Under the pieces are notes generated by a model, which was not told the origin of the DNA, made no database searches, and saw nothing but the letters and a program-made list of their open reading frames with translations. Source: Schmidtea nova (lineage: Eukaryota). From it: a stretch of DNA of 64,000 nucleotides. The stretch spans positions 264,430,001-264,494,000 of the forward strand of contig CM097883.1 in the NCBI GenBank assembly GCA_044892505.1, given 5' to 3'. Shown here in pieces: positions 1 through 64,000 of this stretch. The number at the start of each line of letters is the position of its first letter. The stretch's first letter is position 1. Position numbers and translations under genes: made by a program.

Positions 1-10
1 AATATTCCAG

Positions 11-826
11 TTGAAAACGAGCGGACAGTTCAGAGAAAGAAGCATAAAGCATCAAATAAAGTGGCTAATAGAACAAGCCAGAACATGGAAAAAGACCTGG
101 AAAAGAACTCGAGACGAACTACGAGAATTCCCAAAGAAGCTGGTGTCAATGAATGAAGCAGAATTGTGGGAAAATGCAGAAAAGCAAGAGATAGAAAACA
201 AAGAATTAAGACGGCAAATTCAATTAAAAACCGAATGGAATCAAAGGAGAATGAAATTTACCAGGAATCAAGAAGCTCGTATCAAATATCTGGAATTTGA
301 AAATAGGCAATATGATCAACAGAAGAATATGGATGATAGAAGTATTGAAGAATTGACAATCGAATTGACTATTGCAAACCGTGAAGTCAACGGATATCGA
401 GGAACAAATACTCATAAAGACATTGTCATTCAACACCAGCGACGGCAGATAGAAGAAACAAAGGCCGAATGTGAGAAAGCGATCCAGCAATCGCAGTATG
501 AGATTGAAATGGCTATCCAAAGTTTGGAAGAAAATCGCCAAAACTATGAAAGAGAGATTGAAAGGTTGAAAAATATGGAAAATACGAGAGAGCTCGAGAT
601 AGAAAAGGAACAGCTGAGTGAAGAACTCGATTATATGACATATTTGCTAGATAAAGAGATAGAAATCTCAAGAACTTTGCGAGAGAGAGTTCAGAGCCTA
701 CAAAATCAACCTCCAATAATTCTATGGCCACTTTATCCAACACCAATACAACCTGTACATTTGGAGCAAGAAAATCCTCAAATCGAAGATGAAGGGTTCG
801 GAGAAATTGAAGAGACGTTTGTATAA
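11..826 (+). CDS. C-terminal part of coiled-coil accessory protein (5' end outside window)
   Basis: Nearly identical to the C-terminal 271 aa of 16957-18504; ends DEGFGEIEETFV. Confidence 0.85.
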   Translation: MKTSGQFRERSIKHQIKWLIEQARTWKKTWKRTRDELREFPKKLVSMNEAELWENAEKQEIENKELRRQIQLKTEWNQRRMKFTRNQEARIKYLEFENRQYDQQKNMDDRSIEELTIELTIANREVNGYRGTNTHKDIVIQHQRRQIEETKAECEKAIQQSQYEIEMAIQSLEENRQNYEREIERLKNMENTRELEIEKEQLSEELDYMTYLLDKEIEISRTLRERVQSLQNQPPIILWPLYPTPIQPVHLEQENPQIEDEGFGEIEETFV

Positions 827-1106
827 ATAATAAAAGTGAATGTAAAGTGTAAAAAGAAATTGAAACGTGGTGTAAAAAGAAAACGTTGTAAACAAATGTA
901 AAAAGAAAAAGTTGTAGAATATATCCAAAAAATTAAATAAAAAACAGAAAAAATAAAAAATTCAATAAAAATTAGAAAAAATGAAAAACAAATAAAAATT
1001 AGAAAATGATAAAAATGATAAAAATGATAAAAACAAAAAAAAAAAAAAAAAAAAAAAATTTAATAAAACTGTAGAAAAGAGTTATGAAAAATTCAAATTA
1101 TAGAAA

Positions 1107-1682
1107 ATGAGACTATTGAAGCAAAGATCAGAACCAGAACAACAAACGATATCAAAAGAAAGATTCAAAAAATGGAAAAGAGTAACAGAGCAATATTATC
1201 AAGACCAAATAGACCAATTGAAGGAAGTAGTGAGCAAAGATAGAAAATATATCGCGCAAATGGAGCAAGAGTGCGAGACGATGGAAATAATCAAGCGAGA
1301 AAATTATCTATTTCGCCAACAAAATGGTCTTACTCAAAAATATTGCGACAGACAGAAGCAAGAGATTGACAGACTCAAAAGGGAAATAAGCAGTGAACAG
1401 AACACTGATAATAAAAGGAGAATTAAGATCGAGTCATTACAACGATCATTGAAGAACAAACAGAAAAAGATTATAAAAAGAGAGAAACAGATAATAAAGT
1501 TGAAAAGTGAAATCATCGAAGCAAAATTTGATACGTTCAAAGCAAAGAAAGTTGTAGAAATCAAAACGGCAGAAAATTACGTCCTCAAAGAGCAAAGGCG
1601 AAAAGAAGCAGACGAGATTGCAAAAATGGGTAACTGGAAGCCAGAAAGTCCGCTAAAGCTAAATGAAGAGACGAAAGAATAA
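1107..1682 (+). CDS. 191-aa basic coiled-coil protein, unknown function
   Basis: Intact ATG-stop ORF, conserved with same length at 18795-19370; TTATAG immediately upstream. Confidence 0.75.
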   Translation: MRLLKQRSEPEQQTISKERFKKWKRVTEQYYQDQIDQLKEVVSKDRKYIAQMEQECETMEIIKRENYLFRQQNGLTQKYCDRQKQEIDRLKREISSEQNTDNKRRIKIESLQRSLKNKQKKIIKREKQIIKLKSEIIEAKFDTFKAKKVVEIKTAENYVLKEQRRKEADEIAKMGNWKPESPLKLNEETKE

Positions 1683-1777
1683 AATATATCTAAACTCATG
1701 TAAATATCCCTGTAAAAATATAAAAGAGAAAAGTTGACAAATCATTAAACAAATTTGAATCTATAAATCTATAGAAA

Positions 1778-2602
1778 ATGAGCAATCTAATGAGGATCAC
1801 AACAACCATCGTGATATTTATAATTACAAACTGCCGAAGTGAAGAAGCATTGAGTCAATGTCAAGCAAGCCACCCATTTAGAAGATCCGATAGCATCTGT
1901 GTAAGCTATCAAGAAATGTGTAGCACCAGAAATGAGGATTGTCAACAGATACAGTTACAATGTCAACAATGTCCTAAATCCAGTGAAGATTCAATCACTA
2001 TTCTTAAACAGCTGAAAAACGAAACCCAACAATTAATCCAACTACAAATCTCCTTAACCAAAAGAGACAATCTTCAACTAAAGAAACAGCTCAAAAACCA
2101 ATCATCTTTCAAACAATTAACGACCGAACTAAAGAAATTGAGCAAGTTAATAGAAAAATCTTTAAATAATAAAGATGAAGTTAATGAGGAAAGATCAAGT
2201 TTCACAGAGGAGTTAAATCAAAAACTGAAAAGTCAACTTCATCAGACCGATAGAATTATAAAACAATTGATATTACCCGAAAAGCGAAAGGAGATTATCC
2301 CCAAACAAGGATCAACAAACAAAGACGTCAGAGACCGAGAAGCAGCCATCCCAGTCGTTCTACAAGGCATCAGTCTTTTCGCGGTCATAATGATCCTTAG
2401 CATTGTTGCATCAATCGGGTTAGAGAAAATGAAATTAGAGAAAGCTAAAATCCAGCTGAATACCATCAAACGAATCACCCATGAAGACAACAACCCGTCA
2501 GAGAATTTTCTAAGATCAATATTTGAAGATCCAGTTCCAGAACAGCCTAATCCTGAGACATCTACAACCTCGGTGCAGATGAATTATTTCTATAAACAAT
2601 AA
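1778..2602 (+). CDS. Predicted type I membrane protein: signal peptide, 6-Cys domain, coiled coil, TM, tail
   Basis: Hydrophobic N-terminus (ITTTIVIFIITNC), Cys cluster, hydrophobic segment AIPVVLQGISLFAVIMILSIVASIGL; second copy at 19466. Confidence 0.75.
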   Translation: MSNLMRITTTIVIFIITNCRSEEALSQCQASHPFRRSDSICVSYQEMCSTRNEDCQQIQLQCQQCPKSSEDSITILKQLKNETQQLIQLQISLTKRDNLQLKKQLKNQSSFKQLTTELKKLSKLIEKSLNNKDEVNEERSSFTEELNQKLKSQLHQTDRIIKQLILPEKRKEIIPKQGSTNKDVRDREAAIPVVLQGISLFAVIMILSIVASIGLEKMKLEKAKIQLNTIKRITHEDNNPSENFLRSIFEDPVPEQPNPETSTTSVQMNYFYKQ

Positions 2603-2799
2603 TACGATTCGATTCCCCATTCGACAACTCATGTATTTTCTTCCATTCATTTAATCTATCTATCTATTTGTATTCTCACCTTTAGCAATATCATCATTAA
2701 ATCATAACCCTGTGTAAAAATCGTAACGCCCTTGTAAATAGCAAAAATTGTTTATCATCATTATTCAATTTCCCTCTATTAGAAACACAAAAATCAACA

Positions 2800-3594
2800 A
2801 TGAAATCGTACCGAGAAGTTTTTCTAATCGCCATGATCACAACAATTTATTGTCATCTCGAAGAAACCCAGAAATCAAGCCAATTAAACCCAAATCAACC
2901 ATATAATAAAGAATCATTTGAAATCTTTAACAACAAACAACTATCCGAAAAGATTGAGCAAGCCAAAATCGAAATTCAAAATACCCTTTTCAATCAAAAT
3001 GATGAAATTTCAGGTCTAAAGAGAATAGCAAGGATAATATTAGCCGATTTAGCGATCAGAGATACATTCGAGGATATTTTTGATAACGATCGAGAAACCC
3101 GTGACGCAATAAAAAGTCTCACCAAAGAACTTAAAATGAATATAGGCAAGTTAATCGATCAGCTAACGATAAATTCATCAAGTCCGAAATGTCTGAAACA
3201 AATCCAGAAAATTCATCATAACCTGTCCCAGCAGATTTCCGAAGTAGGAAACCAAACGGCACAACAACTAAGAAAGGCTTATTTCGAAAACCTGGCATTT
3301 AAGAATAAAATCCACGATCACATAAACGAGATATCGAAACCGGATAACAATCAAGACAGAGACAAGTGCAGAATATCCCTCCTAGCATCCGAACAAATTC
3401 TCGATATCTGCCTGATCATCCTTAACTTTTTGCTAATAATCGGAATTTGTGGTATAATATGGCTAGGCTTGACCGCCACCAGAATGATGAACAACATAAC
3501 CTCCAAACAATCCCGAAGAGAAGATGACAAGAAACAGTCGACCAATACCGAGTCATTCAAACTATTCCAGTCGAAGATCCAACCAATTCAATAA
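2800..3594 (+). CDS. Predicted type I membrane protein with helical ectodomain
   Basis: Signal-like VFLIAMITTIYC, TM ICLIILNFLLIIGICGIIWLGL; second copy at 20495; positional counterpart 47565-48134. Confidence 0.75.
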   Translation: MKSYREVFLIAMITTIYCHLEETQKSSQLNPNQPYNKESFEIFNNKQLSEKIEQAKIEIQNTLFNQNDEISGLKRIARIILADLAIRDTFEDIFDNDRETRDAIKSLTKELKMNIGKLIDQLTINSSSPKCLKQIQKIHHNLSQQISEVGNQTAQQLRKAYFENLAFKNKIHDHINEISKPDNNQDRDKCRISLLASEQILDICLIILNFLLIIGICGIIWLGLTATRMMNNITSKQSRREDDKKQSTNTESFKLFQSKIQPIQ

Positions 3595-3888
3595 TAAATT
3601 TGATAATTTAACAAACTTAATAAACTTGATAAAACTTTTATCCGAGTCGTTGTAGACTCATATTGAACTTTGATTAGCCGCTGTAGGCACATAGATTACA
3701 TTTAATTTTGCTTGCGAGTCGATGTAGACTCCTATTTATGTATATGTATAACTTTATTAATTTTTATTTTTTTTTTTTATAAACTTTTTATTTTTATTGT
3801 CGCGAACGGCATGATCACGACCAAGTAGCTCGTGTATAATGTACAACCTTTTGACCTTTGATTAATCTTGGTTCTTAACCCCTCTGAG

Positions 3889-3907
3889 AAATTGCGGGAC
3901 GCAATTT
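3889..3907 (+). other. Perfect hairpin AAATTGCG-GGA-CGCAATTT just upstream of the 3' LTR
   Basis: 8-bp inverted repeat; same motif at 21566-21584 and 48302-48318. Confidence 0.85.
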
Positions 3908-3929
3908 TTGCGGGCCCCCGAGTATTTTA

Positions 3930-6900
3930 TGTTGGGCCAAAACGCAATTTGTTTTAATAAAGCGATAACCCCATAGGTAGAGAACGCGCAAGATTCCATT
4001 TTTAACCTTAGCTTCCATTAAAAATCCAACAATTAGGTGGAAAACACCAAAGGTGAAGATGAATCAAAACACATCAACCGGTAGACTACGCGCTAACTAC
4101 GAATTTATAAATATTTTCACTGAAATCGCGAGAAAAATTAAAAGCAGAATGTTTGGAAGCTAGAATAGGCAAAAAACCCATGGAGAATGCCCATAAAGAA
4201 CAGAATTTTGTCATAAACCTTCAAGTGCAGAAAAATTAACAAAAGTTTAGAAGAAAACTGTGAATTTATCACAAAATTTCACATATAACAATAGAGAGAA
4301 TTAATATGGATCGAATATCATAAATTAAATCAAATCGAACAAATTTCGATTCAAACATAAAAATTTTGAATTAAAATAAATTATTTATAGTTTATAAAAA
4401 ATTATTATACAAAACTATGGAATTAATTTTTGGAAAATCATTGGAATTAATTTAGAAAAAAATTAAGAGAAAATTCTAGAACAATTTGTTTTATTGCACT
4501 ACCGGAGATAGAGAAAATTTGATGGTATATATACCGCCATCAAAATGGCAGAATTCAGAATTTGGTGGAAAATTTTGGTATTTTTAAGAATTTAATTTCG
4601 TAAAAATTTGGCAGAATTTTTTTTTGGCAAAAATTTTATAGGGAATTTTTGAAAGAAATTTTTTCTAAAAGAATTTGTGGAAGAATCTTGAATCCAAATT
4701 AATTAATTGAAGAATCTTGAACTCAAATTTTCCGGAAGAATTTATTGGAGAAAATTCCTGAAGAAGACAATAAAAAATTTTAATTTCCAGAAGACGAGCC
4801 TTTTTGAAAAATCTTTCCCAAAACTTGGACTGTAAGGGTTATTTTATTTTATTTTATTCTCTTTTTATTAGCTCGTCCGAGGGGTATGGGATCGTCGATC
4901 ATCATGCCTGACGACCATCCCATTCCTCGCGTTCTTATGACTTATTTGTTATTTTATTTAATGTTCATATTTTATTATAATTTTATTTGAATATGAAATT
5001 TATTTTTATTTTGAAATTTTGTTATACTCACAAATTCCCAAAAATACTAAAACTTTTCAACAAAAATTATCTGAATAAAATTACAAAAATAAATAAATTT
5101 TTTTTTCTCCCATATCTTCTGACGATCCGTCCAGCCTTAGTTGTGCGGATCTGTTAGTAGCCTGGGTGGATCGTTGTCTGATTGGTAATCGGCCAGCCCA
5201 TATTTCCACTTTAAGGTGAGGCTCATACATCCAAATTCTCGTCATCCCAACTGGGGAATCGTGGTTTGGCCAAGAGCAAGGTTTTGTTATACTAATGATT
5301 TGTATTATAATAGAGTATCATATTTTTATTATCTACATAAGCAATTTCGTAATACAACATAATAATTTCTACCTCATGTCTTGAAATCTAAAATAGGAAA
5401 TATTATTGATTAAAAAGTCGACTCGTACTCACCTTCACCTTCACACTCTCAACAACGTTCATCTCATAAGAAAATGCAAGAAAAATGGATGCTGATGATG
5501 AAAAGAAAATTGTTCGAAATAATGCTCAAGTCTAGAATAATGCTCATGAAGTGAAATAAATTGTGAAACAAGTATTGATTTAATCTGAATTAAAGCTCAT
5601 TATGGTCTAAATAAGTTTTCCTGTGAATCTTGTTTTTCGAGAGCCTGAAATTCCTAAGTGAAGTGTCCCGAAAAATTCGCGTACACTTTGATTGGGAAAT
5701 TCATGCTCAACAAAACCGAAATTTACTTTACTTGATATTAAAAACATTCGTTGAAAAATTTTATAACTTATTTTTATTTTTATCTTTATTTAGCATATAA
5801 ATTTTTTTTTAGATTAAATGCTTATTTAGATTTCGAAACTTATGGATAAAAATTTATTATCATTTCATTTGGATCAGAAGTAAAAATTTGCTTTTTATTA
5901 TGTTGAAAAGATTTTATATGGAAAAAATTGTAAACCAAATTTGGTTCCTAATATTATTAATATATAAAAGATTTTATCATTTCATAAAATTCCGAGAATT
6001 TGAAAATCAAAAGTTATATTAAACCCCATAAAATTTATAGATTGAAATTTTATTATTATATTAAAAAACTCCTATCATTTTATAAAAATACGAATTTGAA
6101 ATTTTATAGAAAATTTTTTGGTTAATATATATTCTAAAATCTAAAAAGTTTAAAACCTATCTTATAAAAATTAAAAATTTTATCATTAGTAAATTTTTCA
6201 TGAAACTATAAATTAAAAAATTCATAAAAAGCATTATAAAACTTATTATTATTTTAATTTAAAATTATTATTATTATTATTTTAATTTAAAAATATTTTA
6301 TATAGTGTACTTGAATTATAATATAACCCCCCCACGATATCTTAAAAATAATGATACATCACTCATTGCAAGAAATCACACCCTTTACACTCAATAGCAT
6401 CATCCATACTAATACACCAGCAACATACATATAAAACACAATACACACATACACAGTGTCATTCAACAACATCCAACAATCACATACACACCAACAAACC
6501 ATACCAAAAATTTCACACAGCCATGCTAGTTAGAATCGTACGTCCAACCACACTCACAAGCACTCAATTGTTTTAAATCACTCATCATACAATCACACAC
6601 AAACGCAATAGTAACAATAGAACACACAGTCATCATACTACACCTCATCTACCAATAAATCATTTATTCTCATCCAACAGTCAAGTCAACATACAGACAC
6701 ATATAATCACATACAATCTCCTGTACTATCAATGAAAAATTCATAATAAACCTGTAAAAGTGTATCAACAATCAAACTCGAAATGATAGCATCCCACATC
6801 ATACATAGACATGCATACCTCCAAAAAGACAATGCCAAGGTTTCATCCCTTCAACCACCACAAAATACCATATTCATTTTACTATTTTTTTTTTTAAATA

Positions 6901-8217
6901 AGTCGGAAACTTCTGGTAAAAATGAGAACCAACAACCAAAAAACGATATTTATTTTTAAATAAAATCAATAATAAACTATTAGTCTTTATTATAAAGTAA
7001 ATTAAGCTTTCATATAAAATCAATAATCACGAACAATGGTTATTTTTATTATAAAGAGAATAAAAATCTTTTATCGATCAACGTTGCGCAAATACCGAGG
7101 AAAACTGATTGTTTGAGGAGTGAATGAGAAATCTCAAAATAAATTCCACTCAAAAACAGAAATTTGTGAAGAACTGTTAGAAGATTTCTTCGGAAAATGC
7201 TGGATCCTATTATTGACAATCTTGTTCACTTGTATTCTCATGGCTCTGACCTTTATAGTTTTAGTTGTTGAGAAGTGAAAAGATGCTTTCTGAATTCCCG
7301 TATTCAATTGGGAGGATATTGACATAATATTTAAGCAATTCATTTAAATATATTCCGATAGAAATCAATAACTGATGCCTTGTAGGAAGATTCGTAGAGG
7401 TTTTATCAATTCAGATATTCCTTTAGAATTAGATAACTCTATTGGCAGCTTAGAATTGACATCGTATAGTGAAATTGATTGGAATCACTGATCCCAGCTT
7501 CCATGTTCAGATGCTATGGAAGTAATTAATTTCAGATTATCAATTTTAATTAATAAATTTACTTATTTTTGCTAATAAACAAGCTTCATAGCGAATTGGA
7601 GCAGCATTCAAATTTCCTAAAGGTTAAATAAAAGTTTAAACAAATGAAATATTAATAGAAATTTAACTCAAGAAAATTATTTAAAGATATAAAAATGGAG
7701 AAAAAAAAAACTAAAGTAGAAATAAAATTATTTTCGTAAATTAAAAATTAAAGTTTTTATTTTATTTTATTTTAAATGTGGCATAAAAATTTATTTTTAG
7801 AATGCTTTAATTAACAATTACCATAAATCGCAATATTAGTAAAATTTAATGTTTTGTTAGTGTTTTTGATGCTCGGAATGATTTATTTGAATGCAATAAT
7901 AAATTTATAGTTAGGTAGAATATTAATGTTGAATTGCCGATAAAATTTTGTTGAATGCTTAAAGATAAATCGTCGAAGAAGGGGACAAAAAATGGGCAAG
8001 AAACCTTCCATCGGTAGCCCTTGGACCCAGGAGATATTCGGTCAATCATAGTTTCGTATTGACGACGCTCACTGATTGCGAATACCCACCCACTTGTTAC
8101 AGTACCAACGTTACATAGTGACGGGTAACAAGGTGGTAATTTAAATGTTTTATGTGTTGAGTTGTTGATGAGAGCCATAGAAACGTCAAGGTCATATTGA
8201 CGGTCAACAACCCACCA
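3930..8217 (+). repeat. LTR of family A (about 4.3 kb)
   Basis: Starts TGTTGGG, ends CCCACCA; both ends match the copy at 21607/53068, which is followed by a PBS. Confidence 0.8.
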
Positions 8218-8905
8218 ATATGTATGTATTAGGACGGACAATAAGTAGAGTTATAGAAGTTGATTTTATAGGGAGAATCTTCCAAAATAAATGAGTGTCT
8301 GAGTCGAAACGAGAAAATAGTCCACAAATTCATAACTGAGCTATCAAAAGATAGTACGCCAAGTTTTAACAGAGCTATCAAAAGATAGTACGTCAATATT
8401 TCTGTTGTTGAAAAATTAGCAAACAACAAACGGGGAAAAACCTGATCACCTTAAGGAGAAAGTGTAGAATAGGCCCCATCGCAAATGTTGATAAATTTCG
8501 TTTGTGACTGATCACCACAAATTGCGAAACGAGTTGACGCGATTATTTTACGATTTTGAATTAGGTGAAAGGGCTAAACCCGTAATGTTCGTCTTATACA
8601 CCAGTTTGCCAAGGCATGATTGGTACACTGAGGTAGAAGACAGTAACATCAGTAAAGAGAAAGTTGCTGAGAAAATTAGATGCAGATTTTAGAAAGTCGA
8701 AAGAGTAAAAAGCGAATTTCGATGAATATAGTAGATGATGGTATAATAAGAAAAGATTCTACCATGGTAGTTAAGGAATTAATTCGTAATTGAAAAGTAG
8801 TAGAACAATTTGAGAAAAACAGTCAGTAACAGCGAATTTATTTAAAAATTTGAGAAAAGGGAAACGAGTGATTTAATAGCATAAAGAGAATAATTGAAGA
8901 CGGCC

Positions 8906-9250
8906 GAGATAATTGAGAAACTTTGAGAGTTCATGTATGTGAGAGACTTTGAGAGTCCAGATAATTGAGAAACTTTGAGAGTTCAGTGAGAGACTTTGAG
9001 AGTCCAGATAATTGAGAGACTTTGAGAGTCCAGATAATTGAGAGACTTTGAATGTCCAGGTAATTTAGAGACTTTGAGAGTCCAGATAATTTTGAGAGCT
9101 CTGGGAGAGACTTTGAGAGTCCAGATAATTGAGAGACTTTTAGAGTCCAGATAATTGAGAAACTTTGAGAGTTCATGTATGTGAGAGACTTTGAGAGTCC
9201 AGATAATTGAGAACCTTTGAGAGTTCATGTATGTGAGAGACTTTGAGAGC
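8906..9250 (+). repeat. Tandem array, unit about GAGAGACTTTGAGAGTCCAGATAATT (26 bp, with variants)
   Basis: Directly visible repeats of ACTTTGAGAGT; related array at 57270-57690. Confidence 0.9.
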
Positions 9251-9528
9251 CCAATGTTTGTGAATATTGTTGAGAAATTTAGGAAAACGTTTGAGAGATA
9301 GAATTAAATAAAACTGCGCAGTTAAAATTTTGTTATGATAGAGAGAAACGTTGAACGTGAATACTTAAGGTATAATAATATTAACAAGAGCAGATAAAAG
9401 ATATTGAAAAATACCAGGAAATAAAATAATGACCATAAATAGATCACGAACAAGACTTTTTTTTTAAAAAAAACCTCGAACGCCGAGATGAGTCTGAAAA
9501 CGAGTCGACAGGATCGTACTGTTATTAT

Positions 9529-9564
<36 letters not shown>

Positions 9565-10028
9565 ATCAGGGTATAGATAATTGATACGACCATATAGATA
9601 ATTATTACGAGATATAGATAATTTAAAATCTGAGCTCAGAGTAAAAGGGGGGGGGGTAAATAGCGTCGATGAAGAAGCGATTTTATTTTAGACTGTCCAA
9701 CAGATCAAAGCCAAGTCAAGAGACAGTCAAATCAATCAGTTATTGAAGAGGTATATATAGAAGAAAAGAAGAAAAAGAAATATAATTGAAAAGGAAAGAA
9801 GTAAAAGAAAATAAATCAAAGAAGATCCAATTGAAGATAAAAGAGAGATCAGCAATCGATATTAAACACGAATTGATAATATTACTAAACCAACCAAGTT
9901 CGTAAAGTCGAAAGATAGAATCAAATCTATTAAGAAACGACGAGAGGAAATTGCAAAGAAACAAAGCTGATAAATAAAGAAGTAAAATCCACAATATTAG
10001 AAAGTTTGTAGCCGATTTTCAGAAAGAA

Positions 10029-13000
10029 ATGGAGGAGAATCAGAAAGTTACCAGTGTAAACTCGGAAGACAATTTATTAGAAGAAGAGCAGAAAATAACC
10101 AGTCCAAACGTAGAAGATAATTTACAGGAAGAAGAAAAAGAAGTAGTAACAATGAAAATGCAACTACAACAGAATATCGAAGGAAAAGTAAATGAAATGA
10201 TAACCGAATTATCAGACGTTGAAATTGAAAGAAATAGAAATGTATATGAATTTTCAGTAAAAGATATGGAGGGAGAAGAAAAGAAGAAGTTTGTGGAGAA
10301 ATATAACCGAAAAAGAAGAGGAAGAAGAAGCAATGATGATACATGTAGCATGGACGAGAAATGGGATGAATCTACGACAATCAAATTAGAAGAAGTGGCA
10401 CAAAGATTGTTAAACATTACCATAGAAGAAATGACGAAAATGAATCAGAAGTCGGAAGAAAAAAGAAAATCAGCGAAGCTCGAAAGATCAAAACAAACGG
10501 AAACGTCAAAGACCGAACGATTAATCAGTAACCTAAGCAAGAGTGCAAGAAATCAATGTGAAACAACAACTGAGTTACTAAAATGGGTTACAAAAATAGT
10601 GCAAATATATCAAACATGAGATTGATAGTGAGAGAAATCGAGAAATGCAGACGTTTATGCCCTTGGTATGCAAAACAATTTGATGACATCATGAGAAAAT
10701 GGAAACAACTGGAACAAACAAACGATGATCCACAGATGAGCAGATTGAAAATTCAGTTTCCGAATCTAGAAGAAATAAAGATGAATGTATCATTAACAAC
10801 AAAGATCAAAGAGATAAAAGAGAGATTACCATTCAACTTACCATTTCACTTGAAATATGATGGATAATCGCTGGATGATGATATAGAAATCGGTGTAACC
10901 CCGATACAAATCGAAACAAGTAATAAATTAACTGTTGATAAAATTGCAGGAAGCGAGTTGACCAGAAAAGCGAGAGGTGAAGATAATCCCGAAACAACGA
11001 TAATTGCAATGATGAAAACTCCAGCTGGACCAACACTTACAATTAACATCGAAGTTAATGGTGTGAAAGTAGACGCGATGATAGATACTGGCGCAAATAT
11101 ATCAGCAATAGATATCGATATGATACCAGAAATGTTATGGTCATGCATCGAGAAAACATCAGTAGACGTAATAACATGCAGCAAAGAATCTGTCAATATC
11201 ATTGGAAAGATATGGACGGACATCGAATACAGAAAAGTAAAAATATCAACTTATTGGACAGTCATAAAACAACTGGGTGCCTCATGCATTATTGGAACAG
11301 ACGTAATACCAAAACTGTTAAAAGGATCTGTAATCGATTTGAATACGATGAAGTTGAAACACCTAATTGAAGAGAATTGCACAAGAGAAACAATGATAGA
11401 ACAATCAAATCAAGAAATGACCAGAAAAGGACAAGTATTTATGTTTCGAGAAAATGCAAATGACGATTGGCTACATCGTATATTAACTACGAGCAGAACA
11501 GTAAATCAGTCAACAACAATATCTGAACAACCTAAGATAGTGGACGATGTAAAAATGGAGCACCGCAAAAAGATGGAATTGATCATTGAGATTACCAAAG
11601 AAATTATGCCAGAATGGTCAAAAAGTAAAAATCTATTTGAAATATTAGGAGGAGTAAGCCTAATGGTTGAGGAATATGCCAAAGGAAATGAAACAACAGA
11701 AGCGATGAATACCATAAAAGAAAGATTACCAATATTATTTACAATTGCCAGTTTTAAAGATGAGATACCATTGTACCACGCAATAAAAAGTGGGAATGAA
11801 CAGAGAATATTTGAAATCATAAAGCTCATGGAAAAGTGCAAGCAACATACCAACACAAAAAACTGGAAAGATCAAACACCCTTGATGATAGCAATTGAAA
11901 AAGGAGGATCCAAGAAACTCATAGCAGAACTGATGAGAACCGGATCAAGTTTTAAAGAAAGAGATGATAAAAATGAAACGGTGTTATCATATGCAGTGCA
12001 AGCGAATAACCATCAAATAATCAAATATATTATGTCAAATGCTACAGAAGAAGATATTGAAGTGCTCAGTTCAGATCCAAATCCATTAGTAAATGCAGTG
12101 AACAAAGATGGCGACGAAACAACAGCAAAAATGATTAAATGGTTACATCCAGTCACGCACGAAGGAGTGATAAATGTCAATGACAGATTTGAAGACAGTG
12201 AAAATATGATAATGAAAAGAGCCATGAAAAGAAAATGGAAAATGTATAAAACGATTAAAGCATTGCTGCAAAGACCTGATTTCAGATTTACAAACAACAA
12301 AAAAGAAAAAGAAAGAATGGGATCTAAAAGACATGAATTATATCAGCAAGTCATCATATGGAAAGAAAATATAAAAGAAAGCAGAATTCACCGAAGTTGG
12401 AACAACGCCAAAGATGAAATAACCAAGAGAGCAAATATAAAAGCCGAAGCAGATGAAATAGCTAAAAGATATGAGGAAATAATAAAATTAATAAATGTCG
12501 AGGACGACATTTTAAACGGAACCTAGGGTGGTTCTGATTATCACAATAACCCTGACAATGAAGATGAAGAGAATGATAACAACAAAACAAAGAAAGATGA
12601 CAATGAAAGTACCAACAGAAACAATGACAAAGACGAGAAAGATGATGGAAAAAGCAACAAAGATGAAAATGGGAACAAAAGTGATGAACCCAAGCAAGAA
12701 ACTTCAAATTATGAGAAACGAACAGCATGTCTACATAAAACTCGAATAAAAGACATAATATTACTGATATTGATGCTGCCAGCATTGAAAGGAACGGAAG
12801 TTGATGACAAGAGAAAACCAGTACAAATATTAATACAAGGATCAGATAATGAAGAAGCATGTTGGAGTAGCGTCAAATTGCAATTTAAAGGAGATAATCC
12901 AGTCAAATGCTAACGAGCAGAAAAAGGAGAAATCCGAATAAATGGATTGAAACGAGAAACAAAATACAAAATCTGTGTTTACAAAAAGAAAGCAGCACAA

Positions 13001-13138
13001 GAATTGTTAAGAACACTCGTATGCCAAATAGTAGCACATTATGGCTCAAAAGTCACCCAAGAAGACATAAAAGTAATATTAACCGACGAGCCAGATGAGA
13101 ACATCAGAGTGTCGTCGAAACGCAAGTTGTCAGAGTAA
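10029..13138 (+). pseudogene. Disrupted reduced polyprotein: helical domain - Ubl-like - aspartic protease - ankyrin repeats - acidic linker - signal peptide - FN3-like
   Basis: AMIDTGANISAIDI protease motif identical to element B; TPLMIAIEKG ankyrin motif; frameshift near 10590 and stops at 10865, 12524 and about 12910; copy at 58463-61574 has mostly different lesions. Confidence 0.8.
10958..12526 (+). CDS. Retropepsin protease fused directly to ankyrin-repeat domain (open segment of the A2 polyprotein)
   Basis: DTG active site; PLYHAIKSG / TPLMIAIEKG / TVLSYAVQAN repeats; aligns by eye with the C-terminus of B pol (YAKG, INVEDDI). Confidence 0.8.
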   Translation: MTRKARGEDNPETTIIAMMKTPAGPTLTINIEVNGVKVDAMIDTGANISAIDIDMIPEMLWSCIEKTSVDVITCSKESVNIIGKIWTDIEYRKVKISTYWTVIKQLGASCIIGTDVIPKLLKGSVIDLNTMKLKHLIEENCTRETMIEQSNQEMTRKGQVFMFRENANDDWLHRILTTSRTVNQSTTISEQPKIVDDVKMEHRKKMELIIEITKEIMPEWSKSKNLFEILGGVSLMVEEYAKGNETTEAMNTIKERLPILFTIASFKDEIPLYHAIKSGNEQRIFEIIKLMEKCKQHTNTKNWKDQTPLMIAIEKGGSKKLIAELMRTGSSFKERDDKNETVLSYAVQANNHQIIKYIMSNATEEDIEVLSSDPNPLVNAVNKDGDETTAKMIKWLHPVTHEGVINVNDRFEDSENMIMKRAMKRKWKMYKTIKALLQRPDFRFTNNKKEKERMGSKRHELYQQVIIWKENIKESRIHRSWNNAKDEITKRANIKAEADEIAKRYEEIIKLINVEDDILNGT

Positions 13139-13288
13139 CCAGTGGAAGGAACAGTGTATATAGTGTATAAAATTATATTGTATTATAAAAGTAGAATATA
13201 TTTGTATAATAAAAATTTAAAAATCCAAAAAATGAATACCTCAAAACTGGGAAAAACAAATGATAATATTGTGTAATTATTGTCAGAA

Positions 13289-13924
13289 ATGAATCCGAAC
13301 AACGAGAGTCAAAGTTATCAAACATCAGTTCCAACGTTCAATGAACCATCAAATCAAACTCAGTTTCCAGAAGATACCAATATACGAGAAAGAGAAGGGG
13401 CACTGCAAACCCCAGTAATCGAAAATGAAACGCAAAATCCAACAATTGACGATAGAAACCTGATATACCAAGTCGAAATTCCACTATTTGATGAAACCAT
13501 GAACCCAATTCAAACGACACTCGTATTAAATCAACAAACAACAAATAGCCAGACTCAATCAATATCAGCTCCAATGGTTTATCAGCAGACAATGACGCAA
13601 GAGTTATCATGGAAAACGCAATGTGAATTATTAAGCAGGATGTTGAATCAAGCCTATGCACAATGGAAAAACGAACAAGCTTTGTTAACAGAGAGTGTAA
13701 ACAGAAATTTATTATATCTTGCCAAAATGGAAGAACAACAACAAATGATAATCCAAAAAGATCAGAGAATTGAATGGTTAACAAGACATACGGAGTGGCA
13801 AACAAACGAAATTAGAAGATTGAATGAGACGCGAGAAGAAGTTAGAGCATGGTATAACTGGTTAGACAATTTTCCAGAACCGGTTCGAGAACCTGACTCG
13901 ACGGGAAGGGATGAACTATTATAA
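13289..13924 (+). CDS. 211-aa protein, low-complexity N-terminus and coiled-coil C-terminus, unknown function
   Basis: Intact ORF from ATG 13289; start conserved at 61726. Confidence 0.7.
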   Translation: MNPNNESQSYQTSVPTFNEPSNQTQFPEDTNIREREGALQTPVIENETQNPTIDDRNLIYQVEIPLFDETMNPIQTTLVLNQQTTNSQTQSISAPMVYQQTMTQELSWKTQCELLSRMLNQAYAQWKNEQALLTESVNRNLLYLAKMEEQQQMIIQKDQRIEWLTRHTEWQTNEIRRLNETREEVRAWYNWLDNFPEPVREPDSTGRDELL

Positions 13925-13964
13925 AAATTTAAAACCAGTGTAAATAAAATGTAAAAATGTGAAT

Positions 13965-15422
13965 ATGAATAAAACTTGGTATAAAGAGCAAAACGAAAAA
14001 ATTGTAAATTATTTTAGAATGCAGACCAAGAATCAGCAGAAACAAGAAGAATTGATCGAACTATATCAGATACTACAGAGACAACGGATAGAACCAACAG
14101 AATTTCAAGAAAGATTTAAATGTAAAGTATGTAGAAATTTATTGATAGAACCCAGACAAACTGAATGTGGATGTCGAATATGCACTAATTGCGTGATGAA
14201 AATAATACGAACTAAACAGAAGCTATGTCCTGAATGTGGTGAAGCAATAATAGATCAATTTGACCAAACCAGACCAGATATCGCAATGAATCGGAATATA
14301 ATGAACGCAGCAACAACCTGTCCAAATAAACCATGTGTATGGAGTGGGCCAATAAAATGGATCGCCAAACACCTTTATAATTGTGATGATACGAAAGCCA
14401 AATGCAAGTGGTGTGAAGAAGAAATTTTGAAGAAAGTCAAAGACAGTCATGAGGAAATGTGTGAACAACGACAGGAAATCTGTGAGTTTTGCAACGAAAC
14501 AGACGCTTGGATAGTGTTAAAAGATGAGCATTGGAATATAGAAGAAGGGCAAATATGTGACGAGTATGAAGGTAATTGTAATCAATGTGGAATGGCAGAA
14601 AACGTGAAGCTAAAAGAACATTGGGAAATATGCGAAAAGAAGCCTACTGCATGTCCACTAAAATTATTCAATTGCAAAGTGAGATTACCAAAAGAGGAAA
14701 TACAAAAGCATGTCGATGAAAATAGTATAAATCATTTGAGAACCGTTGTGGAAGCTATTGGAGCAACCGCACTGGTAATTGGAGAAGCCAACACAGAAAT
14801 AAAATCACACAAAATCATGATACAAGAGATGTTGGATACGAGAGGAAGTTTTGAAAGAATAAGAGAACAAATGATCCAAAAAATGATACTATTAGACCAG
14901 AAAATAGCAGAAATATCAACAACAGAACAAAGATTGGAAAACATATTGCCAACAATGGAAGAACTACCCGTCACACTCTACTATTGGAAAATCACAGAAT
15001 TTACAGAGAAATTGAGACTAGCAAGAGAAGGAGGTCAACGTGTATGGACAAGTCCACCTTGTCACAGTTGGAATCATGGTTACAAGCTTAGATTCAAAGT
15101 ATATCTAACGGGAGACGGACTAGGAGCCGGAACTCATTTATCTGTATATTTTCAAATATGTAAAGGAGATTATGACGATTGGTTAGAATGGCCCTACGAT
15201 TGCGATATAATTATGATGATCGGAACAAAGGAAAACAACGTTCGGGAAGTATTCAGACCAAACTTGAGGAAGGTAGAAGCAGCTTATAGGAAGCCGATCG
15301 AAAACTACAACGTAGCTGTAGGAAACCCACGTTTTATTGCATTACATTATTTAACCATAGAACAATCATTGTATTTGGTAAATAATATCCTGTATCTGAT
15401 TATCGAAGTGAGGAAGCCGTAG
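13965..15422 (+). CDS. TRAF-family protein (RING, TRAF zinc fingers, coiled coil, MATH), intronless
   Basis: RING CKVC..EPRQTECGCRICTNC..CPEC; Cys/His fingers; MATH signature YLTGDGLGAGTHLSVYF..KGDYDDWLEWP. Confidence 0.92.
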   Translation: MNKTWYKEQNEKIVNYFRMQTKNQQKQEELIELYQILQRQRIEPTEFQERFKCKVCRNLLIEPRQTECGCRICTNCVMKIIRTKQKLCPECGEAIIDQFDQTRPDIAMNRNIMNAATTCPNKPCVWSGPIKWIAKHLYNCDDTKAKCKWCEEEILKKVKDSHEEMCEQRQEICEFCNETDAWIVLKDEHWNIEEGQICDEYEGNCNQCGMAENVKLKEHWEICEKKPTACPLKLFNCKVRLPKEEIQKHVDENSINHLRTVVEAIGATALVIGEANTEIKSHKIMIQEMLDTRGSFERIREQMIQKMILLDQKIAEISTTEQRLENILPTMEELPVTLYYWKITEFTEKLRLAREGGQRVWTSPPCHSWNHGYKLRFKVYLTGDGLGAGTHLSVYFQICKGDYDDWLEWPYDCDIIMMIGTKENNVREVFRPNLRKVEAAYRKPIENYNVAVGNPRFIALHYLTIEQSLYLVNNILYLIIEVRKP

Positions 15423-15739
15423 TGAAGATGAAAAGAAAGTGTAAATATGTCTGTATTATAATACATTATCGGTATCATAATGTACAAAATAAAATTAGAA
15501 AATCACAAAAAACATAAAAAAAAAAAAATTAAAAAGAAATATAAAAATGAGAAAAACCAAAAAATCAAATATAAAAATGAGAAAAATCAAAATTTTGTAA
15601 ATATAAAAAACAAAAAATTGTGAAAAATATGATGTAGAAAATATTGTAGATACAATGACTGAAAGGAAGATCGTGAAAATACGAGAAGATGATAGATCAT
15701 TCAAATGTTTGTGCGAATTAATGAAAAGAGAAAGAAAAG

Positions 15740-16822
15740 ATGTCAAAACCAATTACCTCAGAAATGATTCATTGTCGATTTACACGAACAATATCGAATG
15801 TTCCTAAGGAAAGGAGGTATGGAAAATTCAAAATTATTGATGAAACGTTAAAAAACGAGAACCGAAGATATATAACCTTTTTACAACAAGACCATTTCTA
15901 TGAAAAGCAATACAGAAAATTCGCCAAAGAGGGTTTGTATTTTGCAGGGACAATTGAGAAACCCGATAAAGTAACCTGTGTATTTTGCAGAATCGAAATA
16001 GAACCTTGGAGAATTAACGATGATCCACTAACAGAGCATAGAAAACTTTCACCCACATGCCAGTTTGTGTTAAAGGCATACGAAAAACCAAGAAAACCAG
16101 CAACAATGAACAATGATGAAGAAGAAAAACCCAAAATAGTAACGATAACTTCGACAGGCCCAGCAAAGATACGATTCATAGAAGTTGACCCAAAATATAC
16201 GATTAATGGGAGAACTAACACTTTTGTAGATAAAAAGATGGGTATCAGATTAGCAATAGAAGGTTTTTATGCAATAAATGAATCAACCGCTGAATGTTCA
16301 GAGTGTGGAATACAATATCAATTACCAAAAGAGGAAGGAGAATACCTGAAACACAACGAATATTGTAAATATGGAGAAGAATTATATGAAGACGAAGAGC
16401 CGATCAATTATAAAAACCCAGAGATGCCTGTTAATGAATTATTAGTAGACAAGATATTAGATGAACCACGAACTCAAAAGGCAATGGAACGCACCGGCAA
16501 AAGCGAAATATTTGTGAAAGAAGTTATCAGAGAGAGATTGAGAAGAAATGGAGAAACATTTGGATCAACCCTAGAATTCTTTAAAGCTATAATACAGTTC
16601 ACCAGAAAATCCCAAGTTGTCAACCCAGAATCATGTATCAAGAAAGTTATATTAAATAAACACCCCTGTTCAATCTGTTGGATAAAGAAAGTGGAAGTTA
16701 TTCATTTACCGTGTGGACATCTGTTAGCATGTGAAAATTGTAGCAATAAATTGAGATTGTGCTCAATGTGCAGGAAACCGGTTGACAAACGGATCAAGGG
16801 ATTCCGTTATGCCGATCAATAA
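15740..16822 (+). CDS. Inhibitor-of-apoptosis (IAP)-like protein: BIR, degenerate second BIR, C-terminal RING
   Basis: BIR: GLYF..DKVTCVFC..IEPW..DDPLTEHRKLSPTC; second AIEGFY..CSEC..H..C; RING CSICW..IHLPCGHLLACENC..CSMCR. Confidence 0.92.
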   Translation: MSKPITSEMIHCRFTRTISNVPKERRYGKFKIIDETLKNENRRYITFLQQDHFYEKQYRKFAKEGLYFAGTIEKPDKVTCVFCRIEIEPWRINDDPLTEHRKLSPTCQFVLKAYEKPRKPATMNNDEEEKPKIVTITSTGPAKIRFIEVDPKYTINGRTNTFVDKKMGIRLAIEGFYAINESTAECSECGIQYQLPKEEGEYLKHNEYCKYGEELYEDEEPINYKNPEMPVNELLVDKILDEPRTQKAMERTGKSEIFVKEVIRERLRRNGETFGSTLEFFKAIIQFTRKSQVVNPESCIKKVILNKHPCSICWIKKVEVIHLPCGHLLACENCSNKLRLCSMCRKPVDKRIKGFRYADQ

Positions 16823-16956
16823 TCCAATCAAGCAACCTTGTAAATAAATTGTAAAGATTTTAACTTCAATTGATGTATACAAGTATTATTTAATAAGCAT
16901 GAGCAACAAAAAATGTATAAACAAAAGGAAATTACCCATGTTATTATTATTTCAGA

Positions 16957-18504
16957 ATGAATATACAACAATTGATAGGCATCCTAGATCAGGAGATGGC
17001 AAAAAGACAAGAGCAAATTAATCAAATGAAAAGCTATGAACAAAGAATGGAAGCCATTCAAGAGAACGTCATAATAATTGAAAAACGAACCCAAGAGATC
17101 AACAAAATAAAAGAAGAAAACGAGGAACTGCGAAAGATAATAAACGACAAGGCGCATATCGAAGCTGAACTGGACAATTATAAACGAGAGTACAGAGAAA
17201 TGGAGAGAAAACTCGAGCACGAACAACGAAAGTCGGTACCATTGAAAAACCAAGCGAGATTAAGAAAAGAGGAGCTCGAAACCTATAAGAGAGATACCGA
17301 AACAAGGTACGACAACACCATAAGATACTATCAGCAGCAACTCGTAAGTGAAAGAAACAGATATGAAGCCATGATCAAGAAATGGGAAAAGTGTCGAGAT
17401 GAAGCATTTGCTTTGAGAGGACAACCTCAAAAGAAACCTAAAACGAGAACGAGAGAAATCCAGCCTGAAAGCGAACAAGAAAAGATCATTAGAAAAGTTA
17501 AAGCAGAGGCTAGGAAATGGAAACAAGAACACCAAGATTTATTGGAAATGGCTCGACACAGAAAAATGCTACAGGAAGAATTTCTAAGACGGAGAGACGT
17601 TCAAATCGATGCTCTGAAAGAGGAATGTCATTGGTATGCAGACATACGTCATGAGGAAACGGAGAAACTCAGAAAAGAAATATTCCAGTTGAAAACGAGC
17701 GGACAATTCAGAGAACGAAGCATAAGGCATCAAATAAAGTGGCTAAAAGAACAAGCCAGAACATGGAAAAAGACCTGGAAAAGAACTCGAGACGAACTAC
17801 GAGAATTCCCAAAGAAGCTGATGTCAATAAATGAAGCAGAATTGTGGGAAAATGCAGAAAAGCAAGAGATAGAAAACAAAGAATTAAGACGGCAAGTTCA
17901 ATTAAAAACCGAATGGAATCAAAGGAGAATGAAATTTACCAGGAATCAAGAAGCTCGTATCAAATATCTGGAATTTGAAAACAGGCAATATGATCAACAG
18001 AAAAATATGGACGATAGAAGTATTGAAGAACTGACAATCGAATTGACTATTGCGAACCGTAAGGTCAACGGATATCGAGGTACAAATACTCATAAAGACA
18101 TTGTCATTCAACACCAGCGACGGCAGATAGAAGAGACAAAGGCCGAATGTGAAAAAGCGATCCAGCAATCCCAAAAGGAAATCGAAATGGCTATCCAAAG
18201 TTTGGAAGAAAACCGCCAAAACTATGAAAGAGAAATTGAAAGGCTGAAAAATATGGAAAATACGAGAGAGCTCGAGATAGAAAAGGAACAGCTGAGTGAA
18301 GAACTCGATTATATGACATATTTGCTAGATGAAGAGATAGAAATCTCAAGAACTTTGCGAGAAAGAGTTCAGAGCCTACAAAATCAACCTCCAATAATTC
18401 TATGGCCACTATATCCAACACCAATACAACCTGTACATTTGGAGCAAGAAAATCCTCAAATCGAAGATGAAGGGTTCGGAGAAATTGAAGAGACGTTTGT
18501 ATGA
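16957..18504 (+). CDS. 515-aa long coiled-coil protein ending DEGFGE..ETFV
   Basis: Intact ORF, E/K/R/Q-rich heptads; C-terminus homologous to 46428-47489. Confidence 0.85.
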   Translation: MNIQQLIGILDQEMAKRQEQINQMKSYEQRMEAIQENVIIIEKRTQEINKIKEENEELRKIINDKAHIEAELDNYKREYREMERKLEHEQRKSVPLKNQARLRKEELETYKRDTETRYDNTIRYYQQQLVSERNRYEAMIKKWEKCRDEAFALRGQPQKKPKTRTREIQPESEQEKIIRKVKAEARKWKQEHQDLLEMARHRKMLQEEFLRRRDVQIDALKEECHWYADIRHEETEKLRKEIFQLKTSGQFRERSIRHQIKWLKEQARTWKKTWKRTRDELREFPKKLMSINEAELWENAEKQEIENKELRRQVQLKTEWNQRRMKFTRNQEARIKYLEFENRQYDQQKNMDDRSIEELTIELTIANRKVNGYRGTNTHKDIVIQHQRRQIEETKAECEKAIQQSQKEIEMAIQSLEENRQNYEREIERLKNMENTRELEIEKEQLSEELDYMTYLLDEEIEISRTLRERVQSLQNQPPIILWPLYPTPIQPVHLEQENPQIEDEGFGEIEETFV

Positions 18505-18794
18505 ATAATAAAAGTGAATGTAAAGTGTAAAAAGAAGTCGAAATGTAAAGTGTAAAAAGAAATTGAAATGTAGTGTAAAAAGAAAACGTTGTAAAGAAAT
18601 GTAAAAAGAAAAAGTCGTAAAATATATCCAAAAAAATTAAATAAAAAGCAGAAAAAATAAAAAATTCGATAAAAAATAGAAAAAATGAAAAACAAATAAA
18701 AATTAGAAAATGATAAAAATAATAAAAATGATAAAAACAAAAACAAAATTAATAAAACTATAGAAAAGAGTTATGAAAATTCATATTATAGAAA

Positions 18795-19370
18795 ATGAGA
18801 CTATTGAAGCAAAGATCAGAACCAGAACAACAGACGATATCAAAAGAAAGATTCAAAAAATGGAAGAGAGCAACAGAGCAATATTATCAAGACCAAATAG
18901 ATCAATTGAAGGAAGTAATGAGCAAAGATAGAAAATATATCGCACAAATGGAACAAAAGTGCGAGACGATGGAAATAATCAAGCGAGAAAATTATCTATT
19001 TCGCCAACAAAATGGTCTTACCCAAAAATATTGCGACAGACAGAAGCAAGAGATTGACAGACTCAAAAGGGAAATAAGCAGTGAACAGAACACTGATAAT
19101 AAAAGGAGAATTAAGATCGAGTCATTACAACGATCCTTGAAGAGCAAACAGAAAAAGATTATCAAAAGAGAAAAACAGATAATAAAGTTGAAAAGTGAAA
19201 TCATAGAAGCAAAATTTGATACATTCAAAGCAAAGAAAGTTGTAGAAATCAAAACGGCAGAAAATTACGTCCTCAAAGAACAAAGGCGAAAAGAAGCAGA
19301 CGAGATTGCAAAAATGGGTAACTGGAAGCCAGAAAATCCGTTAAAGCTAAATGAAGAGACGAAAGAATAA
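18795..19370 (+). CDS. 191-aa coiled-coil protein (copy of 1107-1682)
   Basis: Near-identical translation to 1107-1682. Confidence 0.75.
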   Translation: MRLLKQRSEPEQQTISKERFKKWKRATEQYYQDQIDQLKEVMSKDRKYIAQMEQKCETMEIIKRENYLFRQQNGLTQKYCDRQKQEIDRLKREISSEQNTDNKRRIKIESLQRSLKSKQKKIIKREKQIIKLKSEIIEAKFDTFKAKKVVEIKTAENYVLKEQRRKEADEIAKMGNWKPENPLKLNEETKE

Positions 19371-19465
19371 AATATATCTAAACTCATGTAAATATCCCTG
19401 TAAAAATATAAAAGAGAAAATTTGACAAATCATTAAATAAATTTGAATCTATAAATCTATAGAAA

Positions 19466-20290
19466 ATGAGCAATCTAATGAGGATCACAACAACCATCAT
19501 GATATTTATAATTACAAACTGCCGAAGCGAAGAAGCATTGAGTCAATGTCAAGCAAGCCATCCATTTAGAAGATCCGATAGCATTTGCGTAAGCTATCAA
19601 GAAATTTGTAGCACCAGGAATGAGGAGTGTCAACAGATACAATTACAATGTCAACAATGTCCTAAATCCATTGAAGATTCAATCACCATCCTTAAACAAT
19701 TGAGAAATGAAACTCAACAATTAATCCAACTACAAATCTCCTTAACCAAAAAGAACAATCTTCAACTAAAGAAACAGCTCGAAAACCAATCATCTTTCAA
19801 ACAGTTGACAACCGAACTAAAGAAATTGAGCAAGTTAATAGAAAAATCTCTAAATAATAAAGACGAAGTTAGCGAGGAAAGATCAAGTTTTACAGAAGAG
19901 TTAAATCAAAAACTGAAAAGTCAACTTCATCAGACCGAGAGAATTATAAAACAATTGATATCATCCGAAAAGCAGAAAGAGATTATCCCTAAACAAGGAT
20001 CAACCAACGAAGACGTCAGAGACCGAGAAGCAGCCATCACAGTCGTCCTACAAGGTATCAGTCTTTTCGCGGTCATAATGATCCTTAGCATTGTTGCATC
20101 AATCGGATTAGAATAAATGAAATTAGAGAAAGCGAAAATCCAGTTGAATACCATCAAACGAATCACCCATGAAGACAACAACCCGTCAGAAAATTTTCTG
20201 AGATCAATATTTGAAGATCCAGTTCCAGAACAGCCTAATCCTGAGACATCTACAACCTCGATGTAGATGAATTACTTCTATAAACAATAA
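19466..20290 (+). pseudogene. Disrupted copy of the Cys-rich membrane protein
   Basis: In-frame stops at 20114 (AAA>TAA) and 20264 (CAG>TAG) relative to 1778-2602. Confidence 0.85.
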
Positions 20291-20494
20291 TACGATTCGA
20301 TTCCCCTTTTTGACAACTCATGTATTTTCTTCCATTCATTTAATCTATCTATCTATTTGTATTCTCATCTTGAACAATATTTCATCATCATTAAATCATA
20401 ACCCTGTTTAAAAAATCGTAACGCCCTTGTAAATAGCAAAAATTATTTATCGTCATTATTCAATTTCTTTCTATTAGAAACACAAAAATTAACA

Positions 20495-21289
20495 ATGAAA
20501 TCTTACCGAGGAGTTTTCTTAATCGCCATGATCACAACAATTTATTGTCATCTCGAAGAAACCCAGAAATCAAGCCAATTAAACCCAAATCAACAATGTA
20601 ATAAAGAACCATCTGAAATCTCTAACAACAAACAACTATTCGAAAAGATTGAGCAAGCCAAAATCGAAATTCAAAATACCCTTTTCAATCAAAATGATGA
20701 AATTTCAGGTCTAAAGAGAATAGCAAGGATAATATTAGCCGACTTAGCGATCAGAGATATATTCGAGGATATTTTTGATAATGATCGAGAAACCCGTGAC
20801 GCAATAAAAAGTCTCACCAAAGAACTTAAAATGAACGTAGGCAAGTTAATCGATCAGCTAACGATAAATTCATCAAGTCCGAAATGTCTGAAACAAATTT
20901 ATCATAACCTGTCCCAGCAGATATCCGAAGTAGGAAACCAAACGGCACAACAACTGAGAAAGGCTTATTTCGAGAACCTGGCATTTAGGAATTAAATCAA
21001 TGATCACATAAACGAGATATCGAAACCGGATAACAATCAAGACAGAGACAAGTGCAGAATATCCCCCCTATCATCCGAACGAATTCTCGATATCTGCCTG
21101 ATCATCCTTAACTTTTTCCTAATAATCGGAATTTGTGGTATAATATGGTTAGGCTTGACCGCCACAAGAATGATGAATAACATGATCTCCGAACAATCCA
21201 GAAGAGAAGATGACAAGAAACAGTTGATCAATACCGAGTCAATCAAACTATTCCAGTCGAAGATCCAACCAATTCAATCCAAAAGTTAA
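20495..21289 (+). pseudogene. Disrupted copy of membrane protein 2800-3594
   Basis: Premature TAA at 20993 and a 9-nt in-frame deletion relative to the A1 copy. Confidence 0.85.
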
Positions 21290-21606
21290 TTCAACAAACT
21301 TAATAAACTTGATAAAACTTTTATCCGAGTCGTTGTAGACTCATATCGAACTTTGATTAGCCGCTGTAGGCACATATATTACATTACATTTAATTTTGCT
21401 TGCGAGTCGATGTAGACTCATATTAATGTATACGTATTAACTTTTTATTAATTTTTATCACTTTTTATTTTTATTGTCGCGAACGGCATGATCACGACCA
21501 AGTAGCTAGTGTATAATGTACAACCTTTTGACCTTTGATTAATCTTGGTTCTTAACCCCTCTGAGAAATTGCGGGACGCAATTTTTGCGGGCCCCCGAGT
21601 ATTTTA

Positions 21607-23841
21607 TGTTGGGCCAAAACGCAATTTGTTTTAATAAAGCGATAACCCCATAGGTAGAGAACGCGCAAGATTCCATTTTTAACCTTAGCTTCCATTAAAA
21701 ATCCAACAATTAAGTTGAAAACAACAAAAGGTGAAGTGGAATCAAAACACATCAACCGGTAGAGTACGCGCTAACTGCGAATTTGTAAGTTTTTCACTGA
21801 AATCTCGAGAAAAATTAAAAGCAGAACGTTTGGAAGTTAGAAAAGGCGGAAAACCCATTGAAAATGCCCCTAAAGAACGGAATTTGTCATAAACCTTCAA
21901 GTGCAGAAAAATTAACAAAATTTTAGAAGAAAATTGTGATTTTATCACAGAATTTCACATTTAACAATAGAAAGAATTAATATGGATCGGAATATCATAA
22001 ATTAAATCAAATCGAACAAATTTAGATTCAAACATAAAATTTTGAATTAAAATAAATTAATTATGATTTATAAAAAATTATTATATAAAAATATGGAATT
22101 AATTTTCGGAAAATCATTAGAATTAATTTAGAAAAAATTAAGAGAAAATTCTAGAACAATTTGTTTTATTGCACTACTGAAGATAGCGAAAATTTGATGG
22201 TATATATACCGCCATCAAAATGGCAGAATTCAGAATTTGTGAAGAATTTGTGGAGAAAAAAATTTTTTTTTGTTGTTAAAGATTTGGTGTAAAATTTTCG
22301 AATTTTAATTCTATTGGGTCCCAGAGAAGATTTTGCTGAAGATTTCAATTTAGCTCGCAGCAGACATTTTGAATAGAAGACATTGCCGAAGAATTTATTT
22401 GGAAAAAATCTTGTGAAAAAATTTGAGAAAATTTTTTTGGAAACTCTCAAGAAGTCTAGAGGACATTCCGAACATTTTGCAGAATTTAATTCCCGGAGTG
22501 CGAACCTATTTTTTCAGAACTTGGAACGTAAGGGTATTTTTATTTTATTTTTGTTTTAGCTTGTTCGAGGGGTATGGGATCGTCGATCATCATGCCTGAC
22601 GATCATCCCATTCCTCGCGTTCGTATTATTTCATAATATTTTATTATTATTGTATTAATATTTTGATGTATTATTATTTAAATAGCGAATTCATTTTTAT
22701 TTCGATTTATTTTTGAATTTTCTAAATGTATAATTCACACATTCCCATAATATTAAAAACTTTCATGCAAAAATTATCTAAATAAAATTATGAAAACTAA
22801 ATAGATCTTTTTTTCTCCCATATCTTCTGACGATCCGTCCAGCCTTGGTTGTGCGGATCTGTTAGTAGCCTGGGTGGATCGTTGTCTGATTGGTAATCGG
22901 CCAGCCCATATTTCCACTTTAAGGTGAGGCTCATACATCCATAATCTCGTCATCCCAACTGGGGAATCGTGGTATGGCCAAGAGCAAGGATTTGTTATAC
23001 TAATGATTTTTATTATTATAGAGTAGTATATTTTTATTATCTACATAAGCAATTTCGTAATACAACATAAAATTTTCTAATTCACGTCTTGAAATCTAAA
23101 ATAGGAAATATTACTGATTAAAAAAAAATCGACTCGTACTCACCTTCACCTTCACACTCTCAACAACGGTCATCTCATGCGAAAACGCAAGAAAAATGAA
23201 AGCTAATGATGAAAAGAAAATTGTTCGAATTAATGCTCAAATCCGATGGAATAATAATGAAACCGAAATTAACTTTACTCGATGTCGAAAAATATTCGTT
23301 GAAAAATTTATAACTTATTTTTATTTTATTTTTATTCAGTATATAAAACTTTTTAGGTTGAATGCTTATTTAGATTTCGAAATTTATGGATGAAAAATTT
23401 ATTATTATGTGGATTTCGTTTCGATCAAAAAATAAAAATTTACTTTTTATTATATTGAAAAAATTTTTATAATGAAAAATTGTAAACCAAAAATTTTCCT
23501 AATATTGTTATGATATAAAAGATTTTGTCATTTTATAAAATTCCTAAGAATTTATAAATCAAAACTTATATTGAAACCCATAAAAATTTTAAATCGAGAA
23601 TATTATTATTATATTGAAAATTTTATCATTTTATAAAATCCAAAATTTCGAAATTTTATAGAAAGAATTTTTACTATTAACATATATATATATACTTAAA
23701 ATATAAAAATTCGAATATAAAAATGTATATTATAAAAATTAGAAATTTTATTATTATATTATTTTCATAAAATTATAAATTTAAAATTTATAAAAAGTAT
23801 TATAAAAATGTATATTATAAAAATTAGAAATTTTATTATTA
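21607..23841 (+). repeat. Family A LTR, left part (interrupted by element B)
   Basis: Starts TGTTGGGCC; collinear with about 3930-6200. Confidence 0.85.
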
Positions 23842-24184
23842 TGTTGGGCCCGCCAAATCACCTAAAAACACAATAAAAGAGCGAAAACATGAAACAGTAA
23901 GGAAATAATAAAAATAAAAATAACAATAAAAACAAATTAAAAACAAGAATAAAATGACAAATAATATTTGATAAATTTTCAGTAAAAGGAAATTTTGAAA
24001 ATAAACCGGTAAACAACAGCAAAAGGGGGCCTGAAATAAGAAAAGATAGAATTAAATAAAATAATAGTGCAAATAATTAATTAATTACTCGAAAAATCAG
24101 GACCACCCAGCGAGAAACCGGAAAAGGAAACAAAATAATGTTTAGGTTAGAATAAAATAATAAAAATACTTTGATGGACGGTCT

Positions 24185-24230
24185 GATCCTGATTGGTCAA
24201 TCCAACCAGACGGATCAGTATAAATACCGA
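24185..24230 (+). promoter_or_regulatory. Candidate LTR core promoter (inverted CCAAT then TATA)
   Basis: CTGATTGGTCAATCCAA...CAGTATAAATA; a similar CTGATTGGT-containing GC island lies in the A LTR at about 5115-5230. No transcript evidence. Confidence 0.4.
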
Positions 24231-25316
24231 TCCAAAAATCACAACTCAACTGTTATCAAAACTTACAATCAAGACTAAACTTTGATTCTAAGAACTATTT
24301 TTTATTACTTAACCGAACGATTTTTCGAGAACCAGATTTACTTCAAATTCGAGGAAACATTCAATAATACATTCAAGTACGGAACGTAATATTTTATTTT
24401 TATTTTTAATGATGTTAATGTACCTATGATTTTTCTTCAATTATAATTTTATATTTCAAATTTACTTTATTTTTAATGCATATAGTTATACTTCCTAGGC
24501 TGCTTACGCGGCGAGGGAGTCCGAGTCGTCGTTGTGGGGCCTCACGGTCTCACATGGCGGTTCAACCTTTTTATTCTGTTAATTTTAATTTTGTGAACAT
24601 AATCCGAGAAACGGACAAAGATACTAATTTATTACTAACGATTTTCGATTTACACTTAGTTATTTGATAAAGATTTTCATAATGAATTATAAAAGTTTTC
24701 GACGATTTTCGAACTAGAATTAAATTATCGCATATTCGGTTGCACAGAGGGCATAGTGTGGGGCACAGTAGGAAAGGCGGAAAGAGCTACCAGAAGGTAT
24801 GCAGCACCAAATGAAAGTCAGGTAGTAGCCTCCCAAGTACTAGGATTTTAGGGTAAAAATTTGAGGTTCCGGAGCATATGCGAGATGATACGAATGCGAG
24901 AAAATGGTATTCCAATCGATCAAATTTCGAATTTCATTACGGGTCAAAGTGCGACTCGATAAGATTTTCTTAGATAATCCAGACGAAAATACGTCATCAC
25001 ATTCCTGTTAAATAATTTACACGAATGCTAAAAATACTCTTAGACCGATCGCCGTACATGGCGCGGAATTCCCTGATTTATAAACCGATCGCTGTATATA
25101 GCGCGGAGATTTTAACTTTTATTCTTCCTGAACGCTTTAACTAGCGTAAGGCCATGTAATTATAAAAACGTAATCCGACCGTGGTATATCGCGGCGAAGG
25201 TAAATAAAATTAATCTTATTTTAAACTAAATTTTGTGATTACACGCGGTATCAATAAATCTTTCAACAAATTTCCTCCGTTAAATCCTATATTTTATATT
25301 CAATAAAGTAATACAG

Positions 25317-25796
25317 ATGTCGACAGCCGAGATTGAGAACCAATTGACTCAAATGCGAAACTTGGAACAATGGAATGCAGAAAATGGAATGGTCTCTCAA
25401 CTCAAAGAGCTACCTACACCGATATTGCGGATCCTCAATGCCCAAATGTATAAGTGGAGACATGGGTTTGGTCGAAAATGCCCGTTTTCAATATGGGTAG
25501 GAGGAAGTGACCAAGTACTTTACCGCGGAGGACCGAACTGGCCAATTACCCAAAGGCCTTACTCGAACAAATTTGGTCGAATGATCGTGGTAATAAAGGA
25601 CGCAGAAGGACGAGCGAGCCGCATAATTTATTGGGGACATATCCCTCGCCGAGAATTGTGTCGATTGGGCCTGCACGAGTTTCTGCCGCGGAAACCATTC
25701 GGCAAGGAATGCCAGAAAGGGCAACCCTCGTTTTCTTGGGCTCGCCTTCGTCAGATGCCGATAAACAACGAGATGCACAGCCTATTTCGGCGATAA
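25317..25796 (+). CDS. LTR-encoded 159-aa basic protein, unknown function
   Basis: Intact, GC-richer than flanks, ATACAG directly before ATG; repeated at 49812-50291. Confidence 0.7.
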   Translation: MSTAEIENQLTQMRNLEQWNAENGMVSQLKELPTPILRILNAQMYKWRHGFGRKCPFSIWVGGSDQVLYRGGPNWPITQRPYSNKFGRMIVVIKDAEGRASRIIYWGHIPRRELCRLGLHEFLPRKPFGKECQKGQPSFSWARLRQMPINNEMHSLFRR

Positions 25797-25986
25797 AAAT
25801 ATTTTGACAAAAATTTGTTTCTGAGTAAAAATATTAATGTTCATCAGTGGTTTTTGTTTTGAGTTTTCTTGTTTTGTATTATTAAACCGGTCATGTTCTT
25901 AACCTAATAATTATGCATTCAGATTTTAATTTTACACATAATCGAACCCTAAAGTGACAAAATAATTATCGTAAATCAATTCTAGA

Positions 25987-26583
25987 ATGAATATCGATGT
26001 GGCACACAGGGAGTTGGAAAAGATGTGGCGAATCCGGAGAACCCAGGACAAGGAATTGGGTCTCCTCAAAGCACAATTAATCAAAGCCGAGGCACAAGTC
26101 ACATATTTACGCAAAAGCTGGTTTGCTCCGGCTAGGATGAAGGAGCAAATCAGTAAAACCGAACGTGCCCAGCAAACTGCAGCAGATTATAAAATGGAAT
26201 GGGAAGCTACAAAAATAGAGCTCCGAAAGTGCCTCCATTCCATAACGGCCTCGTACATTGAGAAGGAACTGCGAGATCAAATCCGTCCTATTACATATCA
26301 AAAATGGACATCGGAAAAGAAAAGCGTCAACTCGATTGGCACGGACATCGCTGATCTCACCGAAAGCCAAAACGAGCCGGTTCCAGCAACAAATCCATCC
26401 ATTTCAATGGTAAATGCGCACCAGAAACGCAAGCGCATCGGGCAGAAAAGGCGACGGCAAAGAAAGCTGTTTGCCCAACGATTACAGAGCCAAGTAGATG
26501 GCCTGCATCAAATGACCGAAGGGGAATTATTAACGGAAATCTTTCCCCCAGCCGGAGTTTTCACTGAACTAATTAAAGATTGA
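25987..26583 (+). CDS. LTR-encoded 198-aa coiled-coil protein with basic cluster
   Basis: Intact; KRKRIGQKRRRQRK NLS-like stretch; repeated at 50482-51078. Confidence 0.7.
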   Translation: MNIDVAHRELEKMWRIRRTQDKELGLLKAQLIKAEAQVTYLRKSWFAPARMKEQISKTERAQQTAADYKMEWEATKIELRKCLHSITASYIEKELRDQIRPITYQKWTSEKKSVNSIGTDIADLTESQNEPVPATNPSISMVNAHQKRKRIGQKRRRQRKLFAQRLQSQVDGLHQMTEGELLTEIFPPAGVFTELIKD

Positions 26584-27058
26584 ATAAATTTTCGTGTTAT
26601 CTTAAAATTGTTATTGTTCATTTAAATTGATTTAGTTAACTTGACAAATAATTAGATAATTGTAGAATAAAAATATAAACTCATCTCACAAAATACCTAA
26701 TAAAGGCAAATAAATAATTAAGCGAGCATTTTGTTAAAACACTTCATGCAGAATAAGCAATGTTAAAGATAAATTTTCTGAAAGATTATTGCGGAATACC
26801 TAAGCGGATGATTAAAGCATAAGTCCTTCTAACGGCAGCAATGAACCCGTAAACATAAATGGGGAGTAGTACTAGCAATAGTGCTCACCTGCCCATCATT
26901 GTTTAACCACCCTGCGCATCACCAACTTGATTATATAGGGAAATAATCAAGGGCGCTCGAGTGTATAATTGCAATTTTATGCATGATCATGGATGAGGGA
27001 TCCCTAGTCATTGTTAGAGCATTTTTCATCTAACCCCTCCATGAACCTAGCATAAATT

Positions 27059-27076
27059 TGGGGGCTCAGCCGGGAT
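27059..27076 (+). other. Primer binding site, tRNA-Pro-like (TGGGGGCTCAGCCGGGAT)
   Basis: 16/18 match to the classic tRNA-Pro PBS TGGGGGCTCGTCCGGGAT; 6 nt downstream of LTR end; identical 18-mer at 53079-53096. Confidence 0.85.
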
Positions 27077-27384
27077 CAACTTCGTTTTATCGGAAAAATG
27101 CGAATGCAAAATCTGCAGAGAAGTTTAAAATGCTCGTGTCAGTTAATTCAATAAAAATAGAGAATGTATAATTAAATCTAAAATTCTGTATAAAAATTAA
27201 ATAACAACACGACAGTGAACAAAAGTGAAGTTAAAAATTAAATGCATGCATAGATAATTTGTCGGGACGACAATTTTCGGAAACACGGGGAGGATTGATA
27301 AATATCAAAAGATACAAAACGAAACATATTACTACTTTAAAAATGATAAAAAGAACAAAGTTAAAACAATTATTTATTCAGTAA

Positions 27385-27846
27385 ATGGAGGAAAAACTGA
27401 AAGAAATCGAAGAATTTCTCAACACAGAAAGCGAAACATTAGAAACGATTGGCAAGAAAGTAAACCGATTTAGAGAGATTGAATTTCAGGAACCCACAAC
27501 ACAGACTGAGGAGACGGATGAATTAGTAAAGATAACAGAAAGAACAAGTAAAATCGACATAAAGACCCGCTACAAATGGTACAGAGCACGATTAGAAAAT
27601 GCAGAACTAAACATTAGGTGCCGACAAATAGAACAACAATTAACCCCAACATACAATCGTTGGAGGGTGCAAGGGGTAGAAGCAGCGAAAAAATACCGAC
27701 AGTGCTATATATGTGAGGATAGCGAGATACAAAGTATGTTTTTACCTTGCGGACATTTTCGTTTTTGTAAGATATGTGCCAGCAAGTGCGACCTATGTCC
27801 TATGTGCAACCTGATGATAGACGATAAAATTATTGTATATTTTTAA
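27385..27846 (+). CDS. 153-aa protein with C-terminal IAP/MDM2-type RING finger
   Basis: CYIC..SMFLPCGHFRFCKIC..CDLCPMC; counterpart at 55806-56288. Confidence 0.85.
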   Translation: MEEKLKEIEEFLNTESETLETIGKKVNRFREIEFQEPTTQTEETDELVKITERTSKIDIKTRYKWYRARLENAELNIRCRQIEQQLTPTYNRWRVQGVEAAKKYRQCYICEDSEIQSMFLPCGHFRFCKICASKCDLCPMCNLMIDDKIIVYF

Positions 27847-28320
27847 TAAATAAAATTTAAATGGAATTTTATTGATTTATTAATAAGGAAATCATGGGTA
27901 CAATTGTTATATCTAAATAATTTTTGAGCTACTGCAAAGTAGTCCGATAGGAATCCATTGGGAGGTACCGATTGATCAACTTATTCAAGGTGTATAGAAA
28001 GGGGCCCATCGCAAATGTTGGAAAGTTTTTGTGATGTGATTGATCACCACATCCTGCATTAATGGACCAACGCGATCTTTTTGTATATTTTGGTTGTAGA
28101 GAGAGATAGGGAAATCTTGATGGAGTAAAGCGCGCATAAGAAAAATAAATAAAAAGTTGAAGCAGACTGATCAGGAATTAGTTATGATAGAATAGAGATA
28201 AATGACAATTTTTGAAAGAATAAAAGGTGCATAGTCAGCTCGCATAGAAATAGTCATAACTCAGCTGAGAAATTTTAATCGCTAGCGAAGTTAAGAATTG
28301 TGATTAACCGGTTAAGTAAA

Positions 28321-28531
28321 GTTATGAGAGTTGTCCCTTGAAACAAAGGGTTATGAGAGTTGTCCCTTGAAACAAAGGGTTATACGAGGTTTGTCCCTTG
28401 AAACAAAGGGTTATACGAGATTTGTCCCTTGAAACAAAGGGTTATGAGATTTGTCCCTTGATACAAAGGATTATGAGATTTGTCCCTTGAAACAAAGGGT
28501 TATTAGCGGTTTGTCCCTTGAAACAAAGGGT
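28321..28531 (+). repeat. Tandem array, 7 x 29-31 bp, core TTGTCCCTTGAAACAAAGGG
   Basis: Seven GTCCCTTGA occurrences counted directly. Confidence 0.92.
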
Positions 28532-28532
28532 T

Positions 28533-28732
28533 GAGGCCAATGAGCCATATTGAATGACCTAGCTAGGCGTTATGGAGAGATTAAATTGAGGCCAATAGAG
28601 CCATAGGAGAGATTAAATTGAGGCCAATAGAGCCAGTTGAGATGTTAATTTAAGGCCAATAGAGCCAGTTGAGATATTAAATTTAGGCCAATAGAGCCAT
28701 GTGAGAGATTAAATTGAGGCCAAAAGAGCCAC
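28533..28732 (+). repeat. Tandem array, about 6 x 30 bp, core AGGCCAATAGAGCCA
   Basis: Six occurrences visible with GAGATTAAATT-like linkers. Confidence 0.88.
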
Positions 28733-29342
28733 AGTGAATTATAAAGATATCCGGATAAATAGTAACAGAGGGAATATAGACCCATAGTGTAATCGTCGAC
28801 GAGATTTAGAGTAGTGCGCACTAGTAGTTAAGAGGATGCGAGTAAAGCTGATTATGCAACCTTAAGTAAAGCATGCAAGGAGAATAGTAAAAGTTTGGGC
28901 TGACTGGAGCAACCGGCAGAATAAGTAAAACGATTGCTAGCAGGGAATAATGAATAGAAATGATAAAATAATGATAAACGAGTCAGAAAGACTCAGGGAA
29001 TTAGAGCGCTCGAGCGACCAATAAATTGGGAAACTGTGGGAAAAGTAATTGATTTATAAAGTATAGATAATTATTACGACATAAATAGATAATTGTGACC
29101 AGTCTATAGATAATTTAAATAGACTAAAAATAAAGGGGAGTCTGGGAATTGGGAAATAATGAAAACCCAGTAATAAGTAATCCCGAAAGAAAGGGAATAA
29201 AAGCGCGACGATAACAATAATGTATCGTTGAGGACCTTTGTATTTTAGATATACAAATCAATCAAATCAATCAATCAAACAAGAAGAATCAGAAAACGAT
29301 AATAGATAGGACAAGAAAATTGATAATATAAAAGTAATCCAG

Positions 29343-31120
29343 TTGAGAAAAGGAGCAAAGAGCGTTGCAATAAAGCCAACAGAGAAGAAGAAAGCCGGCA
29401 GAGATAACAACAAAAACCCACAAGGGAATAAGGCAAGGAAGATAATAAGAGATAAAGCGATTATCGAAAACGATAAATTGTCAGTAGTAAGCAACAGCTC
29501 AAGTAACAAAGAAAACCAAGCGGAACCCAGAGAGAGCCAAACAAGTGAAATAGAAGTAGACGAAACTAATAACGATAATATAGAAGAAATAGAAAACGAA
29601 GTAGAAGTAGAAATCAACGAGAGTGATAACGATAGTATAATATCGAATAACGAAGTAATAAAGGAAACAGAAAGCGATCCAAGCTCGAGTGAAACAGAAG
29701 AAGAACATAACAACGAACTAGAAACAAGAGGAAACGAAAGTAAAATAACTCAAGACAGCGGAATTGAAATGAGTGAACCAAGAGAAGAAATAAAGGATAA
29801 ATTTGCAGGAGAACCGTTTAACGGAGATGCGAGTAAATTAGAAATCTTTTTAAAAGAATTTGGCATATTCGTGGAGGTATGCAAATGGAAAGCTGAAACA
29901 ACAGCAAGCAGAATACAGTTATATTTGAAAGATAGTGCATTGGACCTATATTTGGAAGCAAAAATAGTACCAATCCACCTGCAGACTGGCCAGCGATAAA
30001 GGACTTTTTCCAACAAACATTTGGAATAAATAAAGTGCTAAGCGAAGCATTCATAGAATTTTCAATGAGAAAACAAAAGATGAATGAATCTAACGCGGTA
30101 TACGCGAGCGAATTGAAAAAATTAGCAAAATCGGTATTCAAGGATGGGAGCCCAATAAACGAGGAACTAATGGCAGCCATCTTCATAGGAGGATTAAGAA
30201 GACCTGACATAAGAGCGCAAGTTGGATGCCAAGGATGCAAAACCATAGATCAAGCGTTAGAAACAGCTAACCGATTCGAACTGCATATGATAGGAAGTGA
30301 AGGCAGAATTTATTTAGCCATAAACACGGCGCAAACCGAACCAGAAGTAAATCTCAACAATCACATTCCAAATTCGCAACAATTAAATCGACCACCTCCT
30401 CAACGAAGGAACGAAGGAAATAAAGTGCAGAACTTTGGAAACCAAAACAATTACAACCCTCAAGGACAAACAAAACAGTGTAAAACATGTGGAAAGTTGG
30501 GACACTGGCAGCAAGAATGCTATCAAAATTTGAATTGCGGGAAATGCGGAGTTAAAGGACATTCGGAGAGTAGATGTTCAACGATAACCTGTTTTAATTG
30601 CGGACAACCTGGTCACTATTCAAGAAATTGCGGACAAAAAAGTAACCAGCGAGGAAATTGGCAGAACAATGGGAATCGACCAAATTACGGAAATCAAACA
30701 AACATCGGAAACCGACAAGATTATGGAAACCAACAAGTCAATAATAACAATAATCAGAACAAAACTACCACCAAAGAAATACATTTGATGCAAGAAGTCC
30801 AAAGGTTGACGGAACTTATAAATAATACGACGAGAGGAAATCCGCAAACCAATCAACAGCAAATTAGCATGATGAGAAAAATAGAAAGCGAAAACGAACG
30901 GTTGAATCGAGAAAGTCAGGCACGACACGCTCAGGAATGGGCAAGGATACAAAGAGAAGACGAACAAAAACAGCAAGAAAGAGAGCGACAACCTCTAAGA
31001 ATAAACATGCTAAGAGCAACAAAGCAAACAGATAACCACGAGAAGGAAACCACATCAGAAATAAACCCGAATCCAACCAACAACGAAAGTCGAAAAGAAA
31101 TAGTACAAAAAGATGAGTAA
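29343..31120 (+). pseudogene. gag: gag (acidic N-terminus, capsid-like region, three CCHC zinc knuckles), frameshifted near 29975
   Basis: PFNGDASKLEIFL..F capsid-start motif; CKTCGKLGHWQQEC, CGKCGVKGHSESRC, CFNCGQPGHYSRNC at 30479-30631. Confidence 0.88.
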
Positions 31121-31144
31121 GTAGAAAAAGAAGTAGAAAAGGAA

Positions 31145-34100
31145 GTGGAAACTGAGATAAACCAGGAAGAGAGAAGAAAAATTTGGATGATGGTATTCAT
31201 GCCCAACAACCATGTGTTTAGATTTCAATATAACGTAAAAGAAGAAGTGAGAGTATTATTCAACAAAGCAAACCAGATGGTTCCAGGAGTAACGAAACTG
31301 CCCAGAGAAGCGTTCTTACAAATAGGAGATGCACCATCAGTAAAATTGAAATTAACGGATATATGGGAAAACGTGGGAGTAACAGAGACAAAAAGAAATG
31401 TGATGAGAATCAAAGAAATAGAACCAGAAGAAATTCCACCACCAGTGCGGCGCGAAACCCGAATCAGTCGAATATTTAAAGGAAAAATGATACGAAGACG
31501 TTTGAAAGAAATAGACGAGTTGGAGAAGAAAATGAGAAAAGTCGAAGTAATAGAGGACAAGAGTGAACAAACCCCAGAAATTACCAAAACCGAAACAAAA
31601 TCAACGGAGAATATACAAGGGGAAACGAACCAAATAGCACATATTAATATGTTAAGAAATACCACCAGAGAATTTTCCGATGAGGAAGAAGATAGTGATA
31701 TCAGTAGCCTAGCAGGAGACATATTAAACGAACCCGAAGACGAAAACAAAGAGATAAAAGTAATAAAGACCTCAGAACCTACACAGATAAAAGTGGATGA
31801 AATCCAGAAATTACTAGATAACTCGCTAGAGGTAATATATAACGAAGAGTTCATGGACAAGAAACAATATCGGAAATTCATGAAAGCATTATTACAAATG
31901 AACTATAAAGAATGGTTACAAGACCGGGAAGTAGACATGTTAAATCGATACGTAGGGAAATTAATAGAGAACCACTCCTCAATTACACCATCTCAATAAT
32001 AATAAATACATCTACACCAAGAATCTGGATCAAAACTCCATTTACGGACGATATCTACAGATGGGTAGAGGATAGACTAGGGAGCTCACATAAAAACAAA
32101 TTCATCTATTCGCAGAATAGACTCGTAAAGAAAAGAACGCACCTAGTAGAAACAGGTATATGGCCAGGAGAAGTAACCCTGTTATCAATATGCGATGAAA
32201 AGGAAGAAGAGAACCTACAAGAAGTTGCAAAGGAAGCAAACACGTGTTTCGAAAGGAGAATAAAACCACGGTTAGAATACGAGAAAGGACGAATCTTACG
32301 AAAGAATCTAAATTCCCTGATAGAACAAATCATACCACAAGTCAAAAAACATAGAAAAGAGTTAATGAGAAGCGAATATGAGAAACTGAAACGATGTATT
32401 GAGTGCATACGTGACACAAGTCACACGAGATGGTCACAGATCTCACACGACAAATTAATCGCAAAAATGGGGAAAACAATGTTCAGACAAGGGAAAATAA
32501 CAGATCTAAAAATTTCAGTAGAATTGCCTAATGAAGACACCAAAGAAATTGAAGTGGTAGCGGATTGCACCATTAAAGAATTAATAAATGTCATCAACGA
32601 GACACTAGTGCAAAGAGAACCAGAAGACGAATGGGAAGACGACATAATCATAAAATATAACGAACATGTATTATGGGATCACGATGAGAGACGACTATAT
32701 AAAATCGGTATATGGGATAATCACCAAACCATCCACGTTATCAGAATGGACGATACACCCAGAGAAACTGCTAAAGATGAGAAAAGAGAACGGGAACGAC
32801 AGAAAGAAGTTGTACACAAACTACAACAAATAGTAGATATCTATCGAAATTGGCGAATTTGGCCAGAGTGGGAAAGCGTATTAGAAGAACTCAATCTCAA
32901 CAGACGATTACGAACACCCGTAGAAAAACAATGGAACGAGCAAGGAAAATGTTGGGAACCAAAAGAAGGGGAATATGAAGAAGAATATGAAAGAGGAATT
33001 GAAGATGACTGCGAACCAGAGATAGGAAGAGTTTGCATGGTAACAAGGAAAGCTACGCCAATAGACCTAGATGGACCAGAAACCGCGGCTATATGGTTAG
33101 AAAGGGAAAAGCAAAAAACGGAAGAATTTGTCGAAATATTGAAAACTAATGCGCACGGTAAGAGAAAATTAATAAAGGGTCTCGCAGATTTTTTCGTGGT
33201 AAATGGAGAGGATATAACATGCTTGCGTAAAGTAGCAAAAGCAATAGCGGAATATAAAAGAGTTAACGAGTGGTGCCCGGAACAACTAAACCACGTCATT
33301 AGGAAATGGAGAAATCAAGAATTCTCGCAAGAAATTCCACAGAAAGTACATTTAAGAATAATATATCCAAACAAGGATAAGGAAGAGTTTTGGGTAGGAA
33401 TAGCAGAAAAAATTCGAGATATTAAAAAGAAATTGAGATACGAACCACCATTCCATTTACAACACCAAGGACGATCATTAGATAACAGTTTGGAAATTGG
33501 AATAACGCCAGCACAACTAGATCTCATGAATACCTTGACAGTAGAAGCAATAGCGGGTCAACCATTGAAAAGTAAAGAAGAAAACCATAAACCACACGGA
33601 AGTATAAGTACGCCGAGCCCGATGAAATCAGTACTAACGCCAGGGACAAGTTCAAGACGATCTGAGACAACACCCAGAGGGAATAGAGAAATGACTCCAC
33701 CACAACCATACGACGTGGACGAAATTTTAACGGATAGCGACGATATGATAGAAGAGCTAACCGAATTAACAAAGGAAAAAGACGACAACATTTTCGAAAG
33801 AATACAAGAACTACCTACGACAATACAAGTAACCAACACCGGAGAAACAGAAGTCGAAGAAGAGATAATAATAGAAGAAATAAACGATTTGACAGAAGAC
33901 GAAACGAGAGGAGCGAATGTTGAAAATGTACAATTAACACAAGAAATGGAAAGATGGTTAGAAGAAAGAGCTAACGAACCAAGAGATGTCACGGAAGAAA
34001 CAGGACGGGCAACAAGGTTTGTGGAAACAGGTACAGGAATGGATAAACGACCTCGAGGTAGACCCAAGACAGATCCAGCAACTGTAGTTATAAGAAATAA

Positions 34101-34698
34101 AGATGAAAAGAGACAAGATCAATGGGAATTATGCTTAAGGAAACTAAATAAAATTGCGGAGATAAAAGAAAAAGAGACAACACCAATATGTCAAGGGGAG
34201 GAATGGATATCGAAAACAATACTGGAAATATTGGCAATAATTGATCCGGAATTGAGAAAATACTGGCGGATAACTGAGATAAGCGAAAAGGCGAAGTCAC
34301 TACACAGCGCAATCGCACCCATCTTACCGGAATTCATAAAAGAAAAGACGAAATCAAATCATTTAGACTGGCAAGGAACCACTACGTTAATAAAGAAACT
34401 GACAGAAGGAGCGGAAACAGATAACAAATACGTAATAGCCATTGCATATACGATCTACAATCTGTTGACACTAAGTAGAGGTCGACCAAAACCCACTGCA
34501 TTAGAGAGACATATAAAAAATACCGCAAAGATTATAGCTAGAGAAATAGAACCTTACGTCATTAACAAAGGAGGATGGGAAACATTTATAAAAACTAACC
34601 AGAAGAAAACGCAAGCGAAGAATATGAAAAAGAAATTCGAAAAAATATTGGAAGAGTTAGAAAAAGAACAAGCAGGAACAGGAAACGCGAAGTCATCA
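31145..34698 (+). pseudogene. Gag-Env intervening polyprotein segment: several Ubl-like domains, helical domain, Bcl-2-like domain
   Basis: In frame with gag across TAA 31118; frameshift near 31970; segment 33110-33560 is homologous to family A ORF1; YVINKGGWETF motif. Confidence 0.6.
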
Positions 34699-36720
34699 AT
34701 GAATTTGAGTTCTATAATAATGATGATGTTGATATGGATGATTAGCACCGATAGCGCAACAGCATTCGAAGTGTTTGATTGCGACCAAATGAAGTTAGGA
34801 GAAAAGTATTCATTGAGAGGTACGGAGCAATGCAAAGATGCAACTCCAGTAGAGTTGCAAAAGATTAAAAAGGAACAATGGTACCACGTGTATCAAGAAG
34901 CAGAACTCATAAAGACAATGGTGAATGAATGTAAGGTGAAGAAGACGAGATTCGCATTCTACTGCGGGAGAGGACATTATTCAGCATTTGTCATGCCAGG
35001 AACGGAAAGAGAACCAATCGTGTTACAAGGAGAAGACTGCGAAGCATTGTTTAAACATGGAGAAGTAACAACAAGAGACAAAATCAAGATAAAAGGAAAG
35101 CCAGGAATGATGCTGCAACAGACCTACTATGTAGCAGGACGGATTACGGGAGGAGAAGGATATTGTCAAGGAGAAACCTACCCGATATTCGGAGTACTTG
35201 CAACCAACTTAGTGGTGATGGATACGTATATAGTCGAACTAAAAAGCTACGAGGTATTCTTCGAACCAACAACGGGAGAAATGAAAACGTTATCCATGTG
35301 TAAAATCGACAGGAGCATGTGTCAAACGGGAATGTCAACATTAGTATACAAACCAAAGGTGAACGAATGTCAATTACAACTGCTACAAGGAGCAAAGTTA
35401 GACGAAATTCAAGGAAAAACGTTCCAGGAAGAAGACGATGACGACAAAGCTAGAGCAAAGCATCTCAAGGAAGCTTTGGAGAATAAAAGACAATTGAAAC
35501 CAGATCATAGAGAAAAACGGATAGAGATGAGAGCCACACCAACAGTGTTGATAACCACAAATCAGGATGTGGGAATGAGATTCATAAAAGGGAAAGCAAC
35601 CCTTTAGTGTAGTACAACGGTATACGAAACGAATTATCCAGGAATATATGTGTCAAAACAAGAAGTGCCGAATGCGAAACCCAAAATCGACACAATGGAT
35701 ATCAAACTACACTTGTATGTGAATAATAAAATGGATTTCCTATTCCATAGAGGACAAGCCTCATTACAAAAAGTGTACTACGATCTGATAAACAATGATT
35801 GTATACTGAATCGAGAAATATTAAAGACAAAGTTGGCCGTAGCGAATACGAATCCAGATAGCGCGATGCCATTATTACCACTGAAAGAAGGACATTTCGG
35901 AAGAGTGGTTGGAGAAGCAATGTATGTATACATTTGTGAAAAGACACACGCGTCGCTAGCAGCAACAACGCAGTTGAAACCTGGAACCTGTACAAATGAG
36001 TTAGAAATCGATTACAAAGGAAAAGTACGATACGTTCAACCGGTGACGAGAATCATCAATCCACCAGGGTTTGAACCAAATCCATTCAACTGTAGTAATG
36101 CGTACGGACCGCTTTATCAGAAACCAGATGGTAAATGGGTTATGTTCCCAGGAAGAGCCGAAGTGATAGCACCAAGAGAATTCGAGCTAATGCAGTTGTC
36201 AAAAGATAGGCAATTCAGCGACGTAGATGTCTCAAACAACGGAATATATAGTCCAAAGGATTTAGAAGCAGCAAGGCAGAATATATTATTCCCGGCGAGA
36301 AGAGAAGCATTACTGTCAAATATCGTAACGATAACGGGAGGAACGGATTATCGAGAAGGACCGAATTATGAACTGTTGTTGTCACCAGCACATTTCAAGA
36401 AAGCCACAGAAAATATGATGAAAGCAATGTGGGGAAGATTCCTGATATTTGGACAAATGATGGCTGGAATACTGGGGGTTATATTAATAATACAAATCGT
36501 CAGAGTGATAATAACGCAAATGTTAGCGTGTTTCGATATCTACAAGAGAGAAAAGAAAGTGAATTGGAAAATGGTAGTAGGGTTTTTACCATTCCTTGCG
36601 AAAACGATGGTGTTGCACGGACACTCAAAGGACATACATCGAATAAAGAGATTGTTGAAGATACTCGCAAAAATGAAGGGAACAGATGAAGAAGTAGGAC
36701 GAAAATTTAAAAAGATAATG
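34699..36720 (+). pseudogene. env: Envelope glycoprotein, chuvirus/gB-like class III fusion type, one premature TAG at 35605
   Basis: Signal peptide then VFDC..YSL..C..C..FYCGRGHYS; later C..L..NP..G....GEAMYVYIC, CTNELEI..PVTRII, GIYSPKDL..ILFP; TM at about 36440-36515. Confidence 0.75.
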
Positions 36721-37059
36721 AATGACGAACAAGCAAGACAACAGCTCAAGAGAGAAAGAAAAGGTTTATGGGAGAGGATGAAAGGATATAAAACCCAAAA
36801 TGATTCGAGTGACGACGACGATGACGATGACGACAATAAGGGAGGACAAGTGTATAAGAACCAAGCACCCCAATACATTGAAAAGAATCCAGTCGACGCA
36901 TGGAAATGTTACGCACCTCCACCAACCATGTATCAAGAACCACTACAAGGAGGAAGAACGACCACGATGCAAATGATGCCAATGACAAATGTATACCCCA
37001 TGATACCGGAAGATTATAAAATGAGAAGATGTAGAAGTGTAGATCCACAAGGAGACACA

Positions 37060-40000
37060 CATACAATCGCCGTAATGTCATCAAATACAGGTCCAGTACT
37101 AACCACGACAATAGAAATTAACGGAAGAGAAATCGAAGCAATGATCGACACTGGAGCAAATATTTCCGCCATCGACATCAAATGGATACCACAAGAACAA
37201 AGACTGGAAATAGAAAGGACAAACGTCCATGTAATTGCATGTAGCAAAGAAATCGTAGAAGTAGCAGGGAGATGGTGGGTAAAAATACGCCACTTAAATA
37301 CAGAAATCGATACGTACGTAGCAGTCATACCAGCATTAAGCGTACCTTGCATTATTGGAACGGATTTGATGCCAGCTTTATTTAAAGAAATTGTAATCGA
37401 TCTCGGAACAATGAGACTAAAAGATCGTACCGGACAAATATGCGCAATAGAAGCCAAAGTGACAAGTTCAAAGCAAATGATAATACCCGCAAGAAAGGAA
37501 AAAATATGTTATGTAAAAATAGATCCGACAATCCAAGGGGATATGATTTTCGAACCAAGTAAAAGATTCGAGAAAAGAAAAGCGTTGCCAATGGCAAAAG
37601 GATTAGTCAACATAAATGATAATGGAGAAATTCCAATAAAAGTAGTAAATTTCGACGAAGAAGATAAGATAATCTACGAAAACGAAAGATTAGGTAAATT
37701 AACCCCAATGATGGATATCGAACTACCAATAGAAGGAGCAGAGAAAGATAAAGAACCAACCTGGAATATTGATAGTGAATTATTAAATGAGGACCAAAAG
37801 AAACAGTTAGAAAAACTGCTGATGGAGTATAAGGATATATTTGCAGCATCCGATTTAGATCTAGGAACCTGTGATGTCACGTTACATACGATACCATTAA
37901 CAGACGAAACACCAATTGCATTAAGGCCGTACAAACTAGCGGAAGCACAGAAAGCAGTAGCTGAAGCAGAAGTGAAGAAAATGTTGGATGCAGAAGTAAT
38001 CGAACCAAGTTGTTCACCCTGGCAATTTCCAGTGGTAATGGTAAAGAAGAAAGACGGAACACAGAGATTTTGCATCGACTATCGAAGATTGAATACGGTA
38101 ACAAAACGAAACACTTACCCATTACCGGACATCAACGAAATGCTATTAACATTACAAGAGGCAGCATATTTTACATCGCTAGATCTGAAAAGCGGATATT
38201 GGCAAATAAAAATGAAGGAAGAAGACAAAGAGAAAACTGCCTTTACCATCGGTAGAGACCTATATCAATTTAGAAAGATGCCATTTGGACTAACAAACGC
38301 ACCAGCATCATTTCAGAGATGCATGAATTTCGTCACCCATGGAATAAAGCAGTGTATGGTCTACATAGACGATTTATTAATTTATTCTAGCACGTTTGAA
38401 CAACACATACAGGATATTCGAGATGTATTCGTTAGACTGAGACAATGGAAGTTAAAACTCAAGCCATCCAAATGTGATTGGGCTAAAGAGAAAGTAACAT
38501 TTTTAGGACATATAGTGTCAGCAAAAGGAAAAGAACCGGATCCTAGAAATATCGACAAAGTAAAAGAATGCCCAGTACCAAAAACAATAACCCAAATACA
38601 AGAATTTCTCGGACTATGTGGATACTATAGAAAGTTTATAAAAGATTACGCCGGAATCGCTAAGCCTATACAGGAGCTGGTAAAGAAAGATGTATCATTT
38701 ATATGGGGAGACGAACAGCAGACAGCTTTCGAGACATTAAGAGATAAACTGATAACCGCACCCATATTGGTACACCCAGACTCCAAGAAGCCATTCCTAC
38801 TTGCAACAGACGCAAGCGGATATGCAGCAGGAGCAGTATTAGGACAATACGATGATGAAGGAAAGGAACGGGTAATCGGATATTATAGCCGGACGTTCAA
38901 AAAGCATGAGAAAAATTACTCAGTAACGGAACGAGAAGCATTAGCAATTATATTAGCGATTAAACATTTTAAATACCTATTATGGGGACACATCATCTGC
39001 ATAACAACAGATCACCAACCGCTTGTATGGCTAGGACAGCACAAAGAAACATCCAGTAGATTAATGTGATGGGCAATGCAGTTACAGGAGTACTCACCGG
39101 ACATAAAATTTAAATCAGGACGAGCGAATGCGAATGCAGACTGTATGTCAAGACTGACATTTCCGGAATTAACCGATCCTGATGTACAACGAATCTGTGT
39201 ATTAATAGCAGAAGATTTAGATTTTAGTGAGTTAAAGAAAGATCAACAGGAAGACAAAGAATTAGGACAGATCATAGAGTTCCTAACATCTCGAAACATG
39301 GAGGTATTCAAGGATAATAAGGAACTAAAGGAACATATAGGAAAATATCAACATCGCTATATATTAAACAAAGGATGGTTGTTGATACAAGACGGTGAAA
39401 AGAGATTGATGTGTTTACCGGAAAACAGAAGGAAAGAGATAATGATCCAGTACCATGATGGGAAATTAGGAGGTCATATGTCCGAGAAAAAGACAAAAAA
39501 TCGTATGAGACAAAAATATTATTGGCGAACAATGGAAGAAGATATTAAAGAATGGATTAAAAATTGTCTAACTTGCGCAACCAGAAAGGATAGTGGGAAG
39601 AAATGGAAGAACCCGCTACAACCAATGCCGATACCAGCAGAGCCAATGACAACTATAGCAATGGACGTAATAGGACCATTACCAGAAAGTCTAAACGGAA
39701 ATATCTATATATTGGTGATAACAGATTATCTGACAAAATTCCCGGAAGCATTTGCCATGCAAGACCAAAAAGCAAAAACCGTAGCAAAAATTTTAGTGGA
39801 AGAAATATGTTGCAGATACGGAACTCCAAAACAAATACTCACAGACCAAGGAACTAACTTTATGAGTGAGTTATTAGACGAGGTGACAAACTATTTTAGA
39901 ATAGCAAAATTGAGAACTTCACCATATCACCCGCAAACGAATGGACAAACGGAGCGATTCAATGGTACATTGATTAGAATGCTATCCAATTACGTCAGCA

Positions 40001-42720
40001 GACACCAAACTGACTGGGACGAGTACATAAAATTATGTTTAATGGCATACCGAATGTCGATACATGCAGCAACAAAACTAAGCCTGTTTCAACTTATGTA
40101 TGGAAGAGAATGCAACATGCCCATAGATTTGGAGTATCAACCACCATTATCGCAATATATGGAAGACGACGACTACGTAACCAAATTCAAAGAAAGAATG
40201 CAGGAAATATGGAAGACGGCAGAACTCAACATTAAATTTTATCAGGAAAGTTATAAGGATTTACACGACCAAAAGAAAAATGTAAAAGCAAACGATCTAA
40301 AACCAGGAGACTGGGTGATAATAGAAACTCCCGAAATAATACCAGGAACTGTTAAGAAACTCCAAAGACCTGGAAGAGGACCTTATGAAATTATATACAA
40401 AAAAGACAATAATGTCAAAGTTAAGCTAGTAAATCGACCTTTAGTACGACCCATATATGTAAACACCTGCAGATGTAAGAAAGTACCTAAAACGATAACT
40501 ACAACACCAGAGAATCGAATAATAACCAGATCACAAACAGCCAGGATAAATATGCTCAGAGCAAACACAAGCAAAGACGACAAAGCGGAAATAAGGCAAA
40601 AGGAAATCAGAAATAAAGAAATCATATTGAAGGCGAGAGAAATAATGGGAAGATGGCATGTTAGAGACAAAGTAGGCATATCAAGGGACATTAGACATAT
40701 AATTAGCCGTTACGCACAAGGATTACTAACCGAACCAATTATTTCTGAATTATTGGGAAAAATCCCTGAAATACTCTTATTGAAAGATGTAGGAGGACAA
40801 CCAGCCTTACACAATGCGATACAGTGTAAAAACAGTGAAAGAGTAAAAGAATTCTTAAAAATCGCAAAAGAAACAAACCAAAACTTGGACGTGGGGAATC
40901 GTGAACAAGAAACTCCATTAATGACAGCCGCAATCCACCAAGCAGATAAAGAAATGGTAGATCTGTTGATAAAAGCCCGTTTCAGTTGGACAGAACGAGA
41001 TAGAGAAGACAAAACAGTGCTAAATCACGTAATATGGAGTTCTCACCAACCAATGCTGAAATACATAATAGCTAACTCCACGTGGGAAATAGACGAATTA
41101 ATAAAAGGAGACATTATCAAAGAAGCAATAAAAATTGGTAAATGCAACACGATCCGTAAGTTAATCAAATGGAAACGACCAGAAGATGATACATGGGTCT
41201 TAGACATAAACGAAGTATACAGCGAAGGACAAAACGCGCTGTTAAGATATCTTTTGAAATTTACTTGCGATCAAAAGACATTACTAACCTTATTAGACAG
41301 AGGAAACATAAACATCACAAAGAATGAAGAAGAATACAAATTCGATAAAGAGAAGGAGGCCTTATTCAACAAGATTAGGAAATGGTGTGCGAAACCACTT
41401 GATAAACTAATAACATACAAAGACATAAACAATTTTATCGAGAAATACCAGACGATAGTAAGTGAGTATGAGGAATTAGTAAAAATCTTAAACCACCCCG
41501 AAAATTGCAAACAGGTTTTGAAAAAAAAGGAAAGAGAAAGTAACAAGAAACTCACACCACTCTTCAAAGCAGAAGCATCATACCAAGCTAGACTAGATGC
41601 GATACAAGAAAAAGCAAAGGAATTGCTACCAGAATTCGAAAATTGTAAACACGCATTAGAAATATTAGGCGCAATCGTGGAAAAGGTACACGCATACGCA
41701 AAAGGAACTTACAACGGAAACGACATAGTAATAATAAAAAAGGAGATGCCAGTAGCATTCTTACTACCAAAGGACGGAATAATGCCCATACATAGAGCTT
41801 TACGAAATGGCAAAGATAGAAAAGTAATGGAAATTGCAAGAGTAATGCTAAACTGCGGAAGCAACATGAATATGATAGACGAGAAAGGAGATACACTCAT
41901 GGTATTTGCAGCAAGGGCTAAAACAAAAACAAAGGTGTTAGAAGAACTATACAAAGCAGGTGCAGGACTTACAGGAAAGACAGACAAAGACAACTCCATT
42001 TTGGATGTAGCATTATTAACACATAATTGGGAAATGGTCAATTTCATTAAAACAATTTCAAACCAGGAAGAAATAGAATACCTAGCTAAAACAGTTAAGA
42101 AACCCAGTGTACTAACAATGATGAACAACGTCGAACTTACAGAATCAATACTTACGTTGGTAAATCCGAATACAAACGAACCAGCATTCAGGATTAACGA
42201 GTTTACAGAACATAACCAAAACTGGTGTATAAGAAGTGCCCTAATAACATATAAATGGCCAGAGATATTGAAGATGTTTATGGAAAGAAAGGATCTAAGA
42301 GTCACAAACAACCCGAGAGAAGGAAAATACACAGGCAAATGGAAAGAATTAATGAGGACATACATCAACAATTGGATCAAGGCCAAAAAGGAAATCGTGG
42401 AATATAAATCCACTAACAAAGTAATACCGGAGCATGTAGAAACACAAGAATTTGAGGCAAGTAATCTAACGACATTAGCATATGCAAAATTGATAGAAGA
42501 AATCAATGTCGAGGACGACATTTTCAACGAGCCAGGAGAAGATGACAATACAGATAGTGACGACGATAACAACTCAGAAAATTCGAACGATCACGAACCA
42601 CCCGATAAAGAGGAAAACGAGAGAAAAGACAAGAAACGAGACAAGGAAGAAAAGAAAAGTGAAGACGAAAAACAAAGAAATGAAGAGAGGAGAACAAGGA
42701 AAAAACGACCAAGGAGATAA
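37060..42720 (+). pseudogene. pol: pol: protease, dUTPase-like remnant, RT, RNase H, integrase, two ankyrin-repeat blocks; premature TGA at 39067
   Basis: DTG 37147; FCIDYRRLN, YIDD 38362; LATDASG, ELEA-equivalent EREAL, TDHQPL; integrase HD..GGH..CLTC, MDVIG, TDQG, TERFN; TPLMTAA ankyrin. Confidence 0.95.
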
Positions 42721-44845
42721 AATTGACACCCAAAGAACAGGTTATAAATCAACCATAAAACCATTCTTCAAACCAGAGTTACTATTATTAACAGTGATTT
42801 TAACGTTAATTAACCCAAGTCAAGGAATGACATGTGAAGAACGGGCAATAATACAAATAAAAAACGCAAAAGGAATCGAACGAGTATGTTGGTCGAAAAA
42901 GGACAAAATCACGGAACAAAATAGTCCGATGGATTGCAGAATCTCAGAACACGAGCAAGAGATCATAGAGATCGATGACTTAGATCTAAATACCTGGTAC
43001 AGAATATGCACCGTTAGAAAACAAAAGCATCCAAGATCACACAACACAATCGCATGTGCAAACTACCAAACACCTAAAGCAACCATGACAGTACAACAGT
43101 CACCCGAAGGAGATTACATCGTCGGAAAATGTGGAAGAACAGAGACACAGGGAACCGAAAACAAAAAACCCCACGCAATAGATAAGCAAACAACACCAAC
43201 TATACGAATTACAATAGAGAGGCCCGAAGCAAGAGTTGCCACAAACGAAACCGAAAGAGTGTCTTACCAAATGGAAGTATTATGTTTAGCACTCATACTA
43301 ATAATAATAAAACGACTAGAGGAAGGGATGGAAATTGAAACTATGACAATAACGGAAGTAGAAGATACACAGAATACTAACATAAAATGTTGGGCAAGGA
43401 ATAACGAGGAAGTCGGCGTAAACGAAATAAGGAAAAGTCGAAAACCAACAACAAATAAAGTAATGAGAGTATCCGAAGTAAAAGCAGACAAGATGTACAA
43501 ACTATGCCTACTAGAAAAAGAGATAAACAAGAAAGGTACCACAAAATGTAAAACATTCCAACCTGGAGAAGTAATAAAGTTCAGAAGGAGAACGAGGAAG
43601 AGAAATAAACAAATCAAGCAGAAAGTAAACATAACATTAGAAATATAAGAGATAGAACCAAATGTGAAAGGAGTATGCTGGAGGAAGTACGAAAAAGAAA
43701 CAAATAAAAGAATGACACCACAATGTCGAACAAGCACAGGAGCAACGACGGTACAAATAAAAGGTTTAGAAAGTAAACAAACTTACGAAATATGTCTGGT
43801 AAAGAAAAGTGATCAGATAACGATAAACGATCTAGAGTGCGGGATATATACAACTTCATCCGGAACAGGAACAAAAACGCTAACACGGAAAAATAAAAGA
43901 AGACAACGAAACAGAGGAAAACCGAAGTACACCACTACCCTTAAAAACGACAAACAACCAACAAACCAAGAAGTTAAGATAAAACCCGAGAAGAAGACAT
44001 CAGCAACTCTGACATTATGGAAAATAGAGAATAAAACATTAGAAATATGTTGGATAATAGTCCAGAAACATATAAGAAGACAATCAAGAGAGTGCAGAAA
44101 AACAAATAAAGAAATCAAGATCGAAAAACTACAATTTAATAGCGAATACGAAGTATGTGCAATAGAAAAAACGGACGCACTCGGAAACCAACAAGAAAGA
44201 TGCGTAACCTACTATACACCAGCAAACGCGACATCAAAAGGAGTAGCAAGGAAACTCGAATTCAAGGAACTAAGCCAAACGAATAAACAAATGGACGCAG
44301 AAAAAATAATAACCGACCCTCAAGCAAAATGGACACCTGAAGAAGTTATCAAAGAAGTCAAAAGAAAGCAGGAGGAACGAGAACAACTAAGGAGAAAACT
44401 AAAAGGACAATATGGAATAATGTTCAACAAAAGCGAACCTATACCAACAGACGAGAATAAACAAATTAAAGAATTAATTGGCTTAGGAATATTAACAGCG
44501 ACCATACCAGTAATAATCGCATTATCAGCTATATGGATACGCAAGATAAATCCCAGAAAATCAACAACCCAATGGCTAAATATAGATAATACAAGCCATG
44601 GAGTAGAAATACTAGAAGAAAAAACACTAGAAGAACCAAATGAGAAAGAAGCAAAAAGCGGAAAACTACGAATAAACAACGAAGACAAGGAAATAAAAGA
44701 GATTAAAGGCGAAGAGAAAAAATATGAAAGTCGAACCAGAAGCCTACCGCAGAGTTCAAAATGGTTGGGTCTAACAATAATATTGAGTTGGGTAATAAAT
44801 AGATTAAACAACGAAGCGGAACCAGATTCAACGAATGAGCCATAG
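42680..44845 (+). pseudogene. Membrane protein with signal peptide, about four FN3-like repeats and TM; in-frame TAA at 43646
   Basis: LLLLTVILTLINPSQG; repeats such as DDLDLNTWYRICTV, KGLESKQTYEICLV, EKLQFNSEYEVCAI; TM LIGLGILTATIPVIIALSAIWI. Confidence 0.6.
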
Positions 44846-44937
44846 ATAAATAAAGCGAAAAACTGTAAATATGTAAAAATAAAAACAAAAAAAATCAAAA
44901 ATAAATGACAGGTCAAATGTATATATTATTGTAGGAA

Positions 44938-46314
44938 ATGGACAGAGAAGAACGAATAATCGAAATTTTGAGACTAGAAAACAGAAAATGGAGCAAAAGA
45001 CTCACATGCGGAAAATGTAACAATTTACTACGAGAACCCAGACAAACGATATGTGGATGTAGAATATGTACAAAATGTATACAAGAATTAGATGCAACAG
45101 GAATAACAACATGCCCAGAATGTAAAGAAGGAAGAATAGTGTTGGACGAAACCAGAACGGACAAAGCAACCCAAAGAGAAATTATGAGCACCACAACGGA
45201 GTGCGTAAATACACCTTGTACATGGCAAGGACAAATAAGTAATCTAGAAAACCATATGGAAAAGTGCGAGGAGAAAAGAACCGAATGCGAGAAGTGCCAA
45301 CAGACAATAATTCTAAAGAAGAGAGAACAACACAAGGACGAATGTAAAGAAGAAGAAATCGCATGCGAGTATTGTGAAACTCGAGAAACAAGGAGAAAAA
45401 TCGAAGACGAACACTTGAATATAACAGAGGAGAAAGTATGCGGACAATATGTAAGCAAATGTCCAAACAAGTGTGAAATAACAGAAGAAATAAAGTTACA
45501 TGAACATTGGAAAGTGTGTACCGAAAGACCAAGAGAATGTCCATATAACAAACAGGGATGCAAGGAGAAGCGGACGCGGCAAACAATGAAACAGCATCTG
45601 GAAGAAGCAGCACTAATGCACGTGGAAATGACAAACGAAACGACAAAAGAAACGGAACAGACAATTCGGAAATTAGAACAAGAAGTAGAATCACATAAAA
45701 TAATGATGAGTTTACTACTGGAAACGAGAGAGCAGTTCGAACTAACCCGCGAAAGAATGGAAGAAAAAATAATAGCCATAGAAGAGTTAGGAAAAGGAAT
45801 GAAAATACAATATAATCAATTAATACGAGAAATTGACGAAAGAAGGGACTTACCAATCGCACCTTACCTATGGAAAATAACAGAATTTAGAGACAAACTA
45901 GCAGAAGCCAGAAATATGACGAAAACAGCAGTAATAAGCCCACCATTTTATTTATGGAAAAATGGGGTTAAAATAAGATTGAAGGTATACCCAAATGGAG
46001 ACGGAAGAGGACAAGGAACACACGTGTCAATATTTTTCTCGTTATGTAAAGGAGAATACGATGACCTAATAGAATGGCCCATGAAAGTAGGGGTCATTAT
46101 AAGAATCAAAAGTATAGGAAAATCGGTGGAAAAATTCTTTGAGACAGACAAACATACGAGTACGAGTGAAAAACCGACAACAGAATGCGGACTAGCAGCA
46201 GGAGAACCAATGTTTATAAGGAAAGAAAACCTATGGGAACGACTATACGAGGACACTTTATACATAGAGATGGAGAAACATGAGAAAACGGATAGAAAAG
46301 GATGGTTGGCGTAA
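44938..46314 (+). CDS. TRAF-family protein (RING, zinc fingers, coiled coil, MATH), intronless
   Basis: RING CGKC..EPRQTICGCRICTKC..CPEC; MATH VYPNGDGRGQGTHVSIFF..KGEYDDLIEWP. Confidence 0.92.
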   Translation: MDREERIIEILRLENRKWSKRLTCGKCNNLLREPRQTICGCRICTKCIQELDATGITTCPECKEGRIVLDETRTDKATQREIMSTTTECVNTPCTWQGQISNLENHMEKCEEKRTECEKCQQTIILKKREQHKDECKEEEIACEYCETRETRRKIEDEHLNITEEKVCGQYVSKCPNKCEITEEIKLHEHWKVCTERPRECPYNKQGCKEKRTRQTMKQHLEEAALMHVEMTNETTKETEQTIRKLEQEVESHKIMMSLLLETREQFELTRERMEEKIIAIEELGKGMKIQYNQLIREIDERRDLPIAPYLWKITEFRDKLAEARNMTKTAVISPPFYLWKNGVKIRLKVYPNGDGRGQGTHVSIFFSLCKGEYDDLIEWPMKVGVIIRIKSIGKSVEKFFETDKHTSTSEKPTTECGLAAGEPMFIRKENLWERLYEDTLYIEMEKHEKTDRKGWLA

Positions 46315-46427
46315 TGAAGGAAGTAACCATGTAAATAAAATGTATAGAAACAATATGAAATAACAAATAATCAAAAACAATAAAAATAAAAACTGATTAA
46401 ATATTCTTTTTATCTGTAATTATAGAA

Positions 46428-47489
46428 ATGGGAAATATAGAGGTAACCTTACAAGAAGTAACCGTACATCAAGACGAAGTTATCAGCAATCATATGGAAC
46501 GGATTGGATTATGGATCCATGCCTATTATCGAAAACAGGAGGAATTGGAAAGACAAACCGAAGTATTAAGAGAAGCCGAGAAAACGAATCAAAGAAGTCG
46601 AGAGAAAATAGAAGAAGTCTACAAATTGCTGAGGCAACAAAATGAATACTACAAAGAAATGATGAAAGAGCGACGAGAGGATAGGGATAGACAACAGATA
46701 AAAACAGACCATAAGATTCAGTCAATCACAGAACAAGCAAGATATTGGAAAAAAAAGGCAAAAGATTCGTACAAGGAAGCAAGGGAGATAATAGAACGAA
46801 CAGCGTACAGCGATGATTGGAAACTGTTTATAGAGATCGATGAATTAAAAGAGGAATTAGGGCAAAAGATCAGTCAAGAAGCGTCAAATAAAGTATGGAG
46901 TAAGAAAAGACAACAATTCATCAGGGAACAAGCCAAGAAAATTAAAGAATTAACTTATCAAGTACAAAGAATGGGAGAAGATTTAGCAAATCAAGAACAA
47001 TTAAAAGGTATGCTGACCGGAATGGGGAATCACAAGGAAGAAAACATGAAAAGAGACATAAATGGATATCAAGGAGTGATTACCCAGAAGAAAATAGAAT
47101 TAAAAAGAACTAAAGAAAGACTGGAAGAAACGAGGCAGAGTTATGAAGAGAACATAACCAATTTGACAAAAGAAAACGAAGAACTGAGGAAAAGGCTGAC
47201 AGAAAAACCAATACCAGCAAAGGAAACAAGTATTACAGCAGCAGTAACGGAAATGATGGAGAAAGAAGAGAAAGAGAAAAGATTAATGGAATTAGAAAGA
47301 CAAATTGAAACCCTAACGGAGCAGGCAAACTATCTGGAATACTTGTTAGACGAAGAGATCCAAATATCCCACACATACCGAGAAGAAGTCGAAATGTGGA
47401 GGAGCACGGTAATATGGATGCCACTCCCCATAAATCAGGTGGAACCTCAAGACGAAGGTTTTCACGAACCCAACGAAACCCTTGTATAA
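46428..47489 (+). CDS. 353-aa coiled-coil protein ending DEGFHE..ETLV
   Basis: Intact; shares QARYWKK / YLLDEEI.IS / DEGF.E..ET.V with 16957-18504. Confidence 0.85.
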   Translation: MGNIEVTLQEVTVHQDEVISNHMERIGLWIHAYYRKQEELERQTEVLREAEKTNQRSREKIEEVYKLLRQQNEYYKEMMKERREDRDRQQIKTDHKIQSITEQARYWKKKAKDSYKEAREIIERTAYSDDWKLFIEIDELKEELGQKISQEASNKVWSKKRQQFIREQAKKIKELTYQVQRMGEDLANQEQLKGMLTGMGNHKEENMKRDINGYQGVITQKKIELKRTKERLEETRQSYEENITNLTKENEELRKRLTEKPIPAKETSITAAVTEMMEKEEKEKRLMELERQIETLTEQANYLEYLLDEEIQISHTYREEVEMWRSTVIWMPLPINQVEPQDEGFHEPNETLV

Positions 47490-58462: not shown

Positions 58463-61400
58463 ATGGAGGAGAATCAGAAAGTTACCAGTGCAAACTCAGA
58501 AGATAATTTATTAAAAGAAGAGCAGAAAATAACCAGTTCAAATGTAGAAGATAATTTACAGGAAGAAGAAAAAGAAGTAGTAACAATGAATATGCAACTA
58601 CAACAGAATATCGAAGGAAAAGTAAATGAAATGATAACCGAATTATCAGACGTTGAAATTGAAAGAAAGGGAAATGTATATGAATTTTCAGTAAAAGATA
58701 TGGAGGGAGAAGAAAAGAAGAAGTTTGTGGAGAAATATAACCGAAAAAGAAGAGAAAGAAGAAGCCATGATGATACATGTAGCATGGACGAGAAATGGGA
58801 TGAATCTACGACAATCAAATTAGAAGAAGTGGCACAAAGATTGTTAATCATTACCATAGAAGAAATGACGAAAATGAATCAAAAATCAGCAGAAAAGAGG
58901 AAATCAGCGAAGCTCGAAAGATCGAAACAAACAGAGACGTCAAAGACCGAACGATTAATCAGTAACCTAAGCAAGAGTGCAGGAAATCAATGTGAAACAA
59001 CAACTGAATTACTAAAATGGGTTATAAAAAATAGTGCAAATATATCAAACATGAGATTGATAGTGAGAGAAATCGAGAAAGGCAGACGTTTATGCCCTTG
59101 GTATTCAACACAATTTGATGACATCATGAGAAAATGGAAACAACTGGAACAAACAAACGATGATCCACAGATGAGCAGATTGAAAATTCAGTTTCCGAAT
59201 CTAGAAGAAATAAAGATGAATGTATCATTAACAACAAAGATCAAAGAGATAAAAGAGAGATTACCATTCAACTTACCATTTCACTTGAAATATGATGGAT
59301 AATCGCTGGATGATGATATAGAAATCGGTGTAACCCCGATACAAATCGAAACAAGTAATAAATTAACTGTTGATAAAATTGCAGGAAGCGAGTTGACCAG
59401 AAAAGCGAGAGGTGAAGATAATCCCGAAACAACGATAATTGCAATGATGAAAACTCCAGCTGGACCAACACTTACAATTAACATCGAAGTTAATGGTGTG
59501 AAAGTAGACGCGATGATAGATACTGGCGCAAATATATCAGCAATAGATATCGATATGATACCAGAAATGTTACGGTTATGCATCGAGAAAACATCAGTAG
59601 ACGTAATAACATGCAGCAAAGAATCTGTCAATATCATTGGAAAGATATGGGCGGACATCGAATACAGAAAAGTAAAAATATCAACTTATTTGACAGTCAT
59701 AAAACAACTGGGTGCCTCATGTATTATTGGAACAGACTTAATACCAAAACTGTTAAAAGGATCTGTAATTGATTTGAATACGATGAAGCTGAAACACCAA
59801 ATTGAAGAAAATTGCACAAGAGAAACAGCGACAGAACAATCAAGTCAAGAAATGACCAGAAAAGGACAAGTATGTATGTTTCGAGAGAATACAAATGACG
59901 ATTGGCTACATCGTATATTAACTACGAGCAGAACAGTAAATCAGTCAACAACAATATCTGAACAACCTAAGATAGTTGACGATGTAAAAATGGAGCACCG
60001 CAAAAAGATGGAATTGATCATTGAGATTACCAAAGAAATTATGCCAGAATGGTCAAAAAGTAAAGATCTATTCAAAATATTGGGAGGAGTAAGCTTAATG
60101 GTTGAGGAATATGCCAAAGGAAATGAAATGACAGAAGCGATGAATACCATAAAAGAAAGATTACCAATATTATTTACAATCGCCAGTTTTAAAGATGAGA
60201 CACCGTTATATCACGCAATAAAAAGTGGGAATGAACAGAGAATGTTTGAAATCATAAAACTCATGGAAAAGTGCAAGCAACATACCAACACAAAAAACTG
60301 GAAAGATCAAACACCCTTGATGATAGCAATTGAAAAAGGAGGATCCAAGAAACTCATAACAGAACTGATGAGAACCGGATCAAGTTTTAAAGAAAGAGAT
60401 GATAAAAATGAAACGGTGTTATCATATGCAGTGCAAGCAAATAACCATCAAATAATCAAATATATTATGTCAAATGCTACAGAAGAAGATATTGAAGTGC
60501 TCAGTTCAGATCCAAATCCATTAGTAAATGCAGTGAACAAAGATGCAGACGAAACAACAGCCAAAATGATTAAATGGTTACATCCAGTCACGCACGAAGG
60601 AGTGATAAATGTCAATGACAGATTTGAAGACAGTGAAAATATGATAATGAAAAGAGCCATGAAAAGAAAATAGAAAATGTATAAAACGATTAAAGCATTG
60701 CTGCAAAGACCGGATTTTAGATTTACAAACAACAAAAAAGAAAAAGAAAGAATTGGAGCTAAAAGACTTGAATTATATCAGCAAGTCATCATATGGAAGG
60801 AAAATATAAAAGAAAGCAGAATTCACCGAAGTTGGAACAACGCCAAAGATGAAATAACCAAGAGAGCAAATATAAAAGCCGAAGCAGATGAAATAGCTAA
60901 AAGATATGAGGAAATAATAAAATTAATAAATGTCGAGGACGACATTTTAAACGGAACCGAAGGTGGTTCTGATTATCACAATAACCCTGAAAATGAAGAT
61001 GAAGAGAATGATAACAACAAAACAAAGAAAGATGACAATGAAAGTACCAACAGAAACAATGACAAAGACGAGAAAGATGATGGAAAAAGCAACAAAGATG
61101 AAAATGGGAACAAAAGTGATGAACCCAAGCAAGAAACTTCAAATTATGAGAAACGAACAGCATGTCTACATAAAACTCGAATAAAAGACATAATATTACT
61201 GATATTGATGCTGTCAGCATTGAAAGGAACGGAAGCTGATGACAAGAGAAAACCAGTACAAGTATTCATACAAGGAGCAGATAATTAAGAAGCATGTTGG
61301 AGTAGCGTAAAATTGCAAATTAAAGGAGATAATCCAGTCAAATGTCAACGAGCAGAAGGAGGAGAAATCCGAATAAATGGATTAAAATGAGAAACGAAAT

Positions 61401-61574
61401 ATAAAATCTGTGTTTACAAAAAAGAAAGCAGCACAAGAAATGTTTAGAACACTCGTATGCCAGATAGTAGCACATAATGGTTCAAAAGTCACCCAAGAAG
61501 ACATAAAAGTCATATTAACCGACGAGCCAGATGAGAACATCAGAATGTCGTCGAAATGCAAGTTGTCAGAGTAA
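58463..61574 (+). pseudogene. A3 reduced polyprotein (helical/Ubl-like - protease - ankyrin - linker - FN3-like), disrupted
   Basis: Stops at 59300 (shared with A2), 60671 (TGG>TAG), 61286 and about 61388; otherwise near-identical to 10029-13138. Confidence 0.85.
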
Positions 61575-61725
61575 CCAGTGGAAGGAACAGTGTATATAGT
61601 GTATAAAATTATATTGTATTATAAAAGTAGAATATATTTGTATAATAAAAATTTAAAAAATCCAAAAAATGAATACCTCAAAACTGGGAAAAACAAATGA
61701 TAATATTGTGTAATTATTGACAGAA

Positions 61726-61835
61726 ATGAATCCGAACGACGAGAATCAAAGTTATCAAACATCAGTTCCAACGTTAAATGAAACATCAAATCAAATTCAG
61801 TTTCCAGAAGATACCAATATACGAGAAAGAGAAGG
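61726..61835 (+). pseudogene. Truncated 5' fragment of the 211-aa ORF
   Basis: MNPNDENQSYQTSVP..REREG matches 13289 onward, then unrelated sequence. Confidence 0.8.
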
Positions 61836-62522
61836 TTTGATGAACCAGTACCCACACCAAGGTATTCAGATTTTTGGCGTGGTTGCCGATTCATCAATTT
61901 TATTTTTGTTCCCTCGCTGGTTATTTTACATAAATCTACAAAAAAATGTGAATATACTTTAGTTTTGCCGGATAGCAGGGAAGGCAGGATTCCGGGTCGA
62001 ACCAAAGATTGATCGAAACCATCGGGTAATCGCCCAAGGAGGATCTCATAAGGAGGTGTTCCACTGCCGACTTGCTTATTAGAAAGTACTTGTCTAACCA
62101 CTCGGAGTGTGTGGATATGATTGTCAGAAAAGGTAATATTTATTTGATAACCAGTTTCTATATAAATCTTAATTGTATCCCATTTCTTTATTAATTGATT
62201 GAAAGAGACGTTGAAAAATCTGTAAAATTTAAGAATAAGATTTGAAACATAACACCAAGTTTTGGAAATGTCTGTGGAAATATCAAACATGCAGTTTACC
62301 AAAATTTCCCGAATAAAAATAAAAGGAGATCTCAAAGATTGAAGAACCATGTAAAAATGATACACACATGGATTTGATAATACAGTACATACTCTAACTA
62401 CATTCACTTTCGGATCTTGATAGGACACCAATTGACAATAAAATCGTAATTTTCTTGAGACTAATAAGTTCATCATATAAGAACCTTCAAAAATGCACAT
62501 TGTACAGACAATGAATACAAAC
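61836..62522 (-). other. Foreign insert carrying an unidentified minus-strand open frame of over 200 codons
   Basis: Frame is open from the element C boundary at 62521 across the insert; no motif recognised. Confidence 0.4.
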
Positions 62523-62631
62523 TGTGAGATAATAAGACAATTTAAATATTTATTCAGTCAATAAATCTACTTATTTAAACAACTTTATTTTCTTTTATAA
62601 ATCATTATTTTAAATTATTCTTCTTTATACA
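62523..62631 (-). repeat. Putative short (109 bp) 3' LTR of element C with adjacent PPT
   Basis: Minus strand reads GGGGAGA|TGTATAAAG...TCTCACA; contains AATAAA. Second LTR is outside the window. Confidence 0.6.
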
Positions 62632-64000
62632 TCTCCCCGAGATTCTAACAAATCTTCATTCCTGTGCCTCAAGTCAGCTACATGACGCGGCATTGCCACG
62701 GTTCCGTAATCGACGATTGCTTTATGCGGAGACAGCAGCTTCATGATTCTTCCTCTCATCCAGGAAGATGTACATGGTTGATTTTGCGCGGGTTTCACCC
62801 ATACCTTGTCGTTAATCTGAAAGCCATTGTCTATTTGTTGAGCCGTTCTTTTCGTTTCATTAAATCGAAGTCTTAGGTCATAAGCGTAAATGCCTTTTAT
62901 CGGAGGTCTGGAAGAACCATTTACTGGTGTATTATTGTACCAGTAAATTGCTTCTTGCACTGAGCATTCCGATCGCGTGACTGCAGCTTTTATTGTTTTA
63001 TGGTTCCTCTCAATAATGCCGTTGCCTGCTGGTCTATTAGCGGATCTGAATTCAGTTCTAATTCTCCACCTTTTCATTAGAGAAGTGAAAGTTTCTGACC
63101 TAAACGATAAGTAATTGTCCAACAGAAGCTCGTCAGGAGGTCCTCTTTCATAAAATACCTGTTCCAACTGTTTGCAAATTTCGTCTGCGCTTTCGTTTCG
63201 TATTTCTCGCCAAATCGCAAATCGAGAAGGCCCGCAATCTATGATTGTTAAAAATTTTCTTTGATGTAATTTAGTCACATCGATAGCTAATCGTTTCCAA
63301 GAATCTTTTACCTCTAATTGCCCTTTGCTGATCTTAACCGGATGAGGGTCTATTGATTGACATTTGTCACACTTCTCGACAATCTCTTTTAACTCATTTT
63401 GAGAAAGGTTAATTCCTGCTTCCTCGGTCAAGAACCTCAACCGATCTCCTCCGAAATGGCTTAATTTGTGTATTTCAACTGCGTTCTTGATGGGATCTTC
63501 ACCCGGGTCTAGCAACGCCGTATTACACGTATGTTTCGTAATCCAATTTGAGGGAATTCTGGTTAATATGTCGGATTTATTTTTGTCTGTTGGAACGTAT
63601 TCTATTTCAGCCTTTATCTCATATTCAATAATTAATTCTTTAATTATGTTGAGCCTTCTTTTTACTAACATTTCTGAGGAAGCTTTAGTTGAAACCTTTC
63701 TCTCGGATGTCAAGGCATTATGTACCCAACTTACCACGGATTTGTTATCCGACATGATCTTAACAGTCTTTAAATTCCATTTGATGCATAAGTTGATGCC
63801 TTTAACGATCGCCTCAAGTTCGCACAGGTTAATGTGCCTAACGTCCTTCTCCTTTCTCAACCAGCATGCGTCTTCCATAATATTTCCGTCGATTTCTAGC
63901 GCTGCTCCTATGGCGATAGAGCTGGCATCACACCATAAAATATTTCCTCTGTCCATTGGTGCTTTCCATATACCATGAGCTGGATCATTCTTTTCAACCT
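62625..64000 (-). CDS. pol: Gypsy-type pol C-terminus (RNase H + integrase) of an unrelated element C
   Basis: CDASSIAIGA, ELEAI, SDNKSV (RNase H); H..SHFG..CDKC, AIDVT, LLDN, NGIIERNH (integrase); runs off window end. Confidence 0.9.
   Translation of the reverse strand, partial: VEKNDPAHGIWKAPMDRGNILWCDASSIAIGAALEIDGNIMEDACWLRKEKDVRHINLCELEAIVKGINLCIKWNLKTVKIMSDNKSVVSWVHNALTSERKVSTKASSEMLVKRRLNIIKELIIEYEIKAEIEYVPTDKNKSDILTRIPSNWITKHTCNTALLDPGEDPIKNAVEIHKLSHFGGDRLRFLTEEAGINLSQNELKEIVEKCDKCQSIDPHPVKISKGQLEVKDSWKRLAIDVTKLHQRKFLTIIDCGPSRFAIWREIRNESADEICKQLEQVFYERGPPDELLLDNYLSFRSETFTSLMKRWRIRTEFRSANRPAGNGIIERNHKTIKAAVTRSECSVQEAIYWYNNTPVNGSSRPPIKGIYAYDLRLRFNETKRTAQQIDNGFQINDKVWVKPAQNQPCTSSWMRGRIMKLLSPHKAIVDYGTVAMPRHVADLRHRNEDLLESRGDV

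Follow-up and report, generated by a model that had tools for sequence, protein, structure and literature searches.

A conserved C-terminal tail on accessory proteins of giant Burro-type retroelements in Schmidtea nova: a probable class I PDZ ligand joined to a candidate beta-TrCP mimic

The consensus of class I PDZ ligands is [S/T]-x-[V/I/L] at the extreme C-terminus of a protein, viral examples being HPV E6 and HTLV-1 Tax, and extended PDZ ligands with an upstream aromatic residue also exist. For beta-TrCP, serine-free DDG and EDG degrons have been described (PMC10487276, bioRxiv 2021.01.31.429078) besides the canonical DpSGxxpS. The accessible text of one review lists WEE1 SWEEEGFGSS and CDC25B TEEDDGFVDI as degrons and gives DSG, DDG, EEG, SSG and TSG as natural triplets, DEG not being among them (PMC10317156). 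Burro, or GYPSM1, denotes giant planarian Ty3-gypsy retroelements of about 28 kb, which the accessible part of a review proposes to meddle with host apoptosis and ubiquitin systems, the target being left unnamed there (PMC6431247). Burro RNA was reported in planarian tissues upon failure of PIWI silencing (PMC8532177), and planarian beta-catenins bind beta-TrCP (PMC5643146).

We analyzed a window of 64,000 nucleotides of the Schmidtea nova genome, the whole stretch being meant by this word throughout. It holds members of two retroelement families, A and B, which carry a coiled-coil accessory gene; its protein ends in the tail under study. The features concerned are as follows.
788-826, forward strand: tail DEGFGEIEETFV and stop, copy A1 of the coiled-coil gene (ORF open at the window start; no TRAF or IAP upstream, flank L177)
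11009-12526, forward strand: A2 protease fused directly to ankyrin repeats, without env, RT or integrase
13965-15422, forward strand: TRAF gene of A2
15740-16822, forward strand: BIR-RING (IAP) gene of A2
16957-18504, forward strand: 515-aa ORF for the coiled-coil accessory protein of A2, without a Pfam family or transmembrane segment
18319-18339, forward strand: YLLDEEI block of A2, more conserved than any other block of the coiled-coil family
18466-18483, forward strand: D-E-G-F-G-E of A2, candidate phospho-independent beta-TrCP motif
18490-18504, forward strand: E-T-F-V-stop of A2, class I PDZ-ligand consensus
23842-27052, forward strand: 5' LTR of B, TG...CA, 13 differences from the 3' LTR over 3212 aligned bases
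30065-44845, forward strand: polyprotein region of B in several ORFs (CCHC gag, fusion glycoprotein PF24664, protease, RT, RNase H, integrase, ankyrin, FN3-like membrane part)
44938-46314, forward strand: TRAF gene of B
46428-47489, forward strand: 353-aa ORF for the coiled-coil accessory protein of B, flanked by the TRAF gene and a gene for a short membrane protein
47451-47468, forward strand: D-E-G-F-H-E of B
47475-47489, forward strand: E-T-L-V-stop of B
48337-51547, forward strand: 3' LTR of B

On their architecture, we assign these elements to the Burro-type giant LTR retroelements. Element B spans 23842-51547 (27.7 kb) with near-identical 3.2-kb LTRs and gave Pfam matches to RVP, RVT_1, RT_RNaseH and rve, with PF24664 upstream of RVP (E 1e-18 and 5e-44) in a reading frame that is broken in this copy. 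Pfam further detected TRAF and ankyrin cargo in both A and B and BIR in A, and matches to Bcl-2 were found below the cut-off in two other families, G and H, only, with none detected in B. LTRs, CCHC gag, an in-frame fusion glycoprotein before the protease, PR-RT-RH-IN, ankyrin, TRAF and BIR are common to these elements and Burro in its accessible description, and family F resembles Burro1 in having a polyprotein of about 5000 aa with an internal TRAF (PMC6431247). Unlike Burro as described there, B has TRAF and coiled-coil genes as separate ORFs behind the polyprotein, and family A is without env, RT and integrase. The protease-ankyrin fusion without env, RT or integrase recurred in 12 of 12 further family A copies (L241-L252; 10 kb each), and TRAF and IAP were missing in four of the 12, with the coiled-coil gene still present. 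Judged by gene content, family A is a non-autonomous relative of B that has kept the coiled-coil gene despite the loss of env, RT, integrase and, in part, TRAF and IAP. It made up 88 among the first 100 tail matches listed (counted by eye), and its copy number is probably well over a thousand.

Some side observations concern the elements themselves. B is inserted in an A-type repeat, and its polyprotein is split into several ORFs despite only 13 differences between the LTRs in 3212 bases. Its LTR (25317-26583 and 49812-51078 of the window) contains two ORFs of 159 and 198 aa with homologs in other families, including H. An RNase H-integrase ORF at 62625-63998 on the reverse strand, beyond a truncated third A copy, apparently belongs to a separate retroelement. 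In G and H, an ORF of 468-482 aa behind the polyprotein (L124:2189-3637, L125:1447-2853) looks like a DEDD exonuclease by eye, and Pfam gave nothing for it. Elsewhere, at C2:405-455 Mb, a dense TRAF-MATH cluster away from element copies is apparently an expanded host gene family.

Translation of 788-826 and 18466-18504 (copies A1 and A2) gave DEGFGEIEETFV and that of 47451-47489 (element B) gave DEGFHEPNETLV, each followed by a stop codon and each closing a long ORF, so the positions proposed by a first-pass annotation of this DNA were correct; DEGF words in the six frames of the window occurred in these three tails only. Copies A1 and A2 lie within one 93%-identical repeat, and their tails therefore count as one observation. 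The annotation had further claimed that strongly diverged A and B proteins keep D-E-G-F-x-E and a terminal E-T-x-V. This was borne out: the tails are 8/12 identical, and the coiled-coil proteins share 31% identity over 282 aa (E 7e-19). Since A and B are homologous, the match between their tails is inherited, and a YLLDEEI-S-T block is conserved even better (10/12). The TRAF gene precedes the coiled-coil gene in A2 and B and directly adjoins it in B, C, D, E and I. By hydropathy only, the coiled-coil proteins have no transmembrane segment. The ESM Atlas returned only generic coiled-coil look-alikes with low recognition, and word-index protein searches found no homolog of B or of alignment A1, some being found by a full HMMER scan.

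We asked of the genome as a whole how far the tail is held, the annotation having named restriction to the window copies as the finding that would speak against it. A degenerate tail pattern matched the genome 2242 times, whereas its reversed control had 0 matches. For a sample blind to the tail, loci were picked by the YLLDEEI pattern (first 30 of 604 matches); the tail was reached in 26 of 30, and the four others were dropped owing to a stop, frameshift or recombination, one of them carrying the motif behind its stop. In the resulting 29 copies (26 tail-blind loci and the three window copies), E-10, G-9, F-8, E-6 and V0 were invariant (29/29), D-11 was retained in 27 and E-3 in 28, position -2 was T (23) or S (6) with no other residue, and position -1 was free (L/I/D/F). 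The spacing of the acidic motif to the PDZ end was constant in all 29. Both the genome-wide matches and the conservation among these copies contradict a restriction to the window. Among seven family representatives, pN was 0.044 at the eight motif codons, 0.525 at the four free codons and 0.393 in the linker, with pS at 0.72-0.79 (0.72 in the motif). In alignment A1, invariant columns made up 7/13 at the end vs 13/97 elsewhere (Fisher p 0.002, post hoc).

Eleven loci picked by TRAF were read, seven of family D, two of family F and two without a coiled-coil gene of this kind, and all seven of family D ended in DEGFHEPEET[D/E]V. Divergent queries added 40 loci, 27 with a readable anchor, and the tail was intact in 20 of the 27, the others having single changes, stops or frameshifts. 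Decayed old copies have degraded tails (L204-L207, L221, L223). One tail, at L203, is without the motif. The copies nearest to it are old and for the most part disrupted by stops or frameshifts; no young motif-less family was found among them. Among the top-scoring copies, the A tails were identical in 30/30 and DEGF was present in 28/30 B tails, but these counts were left out of the selection evidence because the query contained the tail. Because A and B served to define the motif positions, they are not independent tests, and the families share ancestry. With these limits, sequence comparison indicates that the tail is a 12-residue protein motif kept by strong selection, beyond chance and shared descent.

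The terminal part of the tail agrees with the class I PDZ consensus in 29 of 29 tail-bearing copies and is found again on other proteins. Families F, G and H, which were found by TRAF or envelope alone, end their polyproteins in ETLV or ETFV: GPQETLV or a close variant in 8/8 family F copies read through, and ETFV in 10 of 13 copies of G and H (one early stop, two without a listed ORF there). Ahead of the tail, hydropathy predicts a transmembrane helix in G and H, and inspection by eye suggests one in F. A BLAST comparison of these polyprotein ends with the coiled-coil proteins showed no likeness (best E 0.05), and no coiled-coil gene was found in the flanks read of F, G and H. RT identity to B is 47-48% for G and H and 87% for F, in a tree without E, I and J, for which the fetched stretches had too little RT; F and B also share a short AT-rich stretch after the stop. 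Of 43 element ORFs surveyed, eight had E-[ST]-x-V at the end, each from a different listed family, where composition would predict about 5e-4 per ORF; the coiled-coil gene of family I, which lay outside this survey, ends in ESLV. The host genome gave 77 PDZ matches with PF00595. As a separate observation, in families with the coiled-coil gene the polyprotein ends are hydrophobic (IMMV, VMVI, VMIV, VVVV; L186, L092, L190, L197) and not E-T-x-V, possibly representing another PDZ class or an export signal.

The annotation had proposed aligning the C-termini of all genomic copies and of relatives; within the genome both halves were conserved as described above, and outside it they behaved differently. 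A full HMMER scan with alignment A1 found nine proteins, three without the tail region and six with it, and the two most divergent matched this genome at 26-43% only and therefore come from elsewhere. P0124 ends in ETIV, P0128 in ETYV and P0130 in ETWV, whereas the P0123 protein continues past its ETIV, P0125 breaks off at ETI, and the P0122 gene model is repeated and contains ETV twice. The acidic motif, as [D/N]EGFGE, was present in four of the six tailed homologs (D in three, N for D in one) and lost in two, P0128 (NERCGG..ETYV) and P0130 (SGGFAF..ETWV). Because E-T-x-V is mostly kept and the acidic motif is lost in 2/6, the PDZ end is, on this comparison, the more deeply conserved half. 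The YLLDEEI block (18319-18339 and 47340-47360 in the window) was retained even in outside homologs without the acidic motif, and may be a further binding site.

The acidic front of the tail contains no serines and thus departs from canonical DpSGxxpS. It takes the form acid-acid-G-hydrophobic-x-acid, D-E-G-F-x-E being present in 27/29 copies, and the pattern [DE][DES]G..[DES] had two matches in 8334 residues of window element proteins, both in these tails. D-E-G is absent from the F, G and H tails. In the accessible part of the review, the IC50 at beta-TrCP is 43.6 uM for DEGFFE-NH2, 3.18 uM for Suc-EGFFE and 1.24 uM for DpSGIFE, so that DEGFFE, the peptide matching this motif, is about 35-fold weaker than its phospho counterpart (PMC10317156). 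The host has one beta-TrCP D-domain locus with F-box and WD40 exons, and its WD40 is about 80-86% identical to animal beta-TrCPs (exon searched). These exons keep SGLRDN, RGIACL and LVRCIRF, which would map to Arg285, Arg431 and Arg474 of the basic pocket of beta-TrCP; the last-blade exon was not found in the 30 kb read. LIR, FFAT, TRAF-binding and KEAP1 patterns, compared by eye, fit one or two families at most.

The same region is poor in lysine. The last 41-72 residues are lysine-free in 6/6 family proteins, this being the longest such run in each, and no lysine occurs in the 30-61 residues upstream of the motif in proteins of 10-14% lysine (shuffle p up to 0.0006 each, families not independent). 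The gap was noticed after the fact and is shorter outside, with 28 residues in P0130 and 13 in one P0122 repeat. The absence of lysines near the motif suggests a decoy or adaptor, roles that have been ascribed to rotavirus NSP1 and HIV-1 Vpu.

The original reading of the tail as a beta-TrCP mimic plus a PDZ ligand, with polarity scaffolds as candidate partners, fared unequally in its two halves. A class I PDZ ligand is well supported and very probable because position -2 is S or T only, position -1 is free, the carriers, which include unrelated, putatively cytoplasmic tails, differ, and outside homologs mostly retain the end. A beta-TrCP mimic is plausible, with the balance tipped slightly in its favor: it fits the non-phosphorylated degrons and DEGFFE, yet it was lost in 2/6 outside homologs and the affinity of the matching peptide is weak.

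The main rival is that the whole tail forms one extended PDZ ligand, in which an aromatic side chain at -8 and an acidic one at -6 touch the protein next to the PDZ groove and determine which partner is bound, any resemblance to a degron being incidental. W-I-D-Y-E-E-T-F-V of G matches F-G-E-I-E-E-T-F-V of A in kind at -8, -6 and -5 although it has no D-E-G. In H, position -8 is W, and in family F, position -7 is F. P0130 retains G-F at -9/-8 with its acids lost, and the fixed spacing of the two halves would also follow. Against it, D-11, E-10 and G-9 are conserved across families at only 30-50% identity; a fixed Gly flanked by acids is the signature of beta-TrCP, and among the window element residues the corresponding pattern is confined to the two tails. 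We regard a single extended ligand as possible but unlikely. Should beta-TrCP indeed be engaged, the acidic motif could instead be a true constitutive degron that keeps the element protein short-lived, the PDZ end only placing it, as the CDC25A/B non-phosphorylated degrons do lead to degradation (PMC10487276); the lack of lysine upstream of the motif in otherwise lysine-rich proteins makes this improbable.

Binding to a protein of the element itself (TRAF, capsid or envelope tail), or a role in trafficking, in place of host ligases and scaffolds, would agree with the position of the gene immediately downstream of TRAF in five families (B, C, D, E and I) and with its retention in the non-autonomous family A. 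Yet the four of 12 A copies without TRAF and IAP keep the gene too, a Pfam scan of 35 ORFs found no PDZ or WD40 domain, and the S/T rule at -2 is PDZ-like, so that we give this reading very little credence. Least credible is a match due to shared ancestry only or to a DNA or RNA signal overlapping the stop codon. A and B are homologous, and in several families, F among them, the stop is followed by an AT-rich word resembling TGTAAAT, but the amino acids are held although synonymous change in the motif is nearly saturated, and different codons are used where S takes the place of T; a nucleic-acid signal is thereby ruled out, and this explanation is largely refuted.

We lean toward two host-mimicking handles, PDZ and beta-TrCP, on a coiled-coil accessory protein. 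E-[T/S]-x-V would serve as a ligand for class I PDZ domains, whereas the degron pocket of beta-TrCP would accept D-E-G-F-x-E without phosphorylation. A soluble coiled-coil oligomer would most probably display the tail and dock on PDZ scaffolds, avidity through oligomerization offsetting the weak single-site affinity for beta-TrCP. As a decoy or adaptor, the protein might stabilize beta-TrCP substrates or bring the ligase to PDZ scaffolds, and the TRAF, IAP and ankyrin genes may work toward the same end, the survival or signaling state of the expressing cell. A joint reading goes further: every Burro family would need one E-T-x-V tail, placed on unrelated proteins, the coiled-coil version would act as an adaptor between SCF-beta-TrCP and PDZ scaffolds or would draw the ligase away from beta-catenin by titration, and a transposon would steer host polarity or Wnt as tumor viruses do. 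This we consider distinctly doubtful. The tail offers two testable host targets and a minimal peptide. If the two-handle reading is true, viral short-motif mimicry extends to a retroelement filling an animal genome, and the tail is a natural phospho-independent beta-TrCP mimic with the same pattern as a designed peptide inhibitor.

We found no earlier report of the tail in the literature on Burro, retrotransposon PDZ motifs and viral TrCP mimicry, as covered mostly by titles and abstracts and with most subscription papers outside coverage. As in HPV E6 and HTLV-1 Tax, a terminal E-[T/S]-x-V stands on an accessory or membrane protein; unlike them, it belongs here to an endogenous invertebrate retroelement and is found on three apparently unrelated carrier proteins. 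The accessible description of Burro names an 'Smc' motif and no C-terminal motif, PDZ ligand or degron mimic (PMC6431247). The acid-acid-Gly-Phe-x-acid pattern resembles CDC25B DDGFVD, WEE1 EEGFGS, MST2 EDG and the synthetic DEGFFE in the accessible texts (PMC10317156, bioRxiv 2021.01.31.429078), and A's EDEGFGE is close to WEE1's EEEGFGS, but CDC25B, WEE1, MST2 and DEGFFE are host substrates or designed inhibitors, unlike the element tail. Closer in kind are rotavirus NSP1 and HIV-1 Vpu, viral accessory proteins that, as far as their accessible descriptions go, carry a short degron mimic (C-terminal in NSP1) and act as beta-TrCP pseudosubstrate or adaptor (PMC5051689, PMC10487276). Their motifs are of the DSGxxS type with serines, whereas the element motif has acids only, is joined to a probable PDZ ligand and is carried by a coiled-coil protein. 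Both Burro elements and motif mimicry by viruses were already known; ETLV/ETFV on the unrelated, apparently membrane-anchored polyproteins of three families is new here.

Follow-up and report, generated by a model that had tools for sequence, protein, structure and literature searches.

Adjacent TRAF and IAP genes as probable cargo of a high-copy, Burro-derived LTR retroelement in the planarian Schmidtea nova

In the Schmidtea nova genome, a TRAF gene and an IAP gene lie side by side within element A, an LTR element of approximately 21 kb (including both LTRs) that is present as a tandem array of copies A0, A1 and A2. The window analysed here, a stretch of 64,000 nucleotides from contig CM097883.1, also holds a second LTR element, element B. 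The features of the window are given below, with the evidence for each in brackets.

1..3929, + strand: copy A0, 3' end of the internal region with four accessory ORFs (93.5% identical to 17679-22249)
3930..8217, + strand: LTR1 of element A (TG...CA), common to A0 and A1 (block matches to LTR2)
8218..9977, + strand: 5' leader of A1 with a tandem-repeat block (comparison with A2)
9978..13138, + strand: A1 mini-polyprotein (Pfam RVP and Ank_2; comparison with element B)
13289..13924, + strand: accessory ORF of 211 aa, no family (ORF list, Pfam)
13965..15422, + strand: full-length TRAF of copy A1 (Pfam, structure-library search, comparison with element B TRAF)
15740..16822, + strand: IAP with BIR, shortened BIR, UBA-like segment and RING (Pfam, structure comparison, fold model)
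16957..18504, + strand: accessory ORF of 515 aa, probably coiled coil (homologue of B 46428-47489, 29% identity)
18795..21289, + strand: three accessory ORFs, starting at 18795, 19466 and 20495 (ORF comparison A0/A1)
21607-23841 and 51548-53068, + strand: LTR2 of element A, interrupted by element B (block matches to LTR1)
23842..51547, + strand: element B, Burro-like, 27.7 kb (Pfam, self-comparison, RT structure search)
44938..46314, + strand: element B TRAF, 458 aa (alignment with A TRAF)
53069..61835, + strand: copy A2, with PBS, upstream RING ORF and the same mini-polyprotein (93.4% identical to 8228-13398)

The two genes are flanked by LTRs (3930-8217 and 21607-53068), as the first-pass annotation had described, yet these are shared units of the tandem array, LTR1 and LTR2 being 78-94% identical block by block, and no target-site duplication of element A is visible in the window. 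The polyprotein, which the same annotation had called broken, carries one frameshift and three stops in A1; it comprises a homologue of a ubiquitin-like region, an aspartyl protease, ankyrin repeats and a tail, and corresponds to three separate parts of the element B polyprotein. Relative to A2, A1 has also lost the PBS and a stretch of approximately 3.5 kb that contains the upstream RING ORF, homology to A2 restarting at window position 56619. The PBS motif occurs in the window only at 27059 and 53079, with none in A1, which, its PBS gone, is a dead copy. A2 retains both the PBS (53079) and the upstream RING ORF (55806-56288), and is cut before TRAF by an unrelated element. The ORFs starting at 19466 and 20495, each with a hydrophobic segment, are intact in A0 and broken in A1. 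A search for tRNA genes found none.

A gag zinc knuckle, env, RT, RNase H and integrase are absent from A1 and A2 alike, as judged by Pfam and by comparison with element B. Otherwise the polyprotein, TRAF and coiled-coil ORF stand in collinear order in the two elements, A1 and A2 omit identical blocks, and the PBS and an 18-nt pre-LTR motif are identical between the two elements. A1 and A2 lack the same genes, while the element keeps LTRs, a PBS (present in A2) and the pre-LTR motif; element A is a family that is non-autonomous by shared deletion, and not simply a broken copy. Having no gag knuckles, env, RT, RH or IN of its own, it is a derivative of Burro and not a strict member.

The TRAF of A1 is an uninterrupted frame of 485 aa from its first ATG, on the same strand as the IAP, and carries a RING in which Cys replaces the usual His, five zinc fingers, a coiled coil and a MATH domain. 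Pfam recognizes TRAF-mep_MATH (1e-21) and MATH_2 (2.5e-18), with weaker matches to zf-TRAF and RING, and the nearest solved structures are those of TRAF1/5/2/3 (E 5e-23 to 2e-20). The gene thus proved to be the intact, full-length TRAF that had been annotated, and its predicted domains place it in the TRAF family by RING, TRAF zinc fingers, coiled coil and MATH. The serine-rich MATH stretch of TRAF1/5 (SASFQRP, SSFKRP) is replaced in this protein, and a word-based protein search returned nothing at E<=0.001 among 3,436 candidates. The in-frame ATG at 14019 (467 aa) is likely to be the true start.

IAP family members carry at least one BIR with the spacing Cx2C-x16-H-x6-C and a C-terminal RING, and the protein predicted from the adjacent uninterrupted frame of 360 aa (352 aa from the in-frame ATG at 15764, likely the true start) has both: Pfam detects a single BIR (aa 51-110, 3e-16) and an IAP-type RING (8e-11). 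The annotated BIR-BIR-RING arrangement holds as to the intact ORF, the first BIR and the RING; the second BIR is there but shortened (Cx2C-x15-H-x3-C) and falls under the Pfam threshold, and a UBA-like segment (aa ~233-293) had been overlooked. Modelling gives the second BIR a BIR-like secondary structure at pLDDT 87-96, with an input alignment that favours BIR at that position, and suggests that the domain is real though shortened. Folded in the absence of an alignment, the whole protein reaches a pLDDT of 33, whereas the UBA-like segment retains a confident fold; the latter aligns with the corresponding cIAP1 stretch at 0.1 bit, by position only. A word-based search with the IAP gave zero matches at E<=0.001 among 1,183 candidates. 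In the protein collection, the IAP P0010 is 39% identical to it and ends in the same last residues, and a FastTree tree clusters it with P0010 and P0044, in a group with long branches where P0010 and P0044 are of atypical composition. An Atlas search with residues 140-300 as query provided a lead (score 0.83).

Element B has LTRs of 3.2 kb that are 99.6% identical, a 4-bp TSD, a PBS and a RING ORF. Its polyprotein (29310-44845, approximately 5,180 codons, now in pieces) shows the Pfam order gag CCHC, fusion glycoprotein, PR, RT, RH, IN, ANK, in which PR-RT-RH-IN follows the gypsy type; the nearest solved RT is that of Ty3 (E 3e-80), and env-like matches to Monjiviricetes_fusion (1e-18 and 5e-44) stand in frame immediately ahead of RVP. 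Weak matches to Bcl-xL (E 1.8, 4 of 7 rows) and dUTPase/dCTP deaminase (E 0.3-1.5, 5 of 6 rows) fall at their published positions, and one to Rad60-SLD, a Ubi/SUMO-like motif (E 0.03), in the element A homologue. The polyprotein is followed by a TRAF lying outside it, a coiled-coil ORF and a membrane ORF. As had been noted, the TRAF directly after the polyprotein is diverged (37% identity to that of A), and the interval from there to the coiled-coil ORF, a homologue of that of A, is free of an IAP; this TRAF keeps the zinc Cys/His ligands and shares the unusual RING. A search with its MATH region gave 2 matches of 212 candidates. MATH/TRAF and ankyrin cargo are found in both elements, BIR cargo in A only.

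Comparison between copies revealed that the testable ORFs of element A have diverged under purifying selection, with dN/dS of 0.10, 0.08, 0.11 and 0.31 for four 3' accessory ORFs, among them the 515-aa coiled-coil ORF (0.10), and 0.27 and 0.22 for the PR-ANK and N-terminal polyprotein pieces; two small polyprotein pieces lack a purifying signal (0 synonymous versus 3 non-synonymous changes, and dN/dS 0.82). This divergence is mainly synonymous, which discards a recent tandem duplication of a single copy. The A-type comparison covers ORFs other than TRAF and IAP, of which the window holds one A-type copy each; between the A and B TRAFs, dN/dS is 0.47, close to saturation. Third-position A-richness in TRAF and IAP (0.45) shares the bias of the element (0.46-0.55).

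Contigs from four sequencing runs (three of the four from one study, possibly the same source as the window), show that the element A family is high-copy and occupies many insertion sites: at the LTR edge at 8217, 192 contigs in run X2 and 174 in X3 leave into mixed flanks, with agreement past the edge of 0.39 and 0.38, respectively. Summed contig depth was not taken as a measure of copy number; contigs over TRAF and IAP reach a depth of the same order as the remainder of the element. Because the family is high-copy, TRAF and IAP have been multiplied by transposition in the Schmidtea nova genome, and to this extent the earlier suggestion that transposition spreads TRAFs stands. The two genes are dispensable in some copies, a joint that deletes TRAF and nearly the whole IAP being present in all four runs, and another with this effect in one of the four. 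Since four of the five TRAF/IAP differences between A1 and other contigs (five among 40 differences listed, with 731 further) are non-synonymous, the A1 versions are themselves drifting.

Each accessory ORF resembles an expression cassette of its own, a suggestion based on signals at their borders whose rules were picked after inspection of the data. A splice acceptor (YAG) lies <=3 nt from the first ATG in 10 of 14 ORFs, versus 71 of 779 other ATGs, and 0-3 nt ahead in 12 of 14 if a second ATG is allowed, whereas a Pumilio-type TGTAAATA stands 15-18 nt past the stop in 6 of 14 against a background of 0.5%. Exceptions exist: 2 of 14 lack the acceptor, and 7 of 14 lack even a looser 3' motif. 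The 211-aa ORF (13289..13924) has both, 2 nt ahead of its ATG and 15 nt past its stop. Acceptors are predicted at 14017/14018 for TRAF, at 15761/15762 for IAP and ahead of 16957 for the 515-aa ORF, and the rule shifts the TRAF start close to that of element B TRAF. A CFIm UGUA signal is a less likely meaning of the 3' motif, since no UGUA motif is reported upstream of planarian poly(A) signals (PMC5068929).

These observations support TRAF and IAP as cargo of a retroelement; the explanation that we hold probable is that both have long resided as accessory genes in a high-copy, non-autonomous family derived from the Burro-type gypsy LTR retroelements of planarians. For packaging and copying, element A would rely on a complete Burro acting in trans. 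A single LTR-driven transcript would be split into separate mRNAs, each ORF gaining a 5' leader at its own acceptor, either a cis-spliced LTR leader or a trans-spliced SL, and each mRNA ending in a short 3' UTR that bears the Pumilio-type element. From what is known of their families, TRAF and IAP, as RING ubiquitin ligases and adaptors, may, in the cells in which the element is active, dampen cell-death or innate-immune signals, an effect that could aid the survival of new insertions; the two proteins need not work as a pair.

The opposite idea, that these are ordinary host genes between unrelated repeats, would find some comfort in the absence of a matched young LTR pair around A1 and of a TSD in the window. 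It is nonetheless hardly credible and was rejected: element A is collinear with B, the flanking internal sequence recurs in A0 and A2, contig depth over both genes is of the order of the rest of the element, and the genes are intronless with an element-like base bias. Domestication, in which the host co-opted TRAF and IAP of A1 and kept them intact amid polyprotein decay, would fit a copy with four polyprotein breaks and two broken 3' ORFs in which TRAF, IAP and three further ORFs have stayed intact; it is very unlikely, given a high-copy family, mainly non-synonymous A1-specific changes among the differences listed, and a selection signal that is found between copies and not on A1. A third possibility is neutral hitch-hiking of captured cDNAs, of no benefit to the element and intact merely because copies are young. 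Family copies devoid of both genes, an element B devoid of IAP, and the four of five listed A1 differences that are non-synonymous speak for it, but it is also improbable, if less so than domestication: the TRAFs of A and B, at 63% divergence, have lost neither a zinc ligand nor the reading frame, dN/dS is near 0.1 for adjacent cargo ORFs, each gene is equipped with an acceptor and a 3' motif of its own, and the protein collection holds an IAP, P0010, that is 39% identical and ends in the same residues.

The first-pass annotation had further proposed that TRAF and IAP form a complex that blocks apoptosis in the manner of TRAF2-cIAP1/2, the ubiquitin-ligase module that acts in TNF-receptor signalling and in which a BIR binds the TRAF coiled coil. 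Such a complex, which is unlikely, would be a special case within the cargo explanation and not an alternative to the identity of the element. The resemblance is evident, with a RING-zinc finger-coiled coil-MATH TRAF, of TRAF1/2/3/5 type, adjacent on one element to a BIR-UBA-RING IAP; both genes vanish jointly in the deleted variant, and the first BIR fits cIAP BIR1 structures (3m1d, 3m0a) about as well as other BIRs. cIAP1/2 proteins, however, have three BIRs, UBA, CARD and RING, whereas the element A IAP is predicted to have two BIRs, one of them shortened, and a UBA-like segment, with the third BIR and the CARD absent, leaving the partnership putative. In addition, the first BIR bears the W..DDP..EH pattern of peptide-binding BIRs, element B retains its TRAF without an IAP, and the joint loss of neighbours requires no functional link.

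A bolder extension of the cargo explanation, speculative and to be taken as doubtful, is that Burro-type elements and their coding satellite are operon-like carriers of survival genes, with separate cargo mRNAs (possibly through SL trans-splicing) under Pumilio control; TRAF and IAP would favour carrier stem cells, so that the satellite persists, and much of the planarian 'TRAF expansion', as well as the 'genic' traf, E3-ligase and ankyrin targets of SMEDWI-3, would be retroelement cargo and not host genes. Should many planarian TRAF, E3-ligase and ankyrin transcripts prove to be Burro cargo, a fresh look would be needed at gene counts, at the interpretation of RNAi experiments and at the 'genic piRNA' story. 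In turn, element A, if it carries selected ubiquitin-ligase cargo in which every gene has splice and 3' signals of its own, would illustrate the way in which many downstream genes can be expressed from one retroelement. Planarian TRAFs have been regarded as a host family expansion, with 99 MATH transcripts (PMC6109357) and 150-212 contigs per human TRAF in a study whose main text does not contain 'transpos' (PMC7586133). SMEDWI-3 has been reported to degrade 'a multitude of traf mRNAs' and E3-ligase and ankyrin transcripts (PMC6824462); it is of note, as a separate observation, that these target classes coincide with the cargo set found in the present elements.

In terms of known systems, the IAP resembles viral IAPs (baculovirus IAP-3, nudivirus, nimavirus, ostreid herpesvirus) in two-BIR plus RING size and in fold, and these are its best matches in a viral structure library (E 1e-12 to 1e-9), but identity is only 15-21% and a UBA-like domain is added; since the protein groups with P0010 and P0044, the resemblance appears to be one of layout, with descent not implied. 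LARD/TRIM-type elements are non-autonomous LTR derivatives, and element A shares with them the retention of LTRs, PBS and pre-LTR signals, the loss of RT and integrase, and high copy number. Unlike them, it retains the protease, ankyrin repeats and seven accessory ORFs, the testable ones under purifying selection, and may for that reason be considered a coding satellite and not a non-coding one; a TRIM is described from Echinococcus (PMC4558846). The closest relatives are Burro/GYPSM1, giant gypsy-like LTR retroelements of planarians (Jurka 2007 and Grohme 2018, cited in PMC6431247). Element B shares their giant polyprotein of the ~4,900-5,100 aa class with gag, in-frame env, PR, RT, RH, IN and ankyrin repeats, and is called 'Burro-like' because its 27.7 kb fall short of the total of >30 kb by which Burro is defined. 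The mention of an IAP-like Burro cargo in the first-pass annotation was correct and the cargo is broader, extending to TRAF/MATH: section 7 of PMC6431247 gives MATH_TRAF_C, BIR, ankyrin and BCL2-like motifs and already proposes 'meddling with apoptosis and ubiquitination', and the D. tigrina Burro has a polyprotein of 5,140 aa with TRAF as a separate accessory ORF. The published MATH_TRAF_C/BIR motifs, as described there, lie within ORF1 (S. mediterranea) or an upstream ORF (D. tigrina), whereas in elements A and B the cargo consists of whole proteins, downstream of the polyprotein and in apparently separate cassettes, and element A further differs in its ~21 kb size and in its lack of gag knuckles, env, RT, RH and IN. 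While TRAF/BIR cargo itself is known, the stripped-down carrier and its gene-by-gene signals seem to be unpublished.

Self-comparison resolves the window into a tandem array of element A, an LTR element with TG...CA termini, interrupted by a second element, B.

Features of the array from self-comparison, in window coordinates
1-3929, 3' end of copy A0
3930-8217, LTR1
8218-21606, copy A1
21607-53068, LTR2
23842-51547, element B, inserted into LTR2
53069-61835, copy A2

The LTR edge is fixed at 8217, with many insertion sites, because 192 contigs from run X2 and 174 from run X3 leave the window sequence exactly there into mixed flanks; among the four public runs compared (X1, X2, X3 and X5), X1-X3 are one study, possibly the window's own source, and X5 contributes little. 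LTR1 and LTR2 are 78-94% identical, block by block, and the internal copies are approximately 93% alike; the array therefore joins different family members. The PBS after LTR2 is the same as that of B, and presumably matches tRNA-Pro. A2 stops just short of its TRAF, truncated by an unrelated minus-strand element with RNase H and integrase (61836-64000). Tandem-repeat blocks with units of 21-47 bp occupy equivalent positions (8886-9290, 28321-28763 and 57251-57725) in the 5' leaders of both elements, A and B.

The intact TRAF and IAP genes reported by the first-pass annotation are both present in A1, on the plus strand (13965-15422 and 15740-16822). The TRAF is complete, with MATH (Pfam, 1e-21), zf-TRAF and RING domains; TRAF1, 5, 2 and 3 are its closest solved structures, and its Atlas score against TRAF clusters is 0.97. 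The 'BIR-BIR-RING' layout proposed for the IAP holds in a modified form: it comprises a single canonical BIR, an IAP-type RING, and a degenerate BIR2, its last spacer being shortened and a Pfam search of it giving no BIR match. In a structure predicted from a 54-sequence alignment, BIR2 is nevertheless BIR-like (pLDDT 87-96), a helical UBA-like domain is added (pLDDT 92-97), and a fold search with this model matches cIAP/XIAP BIRs and viral IAPs. RING-only IAP-type ORFs, mutually 28% identical and with RINGs 30-40% identical to that of the IAP, lie between PBS and polyprotein in B (27385-27846) and A2 (55806-56288); this ORF is deleted in A1.

Element B has 3.2-kb LTRs (identical at 3,197 of 3,210 positions), a 4-bp target duplication and a polyprotein of approximately 5,180 codons, now fragmented, with gag zinc knuckles, viral fusion glycoprotein, protease, Ty3-type RT, RNase H, integrase and ankyrin repeats in that order. 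This layout matches section 7 of PMC6431247, where Burro motifs include MATH_TRAF_C, BIR, ankyrin and BCL2-like, with env in frame, and where Burro of D. tigrina has an ORF1 of 5,140 aa and a TRAF on a separate ORF; weak Bcl-xL and dUTPase matches in B fall at the published positions. Element B is Burro-like. A planarian host is suggested by this fit together with the AT content of the window (approximately 67%). The B LTR also holds two ORFs of no known family (25317-25796 and 25987-26583, with copies at 49812 and 50482), and in each a splice acceptor immediately precedes the ATG, with a donor-like site further upstream, near 25200.

The A polyprotein aligns to three separate parts of that of B (approximately residues 396-555 of one piece, the protease and one ankyrin block), and in this comparison has no equivalent of the gag knuckles, env, RT, RNase H or integrase. 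The blocks skipped are the same in A1 and A2, A2 retains the PBS, and A and B have an identical 18-nt motif ahead of the LTR. Element A is a non-autonomous family. A1 additionally lacks the PBS and approximately 3.5 kb of leader. The frameshift and stops of A1 do not characterize the whole family: at the three A1 breaks listed most contigs differ at the stops, and the alternative reading of the frameshift is a minority of depth. A1 (10865-10867) and A2 (59300-59302) have a stop at the same codon, through which most family contigs read; this points to shared ancestry, or to conversion inside the array. Comparison of the tandem copies gives dN/dS values of 0.10, 0.08, 0.11 and 0.31 across the four 3' ORFs, with 0.27 in protease-ankyrin and 0.22 in the N-terminal piece (Fisher p from 0.02 to 5e-14), so selection was acting on the proteins as the copies diverged; two short polyprotein pieces give no purifying signal in this comparison. 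A probable coiled-coil accessory ORF, which may correspond to the published 'Smc' motif, is common to A (16957-18504) and B (46428-47489), with a near-identical acidic tail and dN/dS of 0.10. Three accessory ORFs of no known family (1778-2602, 2800-3594 and 47565-48134) have signal-peptide-like starts and one hydrophobic segment each, and are possible membrane proteins. A recurrent 578-bp deletion variant (20616-21195), inside the last accessory ORF, occurs in three of the four runs.

Since the window has a single A-type copy of TRAF and IAP, selection on them was judged indirectly. The TRAFs of A and B are 37% identical, keep their Cys/His ligands and have in common a RING with Cys replacing His; their dN/dS is 0.47, near saturation. 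Among the best 150 of 4,920 IAP relatives, P0010 (UPI00060EC19E) is 39% identical to the IAP, with nearly the same last residues, and P0044 (UPI000602CAF0) matches it along the whole length at 25%, with the same shortening of BIR2 and the same extended tail. A tree built from the query and the 134 of the 150 hits that end in an IAP RING places all three on a single branch (SH 98 and 97; branches in it are long). From its composition, P0044 may, at a guess, be a host-type gene. Two observations count against selection. Among the copy-specific differences listed between TRAF/IAP and contigs, 4/5 are non-synonymous. Family copies with a deletion of 13718-16803, which removes the TRAF and nearly the whole IAP, occur in all four runs, and a second deletion joint removing TRAF/IAP in one. 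The cargo is, as far as these comparisons indicate, kept over long times and not essential to every lineage.

Fourteen stand-alone ORFs were scored for flanking signals, excluding tandem duplicates, 3' LTR copies and polyprotein pieces. TAG/CAG ends 0-3 nt before the first ATG in 10 of them, or in 12 if a second in-frame ATG is allowed (background 71/779 ATGs; binomial p ~5e-8), and TGTAAATA lies 15-18 nt past the stop in 6/14, TGTAAA[TG] in 7/14 (background 0.5-1%), although both rules were chosen after inspecting the sequences, so that the p-values flatter. Eight of the 13 plus-strand occurrences of TGTAAATA in the window lie 15-19 nt past a stop. The acceptor rule places the TRAF start at 14019, near that of the B TRAF, and the IAP start at 15764. 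SL trans-splicing occurs in planarians, and in flatworms resolves operons, with UUNYAG acceptors (PMC12582326, excerpt); a cis-spliced leader is also possible because the LTRs contain donor-like sites. As to the 3' motif, UGUAAAUA is a Pumilio element and DjPum maintains neoblasts (PMC5855632, excerpt); a Pumilio reading is favoured because planarian poly(A) sites have no upstream UGUA motif, according to an excerpt of PMC5068929, while the overlap of four sites with AATAAA counts against it. Expression of the accessory ORFs as separate cassettes is, on these signals, the reading we lean towards. Downstream of the coiled-coil ORF, the 3' spacer (18505-18620) consists of repeated TGTAAA(A/G) units, the post-stop motif multiplied, and TGTAAATA at 55437, in an A2 leader with three assembly gaps (53375-53703, 54364-54513 and 54527-54770), hints at a further concealed ORF.

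Most likely, complete Burro elements would copy A in trans, and A would stay in circulation, its accessory genes, protease and ankyrin repeats included. In cells that express them, TRAF and IAP could serve as ubiquitin ligases or adaptors and so dampen signals for death or innate immunity. We have high confidence in the identity of the element, give such a pro-survival function an even chance, and consider a direct TRAF-IAP complex unlikely.

TRAF/MATH and BIR cargo in Burro is already published, as is the proposal that Burro meddles with apoptosis and ubiquitination (PMC6431247). SMEDWI-3 degrades traf, E3-ligase and ankyrin mRNAs, in a main text without the word 'Burro' (PMC6824462); smedwi-2 RNAi derepresses BURRO1 (PMC8532177, excerpt), and the available part of PMC11410931 mentions Burro once. 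TRAF expansion is described without a Burro link in the available parts of PMC6109357 and PMC7586133, and a search of main texts did not find Burro proposed as its source. Our literature search likewise found neither a non-autonomous coding Burro derivative nor splice or 3' signals of individual Burro ORFs; accessory ORFs and derivatives may be treated in Jurka 2007, or in Grohme 2018 and its supplements. The initial observation as a whole is real, and mostly concerns a type of cargo already described, in an element family already described; new here are a coding carrier that is non-autonomous, cassettes of whole proteins and a testable link to TRAF expansion.

Follow-up and report, generated by a model that had tools for sequence, protein, structure and literature searches.

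A predicted Bcl-2-fold domain ahead of the Env signal sequence in a Burro-type LTR retrotransposon of Schmidtea nova

In a 64,000-nt stretch of the Schmidtea nova genome (contig CM097883.1; hereafter the window), a segment ending in a BH2-like motif lies directly ahead of the Env of an LTR element, which raises the question of whether this polyprotein carries a Bcl-2 domain and what such a domain would do there. A preliminary description had proposed a viral-type Bcl-2 whose membrane anchor may double as the Env signal sequence, and had held that no LTR retrotransposon was known to carry one. The latter claim has to be given up, as planarian Burro elements contain a BCL2-like motif according to section 7 of PMC6431247, which places their env in frame after BCL2 and before the protease and also lists ubiquitin-like, dUTPase-like, ankyrin, MATH/TRAF and BIR modules. 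Burro1 (GYPSM1) and Burro2-4 are giant Ty3/Gypsy LTR retrotransposons (PMC6431247, citing Jurka 2007 and Grohme 2018). Since the presence of the domain in Burro is already published, it is not in itself new; the present analysis adds structural support for a lineage missed by standard profiles, evidence for one capture of all examined element domains, kept under selection, and the finding that the BH1 glycine has been lost across families, together with a proposed membrane topology. The section on Burro in PMC6431247 does not discuss a signal sequence serving as an anchor, and the available parts of PMC8532177, PMC11410931 and PMC13238120 add nothing on the Burro BCL2 domain.

The segment belongs to an LTR element on the + strand at window positions 23842-51547 (27,706 nt in total, LTR ends TG...CA), flanked on both sides by the same 4 bases, a 4-bp target-site duplication. 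Its parts outside the Bcl-2-like region are as follows:

23842..27052, + strand: 5' LTR, 3,211 nt, TG...CA
27385..27846, + strand: short upstream ORF with an IAP-type RING finger (PF13920, E 8e-11)
29310..31120, + strand: Gag region with CCHC zinc knuckles, in two frames in the window copy (PF00098, E 1e-10)
32497..32760, + strand: possible ubiquitin-like domain, weak (PF18036, E 0.057, below cut-off)
34765..36513, + strand: Env, a Monjiviricetes-type fusion glycoprotein ectodomain and transmembrane helix (PF24664, E 1e-18 and 6e-49)
36469-36513, + strand: Env transmembrane helix, at the end of Env
37105..39933, + strand: protease, weak dUTPase-like segment (E 0.15, below cut-off), RT, RNase H and integrase
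40807..41076, + strand: ankyrin repeats (PF12796, E 1e-14)
43649..44518, + strand: weak FN3-like repeats (fn3, E 0.008, below cut-off), then a hydrophobic helix
44935..46314, + strand: separate downstream TRAF-like ORF with RING, TRAF zinc fingers and MATH (PF22486, E 9e-22)
48337..51547, + strand: 3' LTR, pairing with the 5' LTR

The Pfam order is thus RING ORF, Gag, fusion glycoprotein, protease-RT-RNase H-integrase, ankyrin, weak FN3 and TRAF ORF. The two LTRs show 13 differences in 3,211 nt (99.6% identity). The ORF of the window copy has about seven breaks (stops and frame changes), with in-frame stops in Env at 35605-35607 and in the pol region at 39067-39069, and the copy is without about 1.9 kb that copy L104 has. 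Near-identical LTRs combined with a broken ORF hint at a defective copy mobilised in trans. A genome search in which 150 of 1,222 candidates were scored revealed at least 150 copies that were 94-100% identical among the scored matches; the match was free of stops in 140 of these 150, and about 35 (counted by eye) lay in frames of over 5,600 aa. Copy L103 has an uninterrupted frame of 2,896 aa that runs from Gag through protease.

Several smaller features of the element were also noted. Just 3' of the 5' LTR lies a primer-binding-site-like sequence (27059-27076), which we take to resemble a tRNA-Pro site. The region 31166-33570, which separates Gag from the Bcl-2 domain, has up to four segments that look ubiquitin-like by eye; one of them gave a weak Pfam match. 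The part after the ankyrins (42770-44518) holds FN3-like repeats and hydrophobic helices as well as another signal-like stretch, and a small membrane-protein ORF precedes the 3' LTR (47529-48134); these two regions are possible receptor mimics.

The window element is a new member of the known Burro-type family, carrying a predicted Bcl-2-fold domain. Like Burro, it is a giant Gypsy-type LTR element of about 30 kb with many copies and PR-RT-RH-IN order. One huge ORF (followed in L103) holds Gag, ubiquitin-like and BCL2-like segments ahead of an in-frame env that lies between gag and pol and is related to mononegavirus fusion proteins; PR, dUTPase-like, RT, RH, IN and ankyrin parts complete the likeness. 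Among the accessory modules ankyrin, TRAF and RING are clear, and the ubiquitin-like and dUTPase-like ones weak and below cut-off. The element differs in being slightly shorter than the over 30 kb described for Burro, in an ORF1 of about 5,640-5,690 aa as against 4,873 and 5,140 aa, and in having TRAF as a separate downstream ORF, as also in copy L104. The upstream ORF has a RING and no BIR, Pfam giving no BIR match in 27385-27846 or in the other scanned ORFs of the Bcl-2-bearing element. The Bcl-2 domain of the window lineage is too divergent for Pfam, with Burro compared here by its description.

The Bcl-2-like segment sits in a + strand frame at 31909-35607, with the following features in and around it:

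34045..34068, + strand: basic RGRP motif, presumably AT-hook-like, present also upstream of the domain in element family B and in the protein matches P0001 and P0003
34123..34170, + strand: extra helix before the fold (low model confidence) with an LxxIA pattern common to families A-D, which we take to be reminiscent of BH3
34192..34602, + strand: predicted Bcl-2-fold domain (helical bundle; sister-profile homology)
from 34417, + strand: degenerate BH1, with TDNK in the NWGR columns
34555-34587, + strand: BH2-like motif ending in GGW, within the predicted fold
34603..34704, + strand: lysine-rich linker, poorly conserved in sequence, between the fold and the hydrophobic stretch
34705..34764, + strand: hydrophobic internal signal sequence of Env (core 34705-34746; predicted signal-peptidase site after 34764)

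The helical segment ending in BH2, the basic linker and the hydrophobic stretch lie where the preliminary description had placed them, before the Env start, and BH1 is, as it had remarked, not recognisable as NWGR; its start at 34190 is one base out of frame, the codons beginning at 34189. The BH2-like pattern occurs once in the 127,996 six-frame positions of the window.

Searches with the window segment alone found no Bcl-2 match in Pfam, among PDB sequences, in the protein collection or in the Atlas, a silence that would suit a GGW match arising by chance or a decaying, functionless relic. The domain's own lineage (6 copies) likewise gives no significant Bcl-2 match, and neither the window domain nor subfamily A2 matches PF00452 over the cut-off. 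A genome search with PF00452 returned at least 141 matches (among 150 scored), most of them in long frames. Sixteen of the 30 loci fetched are copies of element families B and C, whose domains score above the PF00452 cut-off; the other 14 look like host exons or pseudogenes. Downstream of the domain, both families have a linker, then a hydrophobic stretch, then an Env start that is the same as in the window element; the alignment of the window protein with them runs without interruption from the domain into Env. A fourth element family, D, came from a further search. With E up to 1, 12 of 13 element rows match PF00452, the window domain being the only miss. Bcl-2 membership therefore rests on transitive homology and fold, as the window domain is below the Pfam cut-off and B and C are above it. 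An element profile searched against 1.84 billion proteins gave 9 matches, namely six element-like domains (P0001 and P0003-P0007, with the Env start following in three and Gag upstream in one more), two ordinary Bcl-2 proteins and one coiled-coil false match.

A sister profile, built from 12 sister domains re-aligned without the window domain, scored 49.3 bits against the latter (maximum 12.1 in 1,000 shuffles) and 20.6 bits (shuffle maximum 10.8) after the C-terminal 28 residues, BH2 and beyond, had been cut; it gave one significant match among 274 window frames. A host-only Bcl-2 profile scored 15.1 bits, nearly all from BH2. Profile-profile comparison gave 96.4% for the window lineage against its sisters and 95.6% for element domains against host Bcl-2, and element profiles searched against the PDB found Bcl-xL first (E 9e-7 and 4e-9). 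The predicted structure, from an alignment that included sisters found through the Bcl-2 search, is a helical bundle round a central hydrophobic helix, i.e. the Bcl-2 fold, with pLDDT under 50 for residues 1-24 (which cover the extra N-terminal helix) and Foldseek matches to Bcl-2 structures at E-values of only 4e-3 or weaker. The segment is thus predicted to be a divergent Bcl-2-fold domain between Gag and Env of the polyprotein; sister-family homology and the model uphold the Bcl-2-like domain first suggested by eye, and, a helical bundle being predicted, the GGW match is very probably not coincidental. Chance or relic status is very improbable, being largely refuted by the sister-profile scores and the fold match, and positional homology to the sisters and purifying selection (see below) also speak against it.

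Compared with cellular pro-survival Bcl-2 proteins (Hydra HyBcl-2-4, Bfl-1/A1, Bcl-xL, schistosome and Trichuris BCL-2), the element domain is 9-16% identical, has the BH1 Trp and Gly replaced, is embedded in a polyprotein and has a hydrophobic tail that is the Env signal sequence. It resembles viral Bcl-2 proteins (KsBcl-2, ASFV A179L, EBV BHRF1, M11L, N1; A46, A52, B14, K7) as a captured, divergent fold in a mobile genome. These viral proteins come from stand-alone genes of DNA viruses, whereas here the fold is part of the polyprotein of a reverse-transcribing element, with a putative function. BH2 is present in 16 of 16 aligned element rows, and the basic residue of BH1 is conserved; Gly occupies the BH1 glycine column in one of the 16 and Trp the tryptophan column in one. 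A canonical pro-survival BH1 (NWGR with its conserved glycine) is lacking in the window domain. Loss of this glycine makes a working BH3 groove unlikely or changes its selectivity, according to the part of PMC8998228 that deals with it. With BH1 degenerate, any anti-apoptotic activity of the predicted domain is putative.

With BH1 degenerate in nearly all element families, the fold may have been repurposed like vaccinia A46, A52, B14 and K7, so that it blocks innate immune signalling with a surface other than the BH3 groove, perhaps in cooperation with the TRAF and ankyrin modules of the element. The element's own TRAF, ankyrin and FN3-like modules agree with such immune antagonism, and poxvirus Bcl-2-fold proteins offer a precedent (in the portion of PMC7022251 concerned); we nonetheless consider it somewhat unlikely.

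The 22-row tree places the 13 element domains on one side of a branch and the 9 host-type rows on the other (support 94/93, not starred, with long branches), and the element domains adjoin the host L036/L038/P0009 group with weak support. This fits, and does not prove, a single capture of the domain from a host Bcl-2 gene, which we regard as likely. Among 30 copies selected on Env, the 7 of the same subfamily as the window have a pN/pS of 0.077 in the domain, as against 0.12 for the linkers on either side and 0.06-0.12 for regions of Env; in 27 copies of family C the values are 0.37 in the domain and 0.13 in Env. Because the whole ORF is under purifying selection, the low value in the domain does not single out a Bcl-2 function. 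Identity between families is about 20% for the domain and 32-34% for Env, so the domain diverges faster. One of the 30 copies (L120) has an in-frame deletion of most of the domain and the region upstream, and retains BH2, linker and Env.

The Env profile PF24664 begins inside the hydrophobic stretch, at nt 34717 (profile position 5). This stretch, about 40 aa after BH2, is the single hydrophobic one that separates the domain from the Env ectodomain. Signal-peptidase sites have small residues at -3 and -1, and in A, A2, B, C, D, P0001, P0004 and P0006 the stretch carries such residues before the conserved Env start. An anchor doubling as Env signal sequence, as first suggested for the window, is consistent with the anatomy of seven lineages. 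With 17-50% identity between families, the linker is poorly conserved, and it exceeds the usual length of cellular Bcl-2 tails, as might be expected if the element's protease cut out a pro-survival domain on both sides, soluble or mitochondria-seeking, and adjacency to Env reflected polyprotein order only. Such release is decidedly unlikely, given that the frame holds no other hydrophobic anchor upstream of Env and that linker plus signal sequence keep within 52-62 aa in families A-D.

Subfamily A2 makes up the other 23 of the 30 Env-selected copies, with frames of about 5,085 aa. Between A and A2 (example: L116, of L105-L134, against window 34120-35450), identity is 97% in Env (first 200 aa), 69% in the domain and 47% in linker plus signal sequence, suggesting that recombination may have occurred at the signal-sequence/Env border. 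This contrast, which makes the module exchangeable against Env, bears on whether domain, linker and signal sequence are a structural leader tying Gag to the Env-bearing membrane, with control of cell death secondary or lost. In some viruses a capsid anchor or Env leader peptide acts as such a tether; every family examined, even the compact ones of about 3,000 aa, has the domain in this one place between Gag and Env, and as the element makes one polyprotein, Gag would first be anchored through the signal sequence. A tether does not need a Bcl-2 fold, yet BH2 is retained throughout the aligned rows, and together with the A/A2 contrast this leads us to judge the leader function unlikely.

With moderate confidence, we favour a Bcl-2-fold domain tethered at the ER by the Env signal sequence and pro-survival for the producing cell. 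Following the usual topology of polyproteins, Gag and the Bcl-2 domain would stay in the cytosol as the signal sequence inserts with its N-side cytosolic; the Env ectodomain would enter the ER lumen and the helix at 36469-36513 would bring the enzymes back to the cytosol. Signal peptidase would cut at the C-side of the signal sequence, which would remain on the Bcl-2 side as a tail anchor in the ER membrane, and the element's protease would free the domain from Gag. The tethered domain could then bind a host death or stress regulator and so keep the producing cell alive. The domain would be ER-targeted because its hydrophobic tail is the Env signal sequence, and its binding specificity is probably narrowed, as the BH1 glycine is gone. 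An ER anchor differs from mitochondria, the main site of pro-survival Bcl-2 action, which is a point against this pro-survival reading. It is a possible, although doubtful, extension that throughout the Burro-type clade one hydrophobic segment first threads Env into the ER and then, once cut, tail-anchors a captured Bcl-2 with a remodelled groove. If so, production of every Env molecule would leave behind a single regulator of death or stress in that membrane. An IAP is already reported for Burro1 in planarian stem cells, and such a regulator would add a second pro-survival arm. That Burro1 IAP protects stem cells from apoptosis is stated in the relevant part of PMC13465017 (citing Lee et al. 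2026), and for this reason the Bcl-2 domain is the obvious next module of interest.

Other loci deserve mention. The window contains a second repeated element at about 8367-22250, with partial copies at 1-4578 and 56732-61835; it encodes an IAP with a full BIR plus RING in addition to protease, ankyrin and TRAF, has no RT, Env or Bcl-2-like match in its scanned ORFs, and may be a non-autonomous relative of Burro. A 1,421-aa ORF (L153:2325-6590) that lies upstream of a copy of family D has a weak endonuclease VII match (E 2e-4). A host Bak/Bax-like gene was found at L151:5552-5647 (- strand) and in L035, with a BH3-bearing exon with splice sites upstream of the BH1-BH2 exon.

What the first reader, a model, noticed from the sequence alone, without database searches (positions are those of the whole stretch)
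34699..37155. env lies between gag and pol, in frame with both, and is chuvirus/gB-like
Seen: glycoprotein with signal peptide and TM is in the same frame as the upstream segment and runs without a stop into the protease DTG. Known: retroviruses and errantiviruses place env after pol as a separate spliced ORF; chuvirus-type class III glycoproteins have been captured by BEL/Pao elements. Inference: an independent capture by a Gypsy lineage with polyprotein topology crossing the ER membrane, which forces equal Gag:Env:Pol synthesis.
Basis: partly seen in the sequence, partly recalled or inferred. Interest (0 to 1): 0.85.

Follow-up and report, generated by a model that had tools for sequence, protein, structure and literature searches.

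The report
Burro giant retrotransposon with mid-polyprotein envelope
This is a broken copy of a giant jumping gene of a kind already described in planarian flatworms, whose sister copies encode a virus-like envelope protein in the middle of one huge protein; that layout has been in print since 2019, but two families in this genome have likely exchanged the envelope module, which hints that it is still used.

Summary
The stretch lies in a 27.7-kb Gypsy-type LTR retrotransposon (23842-51547). A PF24664 (Monjiviricetes fusion) glycoprotein sits between a BCL2-like domain and the protease. This copy is broken (4 stops, 3 frameshifts, a 1.86-kb deletion), so its gag is not in frame with env; but no other copy shares the stops, and 9 of 39 sister copies hold one stop-free frame of 5,644-5,736 codons from gag through env and pol. 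The domain order is that of planarian Burro elements, for which env in frame between gag and pol was reported in 2019; gB-type GAG-ENV-POL elements are also known from flatworms, nematodes and bryozoans. An independent new capture is therefore not supported. Added here: env is under purifying selection as strong as pol (pN/pS 0.04); a second family that is near saturation at silent sites elsewhere (0.49-0.67) shares this env almost unchanged (0.14), with borders at the predicted signal cut and just after the membrane anchor; and env's predicted internal signal sits where a Bcl-2 tail anchor would. The class III fold (model failed) and equal synthesis (no RNA data) were not shown.

The parts
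23842..27052 (+). 5' LTR, 3,211 bp, TG...CA; 4-bp target-site duplication ATTA outside the element
   Evidence: 13 mismatches and no gaps against the 3' LTR
27059..27076 (+). primer-binding site complementary to the 3' end of tRNA-Pro(TGG)
   Evidence: matching genomic tRNAs called tRNA-Pro by ARAGORN (4 of 5 genes in L246)
27385..27846 (+). small upstream accessory ORF ending in a C3HC4 RING finger
   Evidence: PF13920 E 7.8e-11
29770..30631 (+). gag: capsid-like region and three CCHC zinc knuckles (30482-30631); frameshifted near 29940-29960 in this copy
   Evidence: zf-CCHC E 1.1e-10; Retrotrans_gag E 0.0064, below cut-off
31169..33561 (+). region with up to three ubiquitin-like domains; a stop at 31118 and a frameshift near 31950-31970 separate gag from it in this copy
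   Evidence: Ubiquitin_4 E 0.056 for 32503-32760 only (weak); the other two by eye
34153..34600 (+). BCL2-like domain ending in a BH2-like GGW motif
   Evidence: alone E 1.3 to Bcl-xL; three-family profile E 0.0023 to Bcl-xL; the same region of two sister families hits PF00452 at E 3.4e-4 and 2.1e-3, below cut-off; single-sequence fold failed
34699..34764 (+). predicted internal signal sequence of env, in the position of a Bcl-2 tail anchor
   Evidence: hydrophobic core and small or aliphatic -3/-1 residues in all 35 family-A, 19 family-B and 28 family-C/D segments found; pN/pS 0.06 on few sites; no signal-peptide predictor was run
34765..36438 (+). env ectodomain, 558 codons, chuvirus-G/gB-like, 14 Cys, one N-glycosylation sequon, one furin-like REKR; stop at 35605-35607 private to this copy
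   Evidence: PF24664; stop in 0 of 37 other covering copies; pN/pS 0.04
36439..36620 (+). predicted transmembrane anchor (36439-36534) and a following amphipathic helix (about 36562-36620)
   Evidence: strongest hydrophobic segment of the frame in all 9 long open copies; hydrophobic moment up to 1.4; pN/pS 0.01
34780..36660 (+). env cassette shared almost unchanged with a second family (B) that is 70-80% identical elsewhere
36621..37062 (+). predicted cytosolic tail linking env to the protease, no stop
37105..37722 (+). aspartic protease (DTG at 37147-37155) followed by a dUTPase-like domain
   Evidence: RVP E 1.6e-7; dUTPase E 0.16, weak
38041..39933 (+). reverse transcriptase, RNase H (stop at 39067 private to this copy), integrase, in Gypsy order
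   Evidence: RVT_1, RT_RNaseH_2, Integrase_H2C2, rve
40639..44845 (+). ankyrin repeats, then a second membrane module (signal-like stretch, FN3-like repeats, transmembrane segment); frameshift near 42660-42690, stop at 43646, about 1.86 kb absent at about 44785 relative to sister copies
   Evidence: Ank_2 E 1.2e-14, fn3 E 0.008 weak
44935..46314 (+). accessory ORF: complete TRAF-like protein (RING, zf-TRAF, coiled coil, MATH)
   Evidence: MATH_2 E 9e-22, zf-TRAF E 7e-8; 459-codon frame in most copies
46401..48134 (+). two further accessory ORFs (coiled-coil; signal plus transmembrane)
   Evidence: no Pfam match at cut-off
48337..51547 (+). 3' LTR

Best explanation
This is a decayed copy of a Burro-type giant Gypsy retrotransposon whose intact sister copies encode Gag, a BCL2-like domain, a chuvirus-G/gB-like Env and Pol in one frame of about 5,650 codons, likely processed like a flavivirus polyprotein. 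Shown: the single frame, the domain order, strong purifying selection on env, and near-identity of env between two otherwise diverged families. Inferred: the ribosome makes Gag, ubiquitin-like and BCL2-like domains in the cytosol; the hydrophobic stretch after the BCL2-like domain would act as an internal signal that sends the ectodomain into the ER lumen; signal peptidase would cut at 34764/34765 and leave that stretch as the membrane anchor of the BCL2-like protein; the env anchor would stop transfer and return protease, RT, RNase H, integrase and ankyrin to the cytosol, where the element's protease would release them at a recurrent motif. Env would then coat budding particles and fuse them with other cells. 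The env cassette was likely moved between families A and B by template switching in co-packaged RNAs. Host likely a dugesiid planarian (inferred from the Burro architecture and the env likeness).
For: Single frame: (9 of 39 copies open for 5,644-5,736 codons); about 30 of 130 env matches lie in frames over 5,600 codons (counted by eye). Same order in three other families of the genome: B (5,088-5,089 codons in 2 of 3 full-length copies read) and C/D (3,393-3,401 codons in 7 of 8 read; env 36-37% identical), each with BH2-like GGW, then signal, ectodomain, anchor, DTG. Selection: shared-variant pN/pS env ectodomain 0.04, anchor 0.01, against protease 0.02, RT 0.00, integrase 0.02 and laxer regions 0.09-0.15. 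Exchange: four-fold-site difference A vs B 0.144 in env (95% CI 0.116-0.172) against 0.56-0.67 in BCL2-like, PR-RT-RH and IN; 30 of 30 B copies picked by protease-region DNA carry the shared env; A|B branch 0.028 in env, 0.28 in RT, 0.50 in BCL2-like. Published architecture matches domain by domain (PMC6431247). S. mediterranea gB-type env rows in the supplement of PMC13524379 are visibly alike (by eye).
Against: The fold is not shown: AlphaFold models failed (pLDDT 30.7 for env, 47.4 for BCL2-like) and no solved structure matched env by sequence. BCL2-like, ubiquitin-like and dUTPase-like calls are below curated cut-offs. The signal of family A is only moderately hydrophobic (19-residue mean 1.58, under the 1.6 threshold), charge asymmetry is weak (7 K+R vs 5 D+E before the signal; 4 vs 6 K+R around the anchor) and the ectodomain has only one sequon. 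The cleavage motif was read off the same sequence it was tested on, and families C/D do not show it. No particle, fusion or expression evidence was obtained.
Confidence: 0.75

Rival explanations
1. The frame is single on the DNA, but spliced or processed RNAs set unequal amounts of Gag, Env and Pol; env could be made from its own RNA starting at the Met at 34699.
For: ATG at 34699 is kept in 34 of 36 covering copies; the single-ORF Gypsy element Cer1 makes a spliced product (PMC10309623 passages); particles usually need far more Gag than Pol (established knowledge).
Against: No pyrimidine-rich acceptor passed my crude filter in 33000-34760 or 36450-37160 (a weak test on an A-rich strand); the frame stays open across both env junctions in four families.
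Confidence: 0.2
2. Env is kept for a role inside the cell (budding into the ER, or tethering protease and Pol to a membrane) and not for spread between cells.
For: Pol hangs on the env tail, so env folding and anchoring could be needed in cis; no fusion or particle data exist here; PMC13524379 discussion says transmission is unknown for most such elements.
Against: The whole 558-codon ectodomain is conserved as strongly as pol and was the unit exchanged between families, more than a tether would need.
Confidence: 0.2
3. One reading: a recent, independent capture of a chuvirus glycoprotein by one Gypsy lineage.
For: PF24664 match; GAG-ENV-POL elements are not one clade in the POL tree (PMC13524379), so the arrangement arose or was reshuffled more than once.
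Against: Families only 47-48% identical in RT carry the same env (37-39% identical) at the same place, so it predates their split; homologous env is published from S. mediterranea elements; the same paper argues for ancient acquisition. No glycoprotein tree with free viruses could be built here.
Confidence: 0.05
4. The likeness of env between families A and B reflects constraint, not exchange.
For: Env is strongly constrained at the protein level, and RT protein is also 94-95% identical between A and B.
Against: Silent four-fold sites differ at 0.14 in env against 0.49-0.67 in every other domain, with sharp borders (fixed differences 13-23 per 100 nt outside, 0-4 inside); within each family env silent sites vary freely (0.07-0.11).
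Confidence: 0.04

Closest known systems
Burro (GYPSM1, Burro1-4) giant Gypsy-like LTR retrotransposons of dugesiid planarians (PMC6431247, section 7)
   Same: About 28 kb with multi-kb LTRs; one giant ORF with Gag and three CCHC, ubiquitin-like, BCL2-like, env in frame between BCL2 and protease, dUTPase-like between PR and RT, RT-RH-IN, ankyrin; TRAF/MATH and RING accessory domains.
   Different: ORF about 5,650 codons (4,873 and 5,140 reported); TRAF is a separate downstream ORF, not inside the ORF or upstream; FN3-like membrane module after ankyrin; no BIR found in this element (BIR-RING lies in the neighbouring element). Which named Burro it corresponds to was not tested.
HSV/gB-type GAG-ENV-POL 'errantiviruses' of Platyhelminthes, Nematoda and Bryozoa, including Smed_errantivirus_1-6 (PMC13524379)
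   Same: Ty3/Gypsy pol, gB-type env upstream of pol, many near-identical copies; env domain I-II rows visibly alike, closest by eye to Smed_errantivirus_5 and _6 (shared PGTERE and GMRFIKG stretches).
   Different: The passages read describe them as ORFs in that order and do not mention an in-frame polyprotein ('polyprotein' and 'in-frame' occur 0 times in the main text); env recombination is described as infrequent and ancient, whereas the exchange seen here is recent.
Anakin BEL/Pao elements with chuvirus glycoprotein in mosquitoes (PMC7642597)
   Same: Same glycoprotein family carried by an LTR retrotransposon.
   Different: BEL/Pao backbone, no BCL2/TRAF/ankyrin cargo described in the passages read; not a Gypsy element.
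Atlas virus of hookworm (PMC9094657)
   Same: Env made within one stop-free polyprotein (2,828 residues).
   Different: Belpaovirus, order Gag-Pol-Env, class II phlebovirus-like Env at the C-terminus, so Pol does not have to follow a membrane crossing.
Flavivirus/hepacivirus polyprotein processing (recalled, no call)
   Same: Works like it, by inference: internal signals and stop-transfer anchors split one polyprotein between lumen and cytosol, and a signal can stay as the anchor of the upstream protein.
   Different: Unrelated RNA viruses; analogy of mechanism only.

Membership tests
Ty3/Gypsy LTR retrotransposon (Metaviridae) | LTR pair with TG...CA, target-site duplication, tRNA primer site | tested here: met
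   3,211-bp LTRs, ATTA duplication; tRNA-Pro
Ty3/Gypsy LTR retrotransposon (Metaviridae) | pol order PR-RT-RH-IN | tested here: met
Ty3/Gypsy LTR retrotransposon (Metaviridae) | RT phylogeny within Gypsy, outside BEL/Pao | not tested
   no reference RT set was available; YIDD motif and domain profile fit Gypsy but BEL/Pao shares the order
Burro | giant size, multi-kb LTRs, high copy number | tested here: met
   27,706 bp here, about 1.86 kb more in sister copies; 154 and 178 exact motif hits (the env count includes family B)
Burro | single ORF of about 5,000 codons from Gag through IN and ankyrin | tested here: met
   9 of 39 copies, 5,644-5,736 codons; not met by this broken copy itself
Burro | env in frame between BCL2-like domain and protease | tested here: met
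   BCL2-like call is below the Pfam cut-off
Burro | ubiquitin-like before BCL2 and dUTPase-like between PR and RT | tested here: inconclusive
   right places but weak scores, E 0.056 and 0.16
Burro | MATH/TRAF, RING, BIR accessory domains | tested here: met
   TRAF and RING ORFs inside the element; BIR only in the flanking element
Burro | sequence or tree placement with named Burro1-4; dugesiid host | not testable with these tools
Class III fusion protein (gB / chuvirus G type) | profile match to Monjiviricetes/chuvirus fusion family over the ectodomain | tested here: met
   PF24664 E 4e-57 for an unbroken sister ectodomain, E 5e-71 and 5e-72 for families C/D
Class III fusion protein (gB / chuvirus G type) | five-domain class III fold, trimer, fusion loops | tested here: inconclusive
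   model pLDDT 30.7 from a 6-sequence alignment; no PDB match by sequence
Class III fusion protein (gB / chuvirus G type) | membrane fusion activity | not testable with these tools
   no assay

The most novel reading that the evidence does not exclude
Burro families are living enveloped retroviruses with a flavivirus-like polyprotein: the tail anchor of a captured Bcl-2 was turned into the signal sequence of Env, so one cut yields both a membrane-bound anti-apoptotic protein and a class III fusogen; and diverged families trade the Env cassette, signal cut to membrane anchor, as an exchangeable entry module.
Probability: 0.35. Interest if true: 0.7.

Novelty: new member of a known kind. Interest (0 to 1): 0.38.

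Why it matters
The headline layout is published, so the finding itself adds a family member. What would matter: whether env-bearing Gypsy elements outside insects actually use Env is open (PMC13524379 discussion). Pol-level purifying selection on env in about 150-180 young copies, and a recent, cleanly bounded exchange of env between two families, are population-genetic signs that they do. The placement of env's signal at the Bcl-2 tail suggests a simple route by which an env can enter the middle of a polyprotein without trapping Pol in the ER, and makes the topology directly testable in native tissue.

Tried and rejected
Homologue searches for env in the 5.8-billion-protein set found nothing at E 0.001 in three tries (word-based, weak evidence); none in metagenome contigs, viral contigs or phages. 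No result was obtained from the representative library or the ESM Atlas, so no deep alignment or glycoprotein tree could be made and the link to free chuviruses is untested. Both AlphaFold jobs gave unusable models, so no fold search was run. No RNA holder listed: not evidence either way. Contigs of four runs of one study showed no interpretable splice joint; their 2-3-fold higher summed depth over env was only a lead, explained by family B. Rejected: a programmed stop or frameshift around env or between gag and env; the TAG as a readthrough codon (0 of 37 other copies); constraint as the cause of A/B env identity; ascertainment of B copies by the env motif (22 of 30 lack the exact motif yet carry the cassette); insertion of an already long-dead copy (38 private changes, pN/pS 0.62, fit decay after insertion given 13 LTR mismatches). 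Direction of the exchange is unresolved: a midpoint-rooted tree nests A inside B for the 5' half of env only, with no outgroup. Papers not held: Lee et al. 2026 Dev Cell on Burro1, Sacco et al. 2022, the 2018 planarian genome paper (id recalled); they may already report parts of what I call added. Earlier scan findings: none.
Full report
1. Observation. The window holds a 27,706-bp element at 23842-51547 bounded by 3,211-bp LTRs with 13 mismatches, TG...CA ends and an ATTA duplication. A primer site at 27059 matches tRNA-Pro(TGG). The finding's stretch is one frame with one stop at 35605. Both halves match PF24664 Monjiviricetes_fusion (E 1e-18, 5.7e-49), and the second half continues through protease, RT and RNase H. 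In this copy gag is not in frame with env: a stop at 31118 and a frameshift near 31950-31970 intervene.

2. The family. A DNA search of the own genome with the env-protease junction scored 40 of 819 candidates; I read 20 kb around all 39 non-self hits. The window's four stops are found in 0 of 35-37 covering copies and its three frameshifts differ from 33-36 copies; stops in other copies fall at 37 scattered codons, one or two copies each. From env anchor to protease 35 of 39 copies are clean; from BCL2-like to env 34 of 36 covering copies. Thirteen of 39 are open from gag to RNase H and 9 of 39 for 5,644-5,736 codons. Exact 24-mers give 154 (RT) and 178 (env) hits, lower bounds.

3. Anatomy. 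Gag with three CCHC, ubiquitin-like domains (weak), a BCL2-like domain, signal-like stretch, 558-codon ectodomain, anchor, amphipathic helix, 176-residue tail, protease, dUTPase-like (weak), RT, RNase H, integrase, ankyrin, FN3-like membrane module; separate RING, TRAF and two unnamed ORFs. The BCL2-like call is weak alone (E 1.3) and better as a three-family profile (E 0.0023 to the BH2 end of Bcl-xL; PF00452 E 3.4e-4 and 2.1e-3 in families C/D). Two more distant families (C/D, found with PF24664) keep the same order in frames of 3,393-3,401 codons (7 of 8 read).

4. Selection. Among 40 sequences, variants shared by three or more copies give pN/pS 0.04 for the ectodomain (94 silent, 13 replacing), 0.01 for anchor plus helix, 0.06 for the signal, against 0.02 protease, 0.00 RT, 0.02 integrase and 0.09-0.15 for ankyrin, a spacer and the first ubiquitin-like region. 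Staying open is required of env in any case because pol lies downstream; this degree of amino-acid conservation is not.

5. Env exchange (added here). Twenty env-motif hits on C1 without an RT motif at the expected distance were read; all 20 belong to a second family, B, about 77% identical overall. Identity to the window is 69-82% outside and 93-97% inside about 34780-36660. Four-fold sites differ at 0.144 (95% CI 0.116-0.172, 222 sites) in env against 0.666, 0.557 and 0.630 in BCL2-like, PR-RT-RH and IN (15 A by 20 B copies). Thirty of 30 B copies picked independently by protease-region DNA carry the cassette (94-96%; 3 only in part), 22 without the exact motif. The A|B branch is 0.028 in both env halves, 0.28 in RT, 0.50 in BCL2-like. 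The borders fall just after the predicted signal cut and just after the anchor and helix. Template switching is the inferred route; direction is unresolved. Env swapping is well known in vertebrate retroviruses (PMC10536682, abstract only).

6. Mechanism. Shown: single frame, order, selection, exchange. Inferred from hydropathy: an internal signal after the BCL2-like domain, with small or aliphatic residues at -3/-1 in all 35 A, 19 B and 28 C/D segments found, then one strong anchor before the protease. This places Gag and BCL2-like in the cytosol, the ectodomain in the lumen and Pol back in the cytosol. The signal begins some 30-45 residues after the BH2-like GGW, where Bcl-2 proteins carry their tail anchor (recalled). 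A recurrent motif like RINML occurs 9 times, several at domain borders (before and after protease, before and after integrase), against a shuffle mean of 1.5 and maximum 6 in 2,000; the pattern was drawn from the same sequence, B keeps 5 matches and C/D do not show it, so it is a candidate protease site only. Against: moderate hydrophobicity of the A signal, weak charge bias, one sequon, failed models. Equal synthesis follows only if the unspliced RNA is the sole message; no RNA data were available.

7. Comparison with what is known. [quoted passage not shown] PMC13524379 (abstract, passages, section 5 part 1, section 14, section 9 part 1, supplement rows) reports gB-type GAG-ENV-POL Gypsy elements in flatworms, nematodes and bryozoans, six from S. 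mediterranea; their env rows resemble this one by eye (not computed). Passages were read of PMC7642597 (Anakin), PMC9094657 (Atlas), PMC10309623 (Cer1), PMC8532177 and PMC13465017 (Burro1 expression and IAP role). Nine literature searches (listings only) showed no paper on env exchange between Burro families or on the BCL2 tail serving as env signal, but three relevant papers were not held and their supplements were not seen.

8. Verdict. Real feature, broken copy, new member of a known kind. The selection signal, the bounded env exchange and the BCL2-anchor/signal reading are the additions. Interest 0.38.

Noticed in passing
window 1-23841 and 51548-61835: The element sits inside a tandem array of a likely non-autonomous Burro-like derivative (unit about 17.7 kb; 1-4575 repeats at 17679-22249, 8228-13398 at 56619-61835) that keeps a ubiquitin-like piece, protease, ankyrin, TRAF and a BIR-RING IAP ORF (15725-16822) but shows no match to gag, env, RT or integrase of family A; it has the same tRNA-Pro primer site at 53079.
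   Followed up: partly
L241+L195+L242; also L203, L227, L234: A family-B derivative lacks RT, RNase H and integrase but keeps zinc knuckles, BCL2-like, env, protease and the last membrane module in one open frame of 3,154 codons; 3 of 30 B loci lack RT sequence.
   Followed up: partly
L169-L184 (families C and D): Two shorter env-bearing families with four CCHC knuckles and 3,393-3,401-codon frames; they end in a second signal-ectodomain-anchor module directly after integrase, without ankyrin.
   Followed up: partly
window 25284-25796 and 25975-26583 (repeated at 49779-50291 and 50470-51078): Two ORFs of 170 and 202 codons lie inside the LTR itself; family B has ORFs of similar size in its LTRs; no Pfam match at cut-off.
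   Followed up: no
window 28321-28763: Two short tandem arrays (29-31-nt and 32-nt units) in the untranslated leader before gag; similar 21-47-nt arrays in the flanking element at 8886-9287 and 57251-57623.
   Followed up: no
G000:C1:459608206-459648096 (L246-L250): A long tandem array of tRNA-Pro(TGG) genes with a 308-nt period; 1,191 matches to the tRNA pattern genome-wide at one mismatch.
   Followed up: no
G000:C1:590851296-590955953: Four family-A copies in tandem about 33 kb apart.
   Followed up: no
family A, 29970-42400: Pairwise distances between copies correlate poorly from region to region (Spearman 0.06-0.53 among 33 copies), suggesting frequent recombination within the family.
   Followed up: partly
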